Origin: Trypanosoma brucei
Lineage: Eukaryota
DNA: 64,000 nt
Direction: 5' to 3'
NCBI GenBank assembly: GCA_000002445.1
Contig: CM000208.1
Location: 3,744,001 to 3,808,000 of the forward strand
In this document: piece after piece, positions 1 through 64,000 of the stretch
Layout of the letters: each line of letters opens with the position of its first letter
Numbering within the stretch: position 1 is the first letter of the stretch
The notes under the pieces: model-generated
Database searches by the model: none
Seen by the model: only the letters and a program-made list of their open reading frames with translations
What the model was told of the DNA's origin: nothing
Position numbers and translations under genes: made by a program

Positions 1-1089
1 GAATCTGTCGGGTCACTCATCCCCAACCCTGCCTGTACTCGACAGGATGTAAGACACGCGTGTATTATTGCGAATACAATGGAGTTGTGTCAATCTACCA
101 GCAAAGGTCTTGGTGACGAAGTTTGTACCCGAGGCGAGGTTCCGGCTCGGGTGATGGGCTTCGAACAAGTGTCGGAGACATTCTCCGCTTTGTACAGCAA
201 AGCCATAGTTTCCATTGTTAAGGGAATAGAAGCCAATATGACTCCCCTCATCATACAATATGGAAATGAGCGCCTCTCTAATAACATCGAAGATCACCTG
301 GATGTTCACGATGAGTCTCCTCATATACGGTCCATGACTGCCAGCCTACACGACATGATGGAAGTTTGCGCGGTACTGCTCCCACAAACAAACCTCCGGT
401 TTCTCCTCGACAAATTAGCCGCTACTGTGGTACCTTTGTATACCGAAATATTTTACCGATCAAAGTGCCTGTTGAGTGGCACCGCTGTAGGCCTCATGCG
501 GGTTGACTCGTCAGCGCTGGAGCGTACGTTCGTTCAGCTCCCCAACTATAATGATCCCGAGCGCTTCGAGCCGTCAAAGGTTTCCGGGTATTTGAAACTT
601 GTCCGGCGGGAGTTTGACCGCTTCAATCGCACGCTGAATGTATTACAGGTGGACCCCACCATGGACGCATTCGTTGATGTGTACTATGAAGCTATGTTAC
701 CTGAGGACAGATCCATTCAAAACTTCGTGCGCCTTGTGGAAATGAAAGGACGACGGCGGGAGGACATACCGGCATGGATTGCTGCCCTTTCCAAACGAGG
801 GGTTGTGGAGGTAACGAGACGTGACGGTCAGCGCGAGGTGGCCCGTGCTGCCACGATTAATACAAGTGAACAACCGAATTCCGGTAAAGGGTCGAAGATT
901 TTTGGTAATCTTACCAACGTCGTTGGCCGAAATGCGCAACGGAGCGCCTCCCCAAACCCGCCACGGACCAGCGCGGCTAAAAAGACACAACTGGAAAAGG
1001 GATTTGGTGAGCGTCTGGCGGAAGCGGCGTCTTCAATGAAGTTTCTTTCTAACTTTAAGAAGGACAGCAACGACAATAGTGCTAATTAG
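1..1089 (+). CDS. Hypothetical protein, 3' portion. The reading frame is open from base 1, so the true start is probably upstream of the window; the first in-window Met is at 79
   Basis: Frame 1 has no stop from position 1 to the TAG/TAA at 1087-1089. It is in the same orientation as every other gene here. No domain recognised. Confidence 0.5.
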   Translation, partial: ESVGSLIPNPACTRQDVRHACIIANTMELCQSTSKGLGDEVCTRGEVPARVMGFEQVSETFSALYSKAIVSIVKGIEANMTPLIIQYGNERLSNNIEDHLDVHDESPHIRSMTASLHDMMEVCAVLLPQTNLRFLLDKLAATVVPLYTEIFYRSKCLLSGTAVGLMRVDSSALERTFVQLPNYNDPERFEPSKVSGYLKLVRREFDRFNRTLNVLQVDPTMDAFVDVYYEAMLPEDRSIQNFVRLVEMKGRRREDIPAWIAALSKRGVVEVTRRDGQREVARAATINTSEQPNSGKGSKIFGNLTNVVGRNAQRSASPNPPRTSAAKKTQLEKGFGERLAEAASSMKFLSNFKKDSNDNSAN

Positions 1090-1722
1090 CTTGTCGACGC
1101 TACTTCTCCTCTATGTGCCGTTGTTTCAGTAATCTGTGCTAAGTTTGTGCAGTAATGGGCACATGTGTATCGTGTTTTCCCCTTTGCCGTAACTGGTGAC
1201 TCTGCTACTGCTAGTATGCGCCGAGTCCGTTGATCTGTTTGCTCTCTCGCCCGGTGTCTGTAGGGCCAATTTTTTTTTTTTGAAAACACAGTGACTGTGG
1301 GGGTTAGTGCTTCAATTCGCATGAATTAGCCGGTTCATCTGTTGTCTCTTGTGCTACGTTTTCTGCTCCAGTGTGTGTCCTTGTTTGGTCTTTTTACTTT
1401 CCCTATGCTTGCTGTTATATACATCGCAATCGACAAGGAGTGCAAACCACCTACTGACCCGTTGTTTTCACTTTTTAACCGTTTCTCGCCTTTTCTGCAG
1501 CGAAGTGCCACCTGATCTTACGGTGCGCGTGCACTGTCACCCGGTCAACGTGTTCCGGTGAAACGTGAGCTCAGTTCAATCGGTCGGGGAAGTCGACGTC
1601 GTAAAAGCTCTGGAAGGAAAGAAAATTAATCAATTCGGATTCGTTCCGATACCCTCTTCTCTTGTAGTTAACTAGTGAGTAGGTTGTATCGTCATCGCAT
1701 GGCTACCCTTCGGTTTCATTGA

Positions 1723-4700
1723 ATGCTGACTGCACTGCATGTAACACTTCCACGTGGACAAGCACGCCACGACCAGAGATGCCCCAACAGGTGCATTGTG
1801 GCGAATGAAAACACAGGTGAAGTTTCCCTCATCCCAGTCGTGCACCCGTCAGAGCGGGAACCCCTTTCCAGAGGCCCTGTGGACGACACCGACGACGAGG
1901 GGGATGAGGTGCAGTTTTGTTTCGGCCACATTTCCATCAGCCCCCACCACAGTAGCATTTTCGCTAAGCAGCTGGCTCCACTCCTCCAGGAATTGTGGCG
2001 CTGTTTCCTCTGTTACCGGTGGGGGTGTGCAAACTCGGCAGCGAAGGAAAAAGATATCCGTAAGAGCCACTCAGGATGCCCCCGTAGCAGTAACCCCGCG
2101 CGAGTTTCAGAAAAAGGAAGACCGTGGTGCAGGGTTTGTTCAAACGAGCTTTACTCTTTGACACGCTCTGTGTTCGTCTACGGAAGTCAGTCGACCACGG
2201 ATCGCCGAAGTCTGTTCATTCATCTAGCAAAGGCTACCGGACAAGCCTTAGTGCAGTACGTTGATTTTGCCTCCCCTTTCTGTTGTGGTGATCGCTGTAG
2301 TGTTTCATTCTCGTTAGTTGATTTGCACCATCGATGGGGTGTGCGGGATGTACTGAATATCGACGATGTAAGGCAGGGGTATAGCGGCCCTCACCGCACG
2401 AGGCAGAGCCAAACGCAAGGAAGGTTGTGGGTACCGCCGAAGCGCGAGGGACTTAGTAACGGAGAAAACGTTTCGCAGCGCATACTTTGCGCTATTAAGC
2501 AGGCTGAGGCTCCACGGTCATTGTGCACCTTTGCGGAAAGGGAGGACCATACGTTACGAAGCACACTTGTGCTTACTTTCTTTATTTCCAGGCACTCACA
2601 TGGCGCGGTTGAATTAACCGCGGATGGAGCTACACTCTGGGGACATAAGCACTGCCATCGGGAGAGGCGCAGAGAAGGTTCTGTGGAGGAAGCACGGATC
2701 AACATCATCCTTCTCCCAGACAGTGTAGCGGCAGCTCGCGGTAGGCGTGATGCTGAAGAATCTCGTTCACTGGCACGGGTCCTCCAAGCATGTGGAAGTT
2801 GGCGTAAAAAGGTGGAGGAGGGGGAAGATCCTGCAAGCGCTGGGGCGGTACATGGCCGGGAACCAGGTCGTGTTGGGTCGGTATCCGGTGATCGGTTTGG
2901 TGGTGAGGTACAGCCCCCGCACTCAGAGGTGACCTCGGTGTCGTTGTGTGCTTCGCCGCTACTAAGTCATCTTTTCTATACCACTGCACATTACATTTGT
3001 CACGTGGGAAGGGGTCTCTATTCTTCGGACCTCCACAACCCGGAGGCGAAGAGGGTGGGGGCGGGCAATTGTGCTGGGTGCATCGGCGGTGCCGAACGGC
3101 ACTCACCAGGGGTATCTCCCCATTGTAGTAGTTGTAACCCGTCATTATTTGGGTCATGTGGCTCCAGCATTGCCGTTGACTGCGTTGACGCAAGTCTTGG
3201 GAAAAGCATTGTTGTGTGCTGTGTCAATTCGGGACTGGATCACCGCCCCCAAGTGCGTCAAGCTCTTTTCTTCGTTCATCGTGTGACAGCCGGTGGAAAG
3301 TCTCAGGGCGCCACTCCCTGCGAAAGAAACAGCTTTGAGAATTCTGGATCAATCAGTGAAGTCAGACAATATTTCCAGAAAAAAAAGGTGGAACGGGAAA
3401 ACGTTTTTTCTTGTGAACACGGCATGCGGCAAAGTCCGGAAAGACGGTCCGCTCCGATCCCTCAGCCTAATGATACCACGAAACCTGTGTGCACAGAGTT
3501 AGGAGAGCGTCCTACCGATTTCGCCGCGTCCCCCGGTGATGCGGGCGCTCCCAGTGATAGGATCTGCAGCAAGAGCAAACATTGCTGTGAGAATCACGTG
3601 GAGCTGGGTTCCCCCAGTAGTGAGCCTCCGCAGACAACCCACACCGCAACGGGAATGCATCGTCTCCACAAGCGCACAGTCTTTGGAGGGTATGATGGGT
3701 ATCAAACATATAACTTTCCCCATGTAAACCATGACCAAAGTGATAAGGACTGTTCTTCACATGGATTCTTATTCGATGTAGACAAGAACATGAGTGCACA
3801 CTCGAGAGTTGTGGAAGAAGCTGCATCAAAGGGAAACCAGCTCTCAGGTCTGAGCCGAGGGTGTACTCGGTTCTGCACGCCGGGCGACGCACACAGTCCC
3901 CTTACACCACACGCGAGACATATGCCCGGTGAATCCTCGACGTATAATTGCAGTGCAGCTCGCGCCGCGTTGCTTGGGGAAGGACATACGGAAGAGGAGG
4001 AAGAAAAAAAACGTCCCTGCGGTAACGTTGCTCAACTGCCGCGCTCGCAAGTGAGTGCCAGCGAGGGGCTGAACATCTCCGGTGGGCTGGTGGGGTGGGC
4101 GAAGGGATCTCACGAACACTGCAAGGGACCCGCGAGTGCAATGAAAAGGACCGACGAGTTGGCACACGCATATTGGGACCTCATTGAAGCGGAGGTGGAA
4201 ACCCATGATTCGATAGATCATTACGTTAGACACCATGTGGTCGCACCACCACGCACCTCTTCTTCACCTGAACCGCAACGGGAAGTGCCCTTATGGAAGG
4301 AAGGACGCGTGGAAGAAGACAGGAAGTCGCTCGGTATGCCAGAGACGCTGCTGCTGCGAAAAAAAAATGTTGATAAGTCGACGACAACAGCCGCCACATC
4401 GACAGAACAGCGTGTTGAGAAAATGATCAATAAACTGGAGGTGCAACTTCTCCTTTTAGGGTACCGGCTCTTCCTTTCTGGATTATCAGAAGATGCAGAT
4501 CCCGTATATGTTGCGGAAAGCCGTGATCTGACACGTGACGAGGGAAGTGCCCACGCCAGCAACCACACGGGCGTCCACCTTCCAAAACACATTTTTGACA
4601 CGCTAGCATCCAACCTAGCGCAGCAACCGGGAACCCTTGGCAAATCTGAGAGCTATCGTGTGGCTGGAAAGACCACATTTGAACAAAGCCTTTGTTGGAA

Positions 4701-5244
4701 GTGTCTTGCACATCGACACACTCGAAAAGACGATGCGTATAGAAGGTTTCTGGATGTGCTTCAGGCATTGTGCGGGCGTATCACCCGTGAAGGGTGGCTT
4801 GACCGTACATCTCCATTCGCGGAGGAAGAGCAGGAGGAGCGGATGGGTACTGGAGAACTATCAAGGAACTTGCCCTTCTCTGTTTCGTCTATGGAGCAGC
4901 GTGAATCATCGTTATTACTGCAGGCTAGCAAGCTTACAACGGCGCTGCATCAACGGCGGACCCACAAGCAGCAAGTGATACATGATGATGCATGTATGCA
5001 AATAGCAGAGTTGCAGGAGGAACTGAGGAGAGAACGAGAGCAGCGCCGAAAGCTGCAGGAAGAGCTCGCAGAACTTCGTTTTCGGACAAGCAAATATAAG
5101 GCCAAGCTCTCTTTCATTGACAGTACATTGAAGCCAATGGTCACCAATGGAATCAAGGAACTGGAGGCAATGATCAGTGAGCGAAAGAGGATGCGGAGGT
5201 CTTCACGGGAGGGAGGGCGGAGTGGTGACGGGATAGAACCGTAA
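1723..5244 (+). CDS. Large hypothetical protein (1173 aa), with a Cys-containing N-terminal region and a C-terminal coiled-coil/charged tail (ELQEELRREREQRRKLQEELAELR)
   Basis: Uninterrupted 3.5-kb ORF on the + strand. Such a length is unlikely by chance at about 50% GC. The antisense ORFs overlapping it are short. Poly-T tract upstream at about 1270-1282. Confidence 0.5.
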   Translation: MLTALHVTLPRGQARHDQRCPNRCIVANENTGEVSLIPVVHPSEREPLSRGPVDDTDDEGDEVQFCFGHISISPHHSSIFAKQLAPLLQELWRCFLCYRWGCANSAAKEKDIRKSHSGCPRSSNPARVSEKGRPWCRVCSNELYSLTRSVFVYGSQSTTDRRSLFIHLAKATGQALVQYVDFASPFCCGDRCSVSFSLVDLHHRWGVRDVLNIDDVRQGYSGPHRTRQSQTQGRLWVPPKREGLSNGENVSQRILCAIKQAEAPRSLCTFAEREDHTLRSTLVLTFFISRHSHGAVELTADGATLWGHKHCHRERRREGSVEEARINIILLPDSVAAARGRRDAEESRSLARVLQACGSWRKKVEEGEDPASAGAVHGREPGRVGSVSGDRFGGEVQPPHSEVTSVSLCASPLLSHLFYTTAHYICHVGRGLYSSDLHNPEAKRVGAGNCAGCIGGAERHSPGVSPHCSSCNPSLFGSCGSSIAVDCVDASLGKSIVVCCVNSGLDHRPQVRQALFFVHRVTAGGKSQGATPCERNSFENSGSISEVRQYFQKKKVERENVFSCEHGMRQSPERRSAPIPQPNDTTKPVCTELGERPTDFAASPGDAGAPSDRICSKSKHCCENHVELGSPSSEPPQTTHTATGMHRLHKRTVFGGYDGYQTYNFPHVNHDQSDKDCSSHGFLFDVDKNMSAHSRVVEEAASKGNQLSGLSRGCTRFCTPGDAHSPLTPHARHMPGESSTYNCSAARAALLGEGHTEEEEEKKRPCGNVAQLPRSQVSASEGLNISGGLVGWAKGSHEHCKGPASAMKRTDELAHAYWDLIEAEVETHDSIDHYVRHHVVAPPRTSSSPEPQREVPLWKEGRVEEDRKSLGMPETLLLRKKNVDKSTTTAATSTEQRVEKMINKLEVQLLLLGYRLFLSGLSEDADPVYVAESRDLTRDEGSAHASNHTGVHLPKHIFDTLASNLAQQPGTLGKSESYRVAGKTTFEQSLCWKCLAHRHTRKDDAYRRFLDVLQALCGRITREGWLDRTSPFAEEEQEERMGTGELSRNLPFSVSSMEQRESSLLLQASKLTTALHQRRTHKQQVIHDDACMQIAELQEELRREREQRRKLQEELAELRFRTSKYKAKLSFIDSTLKPMVTNGIKELEAMISERKRMRRSSREGGRSGDGIEP

Positions 5245-5810
5245 AGCATCCACCTTTTTCCCTTGTAGTTTGTTTGTATATATTTTGTCGTGCGTGAGCC
5301 ACACTCTATCATGTATTTCGGGAATTTCCCCAACCTTCACCTTTGATGTTGTACTGTAGTTGGCTGATCAGGAATACCTTTGCTTACCCTTACTTGGATG
5401 AATAATGACCTGTTTTCTTTTCTGTCGTTGAAATGACGCCATGTTTTCATTCCCCCTTCCTACACTCCCGATATCAGTTTGTGGGGGTGGGAGTGTTGTT
5501 TATTTGTACTTGTTTGTTTGCTGGTTTCACAGCTCTTCTAAACCAGTATCACCCTTTAAAGGCGGCGCGTGAGCATCCCTCTGGTTTTGTACGTTGGCAA
5601 TGCAAAGGTGATTGGAAAAGAATGTCAGTACACCGTGGGCTCCGTTCCTTCTTCCGTACGCATGCAAAAGGTAAGTATGTGCATGTGCGTGTGGCTGTGT
5701 GCGCATGTGGGTTCTTCATTGACGCCTCTTCTCGGCCAAACCGTGGGGATACTTATCAGCGGCTACATACCATCAAATTACATCTTCTTCTAATGTACCC
5801 TCACGTTCAG

Positions 5811-5840
5811 CCCCAGCCGCTTTTTTTTTCTGATTTTCCA
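5811..5840 (+). promoter_or_regulatory. Polypyrimidine tract, candidate trans-splicing and polyadenylation signal between the 1723-5244 and 6068-7768 genes
   Basis: ccccagccgctttttttttctgattttcc lies about 230 nt upstream of the ATG at 6068, with AG dinucleotides downstream of it. Confidence 0.45.
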
Positions 5841-6067
5841 AGCTGTCTACAGCACGCCCATTGATACGCGGGTGTAGACACCAGGGTTAAAACGTTAGCG
5901 CGCGTGCGTACACGCAACTATATTTTTGGTGTGCACCTTCGCATTCATATATACGTATAAATATATATAAGTACGTGGCACGCCGCACCTCAGATTTAAC
6001 GATCTACGTCAGCAGGATACGTTTGAAACATCACATACCACCTGCGGAGGGACGGTAACTCGCAAGT

Positions 6068-7768
6068 GTGTGTGAGATGAATGGAAGGTATGCTCGGCAG
6101 TCGGGGTGTTTTCGTGGTAAACGTCCACGTGAAATCACAACGCAGAAGCTTTTCAACCGTGCCATCGAGCATTTTCAGTCGATTTATAATGACTCTGTGG
6201 AACGCCACGAACGCGAGACCTTCGCTTCCCGTGCAGTATTTGAAAAGCAATGTGGTGTGGACCGCGAGCACTTTAACAGGGCGCATGGAAGTTTGGCGAA
6301 ACATGGCAAGGGGAAAGACTTCGCACTCGTTTTAGAGCAGTTTGAAAACGAGGAAGCGAAATTGCAGAGGGAGCACGAAGAAGAACTTCAGCGGGTGTAT
6401 CCCCTTGCCTTTTTGGAGCTTGACACAGCCGCTGTCCTTTCCCTGACACTGATTCCTAGGCTAAAGAGCAAACTCGACTTACTGGAGAGGCAGCTCACTC
6501 AGCGGCGCAAATTCACCAATCAACATCAAGGCGATGCCGCGGCGAGAGGAAGTCACTCTCGAGATGTTGACCCTCCTGTGGACGCAAAGGAGTCGGACGA
6601 CAAAAACGGTGCGGATGGCGTCCCGTCTGAACTGAATGATGCGAAGACTGGAATCGAAGAGGATGATGTCGGAACCTTGTGTGTTGGAAGAGGCGCGTAC
6701 ATTACGGGTGATGAGCCCAGTGAAGTGGAAGAGTCAGATTCTAGCGCGTTGGTTCAGGTTTTAGATACTAGCGTTGAAGATGGGAAGGTAGGCACTGGTA
6801 CTGGAGGGGGGTTTCGTAATCATGTGCACCGATTGGTCTCAAGAGGATTGGGTAACATTTTGTCCATCCCAACAGACGTCATGCGAGCTGGCGCTGCCGA
6901 TTTTGCCCGTATTGGCTTACTCCTCAACACTGAGAGCCGCAGGCAACGGCGCGATGAAAGGAGGAAATTTCTTCGCAGCCACATGGAAGTTTGTGGTCCC
7001 GAGGGGAAGACCATCGGGAAATGGGAGCTGAAGCGCCTCCTCCAGGAAGGAAAAGAAGATAAATTGAAGCAGGAAGAAATTTTTGCAGCGCTGGAGGCGG
7101 CGAAAACTATGCCGGAATTTACCGGAAGTGATATGAATGCCAATATAGTTGAAAGCATGGAGAACGATGGGGCTCCACGTAAAACTGCTGGTGCTTCAAC
7201 TGCATCACGCGAAACAGGGGACACAACCGCGTCGGAAACGGTTGTAAAGCGCCATACCAAAATCGTCCTTCGGGGAAACGGTTCACGACGGGACGATGGT
7301 GTTCCATTTACCAGAAAGGACTTTGAATGGACTAGTCTGGGCCTTGACGACGAGAGTATAGGTGAGGGCTCTCGTATGGAGAAGTTGGCGGAGTCGTACA
7401 TGTGGCCGAAGCGAACTGAGGACCGTATTCCTCACATTTTGTGTGGTGAGGTCATACCCACGTATTTTCGTGTGAGGCAGTATCAATTAGACACTTCTTC
7501 ACCCACCACCGCGACCGTGCAAATGAGTGCCACCGGAGAGGATGGCTGTCCCTCTACTCTGTTGGATGATCTCGCAGAGGCGACCCAACTTGATCCAGTG
7601 CGAGAAGGGATGTCTAATGGAGAGAAAGGAGTAGTTACAAAAAAGTCCCCGTTAGTGTTTCGAATTCCGTTTCGCGCGAAAAGTGTTTGGCTGAAGGTAG
7701 ACACCTTGGGAGACTTTATTGCCAGCCAGGTGAAGTTCTTCGGGGCCGTAACTTCTCGTGAAATATAG
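6068..7768 (+). CDS. Hypothetical protein (566 aa), acidic with coiled-coil segments
   Basis: 1.7-kb ORF co-oriented with its neighbours. Polypyrimidine tract at 5811-5840 upstream. An alternative Met lies at 6081 in another frame, so the start is uncertain. Confidence 0.5.
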   Translation: MCEMNGRYARQSGCFRGKRPREITTQKLFNRAIEHFQSIYNDSVERHERETFASRAVFEKQCGVDREHFNRAHGSLAKHGKGKDFALVLEQFENEEAKLQREHEEELQRVYPLAFLELDTAAVLSLTLIPRLKSKLDLLERQLTQRRKFTNQHQGDAAARGSHSRDVDPPVDAKESDDKNGADGVPSELNDAKTGIEEDDVGTLCVGRGAYITGDEPSEVEESDSSALVQVLDTSVEDGKVGTGTGGGFRNHVHRLVSRGLGNILSIPTDVMRAGAADFARIGLLLNTESRRQRRDERRKFLRSHMEVCGPEGKTIGKWELKRLLQEGKEDKLKQEEIFAALEAAKTMPEFTGSDMNANIVESMENDGAPRKTAGASTASRETGDTTASETVVKRHTKIVLRGNGSRRDDGVPFTRKDFEWTSLGLDDESIGEGSRMEKLAESYMWPKRTEDRIPHILCGEVIPTYFRVRQYQLDTSSPTTATVQMSATGEDGCPSTLLDDLAEATQLDPVREGMSNGEKGVVTKKSPLVFRIPFRAKSVWLKVDTLGDFIASQVKFFGAVTSREI

Positions 7769-8379
7769 ATTTTTGATCCCCATAGGTATTTGTTATACTT
7801 TCTACTCCCTCCTCCCTTTCCAGTGCATTCCTTGCTTGTTCCTGGACTCATTTCGTCTTTGAGCCTTTGTCTCATATCGTGTAATACATTTTGAAGTAAC
7901 TTCCACCGCGTGAAAGAGGTGAGGAGGATATGGGGCGCAGCAAACAGGAGGGGAAAGGGGGGAATGACAGCAGTAAAAGTGTCTTGATATACAAATTTGC
8001 ATAGATGCCCCTCCCATTGTGTGGAGCGGTGCGGCATACACGCACAAGTAGTCACGGATCATCCTGATTACTGGAGTTCTTGCACCACAGGCACTTAATG
8101 TGATCTCTCCCCTCTACTTCCTCCCTGCGCAACTCCCACTGTAAGCATCTTCTAGGAAAGAACAAAAAGTAGATAGGGGCACTTTTCTGACTTTCTTTGG
8201 AAATCTTGTTTTAGCTGTGGTAGTTCCCCTGTGGTCCTTGTGTCGTCTGTCTACTACCGGTAATATTTTTACGATTTTAGGTCTATTTTTGGCTCTCCAT
8301 TGCGGGTTGTGGGGGCTTAAAGCGAGGTCAACAAACCTTTAGATAAGTAGACAAGGGAGCGATAATTACCACAATAGAC

Positions 8380-8772
8380 ATGGCGGGCACCACCGCTATA
8401 GTAAAGGACTCGGCAATGTCTCGAGAATTGCAGCAAGACTGCATTGACTGTGCCGCGCATGCACTACACGTCATGGGGCTGAATGAGCAGACCGCGATGG
8501 CACAGTTCATCACGCGCGAACTCAATAGCAAATACGGATCACGTTTCCACTGTGTTGTAGGACGCTCCTTCGGTTCATATGTTGGTCATGACAGCCAGTA
8601 CTTCATCTACTTCCTGATCGGTGATTGTGCGTTTCTGATCTGGCGCACCGTAGATACCTTCGAAGAGCGTGTGTTTTATGCAGCGGTGGACGACATAGCC
8701 GTCGGAAACAAATATTATAGTTGCGAAAAAAACACCTGTGTTGATGAGAAGCTGGGACAAACGTCAATGTAA
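8380..8772 (+). CDS. Dynein light chain LC8 (DYNLL family) with an unusual C-terminal extension of about 40 aa
   Basis: The translation aligns along the whole LC8 fold. [24 protein letters not shown] matches [63 protein letters not shown] matches [41 protein letters not shown]. The ORF then continues for about 42 more residues to the stop at 8772. Confidence 0.85.
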   Translation: [130 protein letters not shown]

Positions 8773-9040
8773 AAAACTTCCAAGTACAGCAACCACCAGC
8801 GTAACACCCCTACAAATGAAATCGGTCGGCTGTGCAATGTCATTTGTTTGTTCTCTTGCCCTTGCATTCACGGAGCTACTTATATGATGCACTAGATCCC
8901 TGCTTGGCACTTGCTATTCAACTCCTCCCCTAAAAAAGACACCTGGTCGTGAACGTGTCAACATAATCCCCATCATCACAATGAATTCACTTGTTTGACA
9001 TATTCAAGTCCAAAGGAAGTGGGTGAAATAGACGGAGGGT

Positions 9041-9658
9041 TTGAATTCTTCTATCAATCAAACGACTATGTATGGTGTTGAGTGTTTTCGGCCACTTGGC
9101 CTCGCCGCCTTTATGTTGGCAGTCCTTTCGGTCGTGCGGGTCGCAACATCAGAAGATGACCCAAACAAACTGACGCCGCAGGAGCGCATAGATAGATACC
9201 GCAAACGAGTTGCGCGGTCGTTCCTCCTTAAGATGGCTGAAGAACCCGGTGCCATGACGCTCCCCTCAGGCGTCGTTGTTCACGTGCTCAACCGCGGCGG
9301 TGGTGGACGGTCGGCTGCTGTTGATGATGAATGCACCGTTCACTACACAGGAACACTGAAGGATGGAACTGTGTTTGACAGCTCACGAGATCGCGGACAG
9401 CCCTTCAAACTTAAGCTGGGCCAAGTGATTGTTGGTTGGCAGGAGGTCCTCCAACTGATGCGACCCGGCGACCGCTGGAAAGTTTTCATCCCACCTGAAC
9501 ACGGCTACGGTGCGAGAGGTGCAGGCCCAAAGATCCCACCCCACTCCGCACTGGTGTTTGACATGGAGTTGATTTCCATTGAAGGCGGCGGCAACGGTCG
9601 CACTGAAAAGGAGGTGGAGGAAGTTCTCAAGGGTTACGCGGGGAAGGGAGACTTGTAA
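9041..9658 (+). CDS. MIP: Secreted FKBP-type peptidyl-prolyl cis-trans isomerase, macrophage infectivity potentiator (MIP)-like
   Basis: N-terminal hydrophobic signal-like segment (LGLAAFMLAVLSVVRVATS) followed by a canonical FKBP domain: VHYTGTLKDGTVFDSSRDRGQPFKLKLGQVIVGWQEVLQLMRPGDRWKVFIPPEHGYGARGAGPKIPPHSALVFDMELISI. Confidence 0.85.
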   Translation: MNSSINQTTMYGVECFRPLGLAAFMLAVLSVVRVATSEDDPNKLTPQERIDRYRKRVARSFLLKMAEEPGAMTLPSGVVVHVLNRGGGGRSAAVDDECTVHYTGTLKDGTVFDSSRDRGQPFKLKLGQVIVGWQEVLQLMRPGDRWKVFIPPEHGYGARGAGPKIPPHSALVFDMELISIEGGGNGRTEKEVEEVLKGYAGKGDL

Positions 9659-10170
9659 TTGGTTGATTATTGAGAGGAAGGGGGAAGGTAAAAGAATTTG
9701 CCGTGTATGATACTGTGCGAGGGTGCATAAACGCGCTTGCTGGTAGTGTTCACCGGGGGATCAGAGTTGTTAGGGAGTTAATGTGTGTTAATAGTGTTTG
9801 TTCCCGTTGGAAGAATTTTCACATATGTATGGGGGAAAGGGAGCAAAATCAAGGCGGCACCGCCCGGGAGGCATCATCTCTACTGCTGTTTTTTGCATAT
9901 CTATTGTGTTTGCCACCCTCCTACTCCTGTAAAGTAGGGGGTTGTATTCTACCGATGTTAAAGCAGAGACAACGACAGAAAATGGCAAGGGCAATAACAA
10001 CCAAAACAACCGTGATCATCCAAGTTGCAGGTACCAATAATGGAGACGATACCAAGTGCCTATCTTATCTCTTGTCACCAAATGAAAAAGTTTCTAAGGA
10101 GAGAAAAAAGCGCGTCATACTCTTTACGAATCATTCCATCACTTTTTTGTTTGTGCGCTTACTTTCAGCA

Positions 10171-10201
10171 TCCTTCCCCTCTCACTGCTTTTTTTTTTTT
10201 T
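10171..10201 (+). promoter_or_regulatory. Polypyrimidine tract, candidate splice-acceptor signal for the FKBP-like gene
   Basis: tccttcccctctcactgc(t)13 lies 32 nt upstream of the ATG at 10233. AG dinucleotides lie between the tract and the ATG. Confidence 0.5.
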
Positions 10202-10232
10202 GGACGGGTTGTTTGTAAGGGTGTAGGTTGCA

Positions 10233-11234
10233 ATGAACAATGGCGATAATTCCTCCGTAGGAAGCATCAGCGCTCCACCGCGGCAGAGACACAAGTTTGG
10301 CACCCGCACAGCTGAAGGTATCGCAGCACCCGTAGCGGCGGGGGGGATAATAACACGTGGAGGGAATTTTCAGAAGCCAACTCCCTCAAGTGACGACTCC
10401 GCGGCCTCAACAGAAGATTTATCTCTGCTCTTGTGGTGTAGCGTCGGGGTTTTCTTGTTGCTGTACGTGATCAGTGGGCGGTTTCACAACCTCTATATAA
10501 CTCCGGAGGATAATGATAAGGCGGAACAAAATTTCCTCCAATATTTGTCTGAGCGTTGGTCTCGCGAAGGTGATGCAATCATCACAAAGGCGTCAAATGA
10601 TGCCAGTTTTACGCAGCACGGTGATGGACGTATTTATTTCCGCGTAATGAATCAAACCTTTCCTATTAAGGAGTCCACGCCGCCACGCGTTGTGTCAAAA
10701 GTATCTCTTCCGGAAGTAAGCAGTGACAACCGGTGGCGCGGTGATTTGAAAAATGCCACAAGTGAGGCAGCCATGGAGTGGCGTAACCTGACTCAGACGA
10801 TGCAATGCGCTGGAATCGATGGGCCACTCATTTTTCACCTTGTCGCGTTTCTTTCGAGTGGCGTGCGCTTTGTGAGTACATATGTTCCACCAGGGAAGCC
10901 TGAGATACGGTCAGTGGGAGCCCACATTCCATGTCTGAATGCCATTCTGCCATTGATGTGCAAAGGTGACAAATGGGAAATTATCTGCCCTCCTGAGATG
11001 GCATTCGGATCCCACGGATTTCAGGAGGTGCCCCCATCTGCGACAACAATCTGGCAGGTTTTCATGTTGGATGTGACTAAAAGCGGGCCACGCACGCGGG
11101 CACACGTGCAAAAGCTCCTCGCGGCAGCGACACGACGTCATTCCGGCGAGGCGCCGATTACTCGAAGGGAATTGTACGAAAGGGCAATGCGAGCCCGTGG
11201 GAAACTGTTGGGTAACGGTGAAGGCACACTGTAA
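10233..11234 (+). CDS. FKBP-like protein with a predicted transmembrane segment and a divergent, probably non-catalytic FKBP domain. It is a tandem paralog of the upstream MIP gene
   Basis: Its C-terminal region aligns to the neighbouring FKBP domain: GDKWEIICPPEMAFGSHGF matches GDRWKVFIPPEHGYGARGA, and PPSATTIWQVFMLDV matches PPHSALVFDMELISI. There is a hydrophobic stretch LSLLLWCSVGVFLLLYVISG near residue 70. Poly-T tract at 10171-10201 immediately upstream. Confidence 0.6.
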   Translation: MNNGDNSSVGSISAPPRQRHKFGTRTAEGIAAPVAAGGIITRGGNFQKPTPSSDDSAASTEDLSLLLWCSVGVFLLLYVISGRFHNLYITPEDNDKAEQNFLQYLSERWSREGDAIITKASNDASFTQHGDGRIYFRVMNQTFPIKESTPPRVVSKVSLPEVSSDNRWRGDLKNATSEAAMEWRNLTQTMQCAGIDGPLIFHLVAFLSSGVRFVSTYVPPGKPEIRSVGAHIPCLNAILPLMCKGDKWEIICPPEMAFGSHGFQEVPPSATTIWQVFMLDVTKSGPRTRAHVQKLLAAATRRHSGEAPITRRELYERAMRARGKLLGNGEGTL

Positions 11235-11571
11235 GGGATGACATTATGATGTGTGCAAATACGCATCGCGGGGAGGGGCGCCACCTTGTGGTGGCGTGTA
11301 GTGAAGAGAAAAGAAATACAAATGGGAGGAGAGAAACGAAATAGTCCATGCAATATATAAGAAAAGAATATTTACGGGGGTGGATACCTTGTTGTGAAGC
11401 CCCATGTGCATTGATGCCCGCGTGTCTGTTGTACAGCACCGCTATTGGCTCGGCTGTAGTGGTCACCATTGTTTGGCTCTGTTTTTACTTCCCATCAACA
11501 CCCCTGTGGCAACTACAGAAAGGGGAGGGAGTAGGGCGTTTTAGTGAATTCATAGTTCTCTTTTTTAATAC

Positions 11572-11615
<44 letters not shown>
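11572..11615. repeat. Compound microsatellite (TA)12(TG)10
   Basis: Direct reading. Followed at 11662-11680 by (GGT)6. Confidence 0.95.
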
Positions 11616-11970
11616 AGTTGTTGGTTTTCTTCCCGCTTCCACAATGACACGAGTATATTTTGGTGGTGGTGGTGGTGGTGTTTTTAACCCCCTGTGGGGG
11701 AGCTCTGAAAAGAAGTTAAAGAACCTCTTTCCGACGAGTGAAAGGAAAAAGGAAACGAGGGTCAACAGTACTCCTTTGATCTGGGAGTGAAGGGAAATTC
11801 ACCGACCTTGAGCTGTTTTTTGTTTTACTATTTTGTTTATTTGTTTCCATTCAGTTGTTTTCGTTATCATTATTGCTGTCACATCGTTGTTCATAACCAA
11901 TGTTTCAATGTCTTACTTCCTCATCCGATCCCAAAGTTGGTTTAGGAATGCTCCGAACAAAAAAAAAACA

Positions 11971-11973
<3 letters not shown>

Positions 11974-12014
<41 letters not shown>
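11974..12014. repeat. (TG)20 microsatellite
   Basis: Direct reading. Preceded by A10. Confidence 0.95.
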
Positions 12015-12017
<3 letters not shown>

Positions 12018-12724
12018 GACAAGACCATAGTTACCACCTTTTTTTTTTTGCGCCTTCACTGCGCGTAATATCCATTGTGTGTTGGTTTATTAGTTGATTC
12101 ACTAATGCAGATCATTATTTGGTGTTAGTGTCCTTTCTATCGAATATTTTACTCACTTTCCATTCCGTTGAATGGTGGTGATATTTCAGAACGACAGAGC
12201 AAAAATGTCTGTGTTTCCTCGCTTATTTGTGCCATTCCGCAACACGCTACTCTCCTCTCTTCTCTCTTCTCTCTTTCCTTATGTGAATATGTAAAAACAT
12301 AAATTTTACCCGTAGTTGGCACTCCGTACCCCGTAAATATAGCATTTGACTGTGGTTAGGAAATCCAAATAACGTATAGCACATATACTTATATTGTTGT
12401 TCATATATTTATTTATTTATCTGTTTATTCACATCCCCGCCGCGAGTAATAGTTTTTCTGTGCCTGTGTTTTATAGAGGAAGGAAAAAACAAGTCAATCC
12501 ATCGACGAACGACAGCAAAAACTAAAACATTTAAAAGAAAAAAGAGCAAAGTGGAGGGGGAAAGTAGCAACAAAAGGAACAGTGTTAAAGAGAGGTATAT
12601 ATTTATTCACTATTTCACCTATACGTTGAAGGAAGAAGAAAGAGAGAAAATCGAACCAAAAACGAGGTGAACGAAAGGGTAGCCGACTCTCTACGAAAAA
12701 ATAAAAATAAAAAATAAAATAAAT

Positions 12725-12751
12725 CAACAGCAACAACAACAACAACAACAA
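12725..12751. repeat. (CAA)9 microsatellite in the 5' flank of the FYVE gene
   Basis: Direct reading. Confidence 0.9.
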
Positions 12752-12864
12752 TAAACACACCAGTAGACAAAAGAAAAAAAAAAGATAAAACTAGATAGGC
12801 ACTGGAAAGGGGTGAGGTCATCAGGAGTGGGCAGTTCGCAGCCTTCCCGGACCTCCTCCGAGAA

Positions 12865-14979
12865 ATGGACCCCTCGAGAGCGTTGCAGGAGGGTTCTGAG
12901 GTCTCTGCACTGAACTCAACGGATAATTTTCAGTTTCCCGCGCAGGCCCTTACGGAATGTACGGAATGCAACGGGGATGTGGCGGCTTCAAGCTTTGCAA
13001 GGCTCTCGACGGATGGTGAAGGCGGTAGAGCAAGTGAAAAGGAAGGTGACTCACCGGATCAGATGGATAATGACAACAGTGAAGGGGGCGAATTTGATAT
13101 TTTTGAAGGCGTGGCCCCCGGCGTCTCGAAATGCTCCACTCCACAAACCGAGGGCACGTACGCGGACCGACAACCCCCTCAGCTCTCCAACGCATTGGAG
13201 CGGGAAACTTCGCAGGAAATAAACCGCATTGAAAATAAAGTAGATGCTGTACGCATTGACAGTAGCACAGTTAACACCTCAGACGACTTTATAAGTACCG
13301 TATTCGACGACGTTGACAGGTCCCCATCCCCATTCATTGTGTTGGACCATGTGGAGGACGGAGGCTGTCTTACGTATCAGGGGACCGTGGACTCGGCCAT
13401 GCTTCCGCTAAAAGAGGAGCGGGCGCGAATACTGCAGCGACTCGGGATGTTGCGTGCCACTGAGCAAAGCCGGAGGCAGCAGCTTTGTAGAAAGTATGAG
13501 GGAGAGGTAAACATGCGAATGGTGTCGCTAGCGGTAACCGCAGCTGAACAGATAGATGCGCCGTATGGAAATAGTACGTATCTGACCTCCTCAAGTGTAG
13601 TTTCCACTAACCTTGATACCCAACACAATGAAGCGGAAGAACGAGAACAAGAACAAGACCAAGACCAAGTTCTCCCCCAGGACAGTAGAAGGGGAGAAAC
13701 TACTGTAACTCGGGGAGTAATGGCGGGCTGTTCGACAACAGTATCAAAGGAAGTAACAGGTAGCGTCCGGGAGGGAGCCTCCCTCGTGTGCGATCAAGTT
13801 GATAATGTAGAGAGTGACGAGGATGAACCTCATTTCACCGAAAGACTAACAATGTTGGACTGCATGACACAGGAGTGCTACAAGGGACTAGTCCAAGAGG
13901 GTGAGTTTTTTTCTGGTGAAGCAGAAAGTATGGTTAGCGAAAACAGTGCGGATACCGACTCCAGTGGAGACGGGGTACACAGCCGCGCTGATAACATGAC
14001 GGTGTGTGACAGTGTCGATTGTAATAAGCTACACACGGCGCCGTCAGAAGGTTTTTACATACCAGTACCCATGGACAGAACAGGACAAGTGGAATACGTC
14101 TTCAATGGAGATGACGCGCAGAGACGGTTGAAGTTTCGTAGAGAGGAATATGAGTTGCAGAGGGCTTTGGGTCGAGTAGAGGGGAAGATAGACGCCCTAA
14201 CAGCGTGTCGCCTCAGCAAAGGCATTCACTACTGGCAGAGCGACGATTCAACTGACAGCTGCCCGCGCTGTGGCAAAGTTTTCTCATTCACTGTGCGGCG
14301 GCATCACTGCCGGCGTTGTGGGGTGTTGCTGTGTAACGACTGCTGTTCACAGGTTGGGCGAGATATGTATGTGCAGGTGCGCACTAGTGCAGTCACAAGT
14401 TCGGACGTGGGGCCTTCCCATGGTTCGTCTTCATCCCAGCGCACTACGGGAAATGCCACGGACGACGCATGGCTATTCGGTACATGTGAGCCTACTGGTT
14501 CTGGGGACACACGGGAAAAAAGACCTGGAAGCACTCCCAACTCACTTCAACCTAACCAAACCATTAGTGACACCTGGCAATACCAGGGGAGTAGCAGTAA
14601 CAACAACAGTCTGCCCAATTGTATATGCCTGCCAAACAACGGACGACGGGATTATCGTGGGCGGGGTGGCCTGAAGGTGCGGTATGTCCCGTGGGTCCGC
14701 ATTTGCAATGCCTGTTATCTTGTCTGCCTTCGCGCCCGACTTGGAGGGAATTATAAACCCATTCTTGAGGACAATCGCCGCCGCTTCCATGTCCTTAAAG
14801 AGGAGGAACAGTCCCTTTTGTGTATCAATAGTACATGGGAAATGCGATGGGCACAACTAAATGTACTGAAACATGTCGTCATTGAGCGAACAGTGCATAT
14901 GGCCCACGACCAGGTGCAGCAAGCGGTTGGGGTATTGTCCGATTGGCTTCAAGAGTGGCGGTTATGCCTCAAACCGTAA
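12865..14979 (+). CDS. FYVE zinc-finger domain protein (704 aa)
   Basis: All three FYVE signatures are present. WxxD appears as HYWQSDDS, R(R/K)HHCRxCG as RRHHCRRCG, and the terminal RVC-type motif as VRICNACY. The rest of the protein is acidic and low-complexity. Confidence 0.8.
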   Translation: MDPSRALQEGSEVSALNSTDNFQFPAQALTECTECNGDVAASSFARLSTDGEGGRASEKEGDSPDQMDNDNSEGGEFDIFEGVAPGVSKCSTPQTEGTYADRQPPQLSNALERETSQEINRIENKVDAVRIDSSTVNTSDDFISTVFDDVDRSPSPFIVLDHVEDGGCLTYQGTVDSAMLPLKEERARILQRLGMLRATEQSRRQQLCRKYEGEVNMRMVSLAVTAAEQIDAPYGNSTYLTSSSVVSTNLDTQHNEAEEREQEQDQDQVLPQDSRRGETTVTRGVMAGCSTTVSKEVTGSVREGASLVCDQVDNVESDEDEPHFTERLTMLDCMTQECYKGLVQEGEFFSGEAESMVSENSADTDSSGDGVHSRADNMTVCDSVDCNKLHTAPSEGFYIPVPMDRTGQVEYVFNGDDAQRRLKFRREEYELQRALGRVEGKIDALTACRLSKGIHYWQSDDSTDSCPRCGKVFSFTVRRHHCRRCGVLLCNDCCSQVGRDMYVQVRTSAVTSSDVGPSHGSSSSQRTTGNATDDAWLFGTCEPTGSGDTREKRPGSTPNSLQPNQTISDTWQYQGSSSNNNSLPNCICLPNNGRRDYRGRGGLKVRYVPWVRICNACYLVCLRARLGGNYKPILEDNRRRFHVLKEEEQSLLCINSTWEMRWAQLNVLKHVVIERTVHMAHDQVQQAVGVLSDWLQEWRLCLKP

Positions 14980-15743
14980 CAAAAAAAAAAGAAAAAAAGA
15001 AGAAAAAGAGGGTCATTCCTTCGTGTCGTTTCTTTGGTTGTTTTATTCATTGATGGTTTCCCGCCCTCATTTCCTTCCCCCCCTTCCCCTTCTACTTTCT
15101 TTTTTACCCTTTTTTTCTTGTTTTTTTTAGTTTTATCGTTCCGGTCTCCTTTCTTTTTTTCTGTTGTTGTTTGACAGATGTTCCAATTATTATTATTATT
15201 ATTCTCGATTGCTATTATGTTTCTCCCATCCGAGTTTTCCTCCTCTATGTATTATCAAGTGAATAAAGGGAAGATGAAAAAAATAAGTGTGTATGCCTAC
15301 GTTTGTACCTCACTACTCGCACAAATTATATATAAACATGTTTGAGTATATTCGAATAAATAAAATAAATGTACACCTTCACGCTCCTTATGGACATCTG
15401 TCTTTAGCTTTTCATTCCACCGTTTTCACCTCGCTTGCTCAGTTCTATTCTGTTTTGTGTTGTGTTGTGTTGTTGTTGTTTTTTTTTTTCCTTTACGTAT
15501 TTTCATTGTTTTATTTGTTTTGTTTTCATCTTTTGTTCCTTTATCACCACTATTTTTGTCATTTTTCTGGCCCACACCTCACAGCCTAGAAGAAGGGGTA
15601 TGTGAAGTAAAAATGTAGCGGTTCCTTTTTGTGTTTTACTTCTGCTTTTTTTTTTGTTTCATGGGTGCGTTAGAGGAGAACGTAGTGTGCGAAAAGAAAA
15701 AAAAGAAAAAAGTGTGTGCATAAGAAGGAAAAGAGAAAAGGAA

Positions 15744-15745
<2 letters not shown>

Positions 15746-15777
<32 letters not shown>
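15746..15777. repeat. (AT)16 microsatellite
   Basis: Direct reading. Lies within the 3-kb low-complexity intergenic interval. Confidence 0.95.
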
Positions 15778-15780
<3 letters not shown>

Positions 15781-16401
15781 AGTTTGAGTGGTTTGTTGAT
15801 TGGGGGGGGGTTGGGAAGGAAGGTGGGATGGAAGAAAAGAGAAGTTGAGAAGCTGAAAAGATGGTAAAACACCAAAATGGCGCTTCGGAGGCCCTCACTG
15901 TCGAGTGGTTGTTTTTTTTTTGTCTTTTGTTTGGGGGGGCGGGAGGGTTTTCCTCTCCCCTTTTCTTGTCTCTCTTGCATAAACGTGGAGACACGGATTT
16001 TTTTTTTAAAAAAAGAGAGAAAACGGAAAAGAAATGTGGGTGCACTCAATATAGAAAAGGAAGTGAGAGTACATATGAAGCCAACTTTTGTACGTATGCT
16101 TACGGAGACATAAGGAATGTATATAATTTCATTACCTTGCGTCGTCTTTGTTGCCATACGCTATCTTTACGTGTGTGTTTGTGTGTGTGTGGGGGGGGGG
16201 GAAATGTGAGGAGTTTTTCTTTATTTTCTTTCTATTTCTTTTTATTTTTCTTTCTTTGCTTCATAGGGTTTTTTTTTCTTGCGGTTCGAGCACAATCTGT
16301 GGTTTTACCTCTGTTGTTGCTCCCATCCCTTTGTACCCCCTTCTTGCATTTCTTCTGTTTTTTTTTGTGTGTGTGTTTGAGTGTGAATGTGTTTGTTAGT
16401 G

Positions 16402-16403
<2 letters not shown>

Positions 16404-16439
<36 letters not shown>

Positions 16440-16458
16440 TTATTATTATTATTATTTT
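16404..16458. repeat. Compound microsatellite (TA)16(TTA)7
   Basis: Direct reading. Confidence 0.95.
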
Positions 16459-17258
16459 CTTCTCCCCTCCCCCCTTTTCCACTTTTGTCTATCCCTAATC
16501 TTTATTATTACTATTATTGTTGTTGTTGTTACTGTTATTGTTAATGTTACAGGTGTGGCTTTTCCCCACTGCTCTTTTGTTTTGTCTTCAGTTGGGGCAG
16601 ATGGTCGATTTTCAGTCATTAGTTTTGCTTCTATCGTTTCTTCTTCAATGATCAAGAAGATCTTTTTTTCTTAACAAAAAGAAAAGGAAAAAAAGAAAAG
16701 AAAACAAGAAACTACAGATCTTGTCCACTCGAATTGTGTGACAAGGGCCAATCTGTATTTTTTTTTTTTCATGTGAGTGACTCACTCGTTTGACCGTTTT
16801 CTTGTGTTGTTCAATTTTGTCGTTTTGTTCAGGGGTTATCAAATTATCTCCATCGTGCATTCACTTGAATCACACGGATAGCTTCTGAAACAATATAAAG
16901 CCGAAACGAAATTTTCTCTTCCCTCCATTTTGCTTTTTCCTCGCAGCCAATCACGCAATTTATTTACTTTTTTGCACTGCGCTTTCTTTCTTTCTTTTTT
17001 TCTTACTTTTTGCTCCCTCCCTTTTTTCTTCTCCTCTTGTAGTGGTCGCGCTTCATTGTTGTTGTTTTTTTTTTTGTGTGTGTGTGTGTTTTTTCTCATT
17101 TTCGCTTTCAGTAAGTTCATTTTCCTCCCCCCCCTTCCCTCCTTCAGTAACACACCACTACACACTCACCCATTCATGATTACCATTCTTAATTATTGTG
17201 GTTGCCATCATTGCTGTTGTTGGTGAGTTTTATTCCTTTTCATGTGCGTGGAGGAGCC

Positions 17259-17280
17259 GTGTGTGTGTGTGTGTGTGTGT
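17259..17280. repeat. (TG)11 microsatellite
   Basis: Direct reading. Another (TG)n-like run lies at about 17389-17401. Confidence 0.9.
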
Positions 17281-18036
17281 AGCAGTTTCAAATGAGTCAC
17301 AAAATAAAATACTTTTTTTTAAAAAAAAGTAAAGGTACCAAATGAAAGTGCCGTTTATGAGGGGGAGGGGAAACAAGAAGGAAGAAGAGGTGTGTGTGTG
17401 TGGGGGGGGAGAAAGTTTGTTATTATTTAATTCTACCATTTCTTTTTGGTGCTTTTCCTTATGTTCCCTGTTTTGTTTTATCACTGACCCATCTTGCGTT
17501 TCATCAACAACACACTTTACGTGTACGAACAAACCCCCACCATACACCCCAAAAAACAAAAGGGGAACCAATCCAGATGTATACATGTTGAAGGAAGAAC
17601 ACCATACACTCATACACATATATAAAATATATAAATGAATATAAGTATATTATTTTTTTTTAATTTTTCTTTGAAATATGTTTTGTCTACCCAAGTACTC
17701 GTTACAAAAATGTAGACTCCCTTTCACTGTTCTCCTCAACATTTTTTTTCGACAGTTGTTATCAATATTCGGCTTCATTTGTATCTTCTCTTTCTGTGCA
17801 CTTGTACATACGCATCTCCGTTTACATCTTACTTTCCTTCTCCTTTCCTTCGCTTCAGGAAAAAGGCTGTGGAACAAGTGAAGTAAAGAGGAGGAGGAGG
17901 AGGAGAAAACCTTCAACGGAATACGAACTTTATTCTGTTTTGTTTTTCATTTATTCCGTTTCCTTTTTTTTTTCTTTAAACGAAAAGTAACAGGAGGGAG
18001 GGAAGGAGGGGAAACGCATCGTGAGTACCAAACCAA

Positions 18037-20151
18037 ATGAGCTCTACATTTATTATATCCGCTTCTTATGACAAAGAAATACGCTTTTGGGACGGATCAA
18101 CGGGCCGAACAGTCCGCAGTTTTCCCTTTCAGGGATCACAGGTCAATGCGATGTTGACGATTCCAAACACCACACACCTCGCCGTTGGAGGATTTGGTGC
18201 CGTTCGCGTGTATGATATTGGAGTTGAAGCTGGATCAGCTGGGGGCAATAGTGGAACACAACCACCCCCGGTTTTCTCCGTTTATGAAAATCAATACGCA
18301 ATGAACGTAACGAGCCTGGGGACGTTCCCACTCTACCCGCAGCGTGACGAGGAAATGCACTTAAACTCTGCGGAAGCTTCCATGAGTAGCTTGTTTTGCA
18401 CTTCTGCAGACCTTGCTGCAACCGCCACATTAGACCCCACACCGACCACGGGCTCTGCTGGAGTGTTGACTGTTCTTTTCGCCACTTCGGAGGACGGGCA
18501 CATTCGGTTTTTTAACGCAAACTCACCCACAACACTAAACCTTCTGCTCGATATTAGCGCGGGTGCGGCCATCACGTGCAGTGCCGTCTCCCCGGATCGT
18601 CACACCTTGTTCACCGGTTCCCAGATCGGTCGCGTCTCGGTGTGGCACATACCAAGTATCATTGCGGCAGCTGCGCAACACGGAGACAGCACTAGCAGAG
18701 GTGGTCTCTTTGCTAGTAAGCCAATGCAAGAGATTGCCTTCAATGGGGATTACACAGCCATTAGAAGTATAGCCGTGGAACCGCTGGCGCGTTGGGCTGT
18801 GGCAGCAACAAGTGCTGGGAAGCTTCATTTTATGTGTTTTGGAAGGTGCGCGCAGAACCTTACCGGCACACATGCCTCCGAGGCACACGCAGCTGGAAGG
18901 TTGGCGAATGAAGAGGTGCCTGGAGAAGAGGAAGAAACAAGCCCGCAAGTGCAGCGACCGGTAGCGGAGGGGACGGTCGCCGACAGCGCTCCCGCAATCG
19001 CCACGAATGACTCTAGTTCACGTTCCATTAATTCCGCAAACACCCTGCGCCCTAGTTGCGGGCCCTTGTCTGTGCTTAAAACACATGGAAACGAAGGAAG
19101 TGGGGGTGACGTGGCTGCTAACGCTAGTGAGTCACCCCTTGCTAACGATGGTGTGACATTTTCTGATGCAGTCGACGCCTCAGACACGGGAAATTCAACC
19201 CCGGGAATGGACGTGACCAAGAAGTTCAGCGCACCGGGCCTCTTGACCTCATCATCGGTCAATTCCTCATCCATTCAGCAACAATTTTTTTTGAAGGTTT
19301 TTCACTCGTTTCAGGCGCACCACAAATATATCCTTAAGGTGGCCATCTCACCCAATATAGATATCTTGGTGACATGTTGTGGGGACTACACCGTTGGGAG
19401 ATTCGTAATCCCTCCAATACTTCAGTGCTGTGACGTGACGACCAAGCACGCTTCTGGGTGTGAAAGTGACTCCCACAGCGCAGGAGTATCCTCGCTGACA
19501 AGTGCGGTGAGATTGTCTGGCCTCACCGAGAAAAACACGGCGGCAGGTTCTGATCCCACAAACCAGGTGGCTGCAGCGGGGGATAACAATGGGGCCGGAG
19601 CTGGTGGTGCAACCGCAGCAAGTTCGTCCTCACTTCTTCAACCTAAGGCAGATGAGGGTGCCGTCCTCACTCCTACAGCGGCACCGTCAACGTCGTTTAC
19701 ACATGATGGATCAACTGGAAGCGTAGAAGATGGTGTAAAGCCGGTGGCTGCGGTAGCTAATGACCCTACCGTGAATGAATCTCAACCCTTGGCAACGATG
19801 GAAACGGTGAAAAAAATGACAAGTCCTGCTGACGCCCCAACAGAGAGGCATGATGCGTTCCACTTGGCCACGTCAAACTTTCCACAGCTGGTTGCAGAGG
19901 GAAGTACACAAGTTAACATTGGCGATGGGGTTGAGTTCAAGGAACTAAAACCCCTGACAGGACACACGCGGTGGGTCTGGGACTGTGCCTTCAGTGATTG
20001 CGGGAGGTTTCTCTTCACAGCTAGCAGCGACCAAACGTTACGTATGTGGACCTCTCTCCTCAGTGACAGACCACATTCCACCAGCTTCGTTGGTCATATG
20101 AAACCAGTGGTGTGCTGCATGCTCTATGTGGAAAGGAAGAAAAACCAATAG
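18037..20151 (+). CDS. LST8: LST8 (TOR complex WD40 subunit) homolog containing two large low-complexity insertions
   Basis: The N-terminus ISASYDKEIRFWDGSTGRTVRSFPFQGSQVNAMLTIPNTTHLAVGGFGAVRVYDI aligns with LST8 [57 protein letters not shown]. The C-terminus GHTRWVWDCAFSDCGRFLFTASSDQTLRMW...GHMKPVVCCML aligns with [28 protein letters not shown]...GHQKAVVCLAF. The internal blades LFATSEDGHIRFF and HHKYILKVAISPNIDILVTCCGDYTVGRF also align. Confidence 0.75.
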   Translation: MSSTFIISASYDKEIRFWDGSTGRTVRSFPFQGSQVNAMLTIPNTTHLAVGGFGAVRVYDIGVEAGSAGGNSGTQPPPVFSVYENQYAMNVTSLGTFPLYPQRDEEMHLNSAEASMSSLFCTSADLAATATLDPTPTTGSAGVLTVLFATSEDGHIRFFNANSPTTLNLLLDISAGAAITCSAVSPDRHTLFTGSQIGRVSVWHIPSIIAAAAQHGDSTSRGGLFASKPMQEIAFNGDYTAIRSIAVEPLARWAVAATSAGKLHFMCFGRCAQNLTGTHASEAHAAGRLANEEVPGEEEETSPQVQRPVAEGTVADSAPAIATNDSSSRSINSANTLRPSCGPLSVLKTHGNEGSGGDVAANASESPLANDGVTFSDAVDASDTGNSTPGMDVTKKFSAPGLLTSSSVNSSSIQQQFFLKVFHSFQAHHKYILKVAISPNIDILVTCCGDYTVGRFVIPPILQCCDVTTKHASGCESDSHSAGVSSLTSAVRLSGLTEKNTAAGSDPTNQVAAAGDNNGAGAGGATAASSSSLLQPKADEGAVLTPTAAPSTSFTHDGSTGSVEDGVKPVAAVANDPTVNESQPLATMETVKKMTSPADAPTERHDAFHLATSNFPQLVAEGSTQVNIGDGVEFKELKPLTGHTRWVWDCAFSDCGRFLFTASSDQTLRMWTSLLSDRPHSTSFVGHMKPVVCCMLYVERKKNQ

Positions 20152-21054
20152 GCAGGGGGTTGTGTCCTCCACTGTGTCTTATAACACTTGGGGCAATGTG
20201 GATCGACTGTGGTTTGTAGCGGTGTTGAGCTTTAACTAAGTCGTGGACGCGCCGCGTGCTGGCGGAAGCAGCGGGGGTACAGGCAAATGTTGTGGGTGGT
20301 TGTGGGGAGAGGCGGGGAGGAGAGGTGATGCAACACATTAGGAGGGAAAGAAAGAGGGAAAGAGACAATGGCAAGTGAATGTATGCGAAGGGATTAGCGA
20401 GTTTTGGTAAATAAGCTCGATTTGCACTGGGGGACTTCGATGTTTCACGCTTATGCCCGCTGACTAGTGGTAGAGTGCTCGACTGAAAGCTATCCTAGCT
20501 GTTTTTGTTTTTTTATTTACCCGTATCGCTGTAAGGTGTTGCCGACATTGCTAAAAGCAATGCATGGGGTGGTCAGTATAACGGCTGTCAACACCCTTGT
20601 AGCCTCCGCCTCCCCTCTTTTACCATTCCTTGCTTACTATATTTGACCTGTTGTCAAGACGCTACAGCCTATATCGTCGCGCAGTGGTCTCTGTTTCGTT
20701 GTTTTTTTTTTTGGTTGAGTCGATTCGTTTCCCATCCGGGGGACGCTGAGTAAAACTTTTTTTTTGCTTATTTGCGTAGGCGACCGTGAAATGGATGTAT
20801 CTCCGGCCCTGTTTGCAACAAATGAGCATGTGGAACCGTGCACGCATGAGTACACTTGTACGTATTTGCGGTTTCACTTCTTATGAATCTTTTGCACTTC
20901 CCTACTTGCTTGCTTAATTTTTCTACCGCATTTGTTTGCTGGCATTCTTCCGGCCCGGTCGCAACCAACGGTGGGCCATAATAATTTTCGCCCAAGCAAT
21001 AACAGCCGGGTGAGATCCGCAGATATATACACGCACACAAAACGACCTTAGTAG

Positions 21055-22821
21055 ATGTTTGTTACCTCGCAACTAACACATATGCGGAGGCTCTCGGTAT
21101 CGTTCCTACCGTTTCACCTGATCGTCACTACTCAGCGTCGCCAATTTGGTGGAAACTCGAAGGATGGGCACAAGGGGGAGGACAAACCGATAGAACGCGT
21201 AGGAGGAGTGCCACCCACAGGTCCCCATCCGTTTAACATCACTAGTGGAGCAGAAGGACAAATCTCCAACCAGCAGCGCAAGGCCCACGATGCCATAACT
21301 CAACTTTTCCGCGACGACGCGCAGCGAAAGGCACTATATCAGAAGCCTGGTAGGACCATTGGGGCCCAAACTACAACTGCCGCCATCTCGACGCCGCCGA
21401 ATGAAGATGAATTTGAGGGTCTGCAGCCCATTTCAGGTGATGCGGAGCCGTCGTCCATCACTGCAGTGGAGGCTGTGGAGCAAGAGTTGTTAGACGATGC
21501 TTTTTTGTATTTTCCACCCGCACAGCAGTCCGCGAGTGGCAGTGTCGCTACCACTGCTACTAACGAACTGTACGTACCGGGACAGCAAATCATTCCTCCC
21601 GGATTAACGCGCTACCGAGTGGATGTGCAATACCAGGGAAATGATTTTGATGGATGGTGGAAGAGCACGACACGCCAGCTTTTCAGACGTGAGGTCGGTT
21701 TAGATGGCTCAATCACGCGGGTGCCGGTGGCGGAGCCAGGAACCATCGGAAACGCTGCTGGGGTCTCTCGAGGGGAGACGATGGGTAGCAGATATCATGC
21801 GCGAACAGTGTTGGAGGAAGCACTTGCCGTGGCGCTCGATGTGAATACGGTCCGTGTTGTGGCCGGTGTCATACCTGAGGTTGGGGTGTCTGTGCGACGT
21901 CTCTGCTGTCACGTCGATGTACCCAGTCACATTGAGCTGCAGCCACGAACAGTGATTCAGCGGGCCACTATGTGGATGGAAAAACGCCAACAACCCCTAG
22001 CCATTTTGAGTTATCGTCGATGCAAGAACCAAGACTTTCACGCACGCCACAGTGGCTTGAGGCGTGTCTATGTTTACCGCATTCTGAATCGTGTCGCACC
22101 GCCCTTATTCGACGCTGGGCTCCAGTGGCATGTAGATCGCCACCTCGATGTGGACCGGATGAAGCGATTTGCTAAAACCCTTGAGGGCACAAAGGACTTC
22201 GGTTACTTTGCTGACCCCAAGATGGCAAATGCGCTGCGGCGGGCAGCCATGAGCCCTGGTGGTTTTTCTACAGGGGCAGTAACGGAAGAAAACTTCCAAC
22301 CAAAAGCTACAGGGGAATCGCACCGAGTGACGCGCGGCAAAGCGCCGAAGGTGACGATGGAAAAAGGCCCCAGTAACCTTGATCGAGCCGCAGCGCTTCC
22401 AACTTTTAACGAGTACGGCCAGCGAGTTGTGCAGCCAGGTGCTCATGGAAAAGAATATTACCGTGTTGCAACCAATCTACCGACGGTACGGACAGTCGAC
22501 AGGCTTGATGTGGTGCGGCAGGATGATGAGGTGCTTATTTGGTTTGTAGGCCGCTCTTTCCTCCGTCATCAAATTCGAAATATGGTAAGTGTGCTGAAGG
22601 CAGCTGGACACGGTCTGTGGAATGATCTGGAACTCCAGCAGGCCCTGCAAAGCGGCTTTGAGCCGTCACGGCATCGGTTCAAGCGGGAGCGCTTCCCAAC
22701 AGCACCGGCGTATGGCTTGACATTGTGGGATGTGGAGTACCCGGATCAGCACCGAGACGATTACGTGCAATTTGTCGATTCTGGACCATATGAACAAGTG
22801 AACATCGCCCGTGACATATAA
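21055..22821 (+). CDS. TruA-family tRNA pseudouridine synthase (PUS1-like) with a roughly 180-aa N-terminal extension
   Basis: Four TruA motifs are present. RYRVDVQYQGNDFDGWWKST corresponds to [27 protein letters not shown] corresponds to RRYRYII. FVGRSFLRHQIRNMVSVLKAAG corresponds to AFVHHMVRNIVGSLMEVG. YGLTLWDVEYPD corresponds to EGLYLVAVDYPD. Confidence 0.75.
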   Translation: MFVTSQLTHMRRLSVSFLPFHLIVTTQRRQFGGNSKDGHKGEDKPIERVGGVPPTGPHPFNITSGAEGQISNQQRKAHDAITQLFRDDAQRKALYQKPGRTIGAQTTTAAISTPPNEDEFEGLQPISGDAEPSSITAVEAVEQELLDDAFLYFPPAQQSASGSVATTATNELYVPGQQIIPPGLTRYRVDVQYQGNDFDGWWKSTTRQLFRREVGLDGSITRVPVAEPGTIGNAAGVSRGETMGSRYHARTVLEEALAVALDVNTVRVVAGVIPEVGVSVRRLCCHVDVPSHIELQPRTVIQRATMWMEKRQQPLAILSYRRCKNQDFHARHSGLRRVYVYRILNRVAPPLFDAGLQWHVDRHLDVDRMKRFAKTLEGTKDFGYFADPKMANALRRAAMSPGGFSTGAVTEENFQPKATGESHRVTRGKAPKVTMEKGPSNLDRAAALPTFNEYGQRVVQPGAHGKEYYRVATNLPTVRTVDRLDVVRQDDEVLIWFVGRSFLRHQIRNMVSVLKAAGHGLWNDLELQQALQSGFEPSRHRFKRERFPTAPAYGLTLWDVEYPDQHRDDYVQFVDSGPYEQVNIARDI

Positions 22822-23700
22822 TGAGCGTAGCCGCGGATGGCAAAAACCTATGGTAAGTAACAAATTGCATGGGAGGAAGGGCCAAAAGTACATCGCGTGC
22901 CTTTCGCTGTGACATTGCTCGTGGAATGAGAAGTGAGAGGACTCTCTCAGCTAACGAGGCTCATCAATACCGCGCGGTATGTGGGACTATGAATGTTTCA
23001 TTCTACGTCGCTTTTTATCGATCCACTAATATGGACGCTGTTTCAATTCCTGCCGGTGGTCCGCATACTTTCTCTTAAGTTAACGCTGTGAGTGAGGCGA
23101 TCGCTTTTCTCCCATACACACATAAGGTTTCTGCCTTATTCGGCTTTGACTGAGCTGGATGGAGTCTGATCTCAAATACGATTAATTGCTCTTTTTTTTT
23201 TATTCTCTGACTTTTTTGGGGGTTGATTAGTGCATAAAAGCGCGGAGGAAAGGAGAGAATTAGTTGACAAGGCAGGGTACTAGTAACTAGGGAAAAAGTC
23301 AAGAAATAACAAAGAAGGGGAAAGAATTATTTTAATCTGTATTTCACATTTAGGGGACGTGGCTGCACCTGCGTACGTTCTCGTGACTCGATCACCTGCA
23401 GGGATTCACTCCCTTTTATTTTATCCTGTCCTTTGAAATTTGCTGGTACCCGTTGCCCTTGGCACGGTATAGAAACGATAAGGGTATTGGTTTAAGGTAG
23501 GCCACGTGAGGAATAACAAAGACGTTCAAAAGAACATTTTGAGGGATCAGAGACTATTGCGTTTCCCTCACGAACATATAAAATAAGTGTACCGAGCAAC
23601 GGAGGTGCCATCAAGTTTACGCCCCCCCCCCCTTCCGCTTGCACTTTTAGGTGTCCGGGACGGTAAAAACAGAAAGGGAGGACGAGAGCGGTGTTAGCAC

Positions 23701-23745
23701 ACTCCTCCACTCTTTTTTTTTCTCTGTTGCGCTGTCGCTGGTTTC
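23701..23745 (+). promoter_or_regulatory. Polypyrimidine tract, candidate splice-acceptor region for the 23769 gene
   Basis: actcctccactctttttttttctctgttgcgctgtcgctggtttcc. Its position argues against the ORF-track start at 23691. Confidence 0.45.
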
Positions 23746-23768
23746 CACCGCCCATCACTTCTCCTGGG

Positions 23769-26108
23769 ATGATTCGTTACACTCAATACCTTATCACGAG
23801 GCATACACCGGCCTTGTTGAAGAAAGCTGTGGCTCCAAATGTTAACGTTTCTGCCACGTTGCAAAAATCATTTCGCACGTACCGAATCGCCGCCGTGTTG
23901 CGTAAACCTCTTCCTCCTAAGGTCAACCTCATCATGATTGACAACACCGTTAAAGGGAAGAGTGTGGATCTGCTATCTATCGTAAAATTAGTGACTGGGT
24001 ATGGAAAGAAGGTTATGGACAAACATAACGACATGGGACGTTTACACCCCCTCATTTTGATTGTGAAAACAACTCTGGATAGGGACAATGCCAGCGTTGA
24101 CCAATTTGTGCTGAATATGGTCCTGACGAAGCGTAAGTACCTTAAGGACATGATTACGATTGTTCTCGACGCCAAAACCACAGCAGCTGCTGCACATGCA
24201 CTTCGTACTGACAGGGGAATCACGTTAGTACTGAAAAAAAACGACCCGGCAACAACTGAGAAGGATCAGGTTAATGAGGCTGATGAGAAAGCGGAGAGAG
24301 GCACCACTATAGAGCAGGCGGAAAAGAAGAAACGGGGTAAAACGAAGAAAAGGAAAGGTGTGCTTCTTCAAGCGCCAGCTGCGGTGCCGAGTGTGACAGA
24401 AAGCAGTTCGCTTATTAGCCGACGAAAGAAGTTAACAAAAGGCAAGCTCAAAAAGCGCGCTCATTCGCCAGGGAAAGTATCCAAGGTTGAAGCTGAATCG
24501 AGGAAGAAAAACGAAACCATGATAGTACAAACAAAAGCAGACCGGCGGGCTCTGATATGGGGGAAGGGAAGCGCGACCGATTCGCCAGAGACCGCTGCAG
24601 GTGTAGGCAACGCAGAAGGGAAAAAGAATCCTCCTGCTCCGAAGATGGCTTCTGCACTTGCACACATTGATGCGCAAGAGGCTTTGGGCAAACCATTCTG
24701 TCCTACGGTTGGTGGTGTTTTTCAACCGTCGCAGCAAGTTGAACGGGAGCTTTTCTCCGGTTATGTGAATGTTGTGTGTCTGGCTGATATGCTGAACCTC
24801 CCTGTCTACAAGGGTGGCGAAATGTTCACACTTTACTACCGTTTGACGGGCGCAGGAGCCTACCGCACTCCTCTGATAACAATCAGTAAAATATTGGAGG
24901 AAGCCTGTCAAAAGCATGGTGGAGGACCGTCTCCACACTCAAGCGCGGTTCCTACGAGTCAGGTGCCCCTGTTGCTACTTCTTGGTGCACCGTTCCTTTT
25001 TGGAGAAGATGCTCGTCTCCTCTGTGAGGAATACCAGAAATCTTTACGTAGTCAGATTCCCGCCATATCAGAAATTACGATAATCGTGGCACCAGCTTGC
25101 TACACAGAGAAGAATATTCTCTTTGCCCTTAATACCGCGCAAGAGGGGCGCAAAAGCAGTTGCGAGGCTTCAAGGAACGAACCACACCAAAAGCAGCATA
25201 GACATGACGAGCCCCCTAGTGCCTTGGCCAACCTGTCGTCTGGTGAGGGGACGAATTCGTCCTTATCTGAGAATGTTTTACGAGACATCGTATCAACAGC
25301 CGTGGAAGAGGTCACACAACGCCATGAAAAGTCTACACGGGATCTCTCAGGAGCGGTGAAGCAGCTTATAGAGTGCTTGCCACGAGACCGTCTTGTAAAT
25401 TTAATAGATAATCTTGAGGAGGAGAGACTTGCGCTTCTTGAAACTACCAAGGGGCTAGGTGAAATTCGGCAGCGGGTGCGCGGCACGCAGGAAACTTTGG
25501 ACACGATGCACAAAGAAGTTGTTGGCATGGCGAGCAAGGCAAATGCTCCAAACGTCTCAGGTAACATCGGTTCAGCAGCTGACGTCATCGAACTCTGCAA
25601 GGCTGTTGAAACACTGAAGGGCCGAATAGCAGACTGTGCTAATCCCGTGCCAATAAAGCAACAGCTAAGCTTTGAGATACGTGAAACATTAGGAGACTTG
25701 AAGAGGAATCTTCAGGACACATTCAACCAATCGCTCCAAGTGGGTTTCAAGAATATACAGGACCAGCAGCAGAGTCAGTTAACAGTCGCTCTTAGGGAAT
25801 ATGCCTCGGAGAGCGCAAGGGAGCGCGCCCTCACAGAGCAGACTCTTCGTGACCTCCCAAAAAACCTTCAGAGTGCAATGGAGAAGGCGCTCTCCACGCT
25901 GACGGATCGTAATGATAGAAAAACTGCGGAAGTGTTCGTTGAACAGCAGAAGTTAGTAGACACCAAAGTCTCCGCCATGTGCGATGCACTAGGCAGAACA
26001 GTTGAAAAGGGTCACGACCGCTTGCGAGATACTCTCACAGACTTGCTGCAGAGAAATCCCAACGCCAGCAGTGGGACCTCCCCTACAACCGACACACAGC
26101 ATAACTGA
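23769..26108 (+). CDS. Hypothetical protein with a basic NLS-like patch (KKKRGKTKKRKG) and a long C-terminal coiled-coil region. The ORF track starts at 23691, but the first 26 codons translate the polypyrimidine tract
   Basis: 2.4-kb ORF. I prefer the Met at 23769 because 23701-23745 is a C/T-rich tract typical of a trans-splice acceptor region. Confidence 0.5.
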   Translation: MIRYTQYLITRHTPALLKKAVAPNVNVSATLQKSFRTYRIAAVLRKPLPPKVNLIMIDNTVKGKSVDLLSIVKLVTGYGKKVMDKHNDMGRLHPLILIVKTTLDRDNASVDQFVLNMVLTKRKYLKDMITIVLDAKTTAAAAHALRTDRGITLVLKKNDPATTEKDQVNEADEKAERGTTIEQAEKKKRGKTKKRKGVLLQAPAAVPSVTESSSLISRRKKLTKGKLKKRAHSPGKVSKVEAESRKKNETMIVQTKADRRALIWGKGSATDSPETAAGVGNAEGKKNPPAPKMASALAHIDAQEALGKPFCPTVGGVFQPSQQVERELFSGYVNVVCLADMLNLPVYKGGEMFTLYYRLTGAGAYRTPLITISKILEEACQKHGGGPSPHSSAVPTSQVPLLLLLGAPFLFGEDARLLCEEYQKSLRSQIPAISEITIIVAPACYTEKNILFALNTAQEGRKSSCEASRNEPHQKQHRHDEPPSALANLSSGEGTNSSLSENVLRDIVSTAVEEVTQRHEKSTRDLSGAVKQLIECLPRDRLVNLIDNLEEERLALLETTKGLGEIRQRVRGTQETLDTMHKEVVGMASKANAPNVSGNIGSAADVIELCKAVETLKGRIADCANPVPIKQQLSFEIRETLGDLKRNLQDTFNQSLQVGFKNIQDQQQSQLTVALREYASESARERALTEQTLRDLPKNLQSAMEKALSTLTDRNDRKTAEVFVEQQKLVDTKVSAMCDALGRTVEKGHDRLRDTLTDLLQRNPNASSGTSPTTDTQHN

Positions 26109-27469
26109 ATAGACATACAGCATAGAGTTTAAACGGAAACAAATAATAACATATAATAAAAGTGCGAGTACATAGCGAGGGCATGCTCGAAGGAATACAT
26201 GGACTCAGCTGGACACGTTTTCATATATGGAAGCTGTTCATGGCAGTTAGGTGCATGAATCTTACTTCCCTGCATCTGCTATGTATCCATGTGCGTGTGG
26301 GTACGCGTCTTGAAGGCTTGAGTGTTTATGGCGCTCCATAGGTCGGGCTGAACTTTTGTGGACCGAGCAACTCCCTTGCACAACATGTGTTCATCAAGAG
26401 AAAGCCGTCATCCTGTGTGTGTCCCGTGCACTCCCATGGAGTACGCAATTGCTTCGGAGAAATGAATGAACGTCCTCGAGATGGGGCCAATACGACCTGT
26501 TTTTCGTTTACCACGGGTTTCACGTTGGTCTCGTCTGTGCAGCTCGCTCGTTGGTTTGGGGGATTGAGTGGTTCGCGCATCCCGCTCTTGTTCTATTTTG
26601 AGTTTTCCTCCTTTTTTTTTCTGTTCTGCCCTGCTTTCTTCACCTAAGGGAGGAAAAGGGGAGAAGGGACGACGATAGACTTTACTCATAATTGGAGAAA
26701 CTTCTCCGTTTATTTCCTATCTGATTTTTCCAACGTGACATATTTCTTATTTTTGTAAAGTTCATTCCTTTCCCTGTGGGGTGGGGAGGGCAAAGGATAG
26801 AGAGGTTCAAATGAATGGAATCATATGGACTGGTTGGAAGTTAGAGCTACTAAAGTTTCTGGACGGGTTTGTAGTTATTTGCGCTCTGTTTCGTCGGCCG
26901 TCTTCTTTTACAAGTCTCTGATGTTCCGTCCGCGCCAGCATAGCTCGTAATTAGGCGCTGATTGCTCGTGGTGACCTAATTTCCCCTTGTCTTGTCCCTC
27001 ACATATACACAAATGTCAAGAAATGTTTCCTCTTATGCGCCGTGAGGTTCACTTCAGTACGTCTCCCTTGTGACTTACTTGTTCTTATTTTCGTATTAGT
27101 ATAGGGTGGTTTCTCTTTCCTTATCCCTCTGACCCTTTCCCGCTATTCACTACGTGGCGGGGGAATCAAAGCGTATTGTTAGCGGAGGGAACGTTTCTGT
27201 GGGGTTATAATCCCGGAGCCCAAGCTGGCCCTGGAAGTGCAACGCGTGGAGGTGGATAAAGATGGGGAGGAAACGTTAGGGGAAAAATTGGTCAAAGTAG
27301 TGCACACGTTGCCTGCTAAAATGTCTGGCAGCGTGTTGAGGACTCATTCTCCCTTCTATATCTACTCTATCCTCTCATTTCACCCCTTTCCAACGTCCCT
27401 TCGCTAGTATTTCTGTCACCATCCTCACGTAAGGAGAGGAAAGAGCTTTTCCACCATTAGCCCCCACTA

Positions 27470-29563
27470 GTGAAGACGGCCACTCAAACTCTGAGTTTAT
27501 CGGTGACAATGTTCTCACAGCTACGAGTTCACCTCGTCGTCCACAAGGGCAGCGGTGGAGGCAAAGGCGGCAAAATGATGAGGCGTGTAGAAAAGGCGTT
27601 ACGAAGAAATTTCAGTGCCATCACCATTCGGGAGCTAACAGGCAGTGAGGCTCTGGCGGAACATATGGATCCTACCGGGCATGCAGTTGGAAGCGGAACA
27701 GAAGTGATGCAAGACACAAACCCAACTGCAGGCAGGGATCGCACAACCGATGGAGTCGTAGCAAATGAAGGCGTTGAAGGTGAGTTGATTCCTTGTTTGG
27801 CCCTGTGTGTGGATATCATCACCACAGAGGGTGCATTACGTGTAAGGGAGGTCGTAGAGGAACTCGCGTGTCGGGTGGTGAGCGGCATTCTCCGAAATGC
27901 ACTTGGGTCGGGCAATGGGACAAATATGGCGATAGATCCAGTGACAAATGAAGTGAAGAGTGTTTGGACGAAAGTTTTTAATGTGTTTGCCGTCATTGGT
28001 GGAGATGGCTCGTTAGGTGAGGCCGTTAATGGGCTCTGCTTCGGAACTCTCAAAGCCTATCGTAGTGGATTTTGTACTGCACTCGACACTGCAGCTTGCA
28101 GTCGTCCAGATTCCATGCACTACTACCGTGGGATGCTTGAGGACCGGGCAATACTGCGTCACTTTCTACCACCCGTAATGTATGTACCCGCAGGAACAGG
28201 CTCGGACTTCGCTAGAACCAGGTTGTGCTGTCTCAATGCCGAAGAGTTCGTAACCGTTCTAAGAGACATGCACGAATACCTTGCATTTACCAGTGATGGG
28301 GAAGGGTCGCAGCGTACTATAAAATACAGCACTTGTTTGCCCATTGGTAGCCCCTCGAGCGCCTCAACAAGCGGATCCATTGATTGCTCTGTGGGCCCAG
28401 ATTGCGCTAGCGGCGGCAGCACCGAAGCCTGCGGTAAGGGTCCCAAATCGCTGTCGCGTAGATTTGCGGTGTACGACGTGGACGTCTCTCGAATCACATT
28501 CCCTCGGAGTGGGCGCACGCGCTTTTTTATCAATGAGTGCTCGTGTGGTATGTCATGTGACGTGATCTCACGTTGCGAAAAATACAAACAGTCATGTACA
28601 GCTTCATTCGTTGCGGGCCCGGTACTGTTTGCAGCAGCATCTGTGGCTTCTGTTATGCGGATGAAGCCCAGATCCTTCCGGGTTTTCCCCCTTCCTGATT
28701 TCCCCACGCCGCCGCCCTCTATGGGTCACCAGCACAAAGTGCCTGTCGTTGGTGTGCTGCATCCGCGTCATCTCTCCATGGGGGTAGCGGTCTCCGGGAT
28801 GTGCGAGGAAATGTCGTGGTTACAACGCTGTGAAGAAGTTGGTGCTTTATCCCCCAGTACGGAACCGTTACGTGTAGACGCCAACTATTACATTTACAAA
28901 TATGATAGGGAAGGGGGATACCCGTCGACGCCTGATTTATCCGGCGGCGCTGTTGGAGCGCAGTCAACCGACATAGGTAGTGAAAAAGAAACCGTTATCA
29001 ATCCATTCTACACTGATTGGAGGTGCGAAAGTGCGTCTAACACGAAGGAACTTCTTTCCATCTTAGATAGAAACGGTGTGTATGATCGGTGGACATGTTT
29101 CTCCTCTTCCACACTCGTATTTGGTAACGGGCGCTGGTTCGGTGGTGGGCTGCAAGTCGCCCCACACGCCAATCCAACGGACGGCCTGTTGAGTGTGACG
29201 AATTGGGTAGCAAGTCCCTGCCAGTTCGTCATGGGTGCACCGTCTTTGTACAATGGCAACCATAAACGTTGGCGCAGCACGACAATTTGGAACACAAGTA
29301 GGTGCATCATGGATGTTGATACTATCTCCACACAAGAGCCGAAATTTCCCGATTCCTCTCCGCCGAACCCCGTGGGTACTGATGTTAAGTGTAATGGGGA
29401 GCAGGTTGAGGGCACGGAAGAGATACTAAACGGCGGTGGGGGGGCGCCAGACAAAATAATGATGTGGTGTGAAGCCGATGGTGAGTTGTGCGAACCCATC
29501 CCTGCCATCGTGGAGGTGACCACCACTGTTTCGATGATATTACCACTACGGACAGTGTTTTAA
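27470..29563 (+). CDS. Lipid kinase of the DAGK-catalytic-domain family (sphingosine kinase / ceramide kinase / diacylglycerol kinase-like)
   Basis: Motifs VHLVVHKGSGGGKG (N-terminal Gly-rich motif), FAVIGGDGSLGEAVNGL (GGDG), PAGTGSDFART and GGGLQVAPHANPTDGLL (C-terminal DGLL-type motif). Confidence 0.7.
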   Translation: MKTATQTLSLSVTMFSQLRVHLVVHKGSGGGKGGKMMRRVEKALRRNFSAITIRELTGSEALAEHMDPTGHAVGSGTEVMQDTNPTAGRDRTTDGVVANEGVEGELIPCLALCVDIITTEGALRVREVVEELACRVVSGILRNALGSGNGTNMAIDPVTNEVKSVWTKVFNVFAVIGGDGSLGEAVNGLCFGTLKAYRSGFCTALDTAACSRPDSMHYYRGMLEDRAILRHFLPPVMYVPAGTGSDFARTRLCCLNAEEFVTVLRDMHEYLAFTSDGEGSQRTIKYSTCLPIGSPSSASTSGSIDCSVGPDCASGGSTEACGKGPKSLSRRFAVYDVDVSRITFPRSGRTRFFINECSCGMSCDVISRCEKYKQSCTASFVAGPVLFAAASVASVMRMKPRSFRVFPLPDFPTPPPSMGHQHKVPVVGVLHPRHLSMGVAVSGMCEEMSWLQRCEEVGALSPSTEPLRVDANYYIYKYDREGGYPSTPDLSGGAVGAQSTDIGSEKETVINPFYTDWRCESASNTKELLSILDRNGVYDRWTCFSSSTLVFGNGRWFGGGLQVAPHANPTDGLLSVTNWVASPCQFVMGAPSLYNGNHKRWRSTTIWNTSRCIMDVDTISTQEPKFPDSSPPNPVGTDVKCNGEQVEGTEEILNGGGGAPDKIMMWCEADGELCEPIPAIVEVTTTVSMILPLRTVF

Positions 29564-30065
29564 ACAGTAAGAGACGTGGGCGGGGACGGCCCACGTTGAA
29601 ATCTTGGAAGAGGGTGAACTTGCTTTCCGCATCTCTTTAGTTATTTCATTGTCTAGCAGTGTTTTCTCTGCTCAATGTTTTTGTCTTTTTTTTTATTTTG
29701 GAGGGTAAGATGGGGGGAAAGGGATGCAAAAAAAAACAACAAAAAAAAGTGGATCACACAGGAGGGAGCATGCTGAGCGAGCGGTGCCCCATGGGAATTA
29801 CAGATAGCTAGGATGCCTTTTTCTTGTGCATGTGTTTTAAAACCCGGAGGCCACCACTTTCCCCTCTGTATATCCATCAAATCGTTGGTTTGCTTGTCGT
29901 GTTCACCGCTGACACTTCACGGTATCTGCTTGCGTATCTTCTCTCTTAATAACTAGCATCGTGTTTTAACCTTATATTCACTCTGGGTTATAGGTGGTGT
30001 TTTTGGAGGGCTCCAATAATTAAAAACAGTCAAAGAGGAATGTAACAGCGCTTGGAAGGCGACGC

Positions 30066-30178
30066 AAGCTCCTCATGTTTTTCTTCTTCCCCAAACTTTT
30101 CTGTGCCACTCTTCTTTCCGCTTGTTCCTATTACTCTTTTTTTCTTATTTCGCTGTCACCTGTTTTCCTTCTCCTGTG
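30066..30178 (+). promoter_or_regulatory. Extended polypyrimidine region upstream of the 2402-aa gene
   Basis: More than 100 nt that are over 85% C+T, lying 275-390 nt upstream of the ATG at 30453. Confidence 0.45.
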
Positions 30179-30452
30179 CGTGGGCACCCAGAGAGTACGT
30201 TCCGTCGAACGGTTCATCTCGATAATCTGGTAGGACCTCCGCTCGGAACGTGAGGTCGCTGGGCACAATTTAGGCCCCTTTTTAGATTTAGTACCGAGAA
30301 AGAGAGTGGACGGTACGCAGTGTAAATTTAGATTCTCACATATTTAGGAGCTGCTACGCACGAGCCCAAATCCACTACAAGAGATTTGAGCAGGGAGAGG
30401 GAAGGAACATTGGAAAGCTGAAGTCGCTACATATAAGGGAGCAAGGAATAAG

Positions 30453-33400
30453 GTGGCGGTAATGCTTTTCCTGGAACCTGAAGTTGATTATTTCAGGATG
30501 CAGCTGCATCATCTGGCGATTCCTACCAGCATATGCATACCCAGCGTCCCAAAAACCTCCCGCAATCCCGAAACAAGAGCAAATGGTGATCAAGAATGTG
30601 AAACTGGGGGCGAAAACGCCAAGGTGGACGGCACAGTCCCGTTTATCACACAGGAAGAACAAAACAAAGTTATACAACGTGCTCTCCGAGTGGCGCTCTA
30701 CCAGCGTTTTCCGTACGAAAGCTATGACACGCTAGAGAATGTGTATATTTTAGCTGTCACACATTTGGCTTTGCCGCTAATTGGTGACACGGGTTTGAGT
30801 TACGAGGACCTGGCAACTCTTGAAATTTGCGAGCATTCCCTTCCACCAGAGTTGAGGCATCGGACGTTCCCTTCACATCTTAACGCATTGATCGCACAAA
30901 GGAATCCCCCCGACAGTGGAAGTGTTATACAAGACAGAATGTTAGATCATAGCGCGACACAGGGCTCCTCGGAAGAGGGCACAGGGAAACAGCGCTTTAA
31001 CGACAGCTATTTTATTCTTATTCCTGATCTCACAGACGAGCAGGCGATGGTTTATTGTAAAGGAAGGCAGTATGCGGGCTCAATGCTGGGCAGTGGCAAG
31101 GCATCCGTTGGACCTGCGTCCGACGCTGCCCGTTTTTCCCGCAGCACCCTATGGGATGATGCACGGCATTCTCGTGCGAACGCCTTGGAAGGGCCCAGTG
31201 AAGATCTACTTTCCTTTCATGTGGTGGAGGGAGATATGATTCACTACGTGGAGACATCTCAGGGAGGTTTGAGCGAGCCAGCGCCACGTTCCTTGAGATT
31301 TGCCGCTTTCAAGGTGGCACTGAGTCAGTTTTCGTTTGAAGAACAGCAGTACTATACAAAGAAACGAGAGGAGGTACGCTCTCATGGTAGCACAACGACG
31401 CTCTGGGGATCGACACTACACTCCTCAGAGGCAAACGAAGTCCACATCAACAAAACAGTGCGGACCATTTTAGCTTCGGAAGTACCGGGGAGATGGCGTG
31501 CTGAAGAAGAGGAGGCAATGAAGAAGTTTTTTACCAAGTGTAACTCTGTTCTCAGGGCTTACTCAACCCCTTCCAGCCAGATGGATGATGCATCAAAGGG
31601 AGACGGCGGGGTGCTAGCCCCGAAACAGCCGGGGGCATCTGTCTCAGATGAACATAAAACAAGAAATGTGGCGGAATCTTTGGGGCAGACCGAAAGACTC
31701 TCTCATCTGTATGGGGTCCGCAGATTAGTTTATTCTTTCGCCGCGTGTGACTGTTACCATCTTGTTGCAGAGGATAACAACCCGCTTTACTACGCCAAGT
31801 CCAGCCGTGCTACATACAAGCCTCATACGGTAAATGTTACGCTGATCTCCGACCTAACTGTTTCGCCTCGGTTAACGCCCGCCTTCTCGGCATCGCCCCA
31901 ACGGTGCTTAGGAGCTCGAATCGGCACAACAAAGACTGTGGAAGGGCTCGTAGTATCGAACCAGCCTTCCCGTGCACAATCACCGGACATCAAACCATGC
32001 ACAGTGGGAGAGAAGTTTTCTGTAGGTTCCAAACGTCACAGCCAGTCCCCAGGAGTGTCTCCTCCGACGAGTGGCGCTCATGGAAGCGACTCGCATGCGC
32101 CGCTCCAGCGCTTACCGTCCAATACGGAGGGTTACCTCCGCCTTACAACTTCACTTGTGTGTAACAATGTCTCCGGTAACCTCAAACACAGGAAAGAGAA
32201 TCTACTGGAGAAGGGGCTTTCCTTCGGTCGGTTGAATCCGTGCCATGAGCAGGCCACGGAGGGCAATGTGAAATGTAGTAACGAGAAGGCTGTGTGTGCC
32301 GGCGATGTCGTCAACCTTTTTCGTTTACTAGCTACCTCATCCATTGCACAGCACCAACTCCGCCATAATGTTATACGTCCAGTTATTTCTGCTGCAGTTT
32401 TGGACAGTAGCGGCAATGCCGGAACCCGCGGAGCGCTGCACCGACATTATCAGCGGATAAAATGTCGTGCCTTATTGGATCACACATGGTACTCAATCCC
32501 TATCCAACCGGTTCCTTCGACGCAGGATGAGGTTCAGTGGATACCTATTGTGTTTGGGAGTGCAGAATGTATTAGTGATGTGGGTTATCGCACTGCAGTG
32601 CACATTGGCTTCTTTCCAAATGCGGAAGTCACTGATGACAGTGTGCGCGGCAACCCGTTGAGACCAAAAGGAACCGCATTCGCAACAGATGTGTCAAAGC
32701 AGTCTGCATCCCCGGGAACTGCCACGAGAAGTGCCATGATGCCGTTGGACACCAATCACGCGACGCTGCAAACAAGCTCTTCTGACGGAAGTAAGGGGTT
32801 ATGTTTCTCCGCACAACTGAAAACTGCAGTATCATCAAGCAACGAGGAAGTACCAGCTGGCGTGTCAGCAAGAAGGGGTGGTGTTGCCATGTCCTTCAAC
32901 ACAGGCAACGAGGAAGTACCAGCTGGCGTGTCAGCAAGAAGGGGTGGTGTTGCCATGTCCTTCAACAAAGGCAACGAGGAAGTGCCAGCTGGCGTGTCAG
33001 CAAGAAGAGGTGGTGTTGCCATGTCCTTCAACAAAGGCAACGAGGAAGTACCAGCTGGCGTGTCAGCAAGAAGGGGTGGTGTTGCCATGTCCTTCAACAA
33101 AGGCAACGAGGAAGTACCAGCTGGCGTGTCAGCAAGAAGGGGTGGTGTTGCCATGTCCTTCAACACAGGCAACGAGGAAGTACCAGCTGGCGTGTCAGCA
33201 AGAAGGGGTGGTGTTGCCATGTCCTTCAACACAGGCAACGAGGAAGTACCAGCTGGCGTGTCAGCAAGAAGGGGTGGTGTTGCCATGTCCTTCAACACAG
33301 GCAACGAGGAAGTACCAGCTGGCGTGTCAGCAAGAAGGGGTGGTGTTGCCATGTCCTTCAACACAGGCAACGAGGAAGTACCAGCTGGCGTGTCAGCAAG

Positions 33401-36400
33401 AAGGGGTGGTGTTGCCATGTCCTTCAACACAGGCAACGAGGAAGTACCAGCTGGCGTGTCAGCAAGAAGGGGTGGTGTTGCCATGTCCTTCAACACAGGC
33501 AACGAGGAAGTACCAGCTGGCGTGTCAGCAAGAAGGGGTGGTGTTGCCATGTCCTTCAACACAGGCAACGAGGAAGTACCAGCTGGCGTGTCAGCAAGAA
33601 GAGGTGGTGTTGCCATGTCCTTTGACACCGGCAATCTGACGGGGGTCGGAAGTGGGAATGTTGCTTGCTCTTCAGAACGAGAGATTGTCTTAAGGAGGAG
33701 TGCCATGGAAGGCGGTAGTGGTTGGGAGCAGCGTTGTTCGTCGGCGCTTTTCTCGCCAAGACCATATCGACCGACTTCTTTAAGAGTTTGGGAGCCGGGC
33801 GCTGACGATCAATCTAACTCCAATCGTTTTGAGCAAGGCACACGTGTGACATGTGCCGGGCCCCCGGCTGGCTTCTCTGCCACGTCAACTCCCTGGTGGC
33901 GATTGCCATCTCAAGGACCCAGGCGCGGGGATGGCGTTAACGCGGGGAGAGGTGAGTGTAGTACTGGTGGATTCTGTAACGATTGGCAACAATGTGACAC
34001 TTGTGGGGGCCGGTTTCCTCAGGGTAGTACTTCTAACCCGAGGTTTTGTGAGCACCTACAGTCACGACCAACAAGCGTGCTTAATACTTATGGAAAATTT
34101 TCCAGAAGTCACAGCCCCCATCCCTCCTACAACGCGATGCAACAGCGACAGACACAACATTACTCTACGATGGGCCGTGATGGACGTTTGCGGCCGCCAC
34201 ACACAGACCGCTGGGACAGCAATGATGTCAATGGTGACGTCTCGCCCAGGACCGCCACCGATCCGCTGAGAGGAACATTTTGGAAGTCGCCGACGCTCAA
34301 CCCTTCCAACCATCGAAACGGGGCAGATCCACTTCTTTCACCGTTATCGAGTCCGTCGTGCAGTGGCGTACTCACACCAAATGCAGGTCGGAGGCCGACG
34401 ATAGGTGAGTTCGCTGCAACCAACACCAGGTCCAGCGCATTCAATTGTCTAGCATCGTTCAAACATCACGGCGCCGCAACGGAAACTGGTAACCGCACGG
34501 CTAGTGGTCTCGAAAATAACTACCATGGACCTTCCTTTTGTAAGAACAGGGCAGGTGTGCCGACTAAACGGTCCGTCGTCCCCACCTTTGGCAGAATGGA
34601 TACTTTGTACGATAACAGTGCATCCGGCATACCCATTTATAACGAGTACGGCTACCCGCAAGGCGATTCTCGGGTGCGACCGAGGGGTATGCAGGTAATG
34701 GATATGATGTACGACCGCCAGTGGCAGCGGACGCAACCCCCGGCTCGCCTGCCGGTTGGTGCAGGACCCACTAATCGAGGTTCGCTAAGTACTTCATGGA
34801 CTAATACAACAAAAAATGGTGTTTGCGGCATGAGAAGGGCATGTTTGCCCGGAAAGCCACCACTCGCATCCACAAGACCAAACGGAGCTTCGAACACACT
34901 GAACAACGGCATTGCCCCCACGGCAGTTCGGCGCTTAACACTCCGCGAGCGAATACAACTCCAGCGGAGGCTTCAGCAACGAGAAGCAAACATAAGTGCC
35001 TTTGAGACGAATATAAAGGAAAACTATTGTGTGGGAAATGATGTAAAACGGTTTCGGACGGACGTTGGTGACCTTAGTTCCGCGAATAAAACAACTGCCA
35101 GCAATGGGGGGGAGAGAACGACAACGGAAACGAACTCGGCATGTGGTGCACGTACGGCTGCAGCATTGGCAGCAGTGACATTTGGGGGCGACCCTCCATC
35201 AAAAGGTTCCCTTCACTCCATTGGAAAGGATATTATGCGCTTGAAATCCCTTACGTCCCCATTCGCGGAGGCAGACGGGGTTAATGTGTCCTTTTGCCTA
35301 AGGGATTTAACCAATGCTTTTCTACGTATGCCTCAAAGTGAAATAAAGGAGTATGACCTCTCTAAAGCTGCGTGGTTGGAGGATGGGGTCTCGTGTTTCG
35401 TGTCCGCCAAGCCTACAAAATTTAATGGTGAGTTTGAAAACTATGTTAGGCACTTCAACTTTCACCAGCATCCGTTTTATTTGAGGGAAAGGGCCTTTTT
35501 ATTTGTTCTGCGAGTCCCCACTCAGCCGCAACTCCGTCTCATTATCGCCGTTCACAACATGCATGATTTTCTCTCAGTACTACGACAGCGGCCACTGCGA
35601 CCGCTAGAATCTTGGAGAGGACCGCATTCAATGGAAGAAGAAATGGGTGGTCTCAGTGGAAGGGAAAATGCCTCGCAACTTCCAGCTGATGAATGTAATT
35701 CAGGTCGGACCCGCACTTTCCTGCAGCGGCTGTGTAAATTCATGAAGAATTGTATTTCGGGGGGAAATGGCGGCGGCACCCAGCAAATGGGGTGGGCACC
35801 CATAACGTGGGGTCAGCGACTGGCTCTTCTGCGGATACAAGCGTCGGCGGCAGTACACGGCCAGGCATGGAGCGAATGCACAACTCCGTTACTCACAGAC
35901 CCGGTTGTACTCTACTCACGCATGTCATTTCTGTCGAACCGCACCGCCTCGTTCGCAGTGCTGCGCTGTCAGCTGGACACCCTCAAAGCGTTTGCCTCCA
36001 CTTGGATAAAGAGTAAAAGAACAACGGCGGACGAAAACCAGGTGCGGATGATACAAAACCGTATCAGTAAGGTAGAAAGTATACAATTGGGATGTGATGC
36101 CCCTACTGCTGGAATTGGTGAGCCCAAAACTTCTTCAAGCGGGGTACAGGCAGCTGGTCGTGTTCAGCAGCGGTTGAGATCTCTACCCCTCCGTAAAAGA
36201 ATGGGGGCTCCTTTCGCGTGGAAAAAGGCTGATACAACTTCGAATTCCGTGGAAAAAAAAGGAGAGACGCAGAGGCAGCCTCAGTTGAAATCAACGATTT
36301 CTTCGTATTCTTCATCAGCAAGTTTGTGCCGCTCTAAACCAGAAGTGGGAGGTGCTAATTCCTCAACGCCACCTGGTGGCGTTCCAGCCTCTGATGCCGC

Positions 36401-37661
36401 AGGAGCTGCAACTCCACTTGCGGACGCTGACGGCACTCTGATTCGGATTGCAGAGAGACTCACGTCATCCACCGATATAGTGAGCGGAAACAATCATTTC
36501 CCCCCAATGCGAACCATTTTGAAGCTAGTAACATTGTGGGAGCAAAATGCTCAGCGACAGAGGGCATTTAATGACTGTCCTGCAGAGCCCGCGCCTTACT
36601 CCTACGGAGGATCAGATACGGTGCTGGCTAGCAACCTCGGAGCCCGCGCAGAGTTGCGGGACCACCAGGACGATTATGATATTAGCGTCTCCCACATTCA
36701 GCAACTGCTGCAGTGGCAGTGGGAATACCACCAGAACAGCTATGAGGCATTGTCTTTACCTGTATTCCGTGGAGCGCTTGTGGCAAGCAGGGGCTGCCGC
36801 TATGGGAGCGATGCATGCAGTAGTGTGGATCCCAAGGTAATGGGTGTGAATCCCCTTTCCCGGTCACTGTTGCTCGCTCTGGTTAAGTGGGGGTGGCTAG
36901 TACCGATAGACTACAAAGCGTTGCACAAACGGGCCGTGCGTCACACTGCCGTCGGCGACAACATGCTATCACGCGTTCAATTTGGCTTCGGCGTGAGGCG
37001 TCGCACACTATTTGTGGGGGTGCTGGGGTTCACATGTTACCGCGGATGGGCCCTGAGTCTTCTTATTTTGTATGCTGCGTATCGCTGCTTCAAGTTGGCT
37101 GCAGTTGGTCTACTCAGTACCGGCGCACCGTGGCCCGCGCCTTTGCACTCGGGAACTTCTATCGTGTACAGTCGCTCGGAGGCAGCAGTGGAGGCTATGC
37201 TCGAAGAGCGGCAACACTTTCTCTCGCAGTTGCTTGCCACTCGCGTACTGCAAACTCAGCACTACGTTCACAACTTTGCAAGTCGTCTGGACATGCTTCT
37301 GCGGGGATACTCACCGATCCTTTCACTTATCATTGGTATCGAACTACTGTTTGTGTGGATTTTTTTTGCGTGTTGGAGCGGCGCCGCACGCGTTTCCGCT
37401 ACCTTCGGGGTCAATATAGACCTCCTCCATCAATATATGTCGGAGCTCATCTCTCCCTTACCGCTGTACGACAACGTCATGTGGTGCCTTACCTACATGA
37501 AGCCAAATGTGGCAGGCGTGGAGACCTTTTCTCTCGTTGCCCCTCTGTTTGTCGTCCTTTGTTTGATGACCCAGTCACCACTGCGATGGGTGCTGTACAA
37601 AACATGGGAAATGTTTTTGCATGATGACGCGCTCGTCCGACGTCCGGTGCTCTCTTTCTGA
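30453..37661 (+). CDS. Very large hypothetical protein (2402 aa) with about 14 tandem 19-aa repeats (GNEEVPAGVSARRGGVAMSFNT) and a C-terminal multi-pass hydrophobic region
   Basis: 7.2-kb uninterrupted ORF with an internal 57-bp tandem array at 32841-33633. C-terminal predicted TM helices include ILSLIIGIELLFVWIFFACW and FSLVAPLFVVLCLMTQ. Long polypyrimidine tract upstream at 30066-30178. Confidence 0.65.
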   Translation: MAVMLFLEPEVDYFRMQLHHLAIPTSICIPSVPKTSRNPETRANGDQECETGGENAKVDGTVPFITQEEQNKVIQRALRVALYQRFPYESYDTLENVYILAVTHLALPLIGDTGLSYEDLATLEICEHSLPPELRHRTFPSHLNALIAQRNPPDSGSVIQDRMLDHSATQGSSEEGTGKQRFNDSYFILIPDLTDEQAMVYCKGRQYAGSMLGSGKASVGPASDAARFSRSTLWDDARHSRANALEGPSEDLLSFHVVEGDMIHYVETSQGGLSEPAPRSLRFAAFKVALSQFSFEEQQYYTKKREEVRSHGSTTTLWGSTLHSSEANEVHINKTVRTILASEVPGRWRAEEEEAMKKFFTKCNSVLRAYSTPSSQMDDASKGDGGVLAPKQPGASVSDEHKTRNVAESLGQTERLSHLYGVRRLVYSFAACDCYHLVAEDNNPLYYAKSSRATYKPHTVNVTLISDLTVSPRLTPAFSASPQRCLGARIGTTKTVEGLVVSNQPSRAQSPDIKPCTVGEKFSVGSKRHSQSPGVSPPTSGAHGSDSHAPLQRLPSNTEGYLRLTTSLVCNNVSGNLKHRKENLLEKGLSFGRLNPCHEQATEGNVKCSNEKAVCAGDVVNLFRLLATSSIAQHQLRHNVIRPVISAAVLDSSGNAGTRGALHRHYQRIKCRALLDHTWYSIPIQPVPSTQDEVQWIPIVFGSAECISDVGYRTAVHIGFFPNAEVTDDSVRGNPLRPKGTAFATDVSKQSASPGTATRSAMMPLDTNHATLQTSSSDGSKGLCFSAQLKTAVSSSNEEVPAGVSARRGGVAMSFNTGNEEVPAGVSARRGGVAMSFNKGNEEVPAGVSARRGGVAMSFNKGNEEVPAGVSARRGGVAMSFNKGNEEVPAGVSARRGGVAMSFNTGNEEVPAGVSARRGGVAMSFNTGNEEVPAGVSARRGGVAMSFNTGNEEVPAGVSARRGGVAMSFNTGNEEVPAGVSARRGGVAMSFNTGNEEVPAGVSARRGGVAMSFNTGNEEVPAGVSARRGGVAMSFNTGNEEVPAGVSARRGGVAMSFDTGNLTGVGSGNVACSSEREIVLRRSAMEGGSGWEQRCSSALFSPRPYRPTSLRVWEPGADDQSNSNRFEQGTRVTCAGPPAGFSATSTPWWRLPSQGPRRGDGVNAGRGECSTGGFCNDWQQCDTCGGRFPQGSTSNPRFCEHLQSRPTSVLNTYGKFSRSHSPHPSYNAMQQRQTQHYSTMGRDGRLRPPHTDRWDSNDVNGDVSPRTATDPLRGTFWKSPTLNPSNHRNGADPLLSPLSSPSCSGVLTPNAGRRPTIGEFAATNTRSSAFNCLASFKHHGAATETGNRTASGLENNYHGPSFCKNRAGVPTKRSVVPTFGRMDTLYDNSASGIPIYNEYGYPQGDSRVRPRGMQVMDMMYDRQWQRTQPPARLPVGAGPTNRGSLSTSWTNTTKNGVCGMRRACLPGKPPLASTRPNGASNTLNNGIAPTAVRRLTLRERIQLQRRLQQREANISAFETNIKENYCVGNDVKRFRTDVGDLSSANKTTASNGGERTTTETNSACGARTAAALAAVTFGGDPPSKGSLHSIGKDIMRLKSLTSPFAEADGVNVSFCLRDLTNAFLRMPQSEIKEYDLSKAAWLEDGVSCFVSAKPTKFNGEFENYVRHFNFHQHPFYLRERAFLFVLRVPTQPQLRLIIAVHNMHDFLSVLRQRPLRPLESWRGPHSMEEEMGGLSGRENASQLPADECNSGRTRTFLQRLCKFMKNCISGGNGGGTQQMGWAPITWGQRLALLRIQASAAVHGQAWSECTTPLLTDPVVLYSRMSFLSNRTASFAVLRCQLDTLKAFASTWIKSKRTTADENQVRMIQNRISKVESIQLGCDAPTAGIGEPKTSSSGVQAAGRVQQRLRSLPLRKRMGAPFAWKKADTTSNSVEKKGETQRQPQLKSTISSYSSSASLCRSKPEVGGANSSTPPGGVPASDAAGAATPLADADGTLIRIAERLTSSTDIVSGNNHFPPMRTILKLVTLWEQNAQRQRAFNDCPAEPAPYSYGGSDTVLASNLGARAELRDHQDDYDISVSHIQQLLQWQWEYHQNSYEALSLPVFRGALVASRGCRYGSDACSSVDPKVMGVNPLSRSLLLALVKWGWLVPIDYKALHKRAVRHTAVGDNMLSRVQFGFGVRRRTLFVGVLGFTCYRGWALSLLILYAAYRCFKLAAVGLLSTGAPWPAPLHSGTSIVYSRSEAAVEAMLEERQHFLSQLLATRVLQTQHYVHNFASRLDMLLRGYSPILSLIIGIELLFVWIFFACWSGAARVSATFGVNIDLLHQYMSELISPLPLYDNVMWCLTYMKPNVAGVETFSLVAPLFVVLCLMTQSPLRWVLYKTWEMFLHDDALVRRPVLSF
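32841..33633 (+). repeat. 57-bp coding tandem repeat, about 14 copies, inside the 30453-37661 gene
   Basis: Exact periodicity of 57 bp. Copies 2-4 carry an aca-to-aaa (T-to-K) variant. The last copy is degenerate (FDTGNLTG). The array is open in all three sense frames and on the antisense strand. Confidence 0.95.
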
Positions 37662-38106
37662 ATTGCGCGGACAATCTGGTGGGAGGGCTGGTGGAGATCA
37701 GTCCCGTGAAATGTGGACGCTTTGTTGGGTAGGCCGCTAGCTCTTGGCTTTCCATTTTCGAGTCACAGAGGCGTGAGAGAAAATTTTTTCTTTTTGTTGT
37801 CTACTGAACTTTTGCTTGACGATGAGAAATTCATCTTTGCACCTTCGGCTTTACCGCCGTCGCCGAAGGCTATGTCACCGGGTGTGAAGGAAAGAGGAAA
37901 CCTGGTAGTTTTCTGTAACGTTTGTTTGCCTCTTCTATTTTCTGCTGTTGGTTCGTTAGGTGTTTTGCCACTGTTACCCGACCAACCGACCGGGGATTCT
38001 CCTTCACTAATTCCTTTAACCTCCGTATGTCCGTGGTGTATTTTTGGAAATGTAAAGTGAAAAGTATAGTGACTTTCCCAGGAAAAATAATATAGTCCAT
38101 CCACTC

Positions 38107-38826
38107 TTGTACCTCCTAATGCAATTTGATGGACGTAGTGGTGGAGAAGGTGATGCAGAAGGGGTCCAAGGTGCTGGGGCAGCTGCAGTTAACACCCCTA
38201 GCATCGTCAGTGATGACGAGCTGATGGCTTTAGAGAAGCGGGAGTCACTTATTGTACTTCAGGATGCGGTGTGGTCTGTCAGCTCCGCTAAGCATGGAAA
38301 CGGTGTCATGTGTCTTTTAGATGGATCGCACAACACGTTCTGGCAATCCGACGGTGTCGTCCCACATGTCATTTCCATTGATTTTGCGCTCCTCAAGCCT
38401 GTGGCAGCCGTCGCTTTGTATCTTGACTGTGCGGAGGACAATAGCTACACCCCGCGGAGGATGCGAGTGCAAGCTGGTACACACAATGGTGACATGGCCG
38501 ACGTTGCAACCGTGACAGTAGACGATCCGCGGGGTTGGGTACTCATTAGAATGCAGACTGAAGCCGAGACACCTTCCTCATGGAATACCCCTGCAGCACA
38601 TAGTGACGATGCTAAGGCGGATATCGAAAACGATATGCCCCTTGATAACGCTGATTTCGAAGAATTTATTCAAGATGGTGTGTGGTGCACGCGAGTACGC
38701 GTTATTGTGGAGGAAAACCGACAAGAGGGCCGCGATTGTCATGTTCGCGGACTCCGTGTTTTAGGACACATAAAACAAAGTCTTTTTACGACGGCCTCCT
38801 TCACACAGAACCTTCATCTTCGCTGA
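38107..38826 (+). CDS. APC10: Anaphase-promoting complex subunit 10 (APC10/DOC1 domain protein)
   Basis: The DOC domain aligns with APC10. [40 protein letters not shown] matches [64 protein letters not shown] matches [34 protein letters not shown] matches GRDTHMRQIKIY. Confidence 0.8.
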   Translation: [239 protein letters not shown]

Positions 38827-39511
38827 AATGCACGTACAGTTACGTGATGTCTATGATTTTTCAAATAGCCAACATGCTGCACGGAGAGCTCCATCAGTAG
38901 ATTTCACGGCATTCGTACAGAAGTACAGAGGAGGCTTACTCGTCACTCACCACACGAATTCTTTTGAAGCAAACAATGCATCTCACACATACAAACGCTC
39001 GTTGACGAATAAGTCAACGCAAGAGTGATAGAACCACATTTCAATCTTTTAAGGTTATCACCGTGTCCGCGGTATGAGAGTCGGGAGTGGGAAAGGTACC
39101 TTAAAGACCAGGGTGGGGAAAATGTAGGGAAATTTCGTGGCCGTGTTCTTTTTTTTCGTGTAAAAGTTAATCTCCTCTCTTCTCGTATTATTTTCAACGT
39201 TTACCTCGACAAACACTTGTGCACATATATATGTATATACGATACCACTACAAAATACACCTCTCCCTAACAAAGAGATGCATAACTGCTATCACCGCCA
39301 CAACATTAGACCGTGTACAATGAAGTACGGAACATAAATGGCAGAGAAAAAATATTTTACAGTATTTTCCCTTAACTATTTTACAACGCATCAACTATGA
39401 AGTTACTAGTGTAGCCCGGCATCGCCACACCGGCATCAACATAAAAACAAAAACCTGCAAGAACCAGACCACATCACACTACAACATACACAAATCAAGC
39501 CGTCCCATAAT

Positions 39512-42500
39512 ATGGCTGACTCAATTGATTACGAAAACGATTTCGAAGAAATAGTACTCTGCGATGTAACTCCAGCAGAAACACAATCAACAACAAACTC
39601 TGAGCAGTCACCGGGGCCTGAAAAAAAAGAAAACGAAGAAACACCATGTACACCAACAAAAATAAAAAAAGAATCAAACTCAACAACAATCTCAAACAAG
39701 AGCGGCACGACTCCAACAAAAGAATATATAAACAACAACACAAAACAATCAACGAATGCATCCCCTTTCTTGGAATCACAGACATCGGCTAGACTTACAT
39801 CTAATCACGAAGAGCTTTCGTCAGAAGCTAAACAACAGTTCCCTGTGGAGTCACCGAAGGAAGCAACTCCGCGTGTAGCCTCTCGTGCGTCTACGAAATC
39901 GTCGTCACCTCATGAGGATCCTTCACGTGCATCATCGAAGAAATCATCGGATGGTTCAATGCAACAAGATCTTCCGTGGTTGCAATCACAGACATCGGCT
40001 AGACCTACATCCAATCACGAAGAGCTTTCGTCAGAAGCTAAACAACAGTTCCCTGTGGAGTCACCGAAGGAAGCAACTCCGCGTGTAGCCTCTCGTGCGT
40101 CTACGAAATCGTCGTCACCTCATGAGGATCCTTCACGTGCATCATCGAAGAAATCATCGGATGGTTCAATGCAACAAGATCTTCCGTGGTTGCAATCACA
40201 GACATCGGCTAGACCTACATCCAATCACGAAGAGCTTTCGTCAGAAGCTAAACAACAGTTCCCTGTGGAGTCACCGAAGGAAGCAACTCCGCATGTAGCC
40301 TCTCGTGCGTCTACGAAATCGTCGTCACCTCATGAGGATCCTTCACGTGCATCATCGAAGAAATCATCGGATGGTTCAATGCAACAAGATCTTCCGTGGT
40401 TGCAATCACAGACATCGGCTAGACCTACATCCAATCACGAAGAGCTTTCGTCAGAAGCTAAACAACAGTTCCCTGTGGAGTCACCGAAGGAAGCAACTCC
40501 GCATGTAGCCTCTCGTGCGTCTACGAAATCGTCGTCACCTCATGAGGATCCTTCACGTGCATCATCGAAGAAATCATCGGATGGTTCAATGCAACAAGAT
40601 CTTCCGTGGTTGCAATCACAGACATCGGCTAGACCTACATCCAATCACGAAGAGCTTTCGTCAGAAGCTAAACAACAGTTCCCTGTGGAGTCACCGAAGG
40701 AAGCAACTCCGCATGTAGCCTCTCGTGCGTCTACGAAATCGTCGTCACCTCATGAGGATCCTTCACGTGCATCATCGAAGAAATCATCGGATGGTTCAAT
40801 GCAACAAGATCTTCCGTGGTTGCAATCACAGACATCGGCTAGACCTACATCCAATCACGAAGAGCTTTCGTCAGAAGCTAAACAACAGTTCCCTGTGGAG
40901 TCACCGAAGGAAGCAACTCCGCGTGTAGCCTCTCGTGCGTCTACGAAATCGTCGTCACCTCATGAGGATCCTTCACGTGCATCATCGAAGAAATCATCGG
41001 ATGGTTCAATGCAACAAGATCTTCCGTGGTTGCAATCACAGACATCGGCTAGACCTACATCTAATCACGAAGAGCTTTCGTCAGAAGCTAAACAACAGTT
41101 CCCTGTGGAGTCACCGAAGGAAGCAACTCCGCGTGTAGCCTCTCGTGCGTCTACGAAATCGTCGTCACCTCATGAGGATCCTTCACGTGCATCATCGAAG
41201 AAATCATCGGATGGTTCAATGCAACAAGATCTTCCGTGGTTGCAATCACAGACATCGGCTAGACCTACATCCAATCACGAAGAGCTTTCGTCAGAAGCTA
41301 AACAACAGTTCCCTGTGGAGTCACCGAAGGAAGCAACTCCGCATGTAGCCTCTCGTGCGTCTACGAAATCGTCGTCACCTCATGAGGGTCCTTCACGTGC
41401 ATCATCGAAGAAATCATCGGATGGTTCAATGCAACAAGATCTTCCGTGGTTGCAATCACAGACATCGGCTAGACCTACATCCAATCACGAAGAGCTTTCG
41501 TCAGAAGCTAAACAACAGTTCCCTGTGGAGTCACCGAAGGAAGCAACTCCGCATGTAGCCTCTCGTGCGTCTACGAAATCGTCGTCACCTCATGAGGATC
41601 CTTCACGTGCATCATCGAAGAAATCATCGGATGGTTCAATGCAACAAGATCTTCCGTGGTTGCAATCACAGACATCGGCTAGACCTACATCCAATCACGA
41701 AGAGCTTTCGTCAGAAGCTAAACAACAGTTCCCTGTGGAGTCACCGAAGGAAGCAACTCCGCATGTAGCCTCTCGTGCGTCTACGAAATCGTCGTCACCT
41801 CATGAGGATCCTTCACGTGCATCATCGAAGAAATCATCGGATGGTTCAATGCAACAAGATCTTCCGTGGTTGCAATCACAGACATCGGCTAGACCTACAT
41901 CCAATCACGAAGAGCTTTCGTCAGAAGCTAAACAACAGTTCCCTGTGGAGTCACCGAAGGAAGCAACTCCGCGTGTAGCCTCTCGTGCGTCTACGAAATC
42001 GTCGTCACCTCATGAGGATCCTTCACGTGCATCATCGAAGAAATCATCCGATGGTTCAATGCAACAAGATCTTCCGTGGTTGCAATCACAGACATCGGCT
42101 AGACCTACATCTAATCACGAAGAGCTTTCGTCAGAAGCTAAACAACAGTTCCCTGTGGAGTCACCGAAGGAAGCAACTCCGCATGTAGCCTCTCGTGCGT
42201 CTACGAAATCGTCGTCACCTCATGAGGATCCTTCACGTGCATCATCGAAGAAATCATCCGATGGTTCAATGCAACAAGATCTTCCGTGGTTGCAATCACA
42301 GACATCGGCTAGACCTACATCCAATCACGAAGAGCTTTCGTCAGAAGCTAAACAACAGTTCCCTGTGGAGTCACCGAAGGAAGCAACTCCGCATGTAGCC
42401 TCTCGTGCGTCTACGAAATCGTCGTCACCTCATGAGGATCCTTCACGTGCATCATCGAAGAAATCATCGGATGGTTCAATGCAACAAGATCTTCCGTGGT

Positions 42501-45500
42501 TGCAATCACAGACATCGGCTAGACCTACATCCAATCACGAAGAGCTTTCGTCAGAAGCTAAACAACAGTTCCCTGTGGAGTCACCGAAGGAAGCAACTCC
42601 GCATGTAGCCTCTCGTGCGTCTACGAAATCGTCGTCACCTCATGAGGATCCTTCACGTGCATCATCGAAGAAATCATCGGATGGTTCAATGCAACAAGAT
42701 CTTCCGTGGTTGCAATCACAGACATCGGCTAGACCTACATCCAATCACGAAGAGCTTTCGTCAGAAGCTAAACAACAGTTCCCTGTGGAGTCACCGAAGG
42801 AAGCAACTCCGCGTGTAGCCTCTCGTGCGTCTACGAAATCGTCGTCACCTCATGAGGATCCTTCACGTGCATCATCGAAGAAATCATCGGATGGTTCAAT
42901 GCAACAAGATCTTCCGTGGTTGCAATCACAGACATCGGCTAGACCTACATCCAATCACGAAGAGCTTTCGTCAGAAGCTAAACAACAGTTCCCTGTGGAG
43001 TCACCGAAGGAAGCAACTCCGCATGTAGCCTCTCGTGCGTCTACGAAATCGTCGTCACCTCATGAGGATCCTTCACGTGCATCATCGAAGAAATCATCGG
43101 ATGGTTCAATGCAACAAGATCTTCCGTGGTTGCAATCACAGACATCGGCTAGACCTACATCCAATCACGAAGAGCTTTCGTCAGAAGCTAAACAACAGTT
43201 CCCTGTGGAGTCACCGAAGGAAGCAACTCCGCATGTAGCCTCTCGTGCGTCTACGAAATCGTCGTCACCTCATGAGGATCCTTCACGTGCATCATCGAAG
43301 AAATCATCGGATGGTTCAATGCAACAAGATCTTCCGTGGTTGCAATCACAGACATCGGCTAGACCTACATCTAATCACGAAGAGCTTTCGTCAGAAGCTA
43401 AACAACAGTTCCCTGTGGAGTCACCGAAGGAAGCAACTCCGCGTGTAGCCTCTCGTGCGTCTACGAAATCGTCGTCACCTCATGAGGATCCTTCACGTGC
43501 ATCATCGAAGAAATCATCGGATGGTTCAATGCAACAAGATCTTCCGTGGTTGCAATCACAGACATCGGCTAGACCTACATCCAATCACGAAGAGCTTTCG
43601 TCAGAAGCTAAACAACAGTTCCCTGTGGAGTCACCGAAGGAAGCAACTCCGCGTGTAGCCTCTCGTGCGTCTACGAAATCGTCGTCACCTCATGAGGATC
43701 CTTCACGTGCATCATCGAAGAAATCATCGGATGGTTCAATGCAACAAGATCTTCCGTGGTTGCAATCACAGACATCGGCTAGACCTACATCTAATCACGA
43801 AGAGCTTTCGTCAGAAGCTAAACAACAGTTCCCTGTGGAGTCACCGAAGGAAGCAACTCCGCATGTAGCCTCTCGTGCGTCTACGAAATCGTCGTCACCT
43901 CATGAGGATCCTTCACGTGCATCATCGAAGAAATCATCGGATGGTTCAATGCAACAAGATCTTCCGTGGTTGCAATCACAGACATCGGCTAGACCTACAT
44001 CTAATCACGAAGAGCTTTCGTCAGAAGCTAAACAACAGTTCCCTGTGGAGTCACCGAAGGAAGCAACTCCGCGTGTAGCCTCTCGTGCGTCTACGAAATC
44101 GTCGTCACCTCATGAGGATCCTTCACGTGCATCATCGAAGAAATCATCGGATGGTTCAATGCAACAAGATCTTCCGTGGTTGCAATCACAGACATCGGCT
44201 AGACCTACATCTAATCACGAAGAGCTTTCGTCAGAAGCTAAACAACAGTTCCCTGTGGAGTCACCGAAGGAAGCAACTCCGCATGTAGCCTCTCGTGCGT
44301 CTACGAAATCGTCGTCACCTCATGAGGATCCTTCACGTGCATCATCGAAGAAATCATCGGATGGTTCAATGCAACAAGATCTTCCGTGGTTGCAATCACA
44401 GACATCGGCTAGACCTACATCCAATCACGAAGAGCTTTCGTCAGAAGCTAAACAACAGTTCCCTGTGGAGTCACCGAAGGAAGCAACTCCGCGTGTAGCC
44501 TCTCGTGCGTCTACGAAATCGTCGTCACCTCATGAGGATCCTTCACGTGCATCATCGAAGAAATCATCCGATGGTTCAATGCAACAAGATCTTCCGTGGT
44601 TGCAATCACAGACATCGGCTAGACCTACATCTAATCACGAAGAGCTTTCGTCAGAAGCTAAACAACAGTTCCCTGTGGAGTCACCGAAGGAAGCAACTCC
44701 GCATGTAGCCTCTCGTGCGTCTACGAAATCGTCGTCACCTCATGAGGATCCTTCACGTGCATCATCGAAGAAATCATCGGATGGTTCAATGCAACAAGAT
44801 CTTCCGTGGTTGCAATCACAGACATCGGCTAGACCTACATCCAATCACGAAGAGCTTTCGTCAGAAGCTAAACAACAGTTCCCTGTGGAGTCACCGAAGG
44901 AAGCAACTCCGCGTGTAGCCTCTCGTGCGTCTACGAAATCGTCGTCACCTCATGAGGATCCTTCACGTGCATCATCGAAGAAATCATCGGATGGTTCAAT
45001 GCAACAAGATCTTCCGTGGTTGCAATCACAGACATCGGCTAGACCTACATCTAATCACGAATTGCTTTCGTCAGAAGCTAAACAACAGTTCCCTGTGGAG
45101 TCACCGAAGGAAGCAACTCCGCATGTAGCCTCTCGTGCGTCTACGAAATCGTCGTCACCTCATGAGGATCCTTCTCGTGTTGTTTGTGATGTGACCTCGC
45201 AGGAACTCTTGGAGCATGTTGTCTTGAATGATATTGATGAATCTCCTCTTCATATTTCCTGTGCTGCCGGATTTCGCTCGTTCGATTTCGGATCTTCTGT
45301 ATCTGGGAGTAAGGTAAGTCCTGCGACTTTGAGGGATTATGCTGCACGGTGTCATATGGTACGAATAGAAAACAATCTGAGCAAGGAGGATATTCGTCTA
45401 GTTTCTCATTCAACCGCCAATGATAGGGAATCTAAAATGTTAAGCACCGGTGATAGCAGTGGTGTCCTACATTCATCGAAAGTTATGCTGGTCGAAGTGC

Positions 45501-48500
45501 TGGCATCGGAAAATCCTCCTCTGCTGTCCGAAATGTCTTTAAGTAATGTAGAATGTGTAAGCGCAGAAATAAATACAGATCCTTCATCCGCTTCCACTAC
45601 CCACACGAAAGAACCGAAACAAGAACCTTCACGACCCTTAAAAAAGCAAGCGGAATCGCCAGATGAAATATCTCAAGAGCCAACTAAGGAATCTGAAAAG
45701 CAGGAGGAATCACGCCCATCATCTGCAACACGAGATGAATCATCTCAAATTTCAACTAAGGAATCAGAAAAGCAGAAGGAATCACGCGTATATTCGGAAT
45801 CGCCAGATGAAATATCTCAAGAGCCAACTAAGGAATCAGAGAAGCAGGAGGAATCACGCGTATATTCGGAATCGCCAGATGAAATATCTCAAGAGCCAAC
45901 TAAGGAATCAGAGAAGCAGGAGGAATCACGCGTATATTCGGAATCGCCAGATGAAATATCTCAAGAGCCAACTAAGGAATCTGAAAAGCAGGAGGAATCA
46001 CGCCCATCATCTGCAACACGAGATGAATCATCTCAAATTTCAACTAAGGAATCTGAAAAGCAGGAGGAATCACGCCCATCATCTGCAACACGAGATGAAT
46101 CATCTCAAATTTCAACTAAGGAATCTGAAAAGCAGGAGGAATCACGCCCATCATCTGCAACACGAGATGAATCATCTCAAATTTCAACTAAGGAATCTGA
46201 AAAGCAGGAGGAATCACGCGTATATTCGGAATCGCCAGATGAAATATCTCAAGAGCCAACTAAGGAATCTGAAAAGCAGGAGGAATCACGCCCATCATCT
46301 GCAACACGAGATGAATCATCTCAAATTTCTAAGGAATCTGAAAAGCAGGAGGAATCACGCGTATATTCGGAATCGCCAGATGAAATATCTCAAGAGCCAA
46401 CTAAGGAATCTGAAAAGCAGGAGGAATCACGCGTATATTCGGAATCGCCAGATGAAATATCTCAAATGTCAACTAAGGAATCAGAGAAGCAGGAGGAATC
46501 ACGCGTATATTCGGAATCGCCAGATGAAATATCTCAAATGTCAACTAAGGAATCAGAGAAGCAGGAGGAATCACGCGTATATTCGGAATCGCCAGATGAA
46601 ATATCTCAAGAGCCAACTAAGGAATCAGAGAAGCAGGAGGAATCACGCGTATATTCGGAATCGCCAGATGAAATATCTCAAGAGCCAACTAAGGAATCTG
46701 AAAAGCAGGAGGAATCACGCGTATATTCGGAATCGCCAGATGAAATATCTCAAGAGCCAACTAAGGAATCAGAGAAGCAGGAGGAATCACGCGTATATTC
46801 GGAATCGCCAGATGAAATATCTCAAGAGCCAACTAAGGAATCTGAAAAGCAGGAGGAATCACGCGTATATTCGGAATCGCCAGATGAAATATCTCAAGAG
46901 CCAACTAAGGAATCTGAAAAGCAGGAGGAATCACGCCCATCATCTGCAACACGAGATGAATCATCTCAAGAGCCAACTAAGGAATCAGAGAAGCAGGAGG
47001 AATCACGCCCATCATCTGCAACACGAGATGAATCATCTCAAATTTCAACTAAGGAATCTGAAAAGCAGGAGGAATCACGCGTATATTCGGAATCGCCAGA
47101 TGAATCATCTCAAATTTCAACTAAGGAATCTGAAAAGCAGGAGGAATCACGCCCATCATCTGCAACACGAGATGAATCATCTCAAATGTCAACTAAGGAA
47201 TCTGAAAAGCAGGAGGAATCACGCCCATCATCTCAAATGTCAAGTAAGGAATCTGAAAAGCAGAAGGAAAAGGCGGTTTCATCCTCGATGTCTAGTGCCT
47301 CTTCACTGTCTTCGGAACCTAGGAATAGATATTCAGGCAAGCTGTCTTCGAGTCGTAAATCCATTTCTTCGGTGGGGCGGAGGAACGGAGAGCATTTTTC
47401 TTCGTCAAGGGATGGAAGCGGTGAAGGCACGTCGAGTAGTAATGAGTCTTTGACATCTTTAGAAGGTGAAGAAGGCTCTGAGGAAGATTCGTCGACGTCT
47501 TTCTCCACCCGTTCTAGTGGCTCTGGCGGTAGTAGAAAAAGAAAGATTGGTAGTGGAAAGGTTGTTGAATCTGTTTATCGCTCAACTAGTGGTGTGTCAA
47601 CAGCACTAACAATAGGGACCAAAGATGGACTTAAGGTACGGAAGCAGAACAAGGGTGAAGAATGTGCGGATGAAATGAGCAACAAAGCGATGACGAAGGA
47701 TTCTTGTGCCGGATGTTTTCCCCATCCTTTGTTACCCAAAGTCACAGGAACGAATAAGGAGTACGGGAATGGCGAGGCCGGTAGCGGTCCTTGCGTATGG
47801 AAAACCGCTAATGCTAGTCTGTACCGTGGTCCATTGAGGGCAGGAAACAAATCGCTCGGTAGCAGACACTACTCGCCGCGAACGGTGTATCTGGGGAAGC
47901 CTGAGGCCAGGGCGAGAGCCGGGGCATTTGGTCTCTCCGCCGCAGGGAGGTTGCGTAAGGCTTACAAGTCGCCCTCAGCACCCTCAGGTGAAGAGCAGAA
48001 CCGCAGCGGAGGGACTTCCCCCACATCATTAAGGAGAAATATCGCAAGGGTAAAAAGTGAGCTTATGAGAGTTCGTCAAAACATAAAGGCACTTATTCGA
48101 AAAAGAACCCCTAGGCGCGCGCTTAAGAGGTCTGAACAAAACTTGAAGTACGTGGATGTGGAGTCTCTACGGCGAGAGCACGAGCACCTGCTGCAGCTTG
48201 TTCAAATTTGGGAAACAGGAGAAATAAATATCGACCTGCTTGTGGATAGTGCCAATAGGGAGCTGCGACGCGCAAAAGAAAAGCTTGCCGAGGCCAAAGA
48301 GCGGAGGCGTAGGGTTGCATCCGAAAGGCGGCACGCATCACTGGTGATTTCACGGATGGTGAAGGAACGAACAGCGGATGATGATGATAAAAGCAATCGG
48401 CAGCGAAAGGAGGGCATGTATGCTCGCCTTACACTTCAAGGTAAGGTGGATGAACTACTTGAAAAAATCAGCACAGCGCGCGGCACCTCGTCAAAACTTA

Positions 48501-49870
48501 GTGATAAGATTAAGTCACTTGAGAGTCACATGAGGCAGGAAAAATTAACGGATATGAAACCTGAGGAATATCGTGAGTTGCAAAAGATGGTTGAAGGTAA
48601 TCGAAAACTTATTCATAGACTCAATACTGCCATCATAATTGCTGGGGGTTCTCAGGTACCCTTGACAGTTACGGCTGAAATGAACAATGACGAAGACTTG
48701 AGTGGTGTCAAGTTCCCGGGAAAGGCGAAGCTTGATGCTGAGGCGGAGAAACTAGCGAGTAGGGTAAGTCGAATGGACGCGCGAATCGCGGAACTTGTAG
48801 AAAAGGTTAGCGTGTTGTTCCCCAACGATCCAAAGATTCGGAGACGTAGTATAAGCAACATGGAGGGGGTAGGTGGGCGGATGGTGAGCTACGAGCATTC
48901 GTCAAGCCCTGATGGCAGTCGGCATTTTGCGGCAGGTCAGTCCCCGTCGAAGGCATTCCTTGGGGCACCAGGTGCTTCTATCCGAAGGTCGAGGCTGCCG
49001 ATGCTAAGCGATGCCACAGGATCCTCGAACCCCCTCAACACGTGGCATTCATCCGATTCGTGGAGCCCTGGGAGGGATGCCACCGGACGGCAGGGGTCTC
49101 CCAAGAAAGGGAAAGGATTGGGGGGAGCGGATCGGACCCTACTGCCATCTGTAAGGAAGGTGCCACCAACGTTCATTACATCCTACAAGAATGAGAGCAC
49201 GACGTCAACCGTTGAAGAAAGCACGCATAGTCGAACCGCGGTGAAGAACATTCCACAGGACAATGGAGCAAAATCAGGCTCGAAGGATGCAGCGAAGGAG
49301 CGCAAGCCCGAAAAAGAAACAGAAAGGGAGGTCAAATCAGCCGTTGGTAACGGTGGATCGGAAATCCATAATTGCGAAGCTCCCGGCTCCGTCGCCAGCA
49401 GTTCAGGTGAAGCGGACGAAAGCCGTACCCTAAGTACCGGTAGTATGGATAAGAGCTCCAACAGCAACATTCATACCACACCAAACCAAAAGGGTCACAA
49501 GCCTGCGAAACAGGAAGCGGATGAACCTTCGGAACGGTACACGACACCGCTTTCCGAGCAGTCGACCGGGCGGTCACAACAGTACACCAGCCCCTCATCG
49601 CAACTGTCGTCGGCGACATCTCCATCCTCAGTGGAGCAAGCAAGACCGTCGGCGCGATCGTCATCAGCTTTGTCAGGAGCCTCCGAGCGGTCGTCTGCCT
49701 CTTCTCCACTATCCACTTCAATCCGCAAGGAGGACGGTCGCATGTCCAACCAGGAAGAGGAACGGGCTCCTGACAAATCGCCATCGGCAGGTGATGACGT
49801 CTCGACAATACCAGACGAGGTGGTTGAGGGGGAAGACTCCGGAAGGGAAACACCCGTCTGGTTACGATAA
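39512..49870 (+). CDS. Giant repetitive protein (3452 aa). It carries about 26 near-identical 70-aa repeats, then about 22 24-aa acidic repeats, then a coiled-coil and Ser-rich C-terminal region. It looks like a repetitive antigen or cytoskeleton-associated protein
   Basis: 10.4-kb ORF. It contains a 210-bp tandem array at 39769-45174 and a 72-bp tandem array at 45653-47270. The C-terminal segment around 48000-48800 is heptad-like (KALIRKRTPRRALKRSEQNLKYVDVESLRREHEHLLQL...). Confidence 0.75.
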   Translation: MADSIDYENDFEEIVLCDVTPAETQSTTNSEQSPGPEKKENEETPCTPTKIKKESNSTTISNKSGTTPTKEYINNNTKQSTNASPFLESQTSARLTSNHEELSSEAKQQFPVESPKEATPRVASRASTKSSSPHEDPSRASSKKSSDGSMQQDLPWLQSQTSARPTSNHEELSSEAKQQFPVESPKEATPRVASRASTKSSSPHEDPSRASSKKSSDGSMQQDLPWLQSQTSARPTSNHEELSSEAKQQFPVESPKEATPHVASRASTKSSSPHEDPSRASSKKSSDGSMQQDLPWLQSQTSARPTSNHEELSSEAKQQFPVESPKEATPHVASRASTKSSSPHEDPSRASSKKSSDGSMQQDLPWLQSQTSARPTSNHEELSSEAKQQFPVESPKEATPHVASRASTKSSSPHEDPSRASSKKSSDGSMQQDLPWLQSQTSARPTSNHEELSSEAKQQFPVESPKEATPRVASRASTKSSSPHEDPSRASSKKSSDGSMQQDLPWLQSQTSARPTSNHEELSSEAKQQFPVESPKEATPRVASRASTKSSSPHEDPSRASSKKSSDGSMQQDLPWLQSQTSARPTSNHEELSSEAKQQFPVESPKEATPHVASRASTKSSSPHEGPSRASSKKSSDGSMQQDLPWLQSQTSARPTSNHEELSSEAKQQFPVESPKEATPHVASRASTKSSSPHEDPSRASSKKSSDGSMQQDLPWLQSQTSARPTSNHEELSSEAKQQFPVESPKEATPHVASRASTKSSSPHEDPSRASSKKSSDGSMQQDLPWLQSQTSARPTSNHEELSSEAKQQFPVESPKEATPRVASRASTKSSSPHEDPSRASSKKSSDGSMQQDLPWLQSQTSARPTSNHEELSSEAKQQFPVESPKEATPHVASRASTKSSSPHEDPSRASSKKSSDGSMQQDLPWLQSQTSARPTSNHEELSSEAKQQFPVESPKEATPHVASRASTKSSSPHEDPSRASSKKSSDGSMQQDLPWLQSQTSARPTSNHEELSSEAKQQFPVESPKEATPHVASRASTKSSSPHEDPSRASSKKSSDGSMQQDLPWLQSQTSARPTSNHEELSSEAKQQFPVESPKEATPRVASRASTKSSSPHEDPSRASSKKSSDGSMQQDLPWLQSQTSARPTSNHEELSSEAKQQFPVESPKEATPHVASRASTKSSSPHEDPSRASSKKSSDGSMQQDLPWLQSQTSARPTSNHEELSSEAKQQFPVESPKEATPHVASRASTKSSSPHEDPSRASSKKSSDGSMQQDLPWLQSQTSARPTSNHEELSSEAKQQFPVESPKEATPRVASRASTKSSSPHEDPSRASSKKSSDGSMQQDLPWLQSQTSARPTSNHEELSSEAKQQFPVESPKEATPRVASRASTKSSSPHEDPSRASSKKSSDGSMQQDLPWLQSQTSARPTSNHEELSSEAKQQFPVESPKEATPHVASRASTKSSSPHEDPSRASSKKSSDGSMQQDLPWLQSQTSARPTSNHEELSSEAKQQFPVESPKEATPRVASRASTKSSSPHEDPSRASSKKSSDGSMQQDLPWLQSQTSARPTSNHEELSSEAKQQFPVESPKEATPHVASRASTKSSSPHEDPSRASSKKSSDGSMQQDLPWLQSQTSARPTSNHEELSSEAKQQFPVESPKEATPRVASRASTKSSSPHEDPSRASSKKSSDGSMQQDLPWLQSQTSARPTSNHEELSSEAKQQFPVESPKEATPHVASRASTKSSSPHEDPSRASSKKSSDGSMQQDLPWLQSQTSARPTSNHEELSSEAKQQFPVESPKEATPRVASRASTKSSSPHEDPSRASSKKSSDGSMQQDLPWLQSQTSARPTSNHELLSSEAKQQFPVESPKEATPHVASRASTKSSSPHEDPSRVVCDVTSQELLEHVVLNDIDESPLHISCAAGFRSFDFGSSVSGSKVSPATLRDYAARCHMVRIENNLSKEDIRLVSHSTANDRESKMLSTGDSSGVLHSSKVMLVEVLASENPPLLSEMSLSNVECVSAEINTDPSSASTTHTKEPKQEPSRPLKKQAESPDEISQEPTKESEKQEESRPSSATRDESSQISTKESEKQKESRVYSESPDEISQEPTKESEKQEESRVYSESPDEISQEPTKESEKQEESRVYSESPDEISQEPTKESEKQEESRPSSATRDESSQISTKESEKQEESRPSSATRDESSQISTKESEKQEESRPSSATRDESSQISTKESEKQEESRVYSESPDEISQEPTKESEKQEESRPSSATRDESSQISKESEKQEESRVYSESPDEISQEPTKESEKQEESRVYSESPDEISQMSTKESEKQEESRVYSESPDEISQMSTKESEKQEESRVYSESPDEISQEPTKESEKQEESRVYSESPDEISQEPTKESEKQEESRVYSESPDEISQEPTKESEKQEESRVYSESPDEISQEPTKESEKQEESRVYSESPDEISQEPTKESEKQEESRPSSATRDESSQEPTKESEKQEESRPSSATRDESSQISTKESEKQEESRVYSESPDESSQISTKESEKQEESRPSSATRDESSQMSTKESEKQEESRPSSQMSSKESEKQKEKAVSSSMSSASSLSSEPRNRYSGKLSSSRKSISSVGRRNGEHFSSSRDGSGEGTSSSNESLTSLEGEEGSEEDSSTSFSTRSSGSGGSRKRKIGSGKVVESVYRSTSGVSTALTIGTKDGLKVRKQNKGEECADEMSNKAMTKDSCAGCFPHPLLPKVTGTNKEYGNGEAGSGPCVWKTANASLYRGPLRAGNKSLGSRHYSPRTVYLGKPEARARAGAFGLSAAGRLRKAYKSPSAPSGEEQNRSGGTSPTSLRRNIARVKSELMRVRQNIKALIRKRTPRRALKRSEQNLKYVDVESLRREHEHLLQLVQIWETGEINIDLLVDSANRELRRAKEKLAEAKERRRRVASERRHASLVISRMVKERTADDDDKSNRQRKEGMYARLTLQGKVDELLEKISTARGTSSKLSDKIKSLESHMRQEKLTDMKPEEYRELQKMVEGNRKLIHRLNTAIIIAGGSQVPLTVTAEMNNDEDLSGVKFPGKAKLDAEAEKLASRVSRMDARIAELVEKVSVLFPNDPKIRRRSISNMEGVGGRMVSYEHSSSPDGSRHFAAGQSPSKAFLGAPGASIRRSRLPMLSDATGSSNPLNTWHSSDSWSPGRDATGRQGSPKKGKGLGGADRTLLPSVRKVPPTFITSYKNESTTSTVEESTHSRTAVKNIPQDNGAKSGSKDAAKERKPEKETEREVKSAVGNGGSEIHNCEAPGSVASSSGEADESRTLSTGSMDKSSNSNIHTTPNQKGHKPAKQEADEPSERYTTPLSEQSTGRSQQYTSPSSQLSSATSPSSVEQARPSARSSSALSGASERSSASSPLSTSIRKEDGRMSNQEEERAPDKSPSAGDDVSTIPDEVVEGEDSGRETPVWLR
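39769..45174 (+). repeat. 210-bp coding tandem repeat, about 25.7 copies, more than 98% identical between copies
   Basis: Period of 210 bp seen directly. ORF-track entries recur every 210 bp from 39885 to 45128. Only about five variable sites exist, mainly the cgt/cat (R/H) toggle and synonymous tcc/tct and tcg/tcc changes. Confidence 0.95.
45653..47270 (+). repeat. 72-bp coding tandem repeat, about 22 copies, of two interleaved unit types
   Basis: The string atcacgcg recurs at 45781 and 45853, giving a 72-bp period. The two 24-aa unit types are ESRVYSESPDEISQEPTKESEKQE and ESRPSSATRDESSQISTKESEKQE. Chimeric units occur, and one 69-bp unit has a 3-bp deletion at about 46321-46335. Confidence 0.95.
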
Positions 49871-50820
49871 TAACATATGGGTGGCCGGTCTAATGAGGGG
49901 GGGGGAAGACGGGCTTGGGGTTGCCATGTCATGTCAAAATAGAAAATGCGAGTGCCCCATGTGGCAACTCAGGAGGACGTGACTCGTCACACGTTTCGTG
50001 TCAGAGGTAGCTTCAGTTCGTTTCGCTCCCATAACCCTCTTTCACCTCCATTGTGCGTGTGTGTGGATGTCACTCTCTTTCTTTTAGTGTGCATTACTAC
50101 CTCCTGTAGCAGGTTGGTGGAACTAGTGGGGTAGAGGGGAATACCGGACCTTTGTTGTGCATATGCTGCGGATCTTGTATCCGCTTTTGAGCTGTACTTG
50201 TTTTGTAAGTTCAATTTCACTCTCCAACGGCGCCTCTCTTCTACCTTTCACCTTTCTGTGCCATTCAAGGTGCTTCAACAAGGGAAGAGCGTGCGATGTT
50301 GATTGCTGCACCCGCGGAACCCGTAGGGTGAAAAAGAGAGAGAGCGACCTGTCCATGGCGGCTTAAGGTACAGTCACACCAGACTTTCAGCAGTGTTCAG
50401 CGCATCTCAAAAGCGGTGCTAAGTTACTGTCGAGTGGGGTTGTGCCTCTTCCCTTATAGCGGTTGATGCTTGGCATACCAGTTTCGTGTAGGCGTGTTTT
50501 CTGGCCGAGGTTAATTGGGTAAAACTGGAGGGTCATGCACTGCGAGGGAGGGAAAATGAAGTAAAGGTAAGAGTATATACAGTTACCTGACCTGGTGTGA
50601 GATGCCTATATAACGCAGACACTATGTCATGAGCAAGGGTCTACAGAACCTTAGTTAACGGTGAAATCGCTGCTGTTTGCGATGCGGTGATTCTACCGTC
50701 GTTTTTTTGGTGTTACATTTTGGGGGAGAGGAAGAGGAAGAAAGAAATCGCGTTTCGCCCAACGTATGAAGGCAACCTTGTTTAAGTATTTCATTGTTCT
50801 TCAAGGTTACCTAAAGTATC

Positions 50821-50848
50821 CTTCCCATTTTTTTTTTTTCACATCCCT
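50821..50848 (+). promoter_or_regulatory. Polypyrimidine tract in the intergenic region upstream of the mitochondrial carrier gene
   Basis: cttcccatttttttttttttcacatccctt followed by AG. It lies about 360 nt upstream of the ATG at 51207. Confidence 0.4.
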
Positions 50849-51206
50849 TAGGCAACAAGATAAAGCAAAAAAAAAGGGGGGTCGGTGTTGTTACGTGGAC
50901 ATTCATAGTTTGGAACATAAGGTGTGGAAGCGGCTGAGGGTCCTTTCCGCACCCAGTCGGTGCTATTTGTCCCGCTTGAGGCTTCTGCCGCCATCGCTAT
51001 CCGAAAGCAGTGCCCCATTGCTGGGGACGATACTTAACAAAAGAATTTTTTAAAAGAAAAAAAAGGCTCCCGCACGAGGAAGCCAATAGAGCATCTGTCC
51101 GAGAAGCGCGGATATTAGGAAGAAAGATAAGGAGAAAATTCTGCAGGGACATAACAAGTACACACACCCATAATATTATTATTCGTAATATTCTGATATT
51201 TTCTTC

Positions 51207-52178
51207 ATGTCTTCGGCGGCGGAAAAAAAACATGCACCGCTCGTGGATGTGGTGGCAGGAGGACTGGGTTCGGCAGCCGCTAAATCCTTGCTTGCCCCGT
51301 TTCAACGTATCGTCATACTTCAGCAGCTGGGAGAACATAGGAATCTCAATACATTTCAACTCGTCAGTCACATCAAAAGAAATGAAGGGTGGAGGGGCTT
51401 TTGGAGGGGGAATTTAACATCGATGATTATTCGGGTGCCGTACTCTGGTATGCAGTTTGTCACATATAGCAGGTTGAAGTTCCTTTTCCAAGACCTCTCT
51501 GAAAGATATGTGCGGCCACCCAAAGGGGATGACGGAGACATTCGGAACGCGAGCAGGCACGTGGAGACCGCCGAGTTGTTTCTAATGAAGTGTGGTGCGG
51601 GGGGTATATCTGCTACTATCGCGGGAGTTGCCGTGTACCCAGGCGAGGTGGTTCGCCTGCGCCTTATGTCAGGAGAGAAGCAATTCAAAAGTATCATGGG
51701 TACGATACGCATCATTCACGCCGAGACGAACTCCATGAAGAACTTTTACCGTGGGCTCGGGGCATCCCTGCTGCAGCGAGTGCCGGACATTCTTATCAAC
51801 TTTGCTACTTACGAAACGATCAAGTATAAGCTGATGGAGAAAGATTTCCTTAAAGATCATCCATCTTATAAGAATGCTATATCCACAACCATTGGCGGGG
51901 CGACAGCTGCCGTGGCGTCTATTGCAGTCTGTTTCCCCCTCGACGTGGCAAAGCGGCGGATTGGCATGTCTGGTCAAGGAAAGAGTGGAATTGTGCACCG
52001 GGGCGTTCGCGAATGTTTGTGGCATGTATACCGCTACGAGGGCATCCGAGGGTTATACGGTGGGGCGAGCGTAGAGATAATGCGCTGTGTCCCGCAGGTG
52101 GTGCTCATGTGGTTCTTCATAGAGGCAACGCAGAAGTTTCTCACAAATTACGGGTTCGGTAGCGACGCGCAGCCGTGA
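51207..52178 (+). CDS. Mitochondrial carrier family (SLC25-type) protein
   Basis: Tripartite structure with carrier signatures PGEVVRLRLM and PLDVAKRRIG (Px[DE]xx[KR]x[KR]) and a weaker first copy PFQRIVILQQ. Six hydrophobic segments. Length 323 aa. Confidence 0.8.
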   Translation: MSSAAEKKHAPLVDVVAGGLGSAAAKSLLAPFQRIVILQQLGEHRNLNTFQLVSHIKRNEGWRGFWRGNLTSMIIRVPYSGMQFVTYSRLKFLFQDLSERYVRPPKGDDGDIRNASRHVETAELFLMKCGAGGISATIAGVAVYPGEVVRLRLMSGEKQFKSIMGTIRIIHAETNSMKNFYRGLGASLLQRVPDILINFATYETIKYKLMEKDFLKDHPSYKNAISTTIGGATAAVASIAVCFPLDVAKRRIGMSGQGKSGIVHRGVRECLWHVYRYEGIRGLYGGASVEIMRCVPQVVLMWFFIEATQKFLTNYGFGSDAQP

Positions 52179-53524
52179 AATAGCTGAGGGGGGAAGTGGT
52201 CGATATTTAGTTTTTGGGAACCGAACGACAAATTTTAAGTTGGACTGCAGCTCTGTACTGTCGTACGGCACGAGAATTGTCAACATCATCCACCCTCATG
52301 TGTAGTAGGTGAATAGAGCGCAATGCGAAGTCAGCTTCCCCACTAAGGTGTTTGGACTTTTGAAGCATAGGCGGAGCGACAGCATCTGCGGATAATTTTT
52401 GGTTCAGTCTGCTTCGCTTTTGTGGAAGCAGCAACTTTTACGTCCCTTTAATCCACAAATGCACTCTGCGTACTCCGCGCGTTTGTGCTTTTGGGTTTGG
52501 ATCGTAGCGGCATTGCTGTTTCCTAGCGTTTCCTTACAAACGTCCTTCTGGAAAGCTCAACAGCCTTTCCAACTGGGTGTAAGGATTTTCCTCCTTTCCT
52601 GTAAACATAAAGACTCTATGGGAGTCAACCGCCTAATTTTATTTTGTTATGCTTTCATCTTCTTTTTTTTTTGTTTTTGACATAGACTTGTTTATTTTCT
52701 TCATTCCCCTTTTTCTTTTCCGTTGCTCCCCATCACAGCAAAGAAAAAAAATAAAAGGGCTGCAGGGCAGCAACATTTGGTCGCTGCGTCCCAGACAGGA
52801 CAAAGTTAATTAACAACTCAGTCTTCGTGAGGCTGGGGTGGCCACTTGGTTTCTCGTCCAGGCGAGTATAAGGCTGGTCGCAGGCAATTAGTCGAGTGGA
52901 ATCACCACGTTGTTCAATTTACCGGAAATTTTAAGGGAATATATTACGTTTGTATAGTTAAACGTTTATGCGATAAATATATGTATTGGTTTTTTTTATA
53001 TTGATTTATGGTGCTGTTTACCATATTTGGCTTTTTGTTTTTCCAGCTCCTTCCTTCTTTTGCCATGTGATTGGGTTAAAACTAGTGGGGCGGTGGGGTG
53101 TGCGCCTTCAGCGTGATTGGTGCTGATATGAAAAAGGAGAAAATGTAACTTCTGTCGATCAGGGGAAGAAAGAAAGGAGGGCAAACAAGTTTGAAGTGTG
53201 AGTGGTACATTTTTGCTCGTGTGGGTTCCGTGCGGGTTGCGTCCCCGCTGACGCTAACGTTGCGTGTCACTACTCGCTCTTCACACCTTCAATTTGTTTA
53301 CTTAACATTATGTTTGGCTGCGTGTGTGGATTTCGTCGAAAGAGAGAAGAAACAAAGCAAAAGGGAGAAAGGGCGGTCACAATCAGAAAGAAAAAAAAGG
53401 AGAAATTTGATAACTAAGTACTCGGTGCCTGAACCAACTGAAGGGGGAAGGTAGAGAAGGAAAAACCGAGAGAAGTGCTTCAACAAAAAAAAACGGAGGA
53501 GCAGAGAGCACGACGACACTTGTT

Positions 53525-54778
53525 TTGCAGGCCCATATAGCGCAAAAGTCCACGACAAATATGGAGGAGCGGACGCTGCAGTACCTGGATGGGATTATTA
53601 TTACCCTCAGGCAGGCGGGAAGCTATGGGACGGCGGAAATATTGGAGCGGGCGAGAGAAGAATTAGCTGGCGCTCAGTGGTGTGAAATGACAGACAGCCT
53701 GCTGCAGGCCGTGCACGATCCCATCGTTCTCAAATCAGCTTACGAACTGCATGAAAATGTGCTGAGAACAGTACGCATGGAAATGTCGCCTGTAGCGTAC
53801 GTAAAGTTACTGCATACAGTCTGTTTTAGTCCAAATGTTTCATTGCAAATGGCGCTAGAACTCGTTGATAACGCAGTAACTTCATTATCAATAAACCCCT
53901 CTGAACAGGGGGGGAATGCGGCCCGCTGTATCCGTGCGCTTTTGCTCCTCGATAGGCAGAACGGCTGTGATCATATCATTCCGCTGGAGGCGGCTGCGCA
54001 AGAAGCACACAACATTCTTGATTCTGTGGAAAATTTTATTCACTCGAAGCAGATGCATGAAGTGGACCCTGTCCTCACGGCGCTTCACTGTCAAGCCAGG
54101 GGAAAGGATTACAAGATGCGGCGGCAGTATACACAATACTACAAGAACGCTTTCGAAACCGTAAAGAGTGCGGAGCGCGCTGAGATGGCCATTCTTGAGA
54201 GTGATATGATGACACTTGCCTATGATACAGCCATAGCAGCGCTTCTGTCGGAGGAAATACACAACTTTGGGAAGTTTCTCAATTATCAGTGTTTTACCGA
54301 ACGGTTAGCCGCGAGCGCTGAGCACCTCTGGATCCTCGAGTGGCTTCGTATCTGCAACGACGGGAAGGTTGAGGAATTCGAGCAGTATGCTGAGACGCAC
54401 CGCAGCCACATTGAGTCGAACCCCGTACTGACTCGTGCACTCGCATCTGTCGTGCACAAAGTGCGACTGATGGCGCTTCTGCATCTTGTCTTCTACACAC
54501 CATTCAATGAACGAACCTTCGCCTTTGACCTGATTGCACGGCGGTGCGCAGTGCCCCTAAAGCGTGTGGAACCACTTCTTCTTGCGGCGCTGGCCCAGGG
54601 AATTATCATCGGCAAGATCGACGGCCTTTCGGAGGAAGTGCATATTACGTGGGTGGAGCCGCGAGTTTTGAGCCTGCAGGAGGTAAAGGAGCTGGCTGAG
54701 CACGTGTCGCACTGGAAAAAAAAGGTTATGGCACTCTCTCAATCAGTGATGGAGATTACGCAGCAAACTCCCAACTAG
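53525..54778 (+). CDS. 26S proteasome regulatory (lid) subunit Rpn9/PSMD13-like PCI-domain protein
   Basis: The C-terminal PCI/winged-helix region aligns with PSMD13. IGKIDGLSEEVHITWVEPRVLSLQEVKELAEHVSHWKKKVMALSQSVME matches [50 protein letters not shown]. The upstream part is helical and repeat-like. An alternative start Met lies at about 53561. Confidence 0.7.
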   Translation: MQAHIAQKSTTNMEERTLQYLDGIIITLRQAGSYGTAEILERAREELAGAQWCEMTDSLLQAVHDPIVLKSAYELHENVLRTVRMEMSPVAYVKLLHTVCFSPNVSLQMALELVDNAVTSLSINPSEQGGNAARCIRALLLLDRQNGCDHIIPLEAAAQEAHNILDSVENFIHSKQMHEVDPVLTALHCQARGKDYKMRRQYTQYYKNAFETVKSAERAEMAILESDMMTLAYDTAIAALLSEEIHNFGKFLNYQCFTERLAASAEHLWILEWLRICNDGKVEEFEQYAETHRSHIESNPVLTRALASVVHKVRLMALLHLVFYTPFNERTFAFDLIARRCAVPLKRVEPLLLAALAQGIIIGKIDGLSEEVHITWVEPRVLSLQEVKELAEHVSHWKKKVMALSQSVMEITQQTPN

Positions 54779-55759
54779 CGTTTCCTTTCCCTTTTTTCTC
54801 TGTTGTGTTTGAGGGGAGAAGGAGTAATCCGGAGAACAAGCAAAGACGAAATAGTCATGGGTGAAAATAGAGAAGGATGAGCGAATGCAAAAACGGGAGG
54901 GGAAAGAAAGGGCGGTGTACGAGCCCTTCATGTCTGCACATATCTCAAGAAAGGGGGGAAACTGACGGGGGTTGCGAAGAAAGATATGGTTCTGAAGGGT
55001 TTTTGTTAGTGCCGCTGTTAGTTGCAACCTCGCGGAGGCGGGGAAACGTGGCAGCTCTCATATAATATAACTCCGACGGTCACCCGTCGTTTCCTCTTGC
55101 TCCTTTCCTACCTTCACTGTCGCTGTTACGCCCTCACTATTTCTGTTGCCTCTACGTCTGCCCCGTTTTTGCCTGTTTACTTAAAGAGAAGGTGGGGGAT
55201 TGTTTGCCGCAGTGTGTGTGTGGGGAGGGGCACTTCTATGACACCACACCCTATCCGTACTTTCTTTTCCTTCCGTGTTCCACTGGCGGAGACCCGTGAT
55301 GTCTCTGGGAGCGCATTAAGGGGTGACGAGTTTGGAATATCTCGCATTACTGCGCGGTGACGACTCAAATGTTCTGGTTTAAGGCAGAACGAAGCCTGTG
55401 GCTGCACTGAGTGTAGACCGTCCTACTGTCTTTTGTTTTACTTCCGTCTTTCTCCCACTCATTTCACCTTTTTAATTCGTGTGCTTGTGTGTATCTGGTT
55501 GCCAGTAGTAGGCATACAGAACAGTGCAATAGCGAGGAAAGTGCTGTAACGAAGTGCAGGGCTGCTTTGTTCTTTGTCACAGGAGCCCCGCAGCCCTTCG
55601 CACCTAACCGTATAAATACGTTAGTAACCACATAACAAGTACAAAACTAGATAGACGTTGGGGTGGGAGTAAACGGAGAGAAAAGGGAAGAAACATAGAT
55701 CACTTCACCATTCCACCTCACTCATTCACAATTTCAGCTGCGGTTTCTCACCCAAACCT

Positions 55760-58700
55760 ATGACAAGTGCTGCCGCACTCCGACCCCCTGTGACACTGCT
55801 GTGGGATGCCAGGGTCAGTTGCTCCACACAGGAGAAGGGGAAGCAAGACGGTAGTTCGCCGGTGTTGGATTCGGAGCCCCATATTATCTCGCTGGGTGAG
55901 CTAGATGTGCTCAGCTGCAGCGATGAGGAATTAGAACTTCACCTTAATGGCATCAGGGATCTTGTACAAAGCAGACCGGACTCATGGCTGAAAAAGAAAG
56001 GTGGAAAGGGATTCTCAAAAAGGCAATTGGCCCTCATACAGGATGAGTTAGTGCACTACCAGGGGGTGCTGAAGCAAGCAAATGAAATACTTAGTTGGCT
56101 ACTCTGTCGGCTTAACGACCGCATAAGTGTGCTGCGCCGTGATGAGTCCATGTTGCGCGAGTATTACGAGAGCCTCGAACGTGGAACGGGAATTGATGAG
56201 GATTACAACATGCACAAGAAAGACAAATTTCACCGGAGATTGCGGGAGTCAAAGCGGAGGGCGCCCATCAAACGATATTCGAAGGAGCTAGAATTTTTGA
56301 CTTCGCGCCACACGCAGTTAGTGCAGCTGTTGACCACAGTCGAGTCAGAAGAACGCGCTTACAATGTGCGCGGGGCGGACGAGGACACCAGCCGGCGAAG
56401 TAAATTGTTGAGCCCCGAAGATACGAAAATTGAGGAAATATATAGGGACGCCGCCGCCGCTGGTGGGGGTAAAGCAGTTACACTAATGCGCATGCGTGCA
56501 CTGCAACCACTGATCAGAAAAGAACAGGAACTTCGCTTTGTGCCACCGCTCTTAGCGTCAGATGTCCACTCACGTTTACGGAAGGAAATTATACTACCCT
56601 TCTCCGTCCGCGTACTGGCGCTAAAAATTGAAAAGGGTAATATCATTGGTGACAAATTTGTCCAGTGGTATATTAACACAGTGGTGGATCCCCTGACAAT
56701 GGCCCAATTAGTAGAGCTTGTGCCGCGCGAGCACCTCGTGACAACTACAGTCCGGCTCGCGAAGGTCTGCGATGCGTACCCGCAGTCGCGGCGTGCCCAA
56801 CCCCTTCCGGATATATCACACGTCGTTTTGGAGTCCGTTTCTGAAGGTCGTATTGATGCCTTTGCGTCGCTCGTTCTTTCCACCTCAGCGACGTGCACGC
56901 GCGCTCTTCGGGACAAGGATGAAGAAGCCATTATTCTTTTCTCTGCTGTAATAACCGCGCAGGTGGAAGTTATACGGCGTATTATATCAGTTGGGTTCTA
57001 CAACACTAATGCCCTCAATGTCTGGCTATTCTTAAATCCCAACAACAAGTGTAACTACTATAAGACGTACGTACACGAAACAACGAACAATGTAAAGAAA
57101 TATCTAAGCTCGCTGTCACGCAGCAGTCGTGATCACCTAAGTACGGAGGGCGCAGAAGAAGATGTTATCGAAATGGCACAAATCACCCTGACACAAAAAT
57201 GGGAGGAGTGGGACAGCTCGCTTCTCACCGGCGGGTTGGGCGCCAGTCTGCGACACTTCTTAAATAACCGCCTCCTATGGAAAAGGAATACATCAACCCC
57301 AAAACCTCGCAGCAGTGCAAGTAGAGGAGGGAGGGACAGTGCAGCAGAGGGGTGGGAAAAGGGGCACGGGATGGACGTCAGTCTCAGCGTCAGTTTTACT
57401 CCCTCCCTTCTGAACAAACTTACTTCCGGGGACCCAACGTTCTCGTCACTGCTTTCGAGAAGGAAATTTGATCGCCTGCCGATGTCCGCCCCAAAGTGCG
57501 CCGTTCTCCCTGCTACCAGCACACCGATGTTACGTCGTGTAGATCCGTGGGGTTACACACCTCTTGAGACAACTGGAGCACATCTGCTGCTTGTTGGGGA
57601 CACGTCTACAGTCAATGCGCACGTGGTGCGGCTCCCAGCACGGCGGATGACCAAGTGGAATGAGCACGTCCCTAACGAGCCACAGGATGTGCGGATGCAA
57701 CGAGATCAAATGCAAACTTTAATAGACTCACATGGCACTCGGTTTTACTATGAAGTGCACATCTCGTTATTCTTCTTGATTAACGATGTGCCCCTGAGCC
57801 CTTCACCGTTTGAGTACACAGCCGCAGCCTCGGAAAATGCGACAAGTGAAGGTCTACCTTCTCAACAGCGGTGTACGGCTTACGTTGGTTGGTGTTCTGA
57901 GGAGTGCGTGGCGGCTGCTGACGGTTACTCCTCAAACCAGCCGCTTGGCAGTGACACCTCTTCTATAGGTATCTCGTTCGACGTCGTACACAGACATAGG
58001 TTGGACGAGCTCACAGAGGAAGTTATTCTGCGACCCATGAAACACGCAGTGGGGTGCACCAACACCATCGAGGTAGCTAATGATGGTGGAGAAATGCAAT
58101 CGGTTTCATTGATTCGGATGTACTTTCAAAGCTGGAACCGGACTCCCGATGGCGCGGATGAGAATGGTTCTGTATCGGATGATGCCATCTCCTTCGGAGA
58201 GAGCAGAACATCGTGGGTGTATTCCGGATTAGGAACCTTCAGTTCCGAAGGCTTTTCCTTGGAAAAACCCCGACAGCCAAGTGAGACCGTCGTCCCTTTT
58301 GTGAAATTAGTCGGAGAAGGAAATGAAGAGAGCGCGACCGAAGAGGACGATTCTGACGACATACCTCGTGTAATTCGCAATGTCTTTAGGTTGGCAGGTG
58401 TACCGGTATACAAGTCGCAATCAATTGTTATTGGGTGCCACGTTGACATGACAACACGATCAGCATCCTACACTGTTAATGGGGTAAGTCTTGGGACAGT
58501 TTTCACAGCACTTCCTTCAGCAACAGGACTCCGACCAGCGGTGAGCTTGCAGGTTTCCGAGGAAATGAAGTCGATCCTCCAAGGTGTGAATCAGAGTGAT
58601 TCCACGGTCGTCCGTTTCGTTTTTGACAGACACTTACTACTTTCGCACCACATGGAGTTGTTGGAACCTGGCGCAGTAGAAATCGAGTCGACCACCCGCA

Positions 58701-61700
58701 GCAGCTCGTTGCAGGATATTAAACCCCTGGGGGGCTCAGAAGAGGTTGAATTAATCCCGGGAATGGGCATTACCAAAGATGCGCTATTATTCGACGGAGA
58801 TATGATGCAGTGCGCGATGGTAAGACTTCTAACGGGAGCAGAAAGGGGTTCGTGCAGTGACGCCTTTGACGACGAAGAACTGATGAAAGGTGGTAGGGAA
58901 AGCATATCGCTTGGGACAGCGCTGAGAGTGAGGACTTCGTCGATACGGGCACTACTCAACAACCCGACGCCCAATGAAGACCTCCTGTTCTTTCCTCCAG
59001 TACTGTTAAGGCGCCGCAGTGACGAATCAGAAAAAGTAGCGAGTGGTATAACAATCATCCCTGAAGATGCGATGTTAGCCCCACTGTGTGCCGCGCTTGC
59101 CATGCGACAACGCATCGCCGCCTATCAGATCGTCATCCACCCGTTGTTGGACTTTGAAACGAGTAATCACATAATGTTGCAACAACGGCGCATGGCAGTA
59201 CTTGCATGTTCAACACTGGGATACGAAGAGGTGTTGTATGTTCTTCTCCAACGAATGGCAATACATGAGGTGGTCGCCCTGTTTTCAATCAAAGCACCGG
59301 CGGCTCCGCAAGATTCGCAGCCGAAGTTAAATAGACGCTTTGCCATAATACCCGCTAATAGCGCCAACAAAATAACGTCCGCAAGCACATTACAATACTT
59401 CCATTATACACCACTTCACTGCGCACTTCTCGAGGGACATACCAACTGCGCACATCTGTTGCTTTTTTACCTCAACCGCGCGCTTGGCAAAGAGTACTTG
59501 CGGCATGCCCTTAACGTCTTTTCTCGCGGTGGTGAAACGGCACTGGTGATTTCCTCTCGCGTCGGCTACACCGACATCGCAAAGCGGCTGCTTGCATTGG
59601 GTGCCTCGCCATTCTTGTTCGATCGCGTCACGAGATCAAATTGTCTAGAGCTCGCCTGCGCGGGCGGTAGTGAAGAGATTGCGTTAGCGCTTTTGGACAC
59701 CCCAGACTTCCACTCACCCGTTGCGGTCAATCAAGCCGGCTCAGCCCCTCCACTTTGCTGGTGTGCACTGAAAAACATCAGTGCCCTGGTGCGTCCGCTG
59801 CTTGAAAACGGTGCTGACCCCAATGTTACACTAGATGGACCAACACCTCTTTTTTTGGCTGTAATGTTCGAGAGTCAGGAAGTGGCATTGGAGCTTCTTC
59901 GGTATTGTGAATCAACAGCGAACAAAACCGCGCCAAGTGCGAATGCTTACCGGGCTGCGTTGCGAAAGCGCTTTGGTGCACCCACTGCACGGCGCCCAGG
60001 CGGGGAGGAGCTGGGTGATGAAGGTCCTCTGGCAATGCTGGATGTGGATGCGATGGACCCCCGAACCCAATGCACCGCTTTGCACTTGGCTTGCGAGAAT
60101 GGACAGTTGGCGGTGGTGCGTGCCCTCATTGCAGGGGGTGCGCAGTTGAATGTACAGAACAAAGCAAGCTTCGCAACTCCGTTACACTTAGCGGTCGAGA
60201 GTGGTCACGAAAAGGTTGCACTCGATATAGTTGAGTACGCGAAGAACAAGCTGCGACGGGGTCATGAGGTATTGGATATTAACGCCATTGACAAATCGGG
60301 GGATACGGTTCTACACGCCGCAGCGCGGAAGGGAATGCTCTCTGTCATCGAGTATATTATGTCTCAGTTCAGTGAGGAGGAGGTGGCTCGAATCCACAAA
60401 AACCATGATTTCTCGAAGCGCCCCAGTCCTGCAAATGTCCTGGCAGTCAACCGCCAGGGACACACACCACTTCTCGCGGCCATCCACGCGCATCAGGAAG
60501 AGGCCGCACAACTTATTGCATCGCTTGTGCCCGATTACTTGGCAAACCCCGGAGGTGCTATTGTGAGTGGGACGTGTGTGGCGATCTCAGAAAGTGACGT
60601 AGAGGGACTCGATAACGTGACACTATTTCTTCTTTCCTCACCCAATTATGTTGCAACGGAAGACTTTCGAAAAAGATTCTTTGATCATTACAATGCGAAA
60701 CGTGCGGAGATGGATTTAAGTGAAGACTATCCCAATTCGGAGGAAGTCCGAAGGCCACGTGTGGCTCTCCATGTCAATAAACGTCACAGCAAGAGGCGTG
60801 GTCGCCGTGTTCGTGTTGTGCCCTCCTTCAGGAAGCAGAGAATGTCTTTCCGGCTCAGCATATCCAGCATGTATGGCGTAGGAAGGAGTCGTGGCTCAAC
60901 AAGCGCCGTCGCAAGGGACGTCAGGACCGAAGACTCGCGTTCCAGGTGGGTTGTGGCAAATGAGCATTTAGCCCGTTCGAAGATGACCCGAATAGCACCA
61001 AGACGGTGCAGTATGTTTGTGAGAATGTTGCTTGCAAAGGGATATCGGAACCCCACCACGCGGAAGACTATACAGTTTCTGAAGCAAGGGTTTGCCATTG
61101 ACGAACTGTATGCCATGCTAGATGTAATCTCGTTTGAGACCCTACGGAAAGCACAGAGTCACTGGTCAATGCAATACACAGACTCCATTATCAGCTTTCT
61201 TCACATGTTTGGGGGCGTGCACGTCGCTCCGATCGATGCAGTTCTTTTTATCAGAAAACTGTTCTACTCTCATGAGTTGACGGAGAACGTGGACAAGGAG
61301 CAGGTTGAAGAGTCAAAGCAAAAGCTCATGAACATGCGGCCCCTGTGCCGCGACCTTGTAAACATGGTTCGAACCCGTGGAACTCTTACAGATTGCGTGG
61401 AGGACATGCGTCAAATGGTTTTGCAGTCTGGTCTTAGTGGTGACAAACTCACAGAGGAACTTACGTCACCATTTGGTTACACTGTGCTTCAGTTAGCCGC
61501 AACATTGTCATTGGCCAACGTCTGTACTTACCTCATTAATGAATGCCACATGAGTCCACTATTTGTTCCCGCTGGCCACTCAGACGAAAGCACATCCAAT
61601 GCTACAACAACCCGGGCACGGAGTGACGACGAAGACAGCGAGCAGAAATGGCTTCTGTCACCCTTTCGACTTGCTGTACGCACCCTTAACATAGAGGTGA

Positions 61701-64000
61701 TAACCGCCTTTCTTGCTTGTGATTACAACTCTTTTAGCATACATGACATGCTGGACCATAAAGAACTACCGATTGCCGACCCATTTCAGAGAACGGCGAT
61801 CCAGGAACTTCTGTCCAAGCCAACGGATACACTCTCCGATGAAGCAATTGGGTCCATCGTTACCGTTTTGAGGCTCCTTCTGAGGCATGGGGTGTCCGTG
61901 CAGGGTAATTTTGACGCCCTAGGGAATGATGCGTGGATGATGGCTGTTTGTTCGTCCCCAGGGAAGGGTATCGCCTTGCAAGTCTTTCTGGAGGAGCATG
62001 TGGAACTGGGCGAAGAGGATATTGCAAGTGAAACTGGTGAAAGTTTCACTCAACCGGCATTCAGCGACGGGAACAGGGACGAGGAGGAGGAAGAGGAGGA
62101 TGAGGAAAGGGAACAGCACCCACAGACTGAGTGTAGCAGTGAAGCAGACGGAGGGAGATCTGAAGATTTTCTGACCGAACCGTCAGCTTCGATGGTATCA
62201 GAAACTGCGACCATGAACAGTTCTCTAAGTTTAGTCTTGACTATGCGTCGCAAACCCGGTGAAGCTCTTGCGTCCTTCGGGTACGTACGGCGACGTGTTG
62301 GTAGGCGTCGTGGTCAAAGGTCGAGTGAATACTACGCCTCGCTCATTTTTGCATGTGCGGAAAATAACCCACAGCTCCTTGCTAAGTTCATAACTGAATA
62401 TCCGCATGTCCTTTCAACGGATGTCATTAATTCTAAGACGGGGGAAACGCTTTTGATGTACCTGCTACGCCGAGCATCGGATCTGTATGTTTTGGAATGT
62501 GGGTTGCGTAATCTGTTCCTATGGGAGGGTAAGACCGATGCTCCTACACCCTCACCAGATTCTGCCGGGGCGTTACTCTACGACACCCCTCAGACGCACC
62601 CCACCGTTGAATCAGGCAGCACGCCTTACCGCGACCCCCTTACAATCCCGGGCGTTCGGATTCTTCTTGGAGTTGTGGATCAGCTCCTGCGAACATTCAG
62701 TTTCAACAATCTGCATTACGAGTGCAATGGGCAAACCGCCCTAACACTAGCCGCGCGGCTCAGTTGTAATCCGGCTGTTCGACACATTGTAATACAGGGG
62801 TGCCAACAAGCGGGGAGTGACACAACAACGGTTGTGCTTAGTTCGCCGTCGAAAAGCTCGACCAAGGTCTTAGGGTGGGGGACGCTAAGCGGAGGCGACA
62901 GGAGCCCCGCACGAATGAGTAGCCCTTGCAATGAGGGACTCCAGAACGAATTGCGCATATTTAATTGTTGGATGTCGCTCTGCAATTGTTTGTATTACAC
63001 CGAAGAAGATATGGAGGCTTTGTTTGCAGTTCTACGTCACCTGCCGAGTAGCATAAGGGTGTCATTCCTGGGAATGGTGTACCCTAACTTGCACCCGATG
63101 GTTGCCCTGCGTGTAGCAGTTCTGTACACTAATGCTATGAAACGTATTCTTATCAAGCCTATGGTTTCAAGTACTTTTTGGTGCAGCGTATTCTATGCCC
63201 AGTTTGTTGGACGACTGGAAGAGGAAGTATTGAGGAATGGCAAGTGGAACACACTTCTCAGTATACTACTACCGTGTGCCTCCGCGATTCCCATATACCT
63301 CTTGAAATCAATGCCATCATTTCCAGAGACGTCCCCCGATGACCTTTTGCCCGGCACTTCACTGGCGAGCGTCACGCCCACGGAACAAAGTACCGAGAGA
63401 ATAGCAAGAGGGAGTGTGTTGCAGCAGCCGTCAAACTGGAGAACGATAATCAACGGGACAGAGCAGTACATCAAACAAATTGCTACAGCAGCTGTATGTG
63501 CTGTGGCACCGGTGCATCTTACCTCTGGTACACAAAGCTATAAGAACCTTCCTGCAGTTCGGCAAAGTTTTCTTTCGGAGATGGCCTCACACTTTCACGA
63601 AGTGCTCGAACTGGCAGTGCGCTTTGACAACTGTGCTCTACTTAGTGCACTTATAAATATGCTTCCAGCTGATCTTTGCCACTGTCTAAAGTTCGAGTGG
63701 CGTTGTTTGATGGAAAAGAACCACCTTCCAGTGATTGCGGTGACTGCAGGGAGCGTTAACGTGCTAAAGTACCTTGAACGCATTCCAGAAGCGGGGCGGT
63801 ATGTGACCTATGACCGTTATGACCGCATCGACACGGATACTGGCATGCCTGATGACTATGCTGCAAATGAACACAATGCACAGCAGGATGCAACTCAGCC
63901 TCGTCGGCGCTCGATCAGTCTACCTTCCATCGCGTTCCTAGGGAGTAACGAAAGGCCCCAAAACACCTTAAGCCCCCACAAGGGCTTAGATAAGGCAGGC
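55760..64000 (+). CDS. Very large ankyrin-repeat protein with a SPRY/B30.2-like region. It is partial: the ORF runs off the 3' end of the window and more than 2740 codons are visible
   Basis: ATG at 55760. The frame ends exactly at base 64000 and no complete + strand ORF is listed in the track. Only short antisense ORFs overlap it. Multiple ANK repeats are visible, for example TPLHCALLEGHTNCAHLLL, TALHLACENGQLAVVRALIAGGAQLNVQNKASFATPLHLAVESGHEKVAL and GDTVLHAAARKGMLSVIEYI. Confidence 0.65.
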   Translation, partial: MTSAAALRPPVTLLWDARVSCSTQEKGKQDGSSPVLDSEPHIISLGELDVLSCSDEELELHLNGIRDLVQSRPDSWLKKKGGKGFSKRQLALIQDELVHYQGVLKQANEILSWLLCRLNDRISVLRRDESMLREYYESLERGTGIDEDYNMHKKDKFHRRLRESKRRAPIKRYSKELEFLTSRHTQLVQLLTTVESEERAYNVRGADEDTSRRSKLLSPEDTKIEEIYRDAAAAGGGKAVTLMRMRALQPLIRKEQELRFVPPLLASDVHSRLRKEIILPFSVRVLALKIEKGNIIGDKFVQWYINTVVDPLTMAQLVELVPREHLVTTTVRLAKVCDAYPQSRRAQPLPDISHVVLESVSEGRIDAFASLVLSTSATCTRALRDKDEEAIILFSAVITAQVEVIRRIISVGFYNTNALNVWLFLNPNNKCNYYKTYVHETTNNVKKYLSSLSRSSRDHLSTEGAEEDVIEMAQITLTQKWEEWDSSLLTGGLGASLRHFLNNRLLWKRNTSTPKPRSSASRGGRDSAAEGWEKGHGMDVSLSVSFTPSLLNKLTSGDPTFSSLLSRRKFDRLPMSAPKCAVLPATSTPMLRRVDPWGYTPLETTGAHLLLVGDTSTVNAHVVRLPARRMTKWNEHVPNEPQDVRMQRDQMQTLIDSHGTRFYYEVHISLFFLINDVPLSPSPFEYTAAASENATSEGLPSQQRCTAYVGWCSEECVAAADGYSSNQPLGSDTSSIGISFDVVHRHRLDELTEEVILRPMKHAVGCTNTIEVANDGGEMQSVSLIRMYFQSWNRTPDGADENGSVSDDAISFGESRTSWVYSGLGTFSSEGFSLEKPRQPSETVVPFVKLVGEGNEESATEEDDSDDIPRVIRNVFRLAGVPVYKSQSIVIGCHVDMTTRSASYTVNGVSLGTVFTALPSATGLRPAVSLQVSEEMKSILQGVNQSDSTVVRFVFDRHLLLSHHMELLEPGAVEIESTTRSSSLQDIKPLGGSEEVELIPGMGITKDALLFDGDMMQCAMVRLLTGAERGSCSDAFDDEELMKGGRESISLGTALRVRTSSIRALLNNPTPNEDLLFFPPVLLRRRSDESEKVASGITIIPEDAMLAPLCAALAMRQRIAAYQIVIHPLLDFETSNHIMLQQRRMAVLACSTLGYEEVLYVLLQRMAIHEVVALFSIKAPAAPQDSQPKLNRRFAIIPANSANKITSASTLQYFHYTPLHCALLEGHTNCAHLLLFYLNRALGKEYLRHALNVFSRGGETALVISSRVGYTDIAKRLLALGASPFLFDRVTRSNCLELACAGGSEEIALALLDTPDFHSPVAVNQAGSAPPLCWCALKNISALVRPLLENGADPNVTLDGPTPLFLAVMFESQEVALELLRYCESTANKTAPSANAYRAALRKRFGAPTARRPGGEELGDEGPLAMLDVDAMDPRTQCTALHLACENGQLAVVRALIAGGAQLNVQNKASFATPLHLAVESGHEKVALDIVEYAKNKLRRGHEVLDINAIDKSGDTVLHAAARKGMLSVIEYIMSQFSEEEVARIHKNHDFSKRPSPANVLAVNRQGHTPLLAAIHAHQEEAAQLIASLVPDYLANPGGAIVSGTCVAISESDVEGLDNVTLFLLSSPNYVATEDFRKRFFDHYNAKRAEMDLSEDYPNSEEVRRPRVALHVNKRHSKRRGRRVRVVPSFRKQRMSFRLSISSMYGVGRSRGSTSAVARDVRTEDSRSRWVVANEHLARSKMTRIAPRRCSMFVRMLLAKGYRNPTTRKTIQFLKQGFAIDELYAMLDVISFETLRKAQSHWSMQYTDSIISFLHMFGGVHVAPIDAVLFIRKLFYSHELTENVDKEQVEESKQKLMNMRPLCRDLVNMVRTRGTLTDCVEDMRQMVLQSGLSGDKLTEELTSPFGYTVLQLAATLSLANVCTYLINECHMSPLFVPAGHSDESTSNATTTRARSDDEDSEQKWLLSPFRLAVRTLNIEVITAFLACDYNSFSIHDMLDHKELPIADPFQRTAIQELLSKPTDTLSDEAIGSIVTVLRLLLRHGVSVQGNFDALGNDAWMMAVCSSPGKGIALQVFLEEHVELGEEDIASETGESFTQPAFSDGNRDEEEEEEDEEREQHPQTECSSEADGGRSEDFLTEPSASMVSETATMNSSLSLVLTMRRKPGEALASFGYVRRRVGRRRGQRSSEYYASLIFACAENNPQLLAKFITEYPHVLSTDVINSKTGETLLMYLLRRASDLYVLECGLRNLFLWEGKTDAPTPSPDSAGALLYDTPQTHPTVESGSTPYRDPLTIPGVRILLGVVDQLLRTFSFNNLHYECNGQTALTLAARLSCNPAVRHIVIQGCQQAGSDTTTVVLSSPSKSSTKVLGWGTLSGGDRSPARMSSPCNEGLQNELRIFNCWMSLCNCLYYTEEDMEALFAVLRHLPSSIRVSFLGMVYPNLHPMVALRVAVLYTNAMKRILIKPMVSSTFWCSVFYAQFVGRLEEEVLRNGKWNTLLSILLPCASAIPIYLLKSMPSFPETSPDDLLPGTSLASVTPTEQSTERIARGSVLQQPSNWRTIINGTEQYIKQIATAAVCAVAPVHLTSGTQSYKNLPAVRQSFLSEMASHFHEVLELAVRFDNCALLSALINMLPADLCHCLKFEWRCLMEKNHLPVIAVTAGSVNVLKYLERIPEAGRYVTYDRYDRIDTDTGMPDDYAANEHNAQQDATQPRRRSISLPSIAFLGSNERPQNTLSPHKGLDKAG

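What the first reader, a model, noticed from the sequence alone, without database searches (positions are those of the whole stretch)
9041..11234. Tandem FKBP pair: a secreted MIP-like isomerase followed by a membrane-anchored, degenerate FKBP paralog
Gene 1 has a signal-peptide-like N-terminus and an intact FKBP domain. It resembles the macrophage infectivity potentiator family known from Trypanosoma cruzi host-cell invasion and from Legionella. Gene 2, 575 bp downstream, retains the C-terminal half of the FKBP fold (GDKWEIICPPEMAFGSHGF; PPSATTIWQVFMLDV) but has lost most of the conserved active-site aromatic residues. It has gained a predicted TM helix and a long N-terminal region. This looks like duplication followed by neofunctionalisation into a possible non-catalytic, membrane-bound FKBP-like protein.
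Basis: partly seen in the sequence, partly recalled or inferred. Interest (0 to 1): 0.55.

Follow-up and report, generated by a model that had tools for sequence, protein, structure and literature searches.

The report
Secreted MIP plus membrane-anchored MIP-like paralog
Two neighbouring Trypanosoma brucei genes encode a normal-looking secreted prolyl isomerase (MIP) and an old, membrane-anchored copy of it whose active-site pocket has been rebuilt; both are already annotated as FKBPs, but I found no study of the second one.

Summary
The window is T. brucei brucei TREU927 chromosome 10. Both genes are already annotated as FKBP-type isomerases (XP_828030 and XP_828031; TbgFKBP21/MIP and TbgFKBP36 in a 2024 review).

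Gene 1 (9068-9658) is a MIP ortholog. It is 56% identical to T. cruzi MIP, has a signal-peptide-like N-terminus and keeps every core pocket residue.

Gene 2 differs from MIP in five ways:
- a disordered N-terminal tail;
- one transmembrane helix;
- a 40-50 residue insertion;
- four invariant cysteines;
- a remodelled pocket (Y26, D37, F46 and W59 equivalents replaced in all ten orthologs).

The tandem pair sits in the same gene order in T. vivax, T. theileri, T. cruzi and T. conorhini, so the duplication is ancient.

My best reading is a type II membrane-tethered, probably non-catalytic MIP paralog in the secretory pathway. Activity and location are untested. Interest is modest.

The parts
9068..9658 (+). 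Gene 1: T. brucei MIP ortholog (196 aa, XP_828030 / Q387V4; TbgFKBP21 in T. b. gambiense)
   Evidence: Exact match in the protein collection. Pfam FKBP_C 108 bits. 56% identity over 152 aa to TcMIP 1jvw, E 2e-54.
9068..9157 (+). Gene 1 signal-peptide-like N-terminus (about residues 1-30; hydrophobic core 10-28)
   Evidence: Kyte-Doolittle peak 1.93 at residues 10-28. The alignment to the crystallised TcMIP chain starts at residue 37, matching chain residue 7. TcMIP has a 29-aa signal peptide and is secreted (review PMC11357558). The cleavage site itself is inferred.
9308..9574 (+). Gene 1 FKBP domain (residues 81-169) with an intact pocket
   Evidence: Pfam match. The equivalents of FKBP12 Y26, F36, D37, R42, F46, V55, I56, W59, Y82 and F99 are all identical.
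9659..10232 (+). Intergenic spacer (574 nt). It holds a polypyrimidine tract at about 10164-10201 and AG dinucleotides at 10218-10219 and 10225-10226, just upstream of the gene 2 ATG.
   Evidence: Read directly from the sequence. That this is a trans-splicing signal is inferred from general trypanosome gene structure and was not tested.
10233..11234 (+). Gene 2: membrane-anchored MIP-like paralog (333 aa, XP_828031 / Q387V3; TbgFKBP36)
   Evidence: Exact match. Pfam FKBP_C 37.1 bits against a threshold of 21.1. Orthologs listed.
10233..10409 (+). Gene 2 N-terminal tail (residues 1-59): predicted disordered and poorly conserved
   Evidence: pLDDT below 50 for residues 1-57. 10-26% identity to orthologs.
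10413..10484 (+). Gene 2 single transmembrane helix (residues 61-84)
   Evidence: The only hydropathy window above 1.6 (peak 2.32). A helix at 60-88 in the AF2 model. One such segment at the same alignment position in every ortholog; T. conorhini shows three extra windows, probably in its aberrant C-terminal tail.
10503..10598 (+). Gene 2 stalk helix (residues 91-122), equivalent to the free-standing stalk helix of TcMIP
10599..10823 (+). Gene 2 first FKBP strand region (residues 123-157) and a lineage-specific insertion with a helix (residues 158-197). It ends at the invariant Cys192.
   Evidence: AF2 strands at 127-157 and a helix at 177-189. Invariant D123, F126, F136, R137, P150 and C192. 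The insertion is much longer in the three distant homologs.
10824..11075 (+). Gene 2 FKBP core (residues 198-281) with a remodelled pocket, the invariant motif MC-x-GDKWE-xx-C-P and Cys234, Cys243 and Cys252
   Evidence: Pfam match to residues 201-278. Pocket table. This is the best conserved region of the family: 43-60% identity within Trypanosoma and 42-46% to the distant homologs.
11076..11231 (+). Gene 2 C-terminal helices (residues 289-299 and 311-327). The first carries the G-P-R-T...V..LL motif shared with trypanosome MIPs.
   Evidence: AF2 model. Alignments to gene 1 and to T. conorhini and T. cruzi MIP. The phmmer alignment to TcMIP runs through this helix.

Best explanation
The two genes are an ancient tandem duplicate of a MIP-type FKBP gene.

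Gene 1 is the conserved copy. It is a signal-peptide-bearing, pocket-intact prolyl isomerase, orthologous to the secreted T. cruzi MIP.

Gene 2 is the diverged copy. I propose the following for it:
- The ancestral signal peptide became an uncleaved signal anchor behind a new cytosolic tail of about 60 residues.
- This gives a type II membrane protein whose MIP-like stalk helix holds an FKBP-like domain in the lumen of the secretory pathway or on the cell surface.
- That domain is stabilised by disulfides formed from four invariant cysteines.
- It has lost the residues needed for canonical FKBP catalysis and FK506 binding, but keeps a conserved hydrophobic pocket.
- It therefore most likely acts as a membrane-tethered binding or chaperone module (a pseudo-isomerase) for secretory or surface proteins, not as an enzyme.

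Shown here: homology, architecture, pocket substitutions, conservation and synteny. Inferred: topology, disulfides, loss of activity and the chaperone or binding role.
For: Identity and annotation: exact matches to T. brucei TREU927 proteins.

FKBP membership: Pfam FKBP_C in both genes and in 10 of 10 gene 2 orthologs.

MIP ancestry of gene 2:
- The first 18 Foldseek hits are all Mip/FkpA-type.
- Gene 2 and the MIPs share a 2-residue deletion in the 50s loop, a Trp at the FKBP12 A72 position and the C-terminal G-x-R-T..V..L helix. FKBP12 and FKBP2 lack the deletion and the Trp, and their chains end before the helix. A similar GPRS stretch does follow the FKBP14 domain, so the helix motif is not exclusive to MIPs.
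- The best single-domain profile hits in the PDB are LpMip 39.2, FkpA 36.5 and TcMIP 36.3 bits.

Ancient tandem arrangement: the order dynein light chain, MIP, gene 2 ortholog is found in T. conorhini, T. vivax, T. theileri and T. cruzi. A FYVE gene follows in three of them; in T. theileri the downstream gene has no recorded domain.

Pocket: Y26 to L/A/V/I/S/R, D37 to V/M/T/F (E or D only in the three distant homologs), F46 to E/S/D/L/V, V55 to H and others, W59 to L/M/F. F36, Y82 (F/Y) and F99 (W) are mostly kept. No ortholog is intact.

Selection: the FKBP core is the most conserved part of the family, and there are 21 invariant columns including GDKWE.

Lumenal or extracellular orientation:
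- Four Cys are invariant in 10 of 10 orthologs.
- Cys243 aligns with the Cys in the MC-x-GE-K motif of ER-resident FKBP2 and FKBP14.
- In 8 of 10 orthologs the N-terminal TM flank is more positive than the C-terminal flank.
- N-glycosylation sequons occur after the TM in 9 of 10.
- MAFFT places the gene 1 signal peptide over the TM of the gene 2 family.
Against: - No experiment bears on activity, location or topology.
- In T. brucei itself the TM flank charges point weakly the other way: N flank -3, C flank -1.
- The model was built from only 10 sequences (mean pLDDT 74). Its coordinates could not be inspected, so the cysteine pairing is not verified.
- Three pocket aromatics and I56 are retained and the W59 position stays hydrophobic, so residual or altered isomerase activity cannot be excluded.
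- The sequence margin of Mip-type over ER-type FKBPs in profile scores is only 2-5 bits.
Confidence: 0.55

Rival explanations
1. Gene 2 is still an active, membrane-anchored prolyl isomerase with a divergent pocket and altered substrate preference, as its database name (peptidylprolyl isomerase) implies.
For: Pfam FKBP_C is above threshold. F36, I56, Y82 (F/Y) and F99 (W) are retained, and the W59 position stays hydrophobic. The domain is the most conserved part of the protein.
Against: The equivalents of Y26, D37, F46 and V55 are replaced in every Trypanosoma ortholog, and none of the ten has the canonical set. Other FKBPs with mutated pockets lack activity, for example PvFKBP25 as summarised in review PMC11357558.
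Confidence: 0.2
2. Gene 2 did not arise from the neighbouring MIP gene. It descends from an ER-lumenal FKBP2/FKBP14-type gene and lies next to MIP by coincidence or by later rearrangement.
For: It shares the MC-x-G-[ED]-K cysteine with FKBP2 and FKBP14. A GPR[ST] stretch follows the domain in FKBP14, as it does in gene 2. Profile scores for FKBP2 (34.5) and FKBP14 (34.1) are close to those of the Mip-type hits.
Confidence: 0.12
3. The topology is inverted or the target is another organelle. The FKBP-like domain faces the cytosol, the cysteines are not disulfide-bonded, and the protein works as a cytosolic scaffold on a membrane, in the manner of FKBP38 or AtFKBP42.
For: TM flank charges in T. 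brucei and in homolog P0024 slightly favour N-out. Membrane-anchored cytosolic FKBPs with weak or no activity exist; FKBP38 and AtFKBP42 appear among the structural hits.
Against: Eight of ten orthologs favour N-in. Four invariant cysteines, one at the ER-FKBP position, fit an oxidising compartment better. The parent protein, MIP, is a secretory protein. Moving a 60-130 residue N-terminal tail across the membrane is less likely than signal-anchor insertion; this last point is an inference.
Confidence: 0.13

Closest known systems
Trypanosoma cruzi MIP (TcMIP / TcFKBP22; PDB 1JVW, 8BK4)
   Same: Gene 1 is its ortholog: 56% identity, a signal peptide, stalk helix, FKBP domain and C-terminal helix, with an intact pocket. 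The ectodomain model of gene 2 superimposes on 160 of its 163 residues. Gene 2 also shares its 50s-loop deletion, the GD[RK]W motif and the C-terminal G-x-RT helix.
   Different: T. brucei does not invade host cells (general knowledge), so the 'infectivity' role of TcMIP cannot simply be transferred to gene 1. Gene 2 has a TM anchor instead of a cleaved signal peptide, a 40-50 residue insertion, four extra cysteines, a second C-terminal helix and a remodelled pocket.
Legionella pneumophila Mip and E. coli FkpA (Mip-type FKBPs)
   Same: A long stalk helix carries a C-terminal FKBP domain on the extracytoplasmic side. Both are top structural and profile hits for gene 2. Holding the domain at a membrane is functionally similar.
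   Different: The bacterial proteins dimerise through an N-terminal domain that is absent here, and they are active isomerases. Gene 2 would be tethered by its own TM helix and lacks key catalytic residues.
ER-resident FKBPs: FKBP2/FKBP13, FKBP14/FKBP22 and the translocon-bound membrane protein FKBP11
Non-catalytic FKBP domains: FKBP38, FKBP6, AIP, the FK2 domain of FKBP51/52, PvFKBP25, AtFKBP42
   Different: They are cytosolic or nuclear and of different FKBP lineages. None has the MIP architecture or an N-terminal signal anchor.

Membership tests
FKBP superfamily (Pfam PF00254 FKBP_C) | Profile match above the curated gathering score | tested here: met
   Gene 1 scores 108.1 bits and gene 2 scores 37.1 bits against a cut-off of 21.1. 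All 10 members of the gene 2 family match, best E 1.6e-10.
FKBP superfamily (Pfam PF00254 FKBP_C) | FKBP fold: a five-stranded sheet wrapped around a short helix | tested here: met
Catalytically competent, FK506-binding FKBP | Canonical pocket residues (FKBP12 Y26, F36, D37, R42, F46, V55, I56, W59, Y82, F99) | tested here: met
   Gene 1: all ten are identical in the alignment.
Catalytically competent, FKBP (gene 2) | Canonical pocket residues (FKBP12 Y26, F36, D37, R42, F46, V55, I56, W59, Y82, F99) | tested here: not met
   Gene 2 has L, F, V, P, E, H, I, L, F and W at these positions. Only F36 and I56 are identical, and Y82 and F99 stay aromatic. None of the 10 orthologs is intact.
Catalytically competent FKBP | Measured prolyl isomerase activity and inhibition by FK506 or rapamycin | not testable with these tools
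   This needs recombinant protein and the chymotrypsin-coupled assay. No published assay was found for either T. brucei protein.
MIP-type FKBP (TcMIP, LpMip, FkpA class) | A stalk helix directly N-terminal to the FKBP domain | tested here: met
   Gene 1 aligns to TcMIP over residues 37-188, including the stalk. The gene 2 model has a helix at 91-122 and aligns to 160 of 163 residues of TcMIP.
MIP-type FKBP (TcMIP, LpMip, FkpA class) | Sequence signatures seen here in MIPs: a 2-residue shorter 50s loop and G-D-[RK]-W after the helix | tested here: met
   Both features are present in gene 1, in T. conorhini and T. cruzi MIP and in the gene 2 family. Both are absent from FKBP12 and FKBP2. Calling them MIP-specific rests on the few sequences compared.
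MIP-type FKBP (TcMIP, LpMip, FkpA class) | Export to the extracytoplasmic side (signal peptide) and secretion | tested here: inconclusive
   Gene 1 has a hydrophobic N-terminus where TcMIP has its 29-aa signal peptide. Gene 2 has a single internal TM with mostly N-in charge bias. No signal-peptide predictor or experiment was available.
MIP-type FKBP (TcMIP, LpMip, FkpA class) | A role in host-cell infection | not testable with these tools
   This needs parasite genetics. T. brucei is extracellular (general knowledge), so this defining phenotype may not apply.

The most novel reading that the evidence does not exclude
The gene 2 family would be a MIP-derived pseudo-isomerase found across Trypanosoma and in at least three unnamed trypanosomatid-like organisms. 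The signal peptide became a signal anchor, so a disulfide-locked FKBP-like domain with a rebuilt pocket is displayed on a stalk at the lumenal or surface face of a membrane. There it would serve as a dedicated receptor or holdase for a parasite-specific client, such as surface-coat or flagellar-pocket proteins, or as a membrane docking partner for secreted MIP.
Probability: 0.3. Interest if true: 0.55.

Novelty: new variant of a known kind. Interest (0 to 1): 0.35.

Why it matters
MIP proteins are being pursued as drug targets in T. cruzi, Legionella and Burkholderia. Every Trypanosoma species examined carries a second, membrane-tethered MIP-like protein whose pocket lacks the residues that bind FK506 in FKBP12. 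Pocket-directed MIP inhibitors are therefore unlikely to bind the paralog, and genetic studies of MIP should allow for it.

More generally, it is a clean example of a secreted enzyme converted into a probable membrane-bound pseudo-enzyme by turning a signal peptide into a signal anchor. The gain is incremental: FKBP pseudo-enzymes and membrane-anchored FKBPs are known, and both genes are already annotated.

Tried and rejected
- The word-indexed homolog searches were nearly useless. Three searches returned only P0001, P0002, P0028 and the query itself. The exhaustive representative search found the orthologs instead.
- The organisms behind the three distant homologs (SRA runs SRR22803263, SRR24540844, SRR23478486) could not be identified. 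Their contigs are about 2 kb, show no spliced-leader match and have no informative neighbours. Whether Leishmania has an ortholog is therefore unresolved. The review lists no FKBP of this size for L. major or L. donovani.
- The AFDB Foldseek library, which would have given names and species, was not available.
- Literature searches by accession, old and new gene IDs and proposed names found no functional study of either gene. The TcMIP structure paper PMC1083928 is not held.
- I suspected that T. vivax had lost MIP, because no gene is called between the dynein light chain gene and the gene 2 ortholog. An intact 193-aa MIP ORF is in fact there.
- I suspected a duplicated FYVE gene, because two ORFs are each 704 aa. 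They are unrelated.
- My first estimate of about 70% identity to TcMIP was wrong. The counted value is 56%.
- My first mapping of F99 to residue 273 was off by one. It is W274.
- An RGD tripeptide at residues 169-171 of gene 2 occurs in only 3 of 7 Trypanosoma orthologs. I treat it as chance.
Full report
**What is there**

Exact-sequence look-ups show that the window is Trypanosoma brucei brucei TREU927 chromosome 10. Four consecutive products match GenBank entries EAN78917 to EAN78920. The FYVE neighbour carries the old ID Tb10.61.0730.

- Gene 1 runs from ATG 9068 to the stop at 9658 and encodes 196 aa.
- Gene 2 runs from 10233 to 11234 and encodes 333 aa. The spacer between the genes is 574 nt. 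It ends in a long polypyrimidine tract followed by AG dinucleotides 7-14 nt upstream of the ATG.
[quoted passage not shown] The T. equiperdum copy of gene 1 is named 'macrophage infectivity potentiator, precursor'.
[quoted passage not shown] It gives no functional data for either.
- Seven literature searches by accession, gene ID or name found no study of either gene.

**Check of the observation**

Pfam FKBP_C matches both proteins above its gathering score of 21.1 bits. Gene 1 scores 108.1 bits. Gene 2 scores 37.1 bits (E 4.1e-9) over profile positions 13-93 of 94. The two proteins align to each other with E 4e-11, 27% identity over 108 residues. Hydropathy gives gene 1 an N-terminal hydrophobic core (residues 10-28) and gives gene 2 a single TM-grade segment (residues 61-84).

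**Gene 1**

Gene 1 is 56% identical over 152 residues to the crystallised T. cruzi MIP, E 2e-54. The alignment begins about 30 residues into the T. brucei protein. That is where TcMIP loses its 29-residue signal peptide.

All ten core pocket residues of FKBP12 are identical in gene 1: Y26, F36, D37, R42, F46, V55, I56, W59, Y82 and F99. It is therefore predicted to be an exported, active isomerase. T. brucei is extracellular (general knowledge), so the 'infectivity' function of TcMIP cannot simply be carried over.

**Gene 2 anatomy**

The exhaustive HMMER search found five full-length relatives with E from 7e-85 to 2e-46. Exact look-up identifies them as T. congolense, T. vivax, T. cruzi, T. 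grayi and T. theileri proteins. T. conorhini came from the first homolog search.

Three more distant homologs (E 1e-19 to 5e-16) have the same layout. They come from unnamed SRA assemblies.

An AlphaFold2 model built on the 10-sequence alignment has mean pLDDT 74, and most of residues 100-300 has block-mean pLDDT above 80. It shows these elements:
- a disordered tail (residues 1-58);
- a TM helix (60-88);
- a long helix (91-122);
- strands (127-157);
- an inserted helix (177-189);
- the FKBP core (198-281);
- two C-terminal helices (289-299 and 311-327).

Gene 2 therefore keeps the entire MIP architecture.

**Origin**

Three sequence features join the gene 2 family to MIPs:
- a two-residue deletion in the 50s loop;
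- a Trp in the G-D-[KR]-W motif, at the FKBP12 A72 position;
- a helix after the domain that begins G-x-R-T and continues ..V..LL.

FKBP12 and FKBP2 lack the deletion and the Trp, and their chains end before the helix. A similar GPRS stretch follows the FKBP14 domain, so the third feature is not exclusive to MIPs.

The best single-domain profile hits in the PDB are also Mip-type: LpMip 39.2, FkpA 36.5 and TcMIP 36.3 bits. The margin over ER-type FKBP2 (34.5) and FKBP14 (34.1) is small.

The order dynein light chain, MIP, gene 2 ortholog is conserved in four further species. A FYVE gene follows in three of them; in T. theileri the downstream gene has no recorded domain.
- T. conorhini.
- T. theileri and T. 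cruzi.
- T. vivax, where the MIP ORF is intact but was not called as a gene.

Consecutive accession numbers suggest the same order in T. congolense, T. b. gambiense and T. equiperdum.

The duplication therefore predates the divergence of these Trypanosoma species. If the three unnamed homologs are non-Trypanosoma trypanosomatids, it is older still. Gene 2 has diverged faster than gene 1. Gene 2 is 31-48% identical to its orthologs, whereas gene 1 is 50-61% identical to its own.

**Pocket**

Mapped onto FKBP12, the T. brucei protein reads:

| FKBP12 residue | Gene 2 residue |
|---|---|
| Y26 | L |
| F36 | F |
| D37 | V |
| R42 | P |
| F46 | E |
| V55 | H |
| I56 | I |
| W59 | L |
| Y82 | F |
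| H87 | F |
| F99 | W |

Across the ten orthologs:
- the Y26 position is never aromatic;
- the D37 position is V/M/T/F in all Trypanosoma species, and E or D only in the three distant homologs;
- the F46 position is mostly acidic;
- the W59 position is L/M/F.

No ortholog has the canonical set, so this is not an alignment artefact.

The domain is nevertheless the best conserved part of the protein: 43-60% identity within Trypanosoma and 42-46% to the distant homologs. The tail is only 10-26% identical. There are 21 invariant columns, including M-C-x-G-D-K-W-E-x-x-C-x-P. That pattern fits a retained but changed function, not decay.

**Topology and compartment (inferred)**

- Four cysteines (192, 234, 243, 252) are invariant in all ten proteins.
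- Gene 1 has no counterpart to any of the four.
- Cys243 aligns with the Cys in the MC-x-GE-K motif of the ER proteins FKBP2 and FKBP14. From memory, that Cys forms the FKBP13 disulfide with a Cys in the loop before the second strand. Cys192 lies in the corresponding loop.
- In eight of ten orthologs the N-terminal TM flank is more positive than the C-terminal flank. T. brucei itself is one of the two exceptions.
- Sequons follow the TM in nine of ten.
- MAFFT lays the gene 1 signal peptide over the TM of the gene 2 family.

The most economical history is that the MIP signal peptide became an uncleaved signal anchor behind a new cytosolic tail. The result is a type II protein that displays a stalked, disulfide-stabilised FKBP-like domain in the secretory lumen or at the cell surface.

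**Mechanism proposed**

I propose a membrane-tethered MIP-like binding or chaperone module that has given up canonical catalysis. Confidence is about 0.55.

The rivals are:
- an active isomerase with a divergent pocket (0.20);
- descent from an ER FKBP2/14-type gene rather than from MIP (0.12);
- a domain that faces the cytosol (0.13).

A PPIase assay, topology mapping and a densely sampled phylogeny would separate them.

**Verdict**

It concerns two genes that are already annotated. Inactive FKBP domains and membrane-anchored FKBPs are both familiar. New here are the recognition of a conserved MIP-architecture pseudo-isomerase with a signal anchor, an insertion and four invariant cysteines, and the age of the tandem pair. 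Interest is modest, at 0.35.

Noticed in passing
Not in the window; protein P0180 (T. cruzi CAA87758.1 / UniProt Q26910): A 91-aa T. cruzi entry named 'cystatin' falls in the same 90% identity cluster as the T. cruzi ortholog of gene 2. It is almost identical to that ortholog's N-terminal tail and TM helix and has no cystatin-like part. It looks like an old mis-annotation of a partial clone.
   Followed up: partly
L005:5005-5586 (T. vivax GCA_021307395.1, SOPI01000403.1): No gene is called between the dynein light chain gene and the gene 2 ortholog. An intact 193-aa MIP ORF, 61% identical to T. brucei gene 1, lies there, so the T. vivax annotation misses its MIP gene.
   Followed up: yes
L001:10001-11062 (T. 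conorhini protein P0002): The last 45 or so residues of the T. conorhini gene model (FRRHYDFFSFYVYEYMCGFSL...) do not align with any ortholog and look like translated UTR. The model probably reads through a frameshift or a missed stop.
   Followed up: no
window 39512-49870 (+): A giant 3452-aa ORF holds 25.8 copies of a 210-nt unit (99% identical, 39770-45179) and 21.9 copies of a 72-nt unit (45651-47224). The same stretch shows negative GC skew over about 38-46 kb and a strongly positive AT skew up to about 50 kb.
   Followed up: no
window 32839-33634 (+), inside the 2402-aa ORF 30453-37661: There are twelve copies of a 66-nt (22-aa) tandem repeat at 98% identity. Spurious overlapping ORFs appear on both strands across it.
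   Followed up: no
window 16001-18000: A low-GC intergenic stretch (GC 0.357, AT skew -0.25) lies between the FYVE gene and the next 704-aa ORF. The rest of the window is about 0.44-0.54 GC. The two 704-aa ORFs on either side are unrelated despite their equal length.
   Followed up: partly
window 6068-8772 (+) and loci L001, L006, L007: Upstream of the FKBP pair, a CAP-Gly protein, a 550-600 aa protein and a dynein light chain (LC8-type, Pfam 96 bits) are neighbours in T. conorhini, T. theileri and T. cruzi. The middle protein has a sub-threshold Dynactin match in T. brucei (21.6 bits against a cut-off of 25.6). This may be a small cluster of dynein/dynactin-related genes.
   Followed up: no
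window 8380-8772 (+): The T. brucei dynein light chain ORF is 130 aa, against 112 aa in T. cruzi and T. conorhini. A 203-aa T. congolense model is in the same cluster. The C-terminal extension is unexplained.
   Followed up: no
window 10737-10745 (gene 2 residues 169-171): An RGD tripeptide follows the nearly invariant Trp168 in the insertion. It is present in T. brucei, T. cruzi and T. conorhini. It reads LGD, RED or RSE in the other Trypanosoma orthologs, so it is probably not a conserved adhesion motif.
   Followed up: partly

What the first reader, a model, noticed from the sequence alone, without database searches (positions are those of the whole stretch)
14980..18036. Gene-free, strongly pyrimidine-skewed, low-complexity interval of about 3 kb between two co-oriented genes
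Other intergenic gaps in this window are 0.3-1.6 kb. This one is about 3 kb. It is almost entirely homopolymer and microsatellite sequence: long T/C runs on the + strand, (AT)16, (TA)16(TTA)7, (TG)n, (TGTT)n-like runs, and G-runs such as tgggggggggttgggaaggaaggtgggatgg at 15801-15831, which has G-quadruplex potential. There is no credible ORF. In kinetoplastids such regions usually correspond to very long UTRs with regulatory elements, or to replication or chromatin landmarks inside a polycistron. A hidden ncRNA is unlikely but not excluded.
Basis: seen in the sequence. Interest (0 to 1): 0.5.

Follow-up and report, generated by a model that had tools for sequence, protein, structure and literature searches.

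The report
Long low-complexity trypanosome 3' untranslated region
The 3-kb "empty" stretch is most likely the unusually long, repeat-rich 3' untranslated region of a heat-inducible Trypanosoma brucei zinc-finger (FYVE) gene, a kind of regulatory mRNA tail that is already described in this parasite, so it is real but ordinary.

Summary
The window is Trypanosoma brucei brucei TREU927 chromosome 10. The interval 14980-18036 lies between the FYVE "zinc finger protein, putative" gene (Tb927.10.15610) and the LST8-like WD40 gene (Tb927.10.15640).

It is the longest gap in the window and has the lowest complexity. The listed microsatellites and G-runs are at the stated coordinates, and there is no credible ORF, tRNA or Rfam RNA. 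It is not "strongly pyrimidine-skewed": pyrimidines make up 57%, within the range of the other gaps. Instead, U-rich pyrimidine blocks alternate with A/G-rich purine blocks, with palindromes and two (UUA)n tracts.

The gap is also long in T. b. gambiense, T. vivax, T. cruzi, T. rangeli and T. theileri (2.7-4.5 kb). No sequence block is shared between T. brucei and the other species, and it evolves fast by microsatellite slippage.

The best reading is about 2.7-2.9 kb of Tb927.10.15610 3'UTR, followed by the LST8 splice-acceptor region and a short 5'UTR. This mRNA is published as heat-inducible. A 2026 preprint uses it as an exemplar in the study that defines long "P5-UTRs" (poly-purine, poly-pyrimidine, palindromic).

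I found no transcript map, so the UTR boundaries are inferred. Verdict: already known, low interest.

The parts
12865..14979 (+). Upstream gene: FYVE-domain 'zinc finger protein, putative', T. brucei TREU927 Tb927.10.15610 (old id Tb10.61.0730; EAN78920.1). Inferred owner of the long 3'UTR.
   Evidence: Pfam FYVE, E 7.7e-14. Exact-sequence match to EAN78920.1/XP_828032.1. The Tb927.10.15610 name comes from PMC3616968 Table 2.
14980..17845 (+). Inferred 3'UTR of Tb927.10.15610, about 2.7-2.9 kb. The distal end is predicted at about 17715-17845, roughly 142 nt upstream of the predicted LST8 splice sites. The boundary has not been mapped.
   Evidence: Inference from the published median spacing of 142 nt between poly(A) site and splice site (PMC2936537) and the predicted acceptors.
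14981..15012 (+). A-rich poly-purine tract directly after the stop codon. It is complementary (27 nt, 85%) to the U-rich tract at 15101-15127.
   Evidence: (I12).
15016..15246 (+). First large pyrimidine-rich block. It contains C7 at 15077 and the (AUU/UUA)6 tract at 15186-15203, and is followed by AG at 15258. It is a potential internal, normally unused, splice signal.
15186..15203 (+). (UUA)n tract number 1, matching the (UUA)4 heat-shock/ZC3H11-type motif. It is conserved in T. b. gambiense.
   Evidence: The motif definition is from the preprint.
15397..15568 (+). Second pyrimidine/GU-rich block, (UGU/UGUU)n plus U11, followed by AG at 15583.
15672..15869 (+). Purine-rich block. It contains A-rich tracts (15685-15740), the palindromic (AT)16 at 15746-15777, and the G9-containing string at 15801-15831.
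   Evidence: (AT)16 is (AT)8 and G9 is shortened in DAL972.
15933..15947 (+). The only canonical G-quadruplex motif (loops up to 7 nt) in the interval: GGGGGGGCGGGAGGG.
16001..16014 (.). Perfect palindrome T7A7, inside the T10A7 run.
16171..16201 (+). (TG)n followed by G11. The same (TG)nGn pattern recurs at 17391-17409.
   Evidence: (D2).
16214..16589 (+). Third large pyrimidine-rich block. It contains the 36-nt palindrome (TA)16 at 16402-16437 and (UUA)n tract number 2 at 16436-16456. AG follows at 16590.
   Evidence: The repeat length is polymorphic in T. equiperdum and DAL972.
16655..16772 (+). Local RNA double hairpin in which the A-rich poly-purine tract (16676-16711) is fully paired to U-runs. 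It is an example of a 'masked' poly-purine tract.
   Evidence: strand folding gives -32.8 kcal/mol, z -4.82, 0 of 200 shuffles as stable, and centroid equal to MFE. The fold is retained in DAL972 and T. equiperdum.
16912..17145 (+). Fourth and strongest pyrimidine-rich block, (CUUU)n, U11, (UG)n and C8, followed by AG at 17146.
17233..17619 (-). Annotated antisense ORF, 'hypothetical protein, unlikely' (EAN78921.1). It is a spurious gene model.
   Evidence: Exact look-up. It is on the strand opposite to the polycistron. A 25-nt (GT)n insertion and other indels in DAL972 disrupt it, and DAL972 has different antisense ORFs called instead. No homologue was found in the other species' gaps.
17310..17331 (.). 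22-nt perfect palindrome TACTTTTTTTTAAAAAAAAGTA.
17717..17987 (+). Predicted trans-splicing signal region of LST8. Polypyrimidine tract 17717-17856 is followed by AG at 17857-17858, and tract 17928-17977 is followed by AG at 17986-17987.
   Evidence: The 327 nt before the LST8 ATG contain no ATG (P about 0.004 by shuffling), as expected for a 5'UTR and splice region (PMC2926603).
17988..18036 (+). Predicted minimal 5'UTR of LST8: 49 nt, or 178 nt if the AG at 17857 is used.
   Evidence: Inference. Published 5'UTR medians are 89-130 nt.
18037..20151 (+). Downstream gene: LST8-like WD40 protein, Tb927.10.15640 (EAN78922.1).
   Evidence: Pfam WD40. Homologues are named wat1/LST8. mLST8 = Tb927.10.15640. 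Exact match.

Best explanation
**What it is.** The interval is transcribed as part of the + strand polycistron of T. brucei chromosome 10. I infer that it is partitioned as follows:
- About 2.7-2.9 kb forms the 3'UTR of the FYVE 'zinc finger protein' mRNA, Tb927.10.15610.
- The last 50-320 nt hold the polypyrimidine tracts and AG acceptor(s) for trans-splicing of LST8 (Tb927.10.15640) and its short 5'UTR.

- Its A/G-rich tracts can base-pair with its U/C-rich tracts, and its palindromes can fold on themselves.
- The published model holds that this pairing masks positive A-rich elements and makes mRNA abundance and translation temperature-dependent in an AGO1-dependent way.
- Two (UUA)n tracts add candidate binding sites for the heat-shock regulator ZC3H11.
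- The many internal polypyrimidine tracts followed by AG would normally be kept silent, for example by DRBD18-type masking. When they are used, they would give shortened mRNAs plus UTR-internal non-coding fragments.

**Shown here:** gene identities, anatomy, motif content, lack of ORF or ncRNA, and conserved length.
**Taken from the literature:** heat-inducibility of this mRNA and the class model.
**Inferred:** UTR boundaries and every mechanistic step for this particular UTR.
For: **Identity**
- The FYVE, antisense-ORF and LST8 proteins are exact matches to the consecutive TREU927 entries EAN78920, EAN78921 and EAN78922.
- The downstream gene is Tb927.10.15650, with a CDS of exactly 1767 nt. 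mLST8 is Tb927.10.15640. Tb927.10.15610 is 'zinc finger protein, putative'.

**Regulation**
- It is named among the most heat-inducible 'RBPs' at 40 C in bloodstream forms. Its motif map is drawn as an exemplar next to RBP10 and ZC3H11 (bioRxiv 10.64898/2026.01.20.700697).

**Class features found in the interval**
- Length is about 3 kb, against a median 3'UTR of 388-400 nt with a range up to about 6 kb.
- It has the highest density in the window of U-rich pyrimidine 9-mers (12.4/kb), and its density of A-rich purine 9-mers (6.2/kb) is marginally the highest, matched by two other gaps (6.1 and 5.9/kb).
- It has 5 runs of G5 or longer and 5 runs of C5 or longer.
- Palindromic tracts cover 46.5 bases/kb, against a shuffle mean of 12.4 and maximum of 33.4.
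- A-tract/U-tract inverted repeats are present, and there is a stable hairpin that pairs an A-rich tract (z -4.8).
- (UUA)4 or longer occurs only here in the 64 kb.

**No competing feature**
- Rfam gives 0 hits at gathering threshold and nothing credible at E up to 10. There is no tRNA.
- No ORF is conserved.

**Conservation**
- The orthologous FYVE-to-LST8 gap is the longest local gap in every species checked: 3069 nt in T. b. gambiense, 2737 in T. vivax, 4099 in T. cruzi, 4491 in T. rangeli and about 3210 in T. theileri. Their neighbouring gaps are 0.46-1.4 kb.

**LST8 side**
- There are strong polypyrimidine tracts with AG at 17857 and 17986.
- The 327 nt upstream of the ATG are ATG-free (P about 0.004).
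- Published 5'UTRs are short, with 80% under 248 nt.

**Literature on mechanism**
- Poly-purine/poly-pyrimidine masking model (PMC11405848).
- DRBD18 masking of UTR-internal polypyrimidine tracts (PMC9380746).
Against: - I could not reach any spliced-leader or poly(A) site map for this locus, so the distal poly(A) site is a prediction.
- The interval has several internal polypyrimidine tracts that are much stronger than the published median of 18 nt, each followed by AG. The major FYVE mRNA could therefore end early, for example near 15100, with the rest processed into separate RNAs.
- A gene model numbered inside the gap (Tb927.10.15620) is listed as up 3.6-fold in a supplementary table of a DRBD3 study that attributes such increases to cryptic splice-site activation.
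- There is no sequence conservation outside the T. brucei group. The within-group substitution and indel rate is higher than in neighbouring gaps (19.6 subs/kb and 7.9 indel events/kb, against 12.8-14.4 and 1-6.7). Any function must therefore lie in composition and length, not in specific sequence. That is also what neutral slippage-prone DNA would look like.
- The preprint text does not state the UTR length of this gene. It shows A-rich, U-rich and (UUA)4 motif tracks for it but does not say that (UUA)4 sites occur in its UTR.
- In T. vivax, T. cruzi and T. rangeli the orthologous gaps are long but not of lower complexity than their neighbours.
Confidence: 0.72

Rival explanations
1. Multi-transcript reading. 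The internal polypyrimidine tract-AG sites are used constitutively. The FYVE mRNA would then have a short 3'UTR, and the rest of the interval would be cut into one or more separate spliced-leader-capped, polyadenylated non-coding RNAs (lncRNAs or 'UTR-internal transcripts'), possibly with their own function on the neighbouring FYVE or LST8 genes.
For: - There are five internal pyrimidine blocks of 29-376 nt, each followed within 1-15 nt by AG (15258, 15583, 15989, 16590, 17146). The published median tract is 18 nt.
- Kolev 2010 found 394 genes with alternative processing inside the 3'UTR that yields a non-coding transcript, and 1,114 novel transcripts.
- 1,428 mostly intergenic lncRNAs are annotated in T. 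brucei (PMC9200285).
- Tb927.10.15620, numbered inside this gap, is up log2FC 1.86 in a DRBD3 study where up-regulation is ascribed to cryptic splice sites.
Against: - No transcript evidence for this locus could be retrieved.
- Searches of the held supplements of two lncRNA papers for the four IDs Tb927.10.15620-15650 (the FYVE ID .15610 was never searched there) returned no hit in one paper and only the Tb927.10.15620 row in the other. The files were truncated when stored, so this is weak.
- Long 3'UTRs with many unused internal polypyrimidine tracts are the documented norm (PMC9380746).
- The preprint treats 10.15610 as a transcript with motif-rich UTRs.
- No structured or conserved element is present.
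Confidence: 0.2
2. Chromatin or replication landmark. The interval would be an internal RNA polymerase II termination/re-initiation site (H2A.Z, H4K10ac, base J) or an ORC-bound origin inside the polycistron, with G-runs and GT-rich sequence acting as the signal.
For: - It is unusually long and nucleosome-unfavourable, with AT-rich, homopolymer-rich sequence.
- 4 of the 9 runs of G7 or longer in the window lie here, and there are (TG)nGn motifs.
- In L. major the gene upstream of LST8 is different, so a synteny breakpoint maps to this gap.
Against: - All genes across the window are co-oriented.
- There is no tRNA or snRNA gene, and cumulative GC skew shows no inflection at the interval.
- G+T content on the coding strand is 58%, no higher than several ordinary gaps in the window.
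- The G-runs are length-polymorphic or lost in T. b. gambiense.
- The same genes stay co-oriented with a long gap in all five Trypanosoma species.
Confidence: 0.05
3. Hidden gene. The interval would encode a small protein (one of the annotated 'hypothetical' ORFs) or a structured small RNA such as a snoRNA.
For: - Reference annotations place ORF models here: TREU927 EAN78921.1 (129 aa), two models in DAL972 and one in T. equiperdum.
- The grumpy lncRNA precedent shows that a T. brucei intergenic RNA can hide a snoRNA (PMC9200285).
Against: - The TREU927, T. equiperdum and DAL972 annotated ORF models here are all antisense to the polycistron and low in complexity. They have no Pfam hit where tested (the two longest ORFs). 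They differ between TREU927 and DAL972 because microsatellite indels shift the frames. GeneDB itself labels the TREU927 model 'unlikely'.
- Six-frame comparison with the orthologous gaps gives no hit for T. brucei.
- Rfam, which includes T. brucei snoRNA families, gives nothing.
- No block is conserved with T. vivax, T. cruzi, T. rangeli or T. theileri.
Confidence: 0.03

Closest known systems
[quoted passage not shown] They build on the poly-purine/poly-pyrimidine 'masking' code of Trenaman et al. 2024 (PMC11405848).
   Same: - Long (about 2.8 kb).
- Dense A-rich and G-rich purine tracts, with complementary U-rich and C-rich pyrimidine tracts.
- Palindromes: (AT)16, (TA)16, T7A7 and a 22-nt palindrome.
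- The mRNA is heat-inducible, and the gene (10.15610) is drawn as an exemplar in that study.
   Different: - The preprint does not state this UTR's length or explicitly label it a P5-UTR in the text I could read.
- AGO1 dependence of this particular mRNA is not reported in the text.
- This UTR also carries two (UUA)n tracts, the motif the study assigns to the classical heat-shock class.
RBP10 (Tb927.8.2780) 3'UTR, a multi-kilobase 3'UTR with several regulatory segments and many internal polypyrimidine tracts masked by DRBD18 (PMC9380746; PMC8982893).
   Same: - Very long, low-complexity 3'UTR with many unused internal splice signals.
- The mRNA is heat-inducible and is listed in the same tables as Tb927.10.15610.
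- Per the preprint, the RBP10 UTR has both (UUA)4 and A/U-rich tracts. That is the combination I find here.
   Different: - The RBP10 UTR is clearly longer: loss of its last 2 kb is only part of it. The 7.3 kb figure is from my own recollection of the literature, not from a call.
- RBP10 is bloodstream-form specific (BS/PC 4.2), whereas Tb927.10.15610 is not developmentally biased (BS/PC 1.3).
- DRBD18 binding to this UTR is untested.
ZC3H11-bound chaperone mRNA 3'UTRs with (UUA)n / UAU-repeat elements (Droll et al. 2013, PMC3616968).
   Same: - Two (UUA) tracts of 6 or more repeats on the mRNA strand, the only ones in the 64 kb.
- The mRNA increases after heat shock.
   Different: - Classical heat-shock 3'UTRs are of average length (about 520 nt), not 3 kb.
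- Droll et al. state that mRNA changes after heat shock did not correlate overall with ZC3H11 binding.
- ZC3H11 binding to this mRNA is not shown.
UTR-internal / intergenic lncRNAs of T. brucei (Kolev 2010, PMC2936537; Guegan 2022, PMC9200285; DRBD3 study, PMC12592628).
   Same: - Low-GC intergenic sequence with regular polypyrimidine tract-AG signals inside a long 3'UTR.
- A gene model inside the gap responds to DRBD3 depletion.
   Different: No spliced-leader or poly(A)-defined RNA from this interval could be documented here.

Membership tests
Long regulatory 3'UTR of a trypanosome mRNA | Lies directly downstream of a stop codon, on the sense strand of a polycistron, with no intervening gene | tested here: met
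   The FYVE stop codon is at 14977-14979. All genes are on the + strand. There is no credible ORF, tRNA or Rfam hit in 14980-18036.
Long regulatory 3'UTR of a trypanosome mRNA | Mapped poly(A) site(s) about 100-180 nt upstream of the next gene's trans-splice site, with the mRNA spanning the whole region | not testable with these tools
   No RNA-seq, spliced-leader or poly(A) data were reachable. The supplement searches found no entry for this gene. The boundaries are predicted only.
Long regulatory 3'UTR of a trypanosome mRNA | The downstream gene has its own polypyrimidine tract, AG acceptor and short uATG-free 5'UTR at the 3' end of the gap | tested here: met
   Tracts at 17717-17856 and 17928-17977 are followed by AG at 17857 and 17986. 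The 327 nt before the ATG are ATG-free, P about 0.004. These are sequence predictions, not mapped sites.
P5-UTR (poly-purine, poly-pyrimidine, palindromic; thermo-responsive) | 3'UTR longer than average (the class averages about 1 kb; the thermo-responsive set is 'relatively long') | tested here: inconclusive
   The gap is 3057 nt, against a median 3'UTR of 388-400 nt. The length of the actual mRNA has not been mapped.
P5-UTR (poly-purine, poly-pyrimidine, palindromic; thermo-responsive) | Enriched in A-rich and G-rich purine tracts and in potentially complementary U-rich and C-rich pyrimidine tracts | tested here: met
   A-rich purine 9-mers are at 6.2/kb and U-rich pyrimidine 9-mers at 12.4/kb, the highest in the window (the purine figure only marginally, with two other gaps at 6.1 and 5.9/kb). 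There are 5 runs of G5 or longer and 5 runs of C5 or longer. A/U-tract inverted repeats are present. I used my own simple motif definitions, not the authors' MEME motifs.
P5-UTR (poly-purine, poly-pyrimidine, palindromic; thermo-responsive) | Enriched in palindromic tracts | tested here: met
   Palindromes of 10 nt or more cover 46.5 bases/kb, against a shuffle mean of 12.4 and maximum of 33.4. There are 7 tracts, including 32-, 36- and 22-nt perfect palindromes. One other gap in the window reaches a similar density (46.7/kb).
P5-UTR (poly-purine, poly-pyrimidine, palindromic; thermo-responsive) | Transcript and/or protein abundance increases with temperature | not testable with these tools
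   From the literature only. The mRNA is up 5.7x and 4.0x after heat shock in procyclic forms (PMC3616968) and is heat-inducible at 40 C in bloodstream forms (preprint).
P5-UTR (poly-purine, poly-pyrimidine, palindromic; thermo-responsive) | Thermo-response abolished in ago1-null cells | not tested
   The preprint reports this for the class as a whole. It gives no gene-level statement for Tb927.10.15610 in the text available.
ZC3H11-regulated heat-shock mRNA | (UUA)4-type repeat in the 3'UTR | tested here: met
   Tracts at 15186-15203 and 16436-16456 are the only ones in the 64 kb, on either strand. They are conserved in DAL972.
ZC3H11-regulated heat-shock mRNA | mRNA physically bound by ZC3H11 and dependent on it after heat shock | not tested
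   This is not stated for this gene in the text read. Droll et al. note no overall correlation between heat-shock increase and ZC3H11 binding.
Known structured ncRNA (Rfam families, tRNA) | Match to a covariance model at or near the gathering score | tested here: not met
   There are 0 matches at gathering threshold in the window. The best permissive hit is E 0.06 at 21 bits, against a gathering score of 64. ARAGORN finds nothing.
G-quadruplex-forming element | Four G3-or-longer runs with short loops, conserved | tested here: inconclusive
One canonical motif is at 15933-15947. Its G9 run is shortened and interrupted in DAL972. Folding in vivo cannot be tested here.

The most novel reading that the evidence does not exclude
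The gap has stayed 2.7-4.5 kb long in salivarian and stercorarian trypanosomes, although no sequence is shared between T. brucei and the other species. This would mean that UTR length and low-complexity self-complementarity are themselves under selection, as an ancient RNA thermosensor for this FYVE gene. Alternatively, or in addition, cryptic splice sites inside it release a DRBD3-controlled non-coding RNA (the 'Tb927.10.15620' signal) that tunes expression of the adjacent TOR-complex subunit LST8.
Probability: 0.12. Interest if true: 0.45.

Novelty: already known. Interest (0 to 1): 0.15.

Why it matters
It matters little as a discovery. Long, low-complexity 3'UTRs are an established feature of T. 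brucei gene regulation. The upstream gene's heat-inducibility, and its use as an exemplar of motif-rich UTRs, are already published.

Three points from this check have some use:
- The interval's features (purine/pyrimidine alternation, palindromes, (UUA)n) tie directly to that published class.
- The great length of this particular gap is conserved across the genus without any sequence shared between T. brucei and the other species. That is a small argument that length and composition, not specific motifs, are what is maintained.
- The region is a trap for assemblers and annotators: it produces chimeric contigs, N-gaps and shifting 'hypothetical' ORFs.

Tried and rejected
**Hidden ncRNA.** The Rfam gathering scan of the whole window gave 0 hits. 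A permissive scan of 14800-18200 gave only sub-threshold miRNA and leader noise. ARAGORN found nothing.

**Hidden protein.**
- Pfam on the two longest ORFs gave nothing.
- Six-frame fragment comparison with the orthologous gaps gave no T. brucei hit.
- Exact look-ups of 18 ORFs found only the GeneDB 'unlikely' model.

**Deeply conserved element.**
- Word-7 blastn among the orthologous gaps gave only 24-38-nt low-complexity hits for T. brucei.
- nhmmer profiles built from three T. cruzi / T. rangeli / T. conorhini conserved patches found nothing in T. brucei or T. vivax.

**Transcript evidence from Logan contigs.** The three contigs retrieved (L009-L011) carry no spliced leader and simply break at the edges of the interval.

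**Gene-level UTR or lncRNA tables.**
- No supplements are held for PMC9200285, PMC8240603, PMC9380746 and PMC10090614.
- There were no occurrences in PMC11405848, PMC12876127 and PMC10048164.
- Only indirect rows for .15620 and .15650 turned up.

**Long-range pairing of the two (AT)16 tracts** (55-nt arms, 80% complementary). I rejected this as a conserved structure because both tracts change length independently in T. equiperdum and DAL972.

**G-quadruplex as a special feature.** I downgraded this.

**Internal transcription start or origin.** I found no sequence support for this.

**TREU927 locus retrieval.** I could not retrieve the TREU927 locus itself by protein look-up.

Full report
**Where we are.**
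- All large ORFs of the window are on the + strand.
- The ORF at 12865-14979 has a FYVE domain. The ORF at 18037-20151 is a WD40 protein whose homologues are named wat1/LST8.
- Exact-sequence look-ups show that three window proteins are identical to the consecutive T. brucei brucei TREU927 entries EAN78920.1, EAN78921.1 and EAN78922.1 on the 4.05-Mb chromosome 10 record. They are the FYVE protein ('zinc finger protein, putative', Tb10.61.0730), a 129-aa antisense ORF at 17233-17619 ('hypothetical protein, unlikely') and the WD40 protein ('hypothetical protein, conserved').
- mLST8 is Tb927.10.15640 (bioRxiv 10.1101/2024.11.27.625582). 'Zinc finger protein, putative' is Tb927.10.15610 (PMC3616968).
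- By numbering, Tb927.10.15620 and .15630 must be ORF models inside the gap. This is an inference.

**Checking the observation.**
- The interval is exactly the FYVE-to-LST8 gap. At 3057 nt it is the longest in the window; the others are 445-1630 nt.
- Low complexity is real and exceptional:

| Measure | Interval | Other gaps | Shuffle maximum |
|---|---|---|---|
| Homopolymers of 5 or more | 12.9% | 3-8% | 6.4% |
| Strict microsatellites | 18.2% | 1-13% | 3.8% |
| Positions in low-entropy 24-mers | 67.7% | 5-47% | 21% |

- GC is 0.36, against 0.40-0.48 in the other gaps.
- The 'strong pyrimidine skew' is not real. Pyrimidines are 57.3%, within the range of the other gaps, and C is below G.
- What exists is a T-over-A skew and a segmented layout. 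Pyrimidine-rich blocks lie at 15016-15246, 15397-15568, 15912-15976, 16214-16589, 16912-17145, 17431-17502, 17717-17856 and 17928-17977. They alternate with purine-rich blocks at 14981-15012, 15672-15869, 16008-16069, 16676-16711, 17321-17415, 17857-17909 and 17978-18014.
- The flagged G-string at 15801-15831 meets only a relaxed G-quadruplex definition. The single canonical motif is at 15933-15947.

**What is not there.**
- Rfam finds nothing at gathering thresholds in the whole window and nothing credible in a permissive scan of the interval. There is no tRNA.
- The ORFs are low-complexity artefacts. The two longest have no Pfam hit.
- The one TREU927 model is antisense to the polycistron and labelled 'unlikely'.
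- T. b. gambiense DAL972 has two different antisense models, equivalent to window 15586-15980 and 16452-16860. It lacks the TREU927 one, because microsatellite indels shift the frames.
- Six-frame comparison with the orthologous gaps gives no hit for T. brucei.

**Comparative evidence.**
- FYVE and LST8 are adjacent and co-oriented in every Trypanosoma species checked, and the gap between them is always the longest in the locus:

| Species | FYVE-to-LST8 gap | Notes |
|---|---|---|
| T. b. gambiense | 3069 nt | |
| T. vivax | 2737 nt | |
| T. cruzi | 4099 nt | |
| T. rangeli | 4491 nt | includes 867 N |
| T. theileri | about 3210 nt | includes 1631 N |

- Neighbouring gaps in these loci are 0.46-1.4 kb.
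- No sequence block is shared between T. brucei and any of the other species. T. cruzi, T. rangeli and T. conorhini share collinear 60-600-nt patches with one another, but profiles built from these patches find nothing in T. brucei or T. vivax.
- Within the T. brucei group the interval evolves faster than its neighbours. TREU927 against DAL972 gives 19.6 substitutions and 7.9 indel events per kb. Other gaps give 12.8-14.4 and 1-6.7, and coding sequence gives 6.8-8.5 and 0-0.5.
- Almost all indels are repeat-length changes. (AT)16 becomes (AT)8, (GT)11 becomes (GT)23, G9 is shortened, and in T. equiperdum (TA)16 becomes (TA)7.
- What is conserved, therefore, is length and general character, not sequence.

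**What it most likely is.**
- In trypanosomes the whole polycistron is transcribed. 5'UTRs are short: median 89-130 nt, with 80% under 248 nt. 3'UTRs have a median of 388-400 nt but range up to about 6 kb. Poly(A) sites lie a median 142 nt upstream of the next splice site (PMC2926603 and PMC2936537).
- At the 3' end of the gap there are two good polypyrimidine tracts, with AG at 17857-17858 and 17986-17987. These predict LST8 5'UTRs of 178 or 49 nt.
- The 327 nt before the LST8 ATG contain no ATG (P about 0.004). This fits the documented selection against upstream ATGs.
- That leaves about 2.7-2.9 kb as the 3'UTR of Tb927.10.15610. This partition is inferred. I could not reach any spliced-leader or poly(A) map for the locus.

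**How it probably works.**
- The literature describes this kind of UTR. Trenaman et al. [quoted passage not shown] They found that long (over 2 kb) 3'UTRs dense in both poly-purine and U-rich poly-pyrimidine tracts form a regulated class, and they proposed masking of purine tracts by pairing with pyrimidine tracts.
[quoted passage not shown] It shows that classical heat-shock mRNAs carry (UUA)4 motifs linked to ZC3H11. It names Tb927.10.15610 among the most heat-inducible 'RBPs' and draws its motif map as an exemplar beside RBP10 and ZC3H11.
- Independently, Droll et al. [quoted passage not shown]
- The interval has all the class hallmarks:
  - It has the highest density of U-rich pyrimidine words in the window (12.4/kb). 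Its A-rich purine density (6.2/kb) is marginally the highest, matched by two other gaps.
  - It has equal numbers (five each) of runs of G5 or longer and C5 or longer.
  - Palindromes cover 46.5 bases/kb against a shuffle mean of 12.4. They include 32-, 36- and 22-nt perfect palindromes.
  - It has A-tract/U-tract inverted repeats.
  - It has a stable local double hairpin at 16655-16772 in which an A-rich tract is fully paired (-32.8 kcal/mol, z -4.8; retained in DAL972 and T. equiperdum).
  - It contains the only two (UUA)4-or-longer tracts in the entire 64 kb, at 15186-15203 and 16436-16456. Both are conserved in DAL972. Such tracts are also present in the orthologous gaps of T. vivax and T. 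theileri, but not in T. cruzi or T. rangeli.

**Rivals.**
- The serious rival is that the strong internal polypyrimidine tract-AG sites (AG at 15258, 15583, 15989, 16590 and 17146) are used. That would give a short FYVE 3'UTR plus separate non-coding RNAs.
  - Such UTR-internal transcripts are common: 394 genes in Kolev 2010 and 1,428 lncRNAs in Guegan 2022.
  - A model numbered inside the gap, Tb927.10.15620, is up log2FC 1.86 in a supplementary table of a DRBD3 study that ascribes such rises to cryptic splice-site activation.
  - Against it, unused internal tracts are the norm in long 3'UTRs and are masked by DRBD18 (PMC9380746).
  - The two readings are not exclusive. I give the constitutive multi-transcript version about 0.2.
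- A chromatin or replication landmark has no sequence support and gets about 0.05.
- A hidden gene is essentially excluded.

**Verdict.** The feature belongs to a published class, and the gene concerned has already been singled out in that literature. Novelty: already known. Interest: low. The unverified step is the transcript boundary. It could be settled in minutes on TriTrypDB or with existing long-read data.

Noticed in passing
L001 (T. equiperdum OVI CZPT02001790.1) about 7900-7970; window about 15971: The T. equiperdum contig matches the window only from 15971 onward. Upstream it is joined, through a T15G16 homopolymer junction, to unrelated minus-strand genes (adaptin-like, CesT-like). 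This is probably an assembly chimera created at the low-complexity interval.
   Followed up: partly
L004 6791-10000; L007 5510-10000; L008 position 1; L009-L011 ends (window 14998 and 17932); L001 31-N run at window about 17658: Assemblies of several species and strains break or carry N-runs inside this gap: T. theileri has 1631 N, T. rangeli has 867 N, the T. conorhini contig ends 1957 nt upstream of LST8, and Logan contigs stop at the interval edges. Published gap lengths for those species are therefore estimates.
   Followed up: partly
L005 (L. major OU755553.1) 5204-10000: In L. major the gene upstream of LST8 is an AMP-binding enzyme, not the FYVE gene. It is co-oriented, with a 2985-nt gap. 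A Trypanosoma/Leishmania synteny breakpoint therefore maps exactly to this intergenic region.
   Followed up: no
window 18037-20151: The LST8-like protein is 704 aa, and its trypanosomatid homologues are 612-838 aa. That is about twice the roughly 300-330 aa I recall as the usual LST8 size (my own knowledge, not a tool result). WD40 matches fall only at about residues 3-208 and 620-696, so the propeller carries a roughly 400-residue low-complexity insertion.
   Followed up: no
window 16655-16772 (+): A well-defined RNA double hairpin (-32.8 kcal/mol, z -4.8, MFE equal to centroid) pairs the A-rich tract 16676-16711 with flanking U-runs. Its inner stem is not low-complexity (CAGAUCUUGUC...GACAAG...AUCUG). 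The fold is retained in T. b. gambiense and T. equiperdum, but divergence is too low to show covariation.
   Followed up: partly
window 15186-15203 and 16436-16456; L002 9450-9472: (UUA)4-or-longer tracts occur nowhere else in the 64-kb window, on either strand. The only such tract in the 22-kb T. vivax locus also lies in the orthologous gap, and T. theileri has three. T. cruzi and T. rangeli have none in theirs.
   Followed up: partly
window 17233-17619 (-); L012 7533-7913 (-) and 8382-8786 (-): Reference annotations carry different antisense 'hypothetical protein' models inside the gap in TREU927, DAL972 and T. equiperdum. They are not conserved between subspecies, because microsatellite indels change the frames. 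These are spurious gene models that still collect RNA-seq counts in published tables.
   Followed up: yes
interval (gene model Tb927.10.15620, exact coordinates unknown): Tb927.10.15620, 'hypothetical protein', is numbered between the FYVE and LST8 genes. It is listed with log2FC 1.86 (FDR 2.7e-17) in a supplementary table of the DRBD3 lncRNA / cryptic-splice-site study. It also appears in an expression-cluster table of PMC4845500. This may report regulated processing inside the long UTR.
   Followed up: partly
window 15723-15777 and 16409-16463: A purine tract plus (AT)16 and, 631 nt away, (TA)16(TTA)7 plus a pyrimidine tract form 55-nt arms that are 80% complementary. Both AT tracts are exactly 32 nt in TREU927 but change length independently in T. 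equiperdum and DAL972. The symmetry is probably coincidental.
   Followed up: yes
window 39512-49870 and 55673-64000: A 3452-aa ORF shows very uniform composition over about 40-45 kb (constant negative GC skew), which suggests a long tandem-repeat protein. Another ORF of more than 2776 aa runs off the window end.
   Followed up: no

What the first reader, a model, noticed from the sequence alone, without database searches (positions are those of the whole stretch)
18037..20151. LST8 (TORC subunit) ortholog expanded to 704 aa by two low-complexity insertions between WD blades
Canonical LST8 is about 300-330 aa and is almost pure beta-propeller. Here the conserved blades are recognisable at both ends and internally. 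Two long S/T/A/G-rich insertions interrupt them, at about 18850-19300 and about 19440-19900. They probably form surface loops. Such loops could be lineage-specific regulatory or phospho-regulated elements of TOR signalling.
Basis: partly seen in the sequence, partly recalled or inferred. Interest (0 to 1): 0.55.

Follow-up and report, generated by a model that had tools for sequence, protein, structure and literature searches.

The report
Trypanosome LST8 with long disordered loops
This gene is the already-published Trypanosoma brucei LST8, the small propeller-shaped partner of the TOR growth-control kinase. Five floppy, fast-evolving surface loops more than double its size, and nobody has yet tested what those loops do.

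Summary
An intact 704-aa ORF lies at exactly 18037-20151 (+). Its sequence is identical to XP_828034.1 / Q387V0 / Tb927.10.15640, which the literature already names as T. brucei LST8. Sequence profiles, an AlphaFold model and Foldseek all put solved LST8 structures first. The four mLST8 residues needed for mTOR binding are invariant in the kinetoplastid sequences.

The 316-aa core has the size of a canonical LST8 and is predicted to fold as a complete 7-blade propeller. It is interrupted at five fixed loop sites, not two. The two large inserts are aa 269-416 and 464-630. All five are c-d or a-b loops, on the face opposite the TOR-contact residues. The inserts are S/T/A/G-rich, acidic, non-repetitive and predicted disordered.

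They grew stepwise: about 10-30 aa in human, a euglenid and a heterolobosean, about 85-105 aa in Bodo saltans, and 100-200 aa in trypanosomatids. In related species their dN/dS is 0.35-0.52 against 0.04-0.10 for the core, so they are translated and weakly constrained.

I found no evidence for the proposed phospho-regulation. The gene is known, the loop anatomy is an incremental description, and interest is low to moderate.

The parts
18037..20151 (+). Complete CDS of TbLST8 (Tb927.10.15640; XP_828034.1; UniProt Q387V0), 704 aa plus stop
   Evidence: ORF listing. Exact-sequence match to XP_828034.1/EAN78922.1/Q387V0. Published RNAi primers for 'mLST8 (Tb927.10.15640)' map to 18452-18471 and 18994-19013. 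A proteomics table row links Tb927.10.15640 to Q387V0 at 73.5 kDa.
18037..18222 (+). Core block 1 (aa 1-62): strands b, c, d of the closing blade and a, b, c of blade 2. Holds TOR-contact residues Q35 (18139-18141) and N37 (18145-18147).
   Evidence: AF2 strands E3-10, 14-19, 25-30, 36-41, 47-53, 55-60 at pLDDT about 86-93. Aligns to human mLST8 10-70. S34, Q35 and N37 are invariant in 18 and 25 kinetoplastid sequences. Human Q44 and N46 are needed for mTOR binding.
18223..18264 (+). ins1 (aa 63-76): small G/A/S-rich c-d loop of blade 2, directly before the d strand
   Evidence: pLDDT<50 at 66-72. Length is 8-36 aa across species. In human mTORC2 the d strand of blade 2 pairs with SIN1.
18265..18342 (+). 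Core block 2 (aa 77-102): strand d of blade 2 and strand a of blade 3
   Evidence: AF2 E79-84 and E90-99. Block length is 26 in 15 of the 18 sequences and 28-29 in the two most divergent.
18343..18459 (+). ins2 (aa 103-141): a-b loop insertion in blade 3, predicted disordered
   Evidence: pLDDT<50 at 103-141. This site is 0-4 aa in human, Rhabdomonas, Pharyngomonas and Bodo saltans, and 31-59 aa in trypanosomatids.
18460..18660 (+). Core block 3 (aa 142-208): strands b, c, d of blade 3 and a, b, c of blade 4
   Evidence: AF2 E144-151, 155-160, 168-174, 179-184, 190-195, 199-204 at pLDDT 81-96. Block length is 67 in all 18 species.
18661..18720 (+). ins3 (aa 209-228): c-d loop of blade 4, a short helix followed by a loop
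   Evidence: AF2 H205-214 at pLDDT 63-76. Length is 19-63 aa across species. In L. major it is predicted as a helical hairpin, 230-255/269-293.
18721..18840 (+). Core block 4 (aa 229-268): strand d of blade 4 and a, b, c of blade 5
   Evidence: AF2 E231-234, 242-247, 253-258, 262-268. Block length is 40 in all 18 species.
18841..19284 (+). Insert A (aa 269-416, 148 aa): c-d loop of blade 5. Acidic, S/T/A/G-rich, predicted disordered. aa 338-352 (nt 19048-19092) is the degenerate remnant of the PRE[ST]IYRSALV.NELS motif conserved in other kinetoplastids.
   Evidence: pLDDT<50 at 275-406. Falls between human mLST8 residues ~200 and 214. No in-frame stops; 62/20000 shuffles stop-free. Length is 128-200 aa across species. 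Motif comparison.
19285..19425 (+). Core block 5 (aa 417-463): strand d of blade 5 and a, b, c of blade 6 (the 'QAHxKYILKV...TCxADYT' block)
   Evidence: AF2 E419-426, 432-437, 443-448, 453-457 at pLDDT 81-95. The profile aligns to yeast Lst8 200-230. Block length is 47 in all 18 species.
19426..19926 (+). Insert B (aa 464-630, 167 aa): c-d loop of blade 6. Acidic, S/T/A/G-rich, predicted disordered.
   Evidence: pLDDT<50 at 466-629. Falls between human mLST8 residues ~254 and 256. No in-frame stops; 10/20000 shuffles stop-free. Length is 91-196 aa across species.
19927..20148 (+). Core block 6 (aa 631-704): strand d of blade 6, blade 7, and the C-terminal a strand that closes the ring. Holds TOR-contact residues W646 (19972-19974) and W648 (19978-19980).
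   Evidence: AF2 E635-640, 647-652, 659-663, 667-672, 680-685, 691-699 at pLDDT 88-96. Aligns to human 256-326 and yeast 245-300. W646 and W648 are invariant. Human W272 and W274 are needed for mTOR binding.
17832..17986 (+). Two polypyrimidine tracts (17832-17851 and 17959-17977), each followed by AG (17857, 17986). These are candidate trans-splice acceptor signals for the mRNA. This is inference only.
   Evidence: Pattern scan. No transcript data were available.

Best explanation
The ORF encodes TbLST8, the WD40 subunit shared by the trypanosome TOR kinase complexes. Its 316-residue core is predicted to fold as a normal closed seven-bladed propeller. The residues that bind the TOR kinase domain in other eukaryotes lie in d-a loops on the 'top' face, and they are kept.

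The extra 388 residues sit in five loops on the opposite side. Four are c-d loops, in blades 2, 4, 5 and 6, and one is an a-b loop in blade 3. The inserts are acidic, S/T/A/G-rich and non-repetitive, and they are predicted to be disordered.

These loops are structurally permissive: unrelated eukaryotic LST8s have expanded at the same sites. In the kinetoplastid lineage the loops grew stepwise and have been kept under weak purifying selection.

My reading is that the core does the canonical LST8 job of binding and stabilising the TOR kinase C-lobe and acting as a platform. The T. brucei loops are most likely tolerated flexible appendages that point away from the TOR interface. At most they have a generic, composition-dependent role, such as a spacer or solubility aid, or weak and transient contacts. 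They are probably not a specific switch.

How firm each part is:
- Shown: identity, architecture, loop positions, evolutionary pattern, weak constraint in related species.
- Inferred: which face the loops lie on relative to TOR, and the absence of a specific function.
- My confidence in identity and architecture is about 0.95. My confidence in the 'mostly passenger loops' reading is about 0.5.
For: Identity:
- The sequence exactly matches XP_828034.1/Q387V0. That protein is cited as the experimentally determined T. brucei LST8 (PMC5745459).
- Published RNAi primers for Tb927.10.15640 map inside the ORF.
- The Leishmania orthologue is syntenic and lies on the record whose accession offset fits chromosome 19. 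LmxM.19.1010, labelled LST8, co-enriched with TOR1 and RPTOR1 (PMC10933368).

Family:
- The kinetoplastid profile hits LST8 chains at E 3e-40 to 3e-34, in register. WDR5, the next natural single-propeller protein, is at about 1e-12.
- It aligns end to end with human mLST8 at 88/303 identity.
- The top three Foldseek hits are mLST8 chains, with TM 0.81-0.84 normalised to the target.
- Q35, N37, W646 and W648 correspond to human Q44, N46, W272 and W274 and are invariant.

Architecture:
- AF2 gives 28 strands in 7 blades with the core at pLDDT about 90. The inserts are below pLDDT 50. The L. major model shows the same pattern.

Permissive loops and stepwise growth (with names):
- insA/insB lengths are 10/19 in human, 25/10 in Rhabdomonas, 28/33 in Pharyngomonas, 105/84 in Bodo saltans and 132-200/99-204 in trypanosomatids.
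- Unrelated long LST8s expanded at the same sites: P0117 (55/96), P0113 and P0110.

Constraint and expression:
- dN/dS is 0.04-0.10 for the core and 0.35-0.52 for the pooled inserts in five species pairs, with confidence intervals below 1.
- Insert identity between T. brucei and T. congolense is 33-38%, against 82% for the core.
- The one conserved motif in any insert is degenerate in T. brucei.
- The protein is detected by MS in two datasets, and its predicted mass of 73.5 kDa is that of the full-length product.
Against: - No kinetoplastid examined has lost insert A or B, although trypanosomatid genomes are compact. Together with pooled dN/dS clearly below 1, this argues for some function.
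- Insert A carries a strongly conserved motif in Leishmaniinae and several other lineages, so in those species at least it is more than a passenger.
- The face assignment comes from strand order in an AF2 model plus the WD40 top/bottom convention. It was not measured on coordinates or in a complex.
- dN/dS was measured in the T. cruzi clade and in Leishmania, not on the T. brucei lineage, because no T. congolense DNA was available.
- I read the T. brucei TOR association only second-hand. Barquilla 2012 is not held.
Confidence: 0.6

Rival explanations
1. The inserts would be specific regulatory or docking modules. They could be phospho-regulated loops, or carriers of short linear motifs that recruit kinetoplastid-specific partners. 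That would let one LST8 serve four TOR paralogues, including TORC4 with Armtor and MVP.
For: - Inserts A and B are retained in every kinetoplastid sequence examined, at 128-200 and 91-196 aa.
- Pooled insert dN/dS is 0.35-0.52, below 1.
- Insert A has a conserved motif, PRE[ST]IYRSALV.NELS, in many lineages. In the L. major model it appears as a short low-confidence helix, as a bind-on-contact motif would.
- The inserts hold 94 Ser+Thr in 388 aa and carry a conserved acidic bias.
- LST8 sits at the periphery of TOR complexes next to the active-site cleft and is used as a platform by SIN1 and PRAS40.
Against: - The only conserved motif is degenerate in T. brucei, T. congolense, T. vivax and the T. 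cruzi clade.
- No other conserved island exists in any insert.
- No phosphosite rows were found in the three searchable datasets, though at least two of the files are truncated.
- There are only 6 SP/TP sites.
- L. infantum against L. major gives dN/dS of about 1.3 for insert B, with a confidence interval of 0.69-2.85.
- The same loops expand sporadically in unrelated eukaryotes, as expected for permissive sites.
Confidence: 0.3
2. The inserts would not be part of the protein. They would be unrecognised cis-spliced introns or an annotation or assembly artefact, and the real product would be a ~320-aa LST8.
For: Canonical LST8 is 303-326 aa, and the T. brucei core blocks sum to 316 aa. No peptide-level map onto the inserts could be obtained.
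Against: - There are no in-frame stops across 444 nt and 501 nt, against 4-14 in the other forward frames. Shuffle frequencies are 0.003 and 0.0005.
- The frame is preserved in more than 25 species despite length differences.
- Pooled insert dN/dS is below 1 in all five species pairs, so selection acts on the encoded amino acids.
- A conserved peptide motif lies inside insert A in other species.
- Insert GC resembles the coding core, 0.50-0.57, and not the intergenic DNA.
- From general knowledge rather than anything tested here, cis-splicing is known for only a couple of trypanosome genes.
Confidence: 0.02
3. The protein would be a divergent WD40 protein or a decaying paralogue and not the functional LST8. 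The true LST8 would be a canonical-size WD40 protein elsewhere, such as the orthologue of LdCL_100015100, which one BLAST survey lists as Leishmania LST8.
For: - Lypaczewski 2021 lists LdCL_100015100 (314/326 aligned, 20% identity, E 2e-12) as LST8 (PMC7901767).
- Pairwise BLASTP of human mLST8 against the T. brucei protein gives only fragmentary HSPs, E 1e-11 and 4e-8.
- Pfam reports only generic WD40 matches.
- I could not run a reciprocal search against the T. brucei proteome.
Against: - The profile and fold searches put LST8 far ahead of other natural single-propeller proteins, colinear from N- to C-terminus.
- All four TOR-contact residues are invariant.
- The core is under strong purifying selection, dN/dS 0.04-0.10.
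- The protein is expressed.
- The protein that co-enriched with Leishmania TOR1 and RPTOR1 is LmxM.19.1010, on chromosome 19 and not chromosome 10. This fits the accession offsets of the Leishmania records carrying the syntenic orthologue.
- XP_828034 is cited as experimentally determined TbLST8.
- 20% identity at E 2e-12 is typical of a generic WD40 cross-hit.
Confidence: 0.03

Closest known systems
Human mLST8 and yeast Lst8 (PDB 4JSN chain D, 6EMK chain B, 5FVM chain C, 6ZWM chain C)
   Same: - A seven-bladed WD40 propeller with a core of about 316 residues.
- Colinear alignment from N- to C-terminus at 29% identity to human.
- The same signature blocks (SQVN, AH.KYIL..SPD...LATCSAD, RWVWDCAFS).
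- The four mTOR-contact residues are conserved.
- LST8 chains are the best sequence and fold matches.
   Different: - 704 aa against 303-326 aa.
- Five loop insertions totalling 388 aa (55% of the protein), predicted disordered, in c-d and a-b loops.
- The human loops at the two big sites are only about 10 and 19 residues.
Leishmania LST8 (LmxM.19.1010; L. major P0021, 814 aa), which co-purifies with TOR1 and RPTOR1
   Same: - Syntenic orthologue: the next downstream gene in both is a pseudouridine synthase.
- The same five insertion sites and the same core block lengths.
- Core 59% identical to T. brucei.
   Different: - About 110 aa longer: insert A is ~198 aa and ins3 is 63 aa, predicted as a helical hairpin.
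- It keeps the PRE[ST]IYRSALV.NELS motif in insert A, which T. brucei has lost.
- Insert sequences are only 11-13% identical to T. brucei.
Bodo saltans LST8 (CUG90715.1, 512 aa) and euglenid Rhabdomonas costata LST8 (EP00906_P035302, 339 aa)
   Same: They share the Euglenozoa-type core signatures and are the nearest named relatives outside the trypanosomatids.
   Different: - Bodo has intermediate inserts (A 105 aa, B 84 aa) and essentially no ins2.
- Rhabdomonas is canonical in size (A 25 aa, B 10 aa).
- Together they bracket the stepwise expansion.
Other long LST8-like proteins outside Euglenozoa (P0117 476 aa, P0113 387 aa, P0110 388 aa; unnamed environmental or Logan sequences)
   Same: They have S/T/N/Q-rich insertions at the same c-d loops (sites ins1, A and B) of an otherwise canonical LST8 propeller.
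   Different: The insertions are smaller (46-96 aa) and occur at one or two sites only. I infer independent origin from sequence; the source organisms are not identified.

Membership tests
LST8 (TOR complex WD40 subunit) | Single closed seven-bladed WD40 propeller | tested here: met
   AF2 gives 28 beta-strands in 7 blades of 4, with a 3+1 closure (N-terminal b, c, d plus C-terminal a). 234 residues have pLDDT of 90 or more. The L. major orthologue gives the same result.
LST8 (TOR complex WD40 subunit) | Sequence closer to LST8 than to any other WD40 family, colinear over the whole propeller | tested here: met
   The kinetoplastid profile hits LST8 chains in the PDB at E 2.9e-40 to 3.2e-34, with profile 3-70, 459-489 and 660-717 on Lst8 2-69, 200-230 and 245-300. 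The only interloper is the 14-repeat protein 2ymu_A. WDR5 is at about 1e-12. The end-to-end alignment to verified human mLST8 is 88/303 identical.
LST8 (TOR complex WD40 subunit) | Fold most similar to solved LST8 | tested here: met
   Foldseek against the PDB ranks three mLST8 chains first (8era_C, 4jsp_C, 6zwm_C), E 7e-18 to 3e-15, TM 0.81-0.84 normalised to the target. Propellers are all similar, so this is supportive and not decisive.
LST8 (TOR complex WD40 subunit) | Conservation of the residues that contact the mTOR LBE (human Q44, N46, W272, W274) | tested here: met
   These map to Tb Q35, N37, W646 and W648. All four are invariant in 18 and 25 kinetoplastid sequences. The residue list comes from PMC10903481, citing Hwang 2019.
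LST8 (TOR complex WD40 subunit) | Physical association with TOR kinase and Raptor or Rictor | not testable with these tools
   Literature only. XP_828034 is described as 'experimentally determined as LST8 ortholog' (PMC5745459, citing Barquilla 2012). It is listed as part of TbTORC4 (PMC5617986). The Leishmania protein LmxM.19.1010 co-enriched with TOR1 and RPTOR1 (PMC10933368 dataset). The primary T. brucei paper is not held.
LST8 (TOR complex WD40 subunit) | Unique best orthologue in the genome (reciprocal best hit; LST8 is single-copy in eukaryotes) | not tested
   No T. brucei proteome was searchable. One BLAST-only survey names a different Leishmania protein, LdCL_100015100. van Dam 2011 reports no LST8 duplications.
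LST8 (TOR complex WD40 subunit) | Compact size (~300-330 aa, almost pure propeller). This is typical of the family and not defining. | tested here: not met
   704 aa, with 388 aa outside the propeller core. The 316-aa core itself is canonical in size.
Phospho-regulated disordered loop | Experimentally observed phosphosites within the inserts | tested here: inconclusive
   Tb927.10.15640 appears only in protein-level tables (6 and 5 peptides). No phosphosite rows were found in PMC6907760, PMC11408851 or bioRxiv 2020.02.07.938761, and at least two of those files were cut when stored. Urbaniak 2013 is not held.
Cis-spliced intron | Sequence not under protein-level selection and free to break the reading frame | tested here: not met
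   No in-frame stops. The frame is preserved across species with variable lengths. Pooled insert dN/dS is 0.35-0.52, with confidence intervals below 1.

The most novel reading that the evidence does not exclude
The kinetoplastid-specific disordered loops of LST8 could be lineage-specific docking or regulatory tethers. Insert A is the main candidate, because it carries an ancestral PRE[ST]IYRSALV.NELS motif. Such tethers would let a single LST8 assemble with four different TOR kinases and with parasite-only partners such as Armtor and MVP in TORC4. Erosion of the motif in the T. brucei and T. cruzi clades would then reflect rewiring of TOR-complex composition. If so, this would be a parasite-specific surface on an otherwise universally conserved subunit.
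Probability: 0.15. Interest if true: 0.55.

Novelty: already known. Interest (0 to 1): 0.25.

Why it matters
LST8 is the one subunit shared by all TOR complexes, and kinetoplastids are unusual in having four TOR kinases.

A parasite LST8 that is 55% disordered loops is a clear structural departure from the host protein. If the loops have a function, they could be a parasite-specific handle on TOR signalling.

There is also a practical point. The inserts break pairwise alignments. This probably explains three things:
- The gene is still labelled 'hypothetical protein' or 'WD domain' in public records.
- A review calls its similarity to LST8 'limited'.
- One BLAST-based survey assigned a different Leishmania protein as LST8.

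The gene's identity is already published, so the contribution here is descriptive. It covers the exact loop anatomy, the stepwise origin within Euglenozoa, the weak purifying selection on the loops, and one conserved motif that T. brucei has lost.

Tried and rejected
- Tandem duplicate. The ORF just upstream (12865-14979) is also exactly 704 aa. It is an unrelated FYVE-finger protein, so the equal length is a coincidence.
- Repeat-derived inserts. Tandem Repeats Finder and the direct-repeat search found nothing meaningful inside the CDS.
- Reaching canonical LST8s with the search for homologous proteins. The search returned only kinetoplastid orthologues and bacterial multi-repeat WD40 proteins. 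The PDB profile search and the representative-library search were used instead.
- Primary papers. Barquilla 2012 (PMC3437835) and Urbaniak 2013 (PMC3646404) are not held, so T. brucei TOR association is cited second-hand.
- Phosphosites. No rows turned up in the three supplements that could be searched, and a fourth paper had no supplements held.
- The 210-eukaryote TOR/AMPK survey preprint says nothing about kinetoplastid LST8 length. A search for LST8 + trypanosomatid + insertion found nothing relevant.
- Within-Trypanozoon variation. There are only about 5 amino-acid differences, split between core and inserts, which is too few for any test.
- dN/dS on the T. brucei lineage itself was not possible. 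T. congolense has no contig in the collection and T. vivax is too divergent. The T. cruzi clade and Leishmania pairs were used instead.
- AF2 on the L. major orthologue, to see whether the conserved insert-A motif docks onto the propeller. It gave only a short helix at pLDDT about 31-34, which is uninformative for a monomer.
- The cluster look-ups named only a few of the intermediate-length sequences. P0054 comes from a Colponema vietnamica transcriptome. I suspect it may be prey-derived, but did not check.


Full report
**1. The observation**

An ATG-initiated ORF of 704 codons lies at exactly 18037-20151 on the + strand. An in-frame stop sits five codons upstream of the ATG, at 18022, so the start is not ambiguous. 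GC is 0.49-0.57 across the ORF and about 0.31-0.42 in the upstream flank. Pfam reports only generic WD40 matches.

An alignment of 18 kinetoplastid orthologues resolves six conserved core blocks separated by five variable stretches. The AlphaFold2 model built on that alignment shows the same division. The stretches are:
- ins1: aa 63-76
- ins2: aa 103-141
- ins3: aa 209-228
- insert A: aa 269-416, nt 18841-19284
- insert B: aa 464-630, nt 19426-19926

It missed three smaller ones. The core blocks sum to 316 aa and the inserts to 388 aa, 55% of the protein.

**2. Identity**

The translated sequence is identical to XP_828034.1 / EAN78922.1 / UniProt Q387V0 of T. brucei brucei TREU927, where it is annotated 'hypothetical protein, conserved'. 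[quoted passage not shown] 2012. A review lists TbLST8 as part of TbTORC4 (PMC5617986).

A 2024 preprint targets 'mLST8 (Tb927.10.15640)' by RNAi. Its reverse primer matches window 18994-19013 exactly. Its forward primer matches 18452-18471 except for one T missing from the printed table. A proteomics table links Tb927.10.15640 to Q387V0, with 6 peptides, 12.2% coverage, a predicted mass of 73.5 kDa and a cytoplasm annotation (PMC6907760 supplement). A bloodstream-form dataset also detects the protein, with 5 peptides.

The window is therefore T. brucei chromosome 10, and the gene is the known TbLST8.

**3. Tests of LST8 membership done here**

- phmmer of the protein against PDB sequences finds LST8 as the best natural match. 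The match is in register at both ends: query 5-62 on LST8 ~8-71, and 633-696 on 239-300.
- A profile of the kinetoplastid family hits LST8 chains at E 2.9e-40 to 3.2e-34. Only the 14-repeat protein 2ymu_A falls among them. WDR5, the next natural single-propeller protein, is at about 1e-12.
TbLST8 aligns to it end to end, 88/303 identical, and every large gap falls at one of the five sites.
- Foldseek of the AF2 model against the PDB ranks three mLST8 chains first, from mTORC1, mTORdeltaN-mLST8 and mTORC2, with TM 0.81-0.84 normalised to the target.
- Mutating four mLST8 residues (Q44, N46, W272, W274) disrupts mTOR binding (PMC10903481). They correspond to Tb Q35, N37, W646 and W648, all invariant in the kinetoplastid alignments.

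Pairwise BLASTP against human mLST8 gives only fragmentary HSPs, E 1e-11 and 4e-8. This explains the 'limited similarity' remark. It also probably explains why one BLAST survey named a different Leishmania protein, LdCL_100015100 (20% identity), as LST8 (PMC7901767).

The protein that actually co-enriched with Leishmania TOR1 and RPTOR1 is LmxM.19.1010 (PMC10933368 dataset). The L. major, L. infantum and L. braziliensis orthologues of our gene lie on records whose accession offsets fit chromosome 19. In L. major the pseudouridine-synthase gene lies next downstream, as it does in the window.

**4. Anatomy**

The AF2 model has 28 strands forming 7 blades. The ring closes with the N-terminal b, c and d strands plus the C-terminal a strand. 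The core is at pLDDT about 90, and segments 66-72, 103-141, 275-406 and 466-629 are below 50.

Reading the strand order gives the loop types:
- ins1, ins3, insert A and insert B are c-d loops of blades 2, 4, 5 and 6.
- ins2 is the a-b loop of blade 3.

By the standard WD40 convention (established knowledge), d-a and b-c loops form the top face and a-b and c-d loops form the bottom. The TOR-contact residues lie at d-a junctions. I therefore infer that all five inserts leave the TOR-binding face untouched and project from the opposite side. I could not measure this on coordinates.

In human mTORC2, SIN1 pairs with the d strand of blade 2 and anchors between blades 1 and 7 (PMC7673708). If blades are numbered from the N-terminus, the two large inserts in blades 5 and 6 are away from those sites. 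Only the small ins1 adjoins the blade-2 d strand.

**5. Nature of the inserts**

- They are enriched in S, T, A and G: 49% against 31% in the core.
- They are poor in hydrophobic and aromatic residues: 18% against 40%.
- They are acidic, with a net charge of -26.
- Their entropy is 3.8 bits, and there are no tandem or direct repeats in the DNA.

'Compositionally biased and predicted disordered' is therefore more accurate than 'low-complexity'.

**6. Are the inserts translated?**

Inserts A and B have no in-frame stops, against 4-14 in the other forward frames. Only 62 and 10 of 20000 shuffles are stop-free. The frame is maintained in every orthologue even though insert lengths vary about two-fold, A from 128 to 200 aa and B from 91 to 196 aa, while the core blocks keep almost exactly constant lengths.

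I computed codon-level divergence for five species pairs from the T. cruzi clade and Leishmania:

| Region | dN/dS |
|---|---|
| Core | 0.04-0.10 |
| Pooled inserts | 0.35-0.52 |

The bootstrap intervals for the pooled inserts lie below 1 in all five pairs. One short-range comparison, insert B between L. infantum and L. major, is compatible with neutrality at 1.3 (interval 0.69-2.85).

The inserts are therefore coding, weakly constrained and fast-evolving, as is typical of disordered regions. Between T. brucei and T. congolense the core is 82% identical, insert A 38% and insert B 33%. This rules out the intron and pseudogene rivals for practical purposes.

**7. Origin**

I ran a full HMMER scan of 1.84 billion representative proteins with the family profile, then measured each site on a joint alignment. 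Lengths at insert A / insert B are:

| Source | insA / insB (aa) | Total length |
|---|---|---|
| Human | 10 / 19 | 326 aa |
| Rhabdomonas costata (euglenid) | 25 / 10 | 339 aa |
| Pharyngomonas kirbyi (heterolobosean) | 28 / 33 | 359 aa |
| Bodo saltans | 105 / 84 | 512 aa |
| Unnamed environmental sequences | 49-99 / 21-89 | 481-496 aa |
| Trypanosomatids | 132-200 / 99-204 | 652-837 aa |

ins2 is essentially absent from Bodo saltans and all the non-kinetoplastid sequences. The expansion is therefore a stepwise kinetoplastid feature and is not specific to T. brucei.

Unrelated long LST8-like proteins have expanded at the same loops: P0117 (476 aa), P0113 (387 aa) and P0110 (388 aa). This marks the loops as structurally permissive sites.

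**8. One conserved element**

The only conservation island inside any insert is PRE[ST]IYRSALV.NELS in insert A. It is nearly invariant in Leishmaniinae and in a deep-branching sequence (P0009). It is recognisable in T. grayi, in T. theileri and in the most divergent kinetoplastid-like sequences. It is degenerate in T. brucei (aa 338-352), T. congolense, T. vivax and the T. cruzi clade.

In an AF2 model of L. major LST8 the motif is a short helix at pLDDT about 31-34. That fits a bind-on-contact motif but proves nothing.

**9. Interpretation**

- Shown: the gene is TbLST8. The propeller and the TOR-contact residues are intact. The extra mass lies in five bottom-side loops that are predicted disordered, are translated and weakly constrained, and arose stepwise in the kinetoplastid lineage.
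- Inferred: the core performs the canonical LST8 role. The T. brucei loops are mainly tolerated flexible appendages with at most a generic role. I put this at about 0.5.
  - For it: universal retention of the inserts, dN/dS below 1, and the motif in other lineages.
  - Against it: the motif is lost in T. brucei, no other conserved islands exist, no phosphosite records were found in the searchable files (some of them truncated), and the same loops expand in unrelated eukaryotes.

**10. Novelty and score**

The gene and its LST8 identity are already published, and the protein's length has been in public databases since the genome was released. I found no paper that describes the loop architecture, so the anatomy, the phylogenetic gradient, the selection analysis and the motif are incremental description.

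A specialist would be mildly interested and not surprised, so I score interest at 0.25. The most novel reading still open is that the loops are parasite-specific docking tethers that let one LST8 serve four TOR kinases. I give that a probability of about 0.15 and an interest of about 0.55 if true.

Noticed in passing
L001 (L. major) gene 8001-10445, protein residues ~434-450; degenerate counterpart at window 19048-19092: Insert A of kinetoplastid LST8 holds one strongly conserved short motif, PRE[ST]IYRSALV.NELS. It is nearly invariant in Leishmaniinae and in P0009. It is recognisable in T. grayi, in T. theileri and in the most divergent sequences (RLSTYASALEANN). It is eroded in the T. brucei and T. 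cruzi clades. It is a candidate partner-binding linear motif.
   Followed up: partly
Literature compared with window 18037-20151: The literature disagrees on which trypanosomatid protein is LST8. Lypaczewski 2021 lists LdCL_100015100 (chromosome 10, 20% identity, BLAST only). The protein that co-purifies with Leishmania TOR1 and RPTOR1 is LmxM.19.1010, the apparent orthologue of this gene. NCBI still calls the T. brucei protein 'hypothetical protein, conserved'.
   Followed up: partly
window 18452-18471: The forward RNAi primer printed for mLST8 in bioRxiv 10.1101/2024.11.27.625582 (gctctgctggagtgtgact) lacks one T relative to the genome (GCTCTGCTGGAGTGTTGACT). The reverse primer matches 18994-19013 exactly. 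This is probably a typo in the table.
   Followed up: yes
window 12865-14979 (+): The gene immediately upstream is also exactly 704 aa. It is an unrelated FYVE zinc-finger protein, so the equal length is a coincidence and not a duplication.
   Followed up: yes
window 10233-11234 (+): A 333-aa protein with a C-terminal FKBP-type peptidyl-prolyl isomerase domain lies two genes upstream of LST8. It belongs to the rapamycin-receptor domain family but is much larger than FKBP12. I did not examine any functional link to TOR.
   Followed up: no
window 1-64000: Sixteen of the 17 ORFs of 250 aa or more are on the + strand, as expected for one trypanosome polycistronic unit. The single minus-strand ORF (32756-33706) is nested inside the 2402-aa ORF. 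Identified genes include a VPS53-C-like protein (79-1089), a pseudouridine synthase (21055-22821), a DAG-kinase-like protein (27470-29563), a mitochondrial carrier (51207-52178) and a PSD13/PCI proteasome lid subunit (53525-54778).
   Followed up: partly
window 30453-37661 and 39512-49870 (+): There are two very large ORFs, of 2402 aa and 3452 aa. The 2402-aa ORF has no Pfam match at E<=1e-4, and the 3452-aa ORF was not scanned. Several smaller overlapping ORFs at 32756-33706 suggest a compositionally unusual or repetitive stretch inside the first.
   Followed up: no
window ~15600-16450 and 17618-17968: The intergenic DNA around the gene carries simple repeats. TA-rich microsatellites show up as 'IYIYIY' in spurious ORF translations. 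There is also a (GAG)6 run at 17888-17905 and polypyrimidine tracts at 17832-17851 and 17959-17977, each followed by AG, which are probably trans-splicing signals.
   Followed up: no
P0117, P0113, P0110 (proteins): LST8-like proteins from unidentified non-euglenozoan sources carry S/T/N/Q-rich insertions at the same c-d loops (sites ins1, A and B). These loops look like general hot spots for expansion in LST8.
   Followed up: partly
L001 (L. major) protein residues 230-293: In Leishmania the ins3 site (63 aa) is predicted as a helical hairpin, H230-255 and H269-293, with pLDDT mostly about 67-85. It may be an ordered lineage-specific addition and not a disordered loop.
   Followed up: no

Follow-up and report, generated by a model that had tools for sequence, protein, structure and literature searches.

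mt-SAF11 of Trypanosoma brucei, a TruA-like protein with glutamate at the position of the catalytic aspartate

The window analysed here is a stretch of 64,000 nucleotides of Trypanosoma brucei DNA (assembly GCA_000002445.1, contig CM000208.1, positions 3,744,001 to 3,808,000), and the gene of interest is a complete and intact open reading frame on the forward strand, at positions 21055–22821 of the window, that encodes 588 amino acid residues followed by a stop codon. Its product, a tRNA pseudouridine synthase A-like protein, is mt-SAF11, which belongs to the assemblosome of the T. brucei mitochondrial small ribosomal subunit (mt-SSU); it has already been characterised, and structures of it are in the PDB. 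It shares 100% identity over 588 residues with chain FB of 9HNY and about 99% identity with the chain FB labelled 'mt-SAF11' in 6SGA and 6SGB; the 6SGA chain departs from the window protein by three substitutions (G42E, V228A and T375A) and by its start at M10. Each of the three entries contains two mt-SAF11 chains (FB and FC), and nothing of substance distinguishes these from the ORF product. The M10 codon, at 21082–21084, is an alternative start that is used in T. brucei TREU927 and in 6SGA (579 residues), and M1 is used in 9HNY and in Trypanosoma equiperdum. The T. equiperdum protein SCU72113.1 matches the window protein exactly, and TREU927 XP_828035.1 (UniProt Q387U9) shares a 90% cluster with it; we note that a T. 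equiperdum OVI contig is 99.63% identical to the window at the DNA level. Two upstream ORFs of 704 residues were tested as duplicates and are unrelated. We also sought functional linkage with the neighbouring genes and found none; they share a polycistronic unit but are housekeeping genes with no relation to mt-SAF11.

The first-pass annotation, made from the sequence by eye, had assigned this ORF to the TruA family and had proposed a profile alignment, a comparison of kinetoplastid orthologs and a structural comparison with E. coli TruA as checks. The family assignment is borne out by a match to PF01416 (Pfam PseudoU_synth_1; 55.3 bits with the cut-off at 23.3, E = 1e-14), by an hhalign probability of 98.2% over 239 columns of E. 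coli TruA, and by structural similarity. This Pfam model matches the protein in its C-terminal half only, at the C-terminal TruA repeat (residues 475–563, positions 22477–22743). Scores are low against TIGR00071, the TruA equivalog model (47.6, far under the cut-off of 142.85), and against NF000622 (32.9, cut-off 308). The AlphaFold2 model has a confident core, with the two tandem alpha/beta PseudoU_synth_1 repeats of the TruA fold, and a Foldseek search with it gives target-normalised TM scores of about 0.78–0.83 to 1DJ0, 2NQP, 2NRE and 1VS3. The matches are ordered with chains FB and FC of the mt-SAF11 entries at the top, followed by TruA (TM about 0.8) and then by PUS1 and PUS3. The fold is thus shared with the bacterial tRNA pseudouridine 38–40 synthases, as in E. 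coli (1DJ0, 2NQP) and Thermus thermophilus (1VS3).

The segment in which the catalytic loop was expected, VVAGVIPEVGVSVRRLCCHVDV, is present in the ORF, and positions 21865–21891 translate to GVIPEVGVS (residues 271–279), which aligns with the catalytic loop of E. coli TruA in a degenerate form. The register was established with four alignments: phmmer against T. thermophilus TruA (1VS3), a hmmsearch of PDB sequences with a profile of 35 orthologs, an hhalign comparison with E. coli TruA, and a MAFFT alignment that included 49 full-length canonical TruA sequences. All four pair Glu275 (codon GAG, 21877–21879) with Asp60, the catalytic residue of E. coli TruA, and Pro274 with Thr59, and none has an aspartate in the catalytic column; the 'Pro/Glu' that had been read at this site by eye therefore resolves to glutamate at the aspartate position. 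Ile273 stands for Arg58 and Ser279 for His64; the Gly, Arg and Thr that flank the aspartate in the GRTD motif are likewise lost, the corresponding residues being V-I/L-P-E in mt-SAF11. Two nearby segments had been named as sources of an aspartate that could occupy the catalytic position, and neither supplies one: the HVD of HVDVP (residues 286–288) aligns with H71-F-E73 of E. coli TruA, so that D288 lies downstream of the loop, and GETMGSRYHARTV falls within a clade-specific insertion of about 45 residues (203–248). An alternative register with an aspartate in this column was rejected by phmmer, hmmsearch, hhalign and MAFFT.

The replacement is fixed throughout the orthologous clade. Glutamate occupies the Asp60 column in about 45 orthologs, all of them kinetoplastid where the source names the organism, and no clade member whose sequence includes the loop departs from this; E275 and G277 are invariant among the 35 orthologs of the profile. 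Canonical TruA proteins have aspartate in this column in 49 of 49 full-length sequences and glutamate in none. The Arg58 column contains L, I, V, T, M or P across the clade, with arginine in one member only. Deep-branching members read xTETGVH, more closely [IL][LT]ETGVH, which is a clear intermediate bridging to the RTDAGVH of TruA. A lone 'D' in the clade column is an alignment artefact, because the fragment in question begins to match the profile at position 290 and the loop is absent from it. In an exhaustive search the clade separates from canonical TruA by score, with full-length members at about 340 bits or more and clade fragments at 153 bits or above, while no canonical TruA exceeds 147 bits. 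The window protein carries the signature of the clade, namely glutamate in the D60 column, the ELLDDxFxYFP motif and the insertion in the C-terminal domain, and the ORF is conserved from prokinetoplastids to trypanosomes. We note that the change from Asp to Glu is conservative and a single nucleotide away (GAG as opposed to GAY), yet the glutamate is strictly invariant.

Most of the remaining active-site shell is retained. Of the 57 positions at which TruA is highly conserved, mt-SAF11 keeps the residue at 40, including the FHAR motif and the counterparts of Tyr118 and Tyr120 (Tyr339 and Tyr341), Arg205 (Arg508), Arg110 (Arg331) and His71 (His286). The two tyrosines lie in the motif RRVYVYRILNR (residues 336–346, positions 22060–22092), in which R337 and Y341 are invariant and Y339 is at least 90% conserved among the 35 orthologs. 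Arg508 lies in SFLRHQIRNMVS (residues 501–512, positions 22555–22590), where the same set shows no variation at R504 and at least 90% conservation at R508; the equivalent of Arg508, R205, is the conserved active-site arginine of TruA (PMC3973310). The Gln residues of the TruA GWQRQ motif are gone. This counts against a pure scaffold, which has no obvious need of so many kept positions, and the former active-site pocket probably still does something.

Lineage-specific additions surround this core. A TruA domain beginning at about R186/Y187 in both the hhalign and MAFFT alignments leaves an N-terminal extension of about 183 residues (1–183, positions 21055–21603) that is absent from canonical TruA, close to the roughly 180 residues first estimated. 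The extension had been thought a targeting or low-complexity region, and this stands in part. Its composition is presequence-like at the start (residues 1–36, positions 21055–21162), with five basic residues and no acidic one before D37, and it contains low-complexity stretches; membership in a mitoribosomal assemblosome suggests that mt-SAF11 is imported into the mitochondrion, and its presequence may be cleaved. Most of the extension is of low confidence in the AlphaFold2 model (pLDDT <50 for residues 1–66 and 95–175), with one predicted helix at residues 66–95. However, it also contains the conserved motif QELLDDAFLYFP (residues 143–154, positions 21481–21516), within which ELLDDAFLYFP is nearly invariant and conservation among the 35 orthologs reaches at least 90% at L145, D147, D148, Y152 and P154. 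Some of the extension is also ordered in 9HNY, where the model of chain FB was carried further at its N-terminal end (PMC11785013). Two clade-specific insertions, each seen as a gap in the hhalign alignment, lie within the TruA domain. The first (about residues 203–248, positions 21661–21798) separates the GW motif from helix 1 of the N-terminal TruA domain, and its pLDDT is <50 for 204–207 and 230–244 only. The second, of about 85 residues (about 388–475, positions 22216–22479), is in the C-terminal domain opposite residues 165–175 or so of E. coli TruA, with pLDDT <50 for 401–474 and a conserved AALPTFNEYGQ segment in the ortholog consensus. The extension and the insertions may provide contacts to lineage-specific neighbours.

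Published cryo-EM structures of the mt-SSU assemblosome (6SGA, 6SGB and 9HNY) give these features a context. The immature h44 of 9S rRNA is reported to be stabilised by mt-SAF11, 14, 18, 22 and 24, and to rearrange when mt-SAF11 and others dissociate (PMC8784144); the suggestion in the first-pass annotation of an RNA-binding paralog agrees well with this. The RNA partner thus differs from that of TruA, being h44 of a pre-ribosome as opposed to a tRNA anticodon stem-loop; TruA is a homodimer (PMC3983220), and two copies of mt-SAF11 are present per particle. Every known pseudouridine synthase has the aspartate of position 60, and TruA, TruB, RluA and RsuA all lose their activity when it is mutated. 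The TruA, RluA and RsuA families also share the arginine that corresponds to R58, and Met or Lys in its place inactivates RluA (PMC3919597; PMC7822408). The description of the protein as catalytically dead stands as regards the replaced aspartate and the lost GRTD motif; the inactivity itself is deduced from the sequence together with mutagenesis data on other enzymes of this kind, on which grounds mt-SAF11 most likely no longer makes pseudouridine. The literature accessible to us yielded only structural mentions, and neither an enzymatic assay of mt-SAF11 nor a pseudouridine map of it or of 9S rRNA.

We consider it very probable that mt-SAF11 is a non-catalytic descendant of TruA that serves as an rRNA-holding scaffold in assembly, and the TIGR00071 score far under its cut-off speaks for this too. 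A bacterial-type TruA would have been the ancestor; its two-lobed fold has been kept, as has the greater part of the shell that lines the active site and binds RNA, while the GRTDxGVH loop was altered (Asp to Glu, Arg to Ile or Leu, Thr to Pro) and the extension and two insertions were gained. The nuclear-encoded protein would enter the mitochondrion and help to build the kinetoplastid mt-SSU, with two copies in the early assemblosome that, jointly with mt-SAF14 (Mettl15), mt-SAF18 (RbfA), mt-SAF22 and mt-SAF24, keep h44 of the 9S rRNA immature. Their departure before the middle and late intermediates would then allow this decoding-centre helix to fold.

That the aspartate is only apparently lost, through misalignment, a sequencing error or a decaying pseudogene, is refuted by the results here and we give it next to no credence. 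The N-terminal half has no Pfam match, so a by-eye alignment in that half could err, but the four alignment methods concur, the xTETGVH intermediates make the homology plain, the identical protein sequence has been modelled in cryo-EM structures, and the intact ORF has been conserved from prokinetoplastids to trypanosomes. A true replacement could still leave an enzyme, with Glu275 used to modify a uridine of 9S rRNA within the assemblosome, e.g. in or near h44. Glutamate keeps a carboxylate and is invariant in the clade along with G277, Y339/Y341 and R508, which are partners of the catalytic aspartate in TruA, and mt-SAF11 contacts rRNA (PMC8784144). We nevertheless judge this improbable, as only one clade member has an arginine at the base-flipping Arg58 position, glutamate is found in 0 of the 49 canonical TruA proteins compared, and the glutamate side chain is one carbon longer and would shift the carboxylate relative to C1' and C6 of the target uridine. 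The TruA D60E variant (Huang et al. 1998) is said to bind tRNA yet to be inactive, which also counts against an active enzyme. Substitution of the equivalent arginine inactivates RluA (PMC3919597), and according to PMC7822408 no residue other than this aspartate is absolutely conserved across the pseudouridine synthases. Were Glu275 and the Tyr/Arg pocket catalytic, mt-SAF11 would be the first natural pseudouridine synthase to rely on glutamate where aspartate is otherwise universal, and 9S rRNA would acquire from it, in the course of assembly, a pseudouridine that is so far unmapped.

The pocket could instead be functional but non-catalytic, with Glu275, Tyr339/341 and Arg508 binding a flipped-out or unpaired nucleotide of the immature 9S rRNA, such that the former active site is a clamp that prevents h44 from folding early. 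This we regard as a tentative possibility, and not the leading one. Retention of the shell is selective, with a strictly invariant glutamate but without the residues that serve catalysis and flipping in particular, and human Pus1 without its catalytic aspartate has tenfold lower affinity for RNA, so that this position contributes to binding (PMC3983220). On the other hand, the Arg58 wedge for keeping a base flipped out is missing, and the conservation could instead reflect the stability of the fold, for example through a salt bridge between Glu275 and Arg508.

The non-catalytic scaffold has precedent, by analogy, in other pseudouridine synthase homologues of mitoribosome assembly, namely mt-LAF4, mt-LAF3 and human RPUSD3. 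The present analysis adds little to mt-SAF11 itself, whose fold, position in the assemblosome and contact with rRNA are already published and, like the protein, in the PDB. A modest addition is that the change from Asp to Glu and the loss of the flipping arginine define the whole mt-SAF11 clade, from prokinetoplastid-like members to trypanosomes, against a background of 40 of 57 TruA positions kept, most active-site residues among them; we found no comparative statement on this clade-wide replacement in the accessible literature. mt-SAF11 is thereby a tidy example of an RNA-modifying enzyme turned assembly chaperone. mt-LAF4, a tRNA pseudouridine synthase homologue with a non-conserved active site, has likewise become a non-catalytic placeholder while the kinetoplastid mitoribosome is built, but it acts on the mt-LSU, is reported to be without rRNA contact, and holds the place of central-protuberance proteins (PMC7703582). 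mt-LAF3 and human RPUSD3 and RPUSD4 are mitochondrial members of the pseudouridine synthase family with an essential role in mitoribosome and RNA biogenesis that does not require catalysis; the D211A mutant of mt-LAF3 is fully functional, and human RPUSD3 has glycine at the aspartate position (bioRxiv 10.1101/2023.02.23.529727). Unlike mt-SAF11, these belong to the RluA and not the TruA family, and mt-LAF3 keeps the aspartate and has lost the arginine.

The 588-amino acid open reading frame at 21055–22821 on the plus strand is uninterrupted, includes the segment quoted in the first-pass annotation, and encodes a protein matching PDB chain 9HNY_FB ("tRNA pseudouridine synthase A-like protein") with 100% identity across 588 aa and 6SGA/6SGB_FB, designated mt-SAF11, with approximately 99% identity. 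These PDB entries are of the T. brucei mitochondrial small-subunit assemblosome, and each contains two mt-SAF11 chains, FB and FC. The T. equiperdum protein SCU72113.1 has exactly the same sequence, a T. equiperdum OVI contig is 99.63% identical to the window DNA over 7.8 kb, and the encoded protein falls into one 90% cluster with T. brucei TREU927 XP_828035.1 (Q387U9) and a T. b. gambiense protein. Because the gene encodes a known protein with solved structures, the finding itself is an already known one.

The homology of mt-SAF11 to TruA is genuine, but is uneven along the protein. Pfam PseudoU_synth_1 matches well (E = 1e-14, 55.3 bits versus a cut-off of 23.3), but only at residues 475–563, leaving the catalytic loop outside the match, and TIGR00071, the NCBIfam equivalog model for TruA, reaches 47.6 versus a cut-off of 142.85. 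The catalytic N-terminal half is thus too diverged for stock profiles, and the by-eye alignment on which loss of the catalytic aspartate had been proposed therefore needed checking. An AlphaFold2 model, computed with the ortholog alignment as input, recovers the TruA fold with a confident core and low confidence at residues 1–66, 95–175, and 401–474; Foldseek places the mt-SAF11 chains closest to this model, followed by bacterial TruA (target-normalised TM of about 0.8), and then human PUS1 and PUS3.

The catalytic loop is encoded at 21865–21891 (ggt gtc ata cct gag gtt ggg gtg tct, translated as GVIPEVGVS), and all four independent alignments put E275 in the catalytic Asp column. A phmmer alignment with Thermus thermophilus TruA (1VS3) sets VAGVIPEVGVS opposite an 11-residue TruA loop segment; a 35-ortholog profile searched against the PDB sets avipEtGvs opposite AGRTDAGVH of 1VS3; hhalign of the ortholog alignment against E. 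coli TruA (sequence from NC_000913; 98.2% probability, 239 columns) sets RVVAGVIPEVGVS opposite a 13-residue TruA segment; and MAFFT, run with the closest canonical TruA proteins, yields columns identical to the other three. Relative to E. coli TruA, the replaced residues are D60 (E275), R58 (I273), T59 (P274), G57 (V272), and H64 (S279), and those retained are Y118 and Y120 (Y339 and Y341), R205 (R508), R110 (R331), H71 (H286), and R176 (R479). The proposed replacement of the catalytic Asp thus holds, and neither of two nearby segments brings an Asp to this column: the HVD of HVDVP pairs with H71-F-E73, downstream of the loop, and GETMGSRYHARTV sits in a clade-specific insertion.

A word-indexed search identified 51 homologs, all of those with organism names being from kinetoplastids (Trypanosoma, Leishmania, Leptomonas, Angomonas, Strigomonas, and Bodo); a further member is the EukProt entry PhF_6. 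An exhaustive HMM search of 1.84 billion representatives returned 8263 proteins at E ≤ 1e-3, among which the mt-SAF11 clade is set apart by score, with full-length members scoring between about 340 and 761 bits and fragments as low as 153 bits; bacterial-type TruA proteins of about 250 aa follow at 147 bits or less. E275 and G277 are invariant in the aligned orthologs (35 of 35), and in a wider alignment every clade member containing the loop has Glu where all 49 full-length canonical TruA proteins have the Asp of GRTDxGVH. A lone Asp counted in the clade column belongs to P0065, a fragment lacking the loop. The loop reads VIPE[VT]GVS in trypanosomatids and [IL][LT]ETGVH in deeper branches (e.g. 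LTETGVH in the homolog P0051); the latter form plainly bridges the gap to RTDAGVH and so makes the homology between Glu275 and Asp60 secure. The Arg58 column contains Leu, Ile, Val, Thr, Met, or Pro in every clade member except P0062, a 368-aa homolog from a Logan assembly of a public sequencing run, whose VRCETGVH retains Arg together with Glu at the D60 position, and which may represent an early intermediate state. Canonical TruA has 57 positions conserved at 85% or more; the clade shares the majority residue at 40 of them, and most of the losses fall within the GRTD loop and GWQRQ motif. We note that the Bodo saltans homolog P0045 (373 aa; loop VIPEVGCS; 59% identity across 43% of the query) carries the source name 'glycosomal malate dehydrogenase, putative'; probably the annotation is wrong or the gene model truncated.

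In the assemblosome, mt-SAF11, mt-SAF14, mt-SAF18, mt-SAF22, and mt-SAF24 stabilise immature h44 of the 9S rRNA, and dissociation of mt-SAF11, 14, 18, and 24 is accompanied by partial h44 rearrangement (Lenarcic et al. 2022, PMC8784144). In the 9HNY re-interpretation, the modelled N-terminal part of mt-SAF11 is longer, mt-SAF14 is recognised as Mettl15, and mt-SAF18 is recognised as RbfA (PMC11785013); we found no comment on the catalytic residues of mt-SAF11 in the accessible literature on it. All known pseudouridine synthases share Asp60, and TruA, TruB, RluA, and RsuA are inactive when it is mutated; the Arg two residues upstream stands in for the flipped-out base, with its replacement inactivating RluA (PMC3919597; PMC7822408). 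Because the equivalents of both Asp60 and Arg58 are changed, mt-SAF11 is, judging from its sequence, most likely a pseudoenzyme. The first-pass view of a catalytically dead TruA relative, perhaps binding RNA, was essentially right, with both residues replaced and a role at h44 published. The TruA RNA-binding body would be reused, in two copies, holding h44 immature until mt-SAF11 leaves. There are parallels within this system in mt-LAF4, a pseudouridine synthase homolog whose active site is not conserved and which serves as a placeholder (PMC7703582), in mt-LAF3, whose catalytic Asp is dispensable for function (D211A), and in human RPUSD3, which has Gly at the Asp position (both bioRxiv 10.1101/2023.02.23.529727).

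Simple decay is unable to account for the strict invariance of a Glu that is one nucleotide from Asp, or for the retention of Tyr339/341 and Arg508. We consider it possible, if somewhat doubtful, that an rRNA nucleotide is still bound, non-catalytically, in the former active-site pocket. That the invariant Glu makes mt-SAF11 a true catalyst is very improbable; Huang et al. (1998) reportedly found the TruA D60E mutant to be inactive.

The TruA domain starts near R186, and the N-terminal extension is therefore about 183 aa, in agreement with the approximately 180 aa estimated previously. Its proposed character as a targeting or low-complexity region is only part of the picture: residues 1–36, with five basic and no acidic residues, are presequence-like, as would fit a mitochondrial protein, but the extension also contains a helix predicted at 66–95 in the AlphaFold2 model and a motif nearly invariant among orthologs, ELLDDAFLYFP, at 143–154, and is partly ordered in 9HNY (PMC11785013). 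Translation could start at either M1 (21055) or M10 (21082), and public records disagree, with 588 aa from M1 in 9HNY, T. equiperdum, and T. b. gambiense, and 579 aa from M10 in TREU927 and 6SGA. Alignment with E. coli TruA by hhalign reveals two clade-specific insertions, at about 203–248 and 388–475, and we infer that these and the extension contact kinetoplastid-specific neighbours in the assemblosome.

In the window, every non-nested open reading frame of 200 aa or more is on the plus strand, and the neighbours are unrelated housekeeping genes (VPS53-like, two FKBPs, FYVE, WD40, DAG-kinase-like, a mitochondrial carrier, and PSD13/Rpn9-like), the usual arrangement in a trypanosomatid polycistronic unit; this context is uninformative on mt-SAF11 function. 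The adjacent plus-strand genes at 9041–9658 and 10233–11234 both have an FKBP_C domain, the second far more diverged (E = 4e-9 versus 3e-31), and 16001–18000, between the FYVE-domain and WD40 genes, is AT-rich intergenic DNA (GC 0.357 versus about 0.5 elsewhere). Two long plus-strand open reading frames have no Pfam match. That at 30453–37661 (2402 aa) contains 12.1 copies of a 66-bp unit at 32839–33634 (98% identity), and several nested open reading frames there, on both strands, are repeat by-products. That at 39512–49870 (3452 aa) contains two long in-frame tandem arrays, at 39770–45179 and 45651–47224 (210 bp × 25.8 copies, 99% identity, and 72 bp × 21.9 copies, 90%), in a region of negative GC skew and high AT skew.
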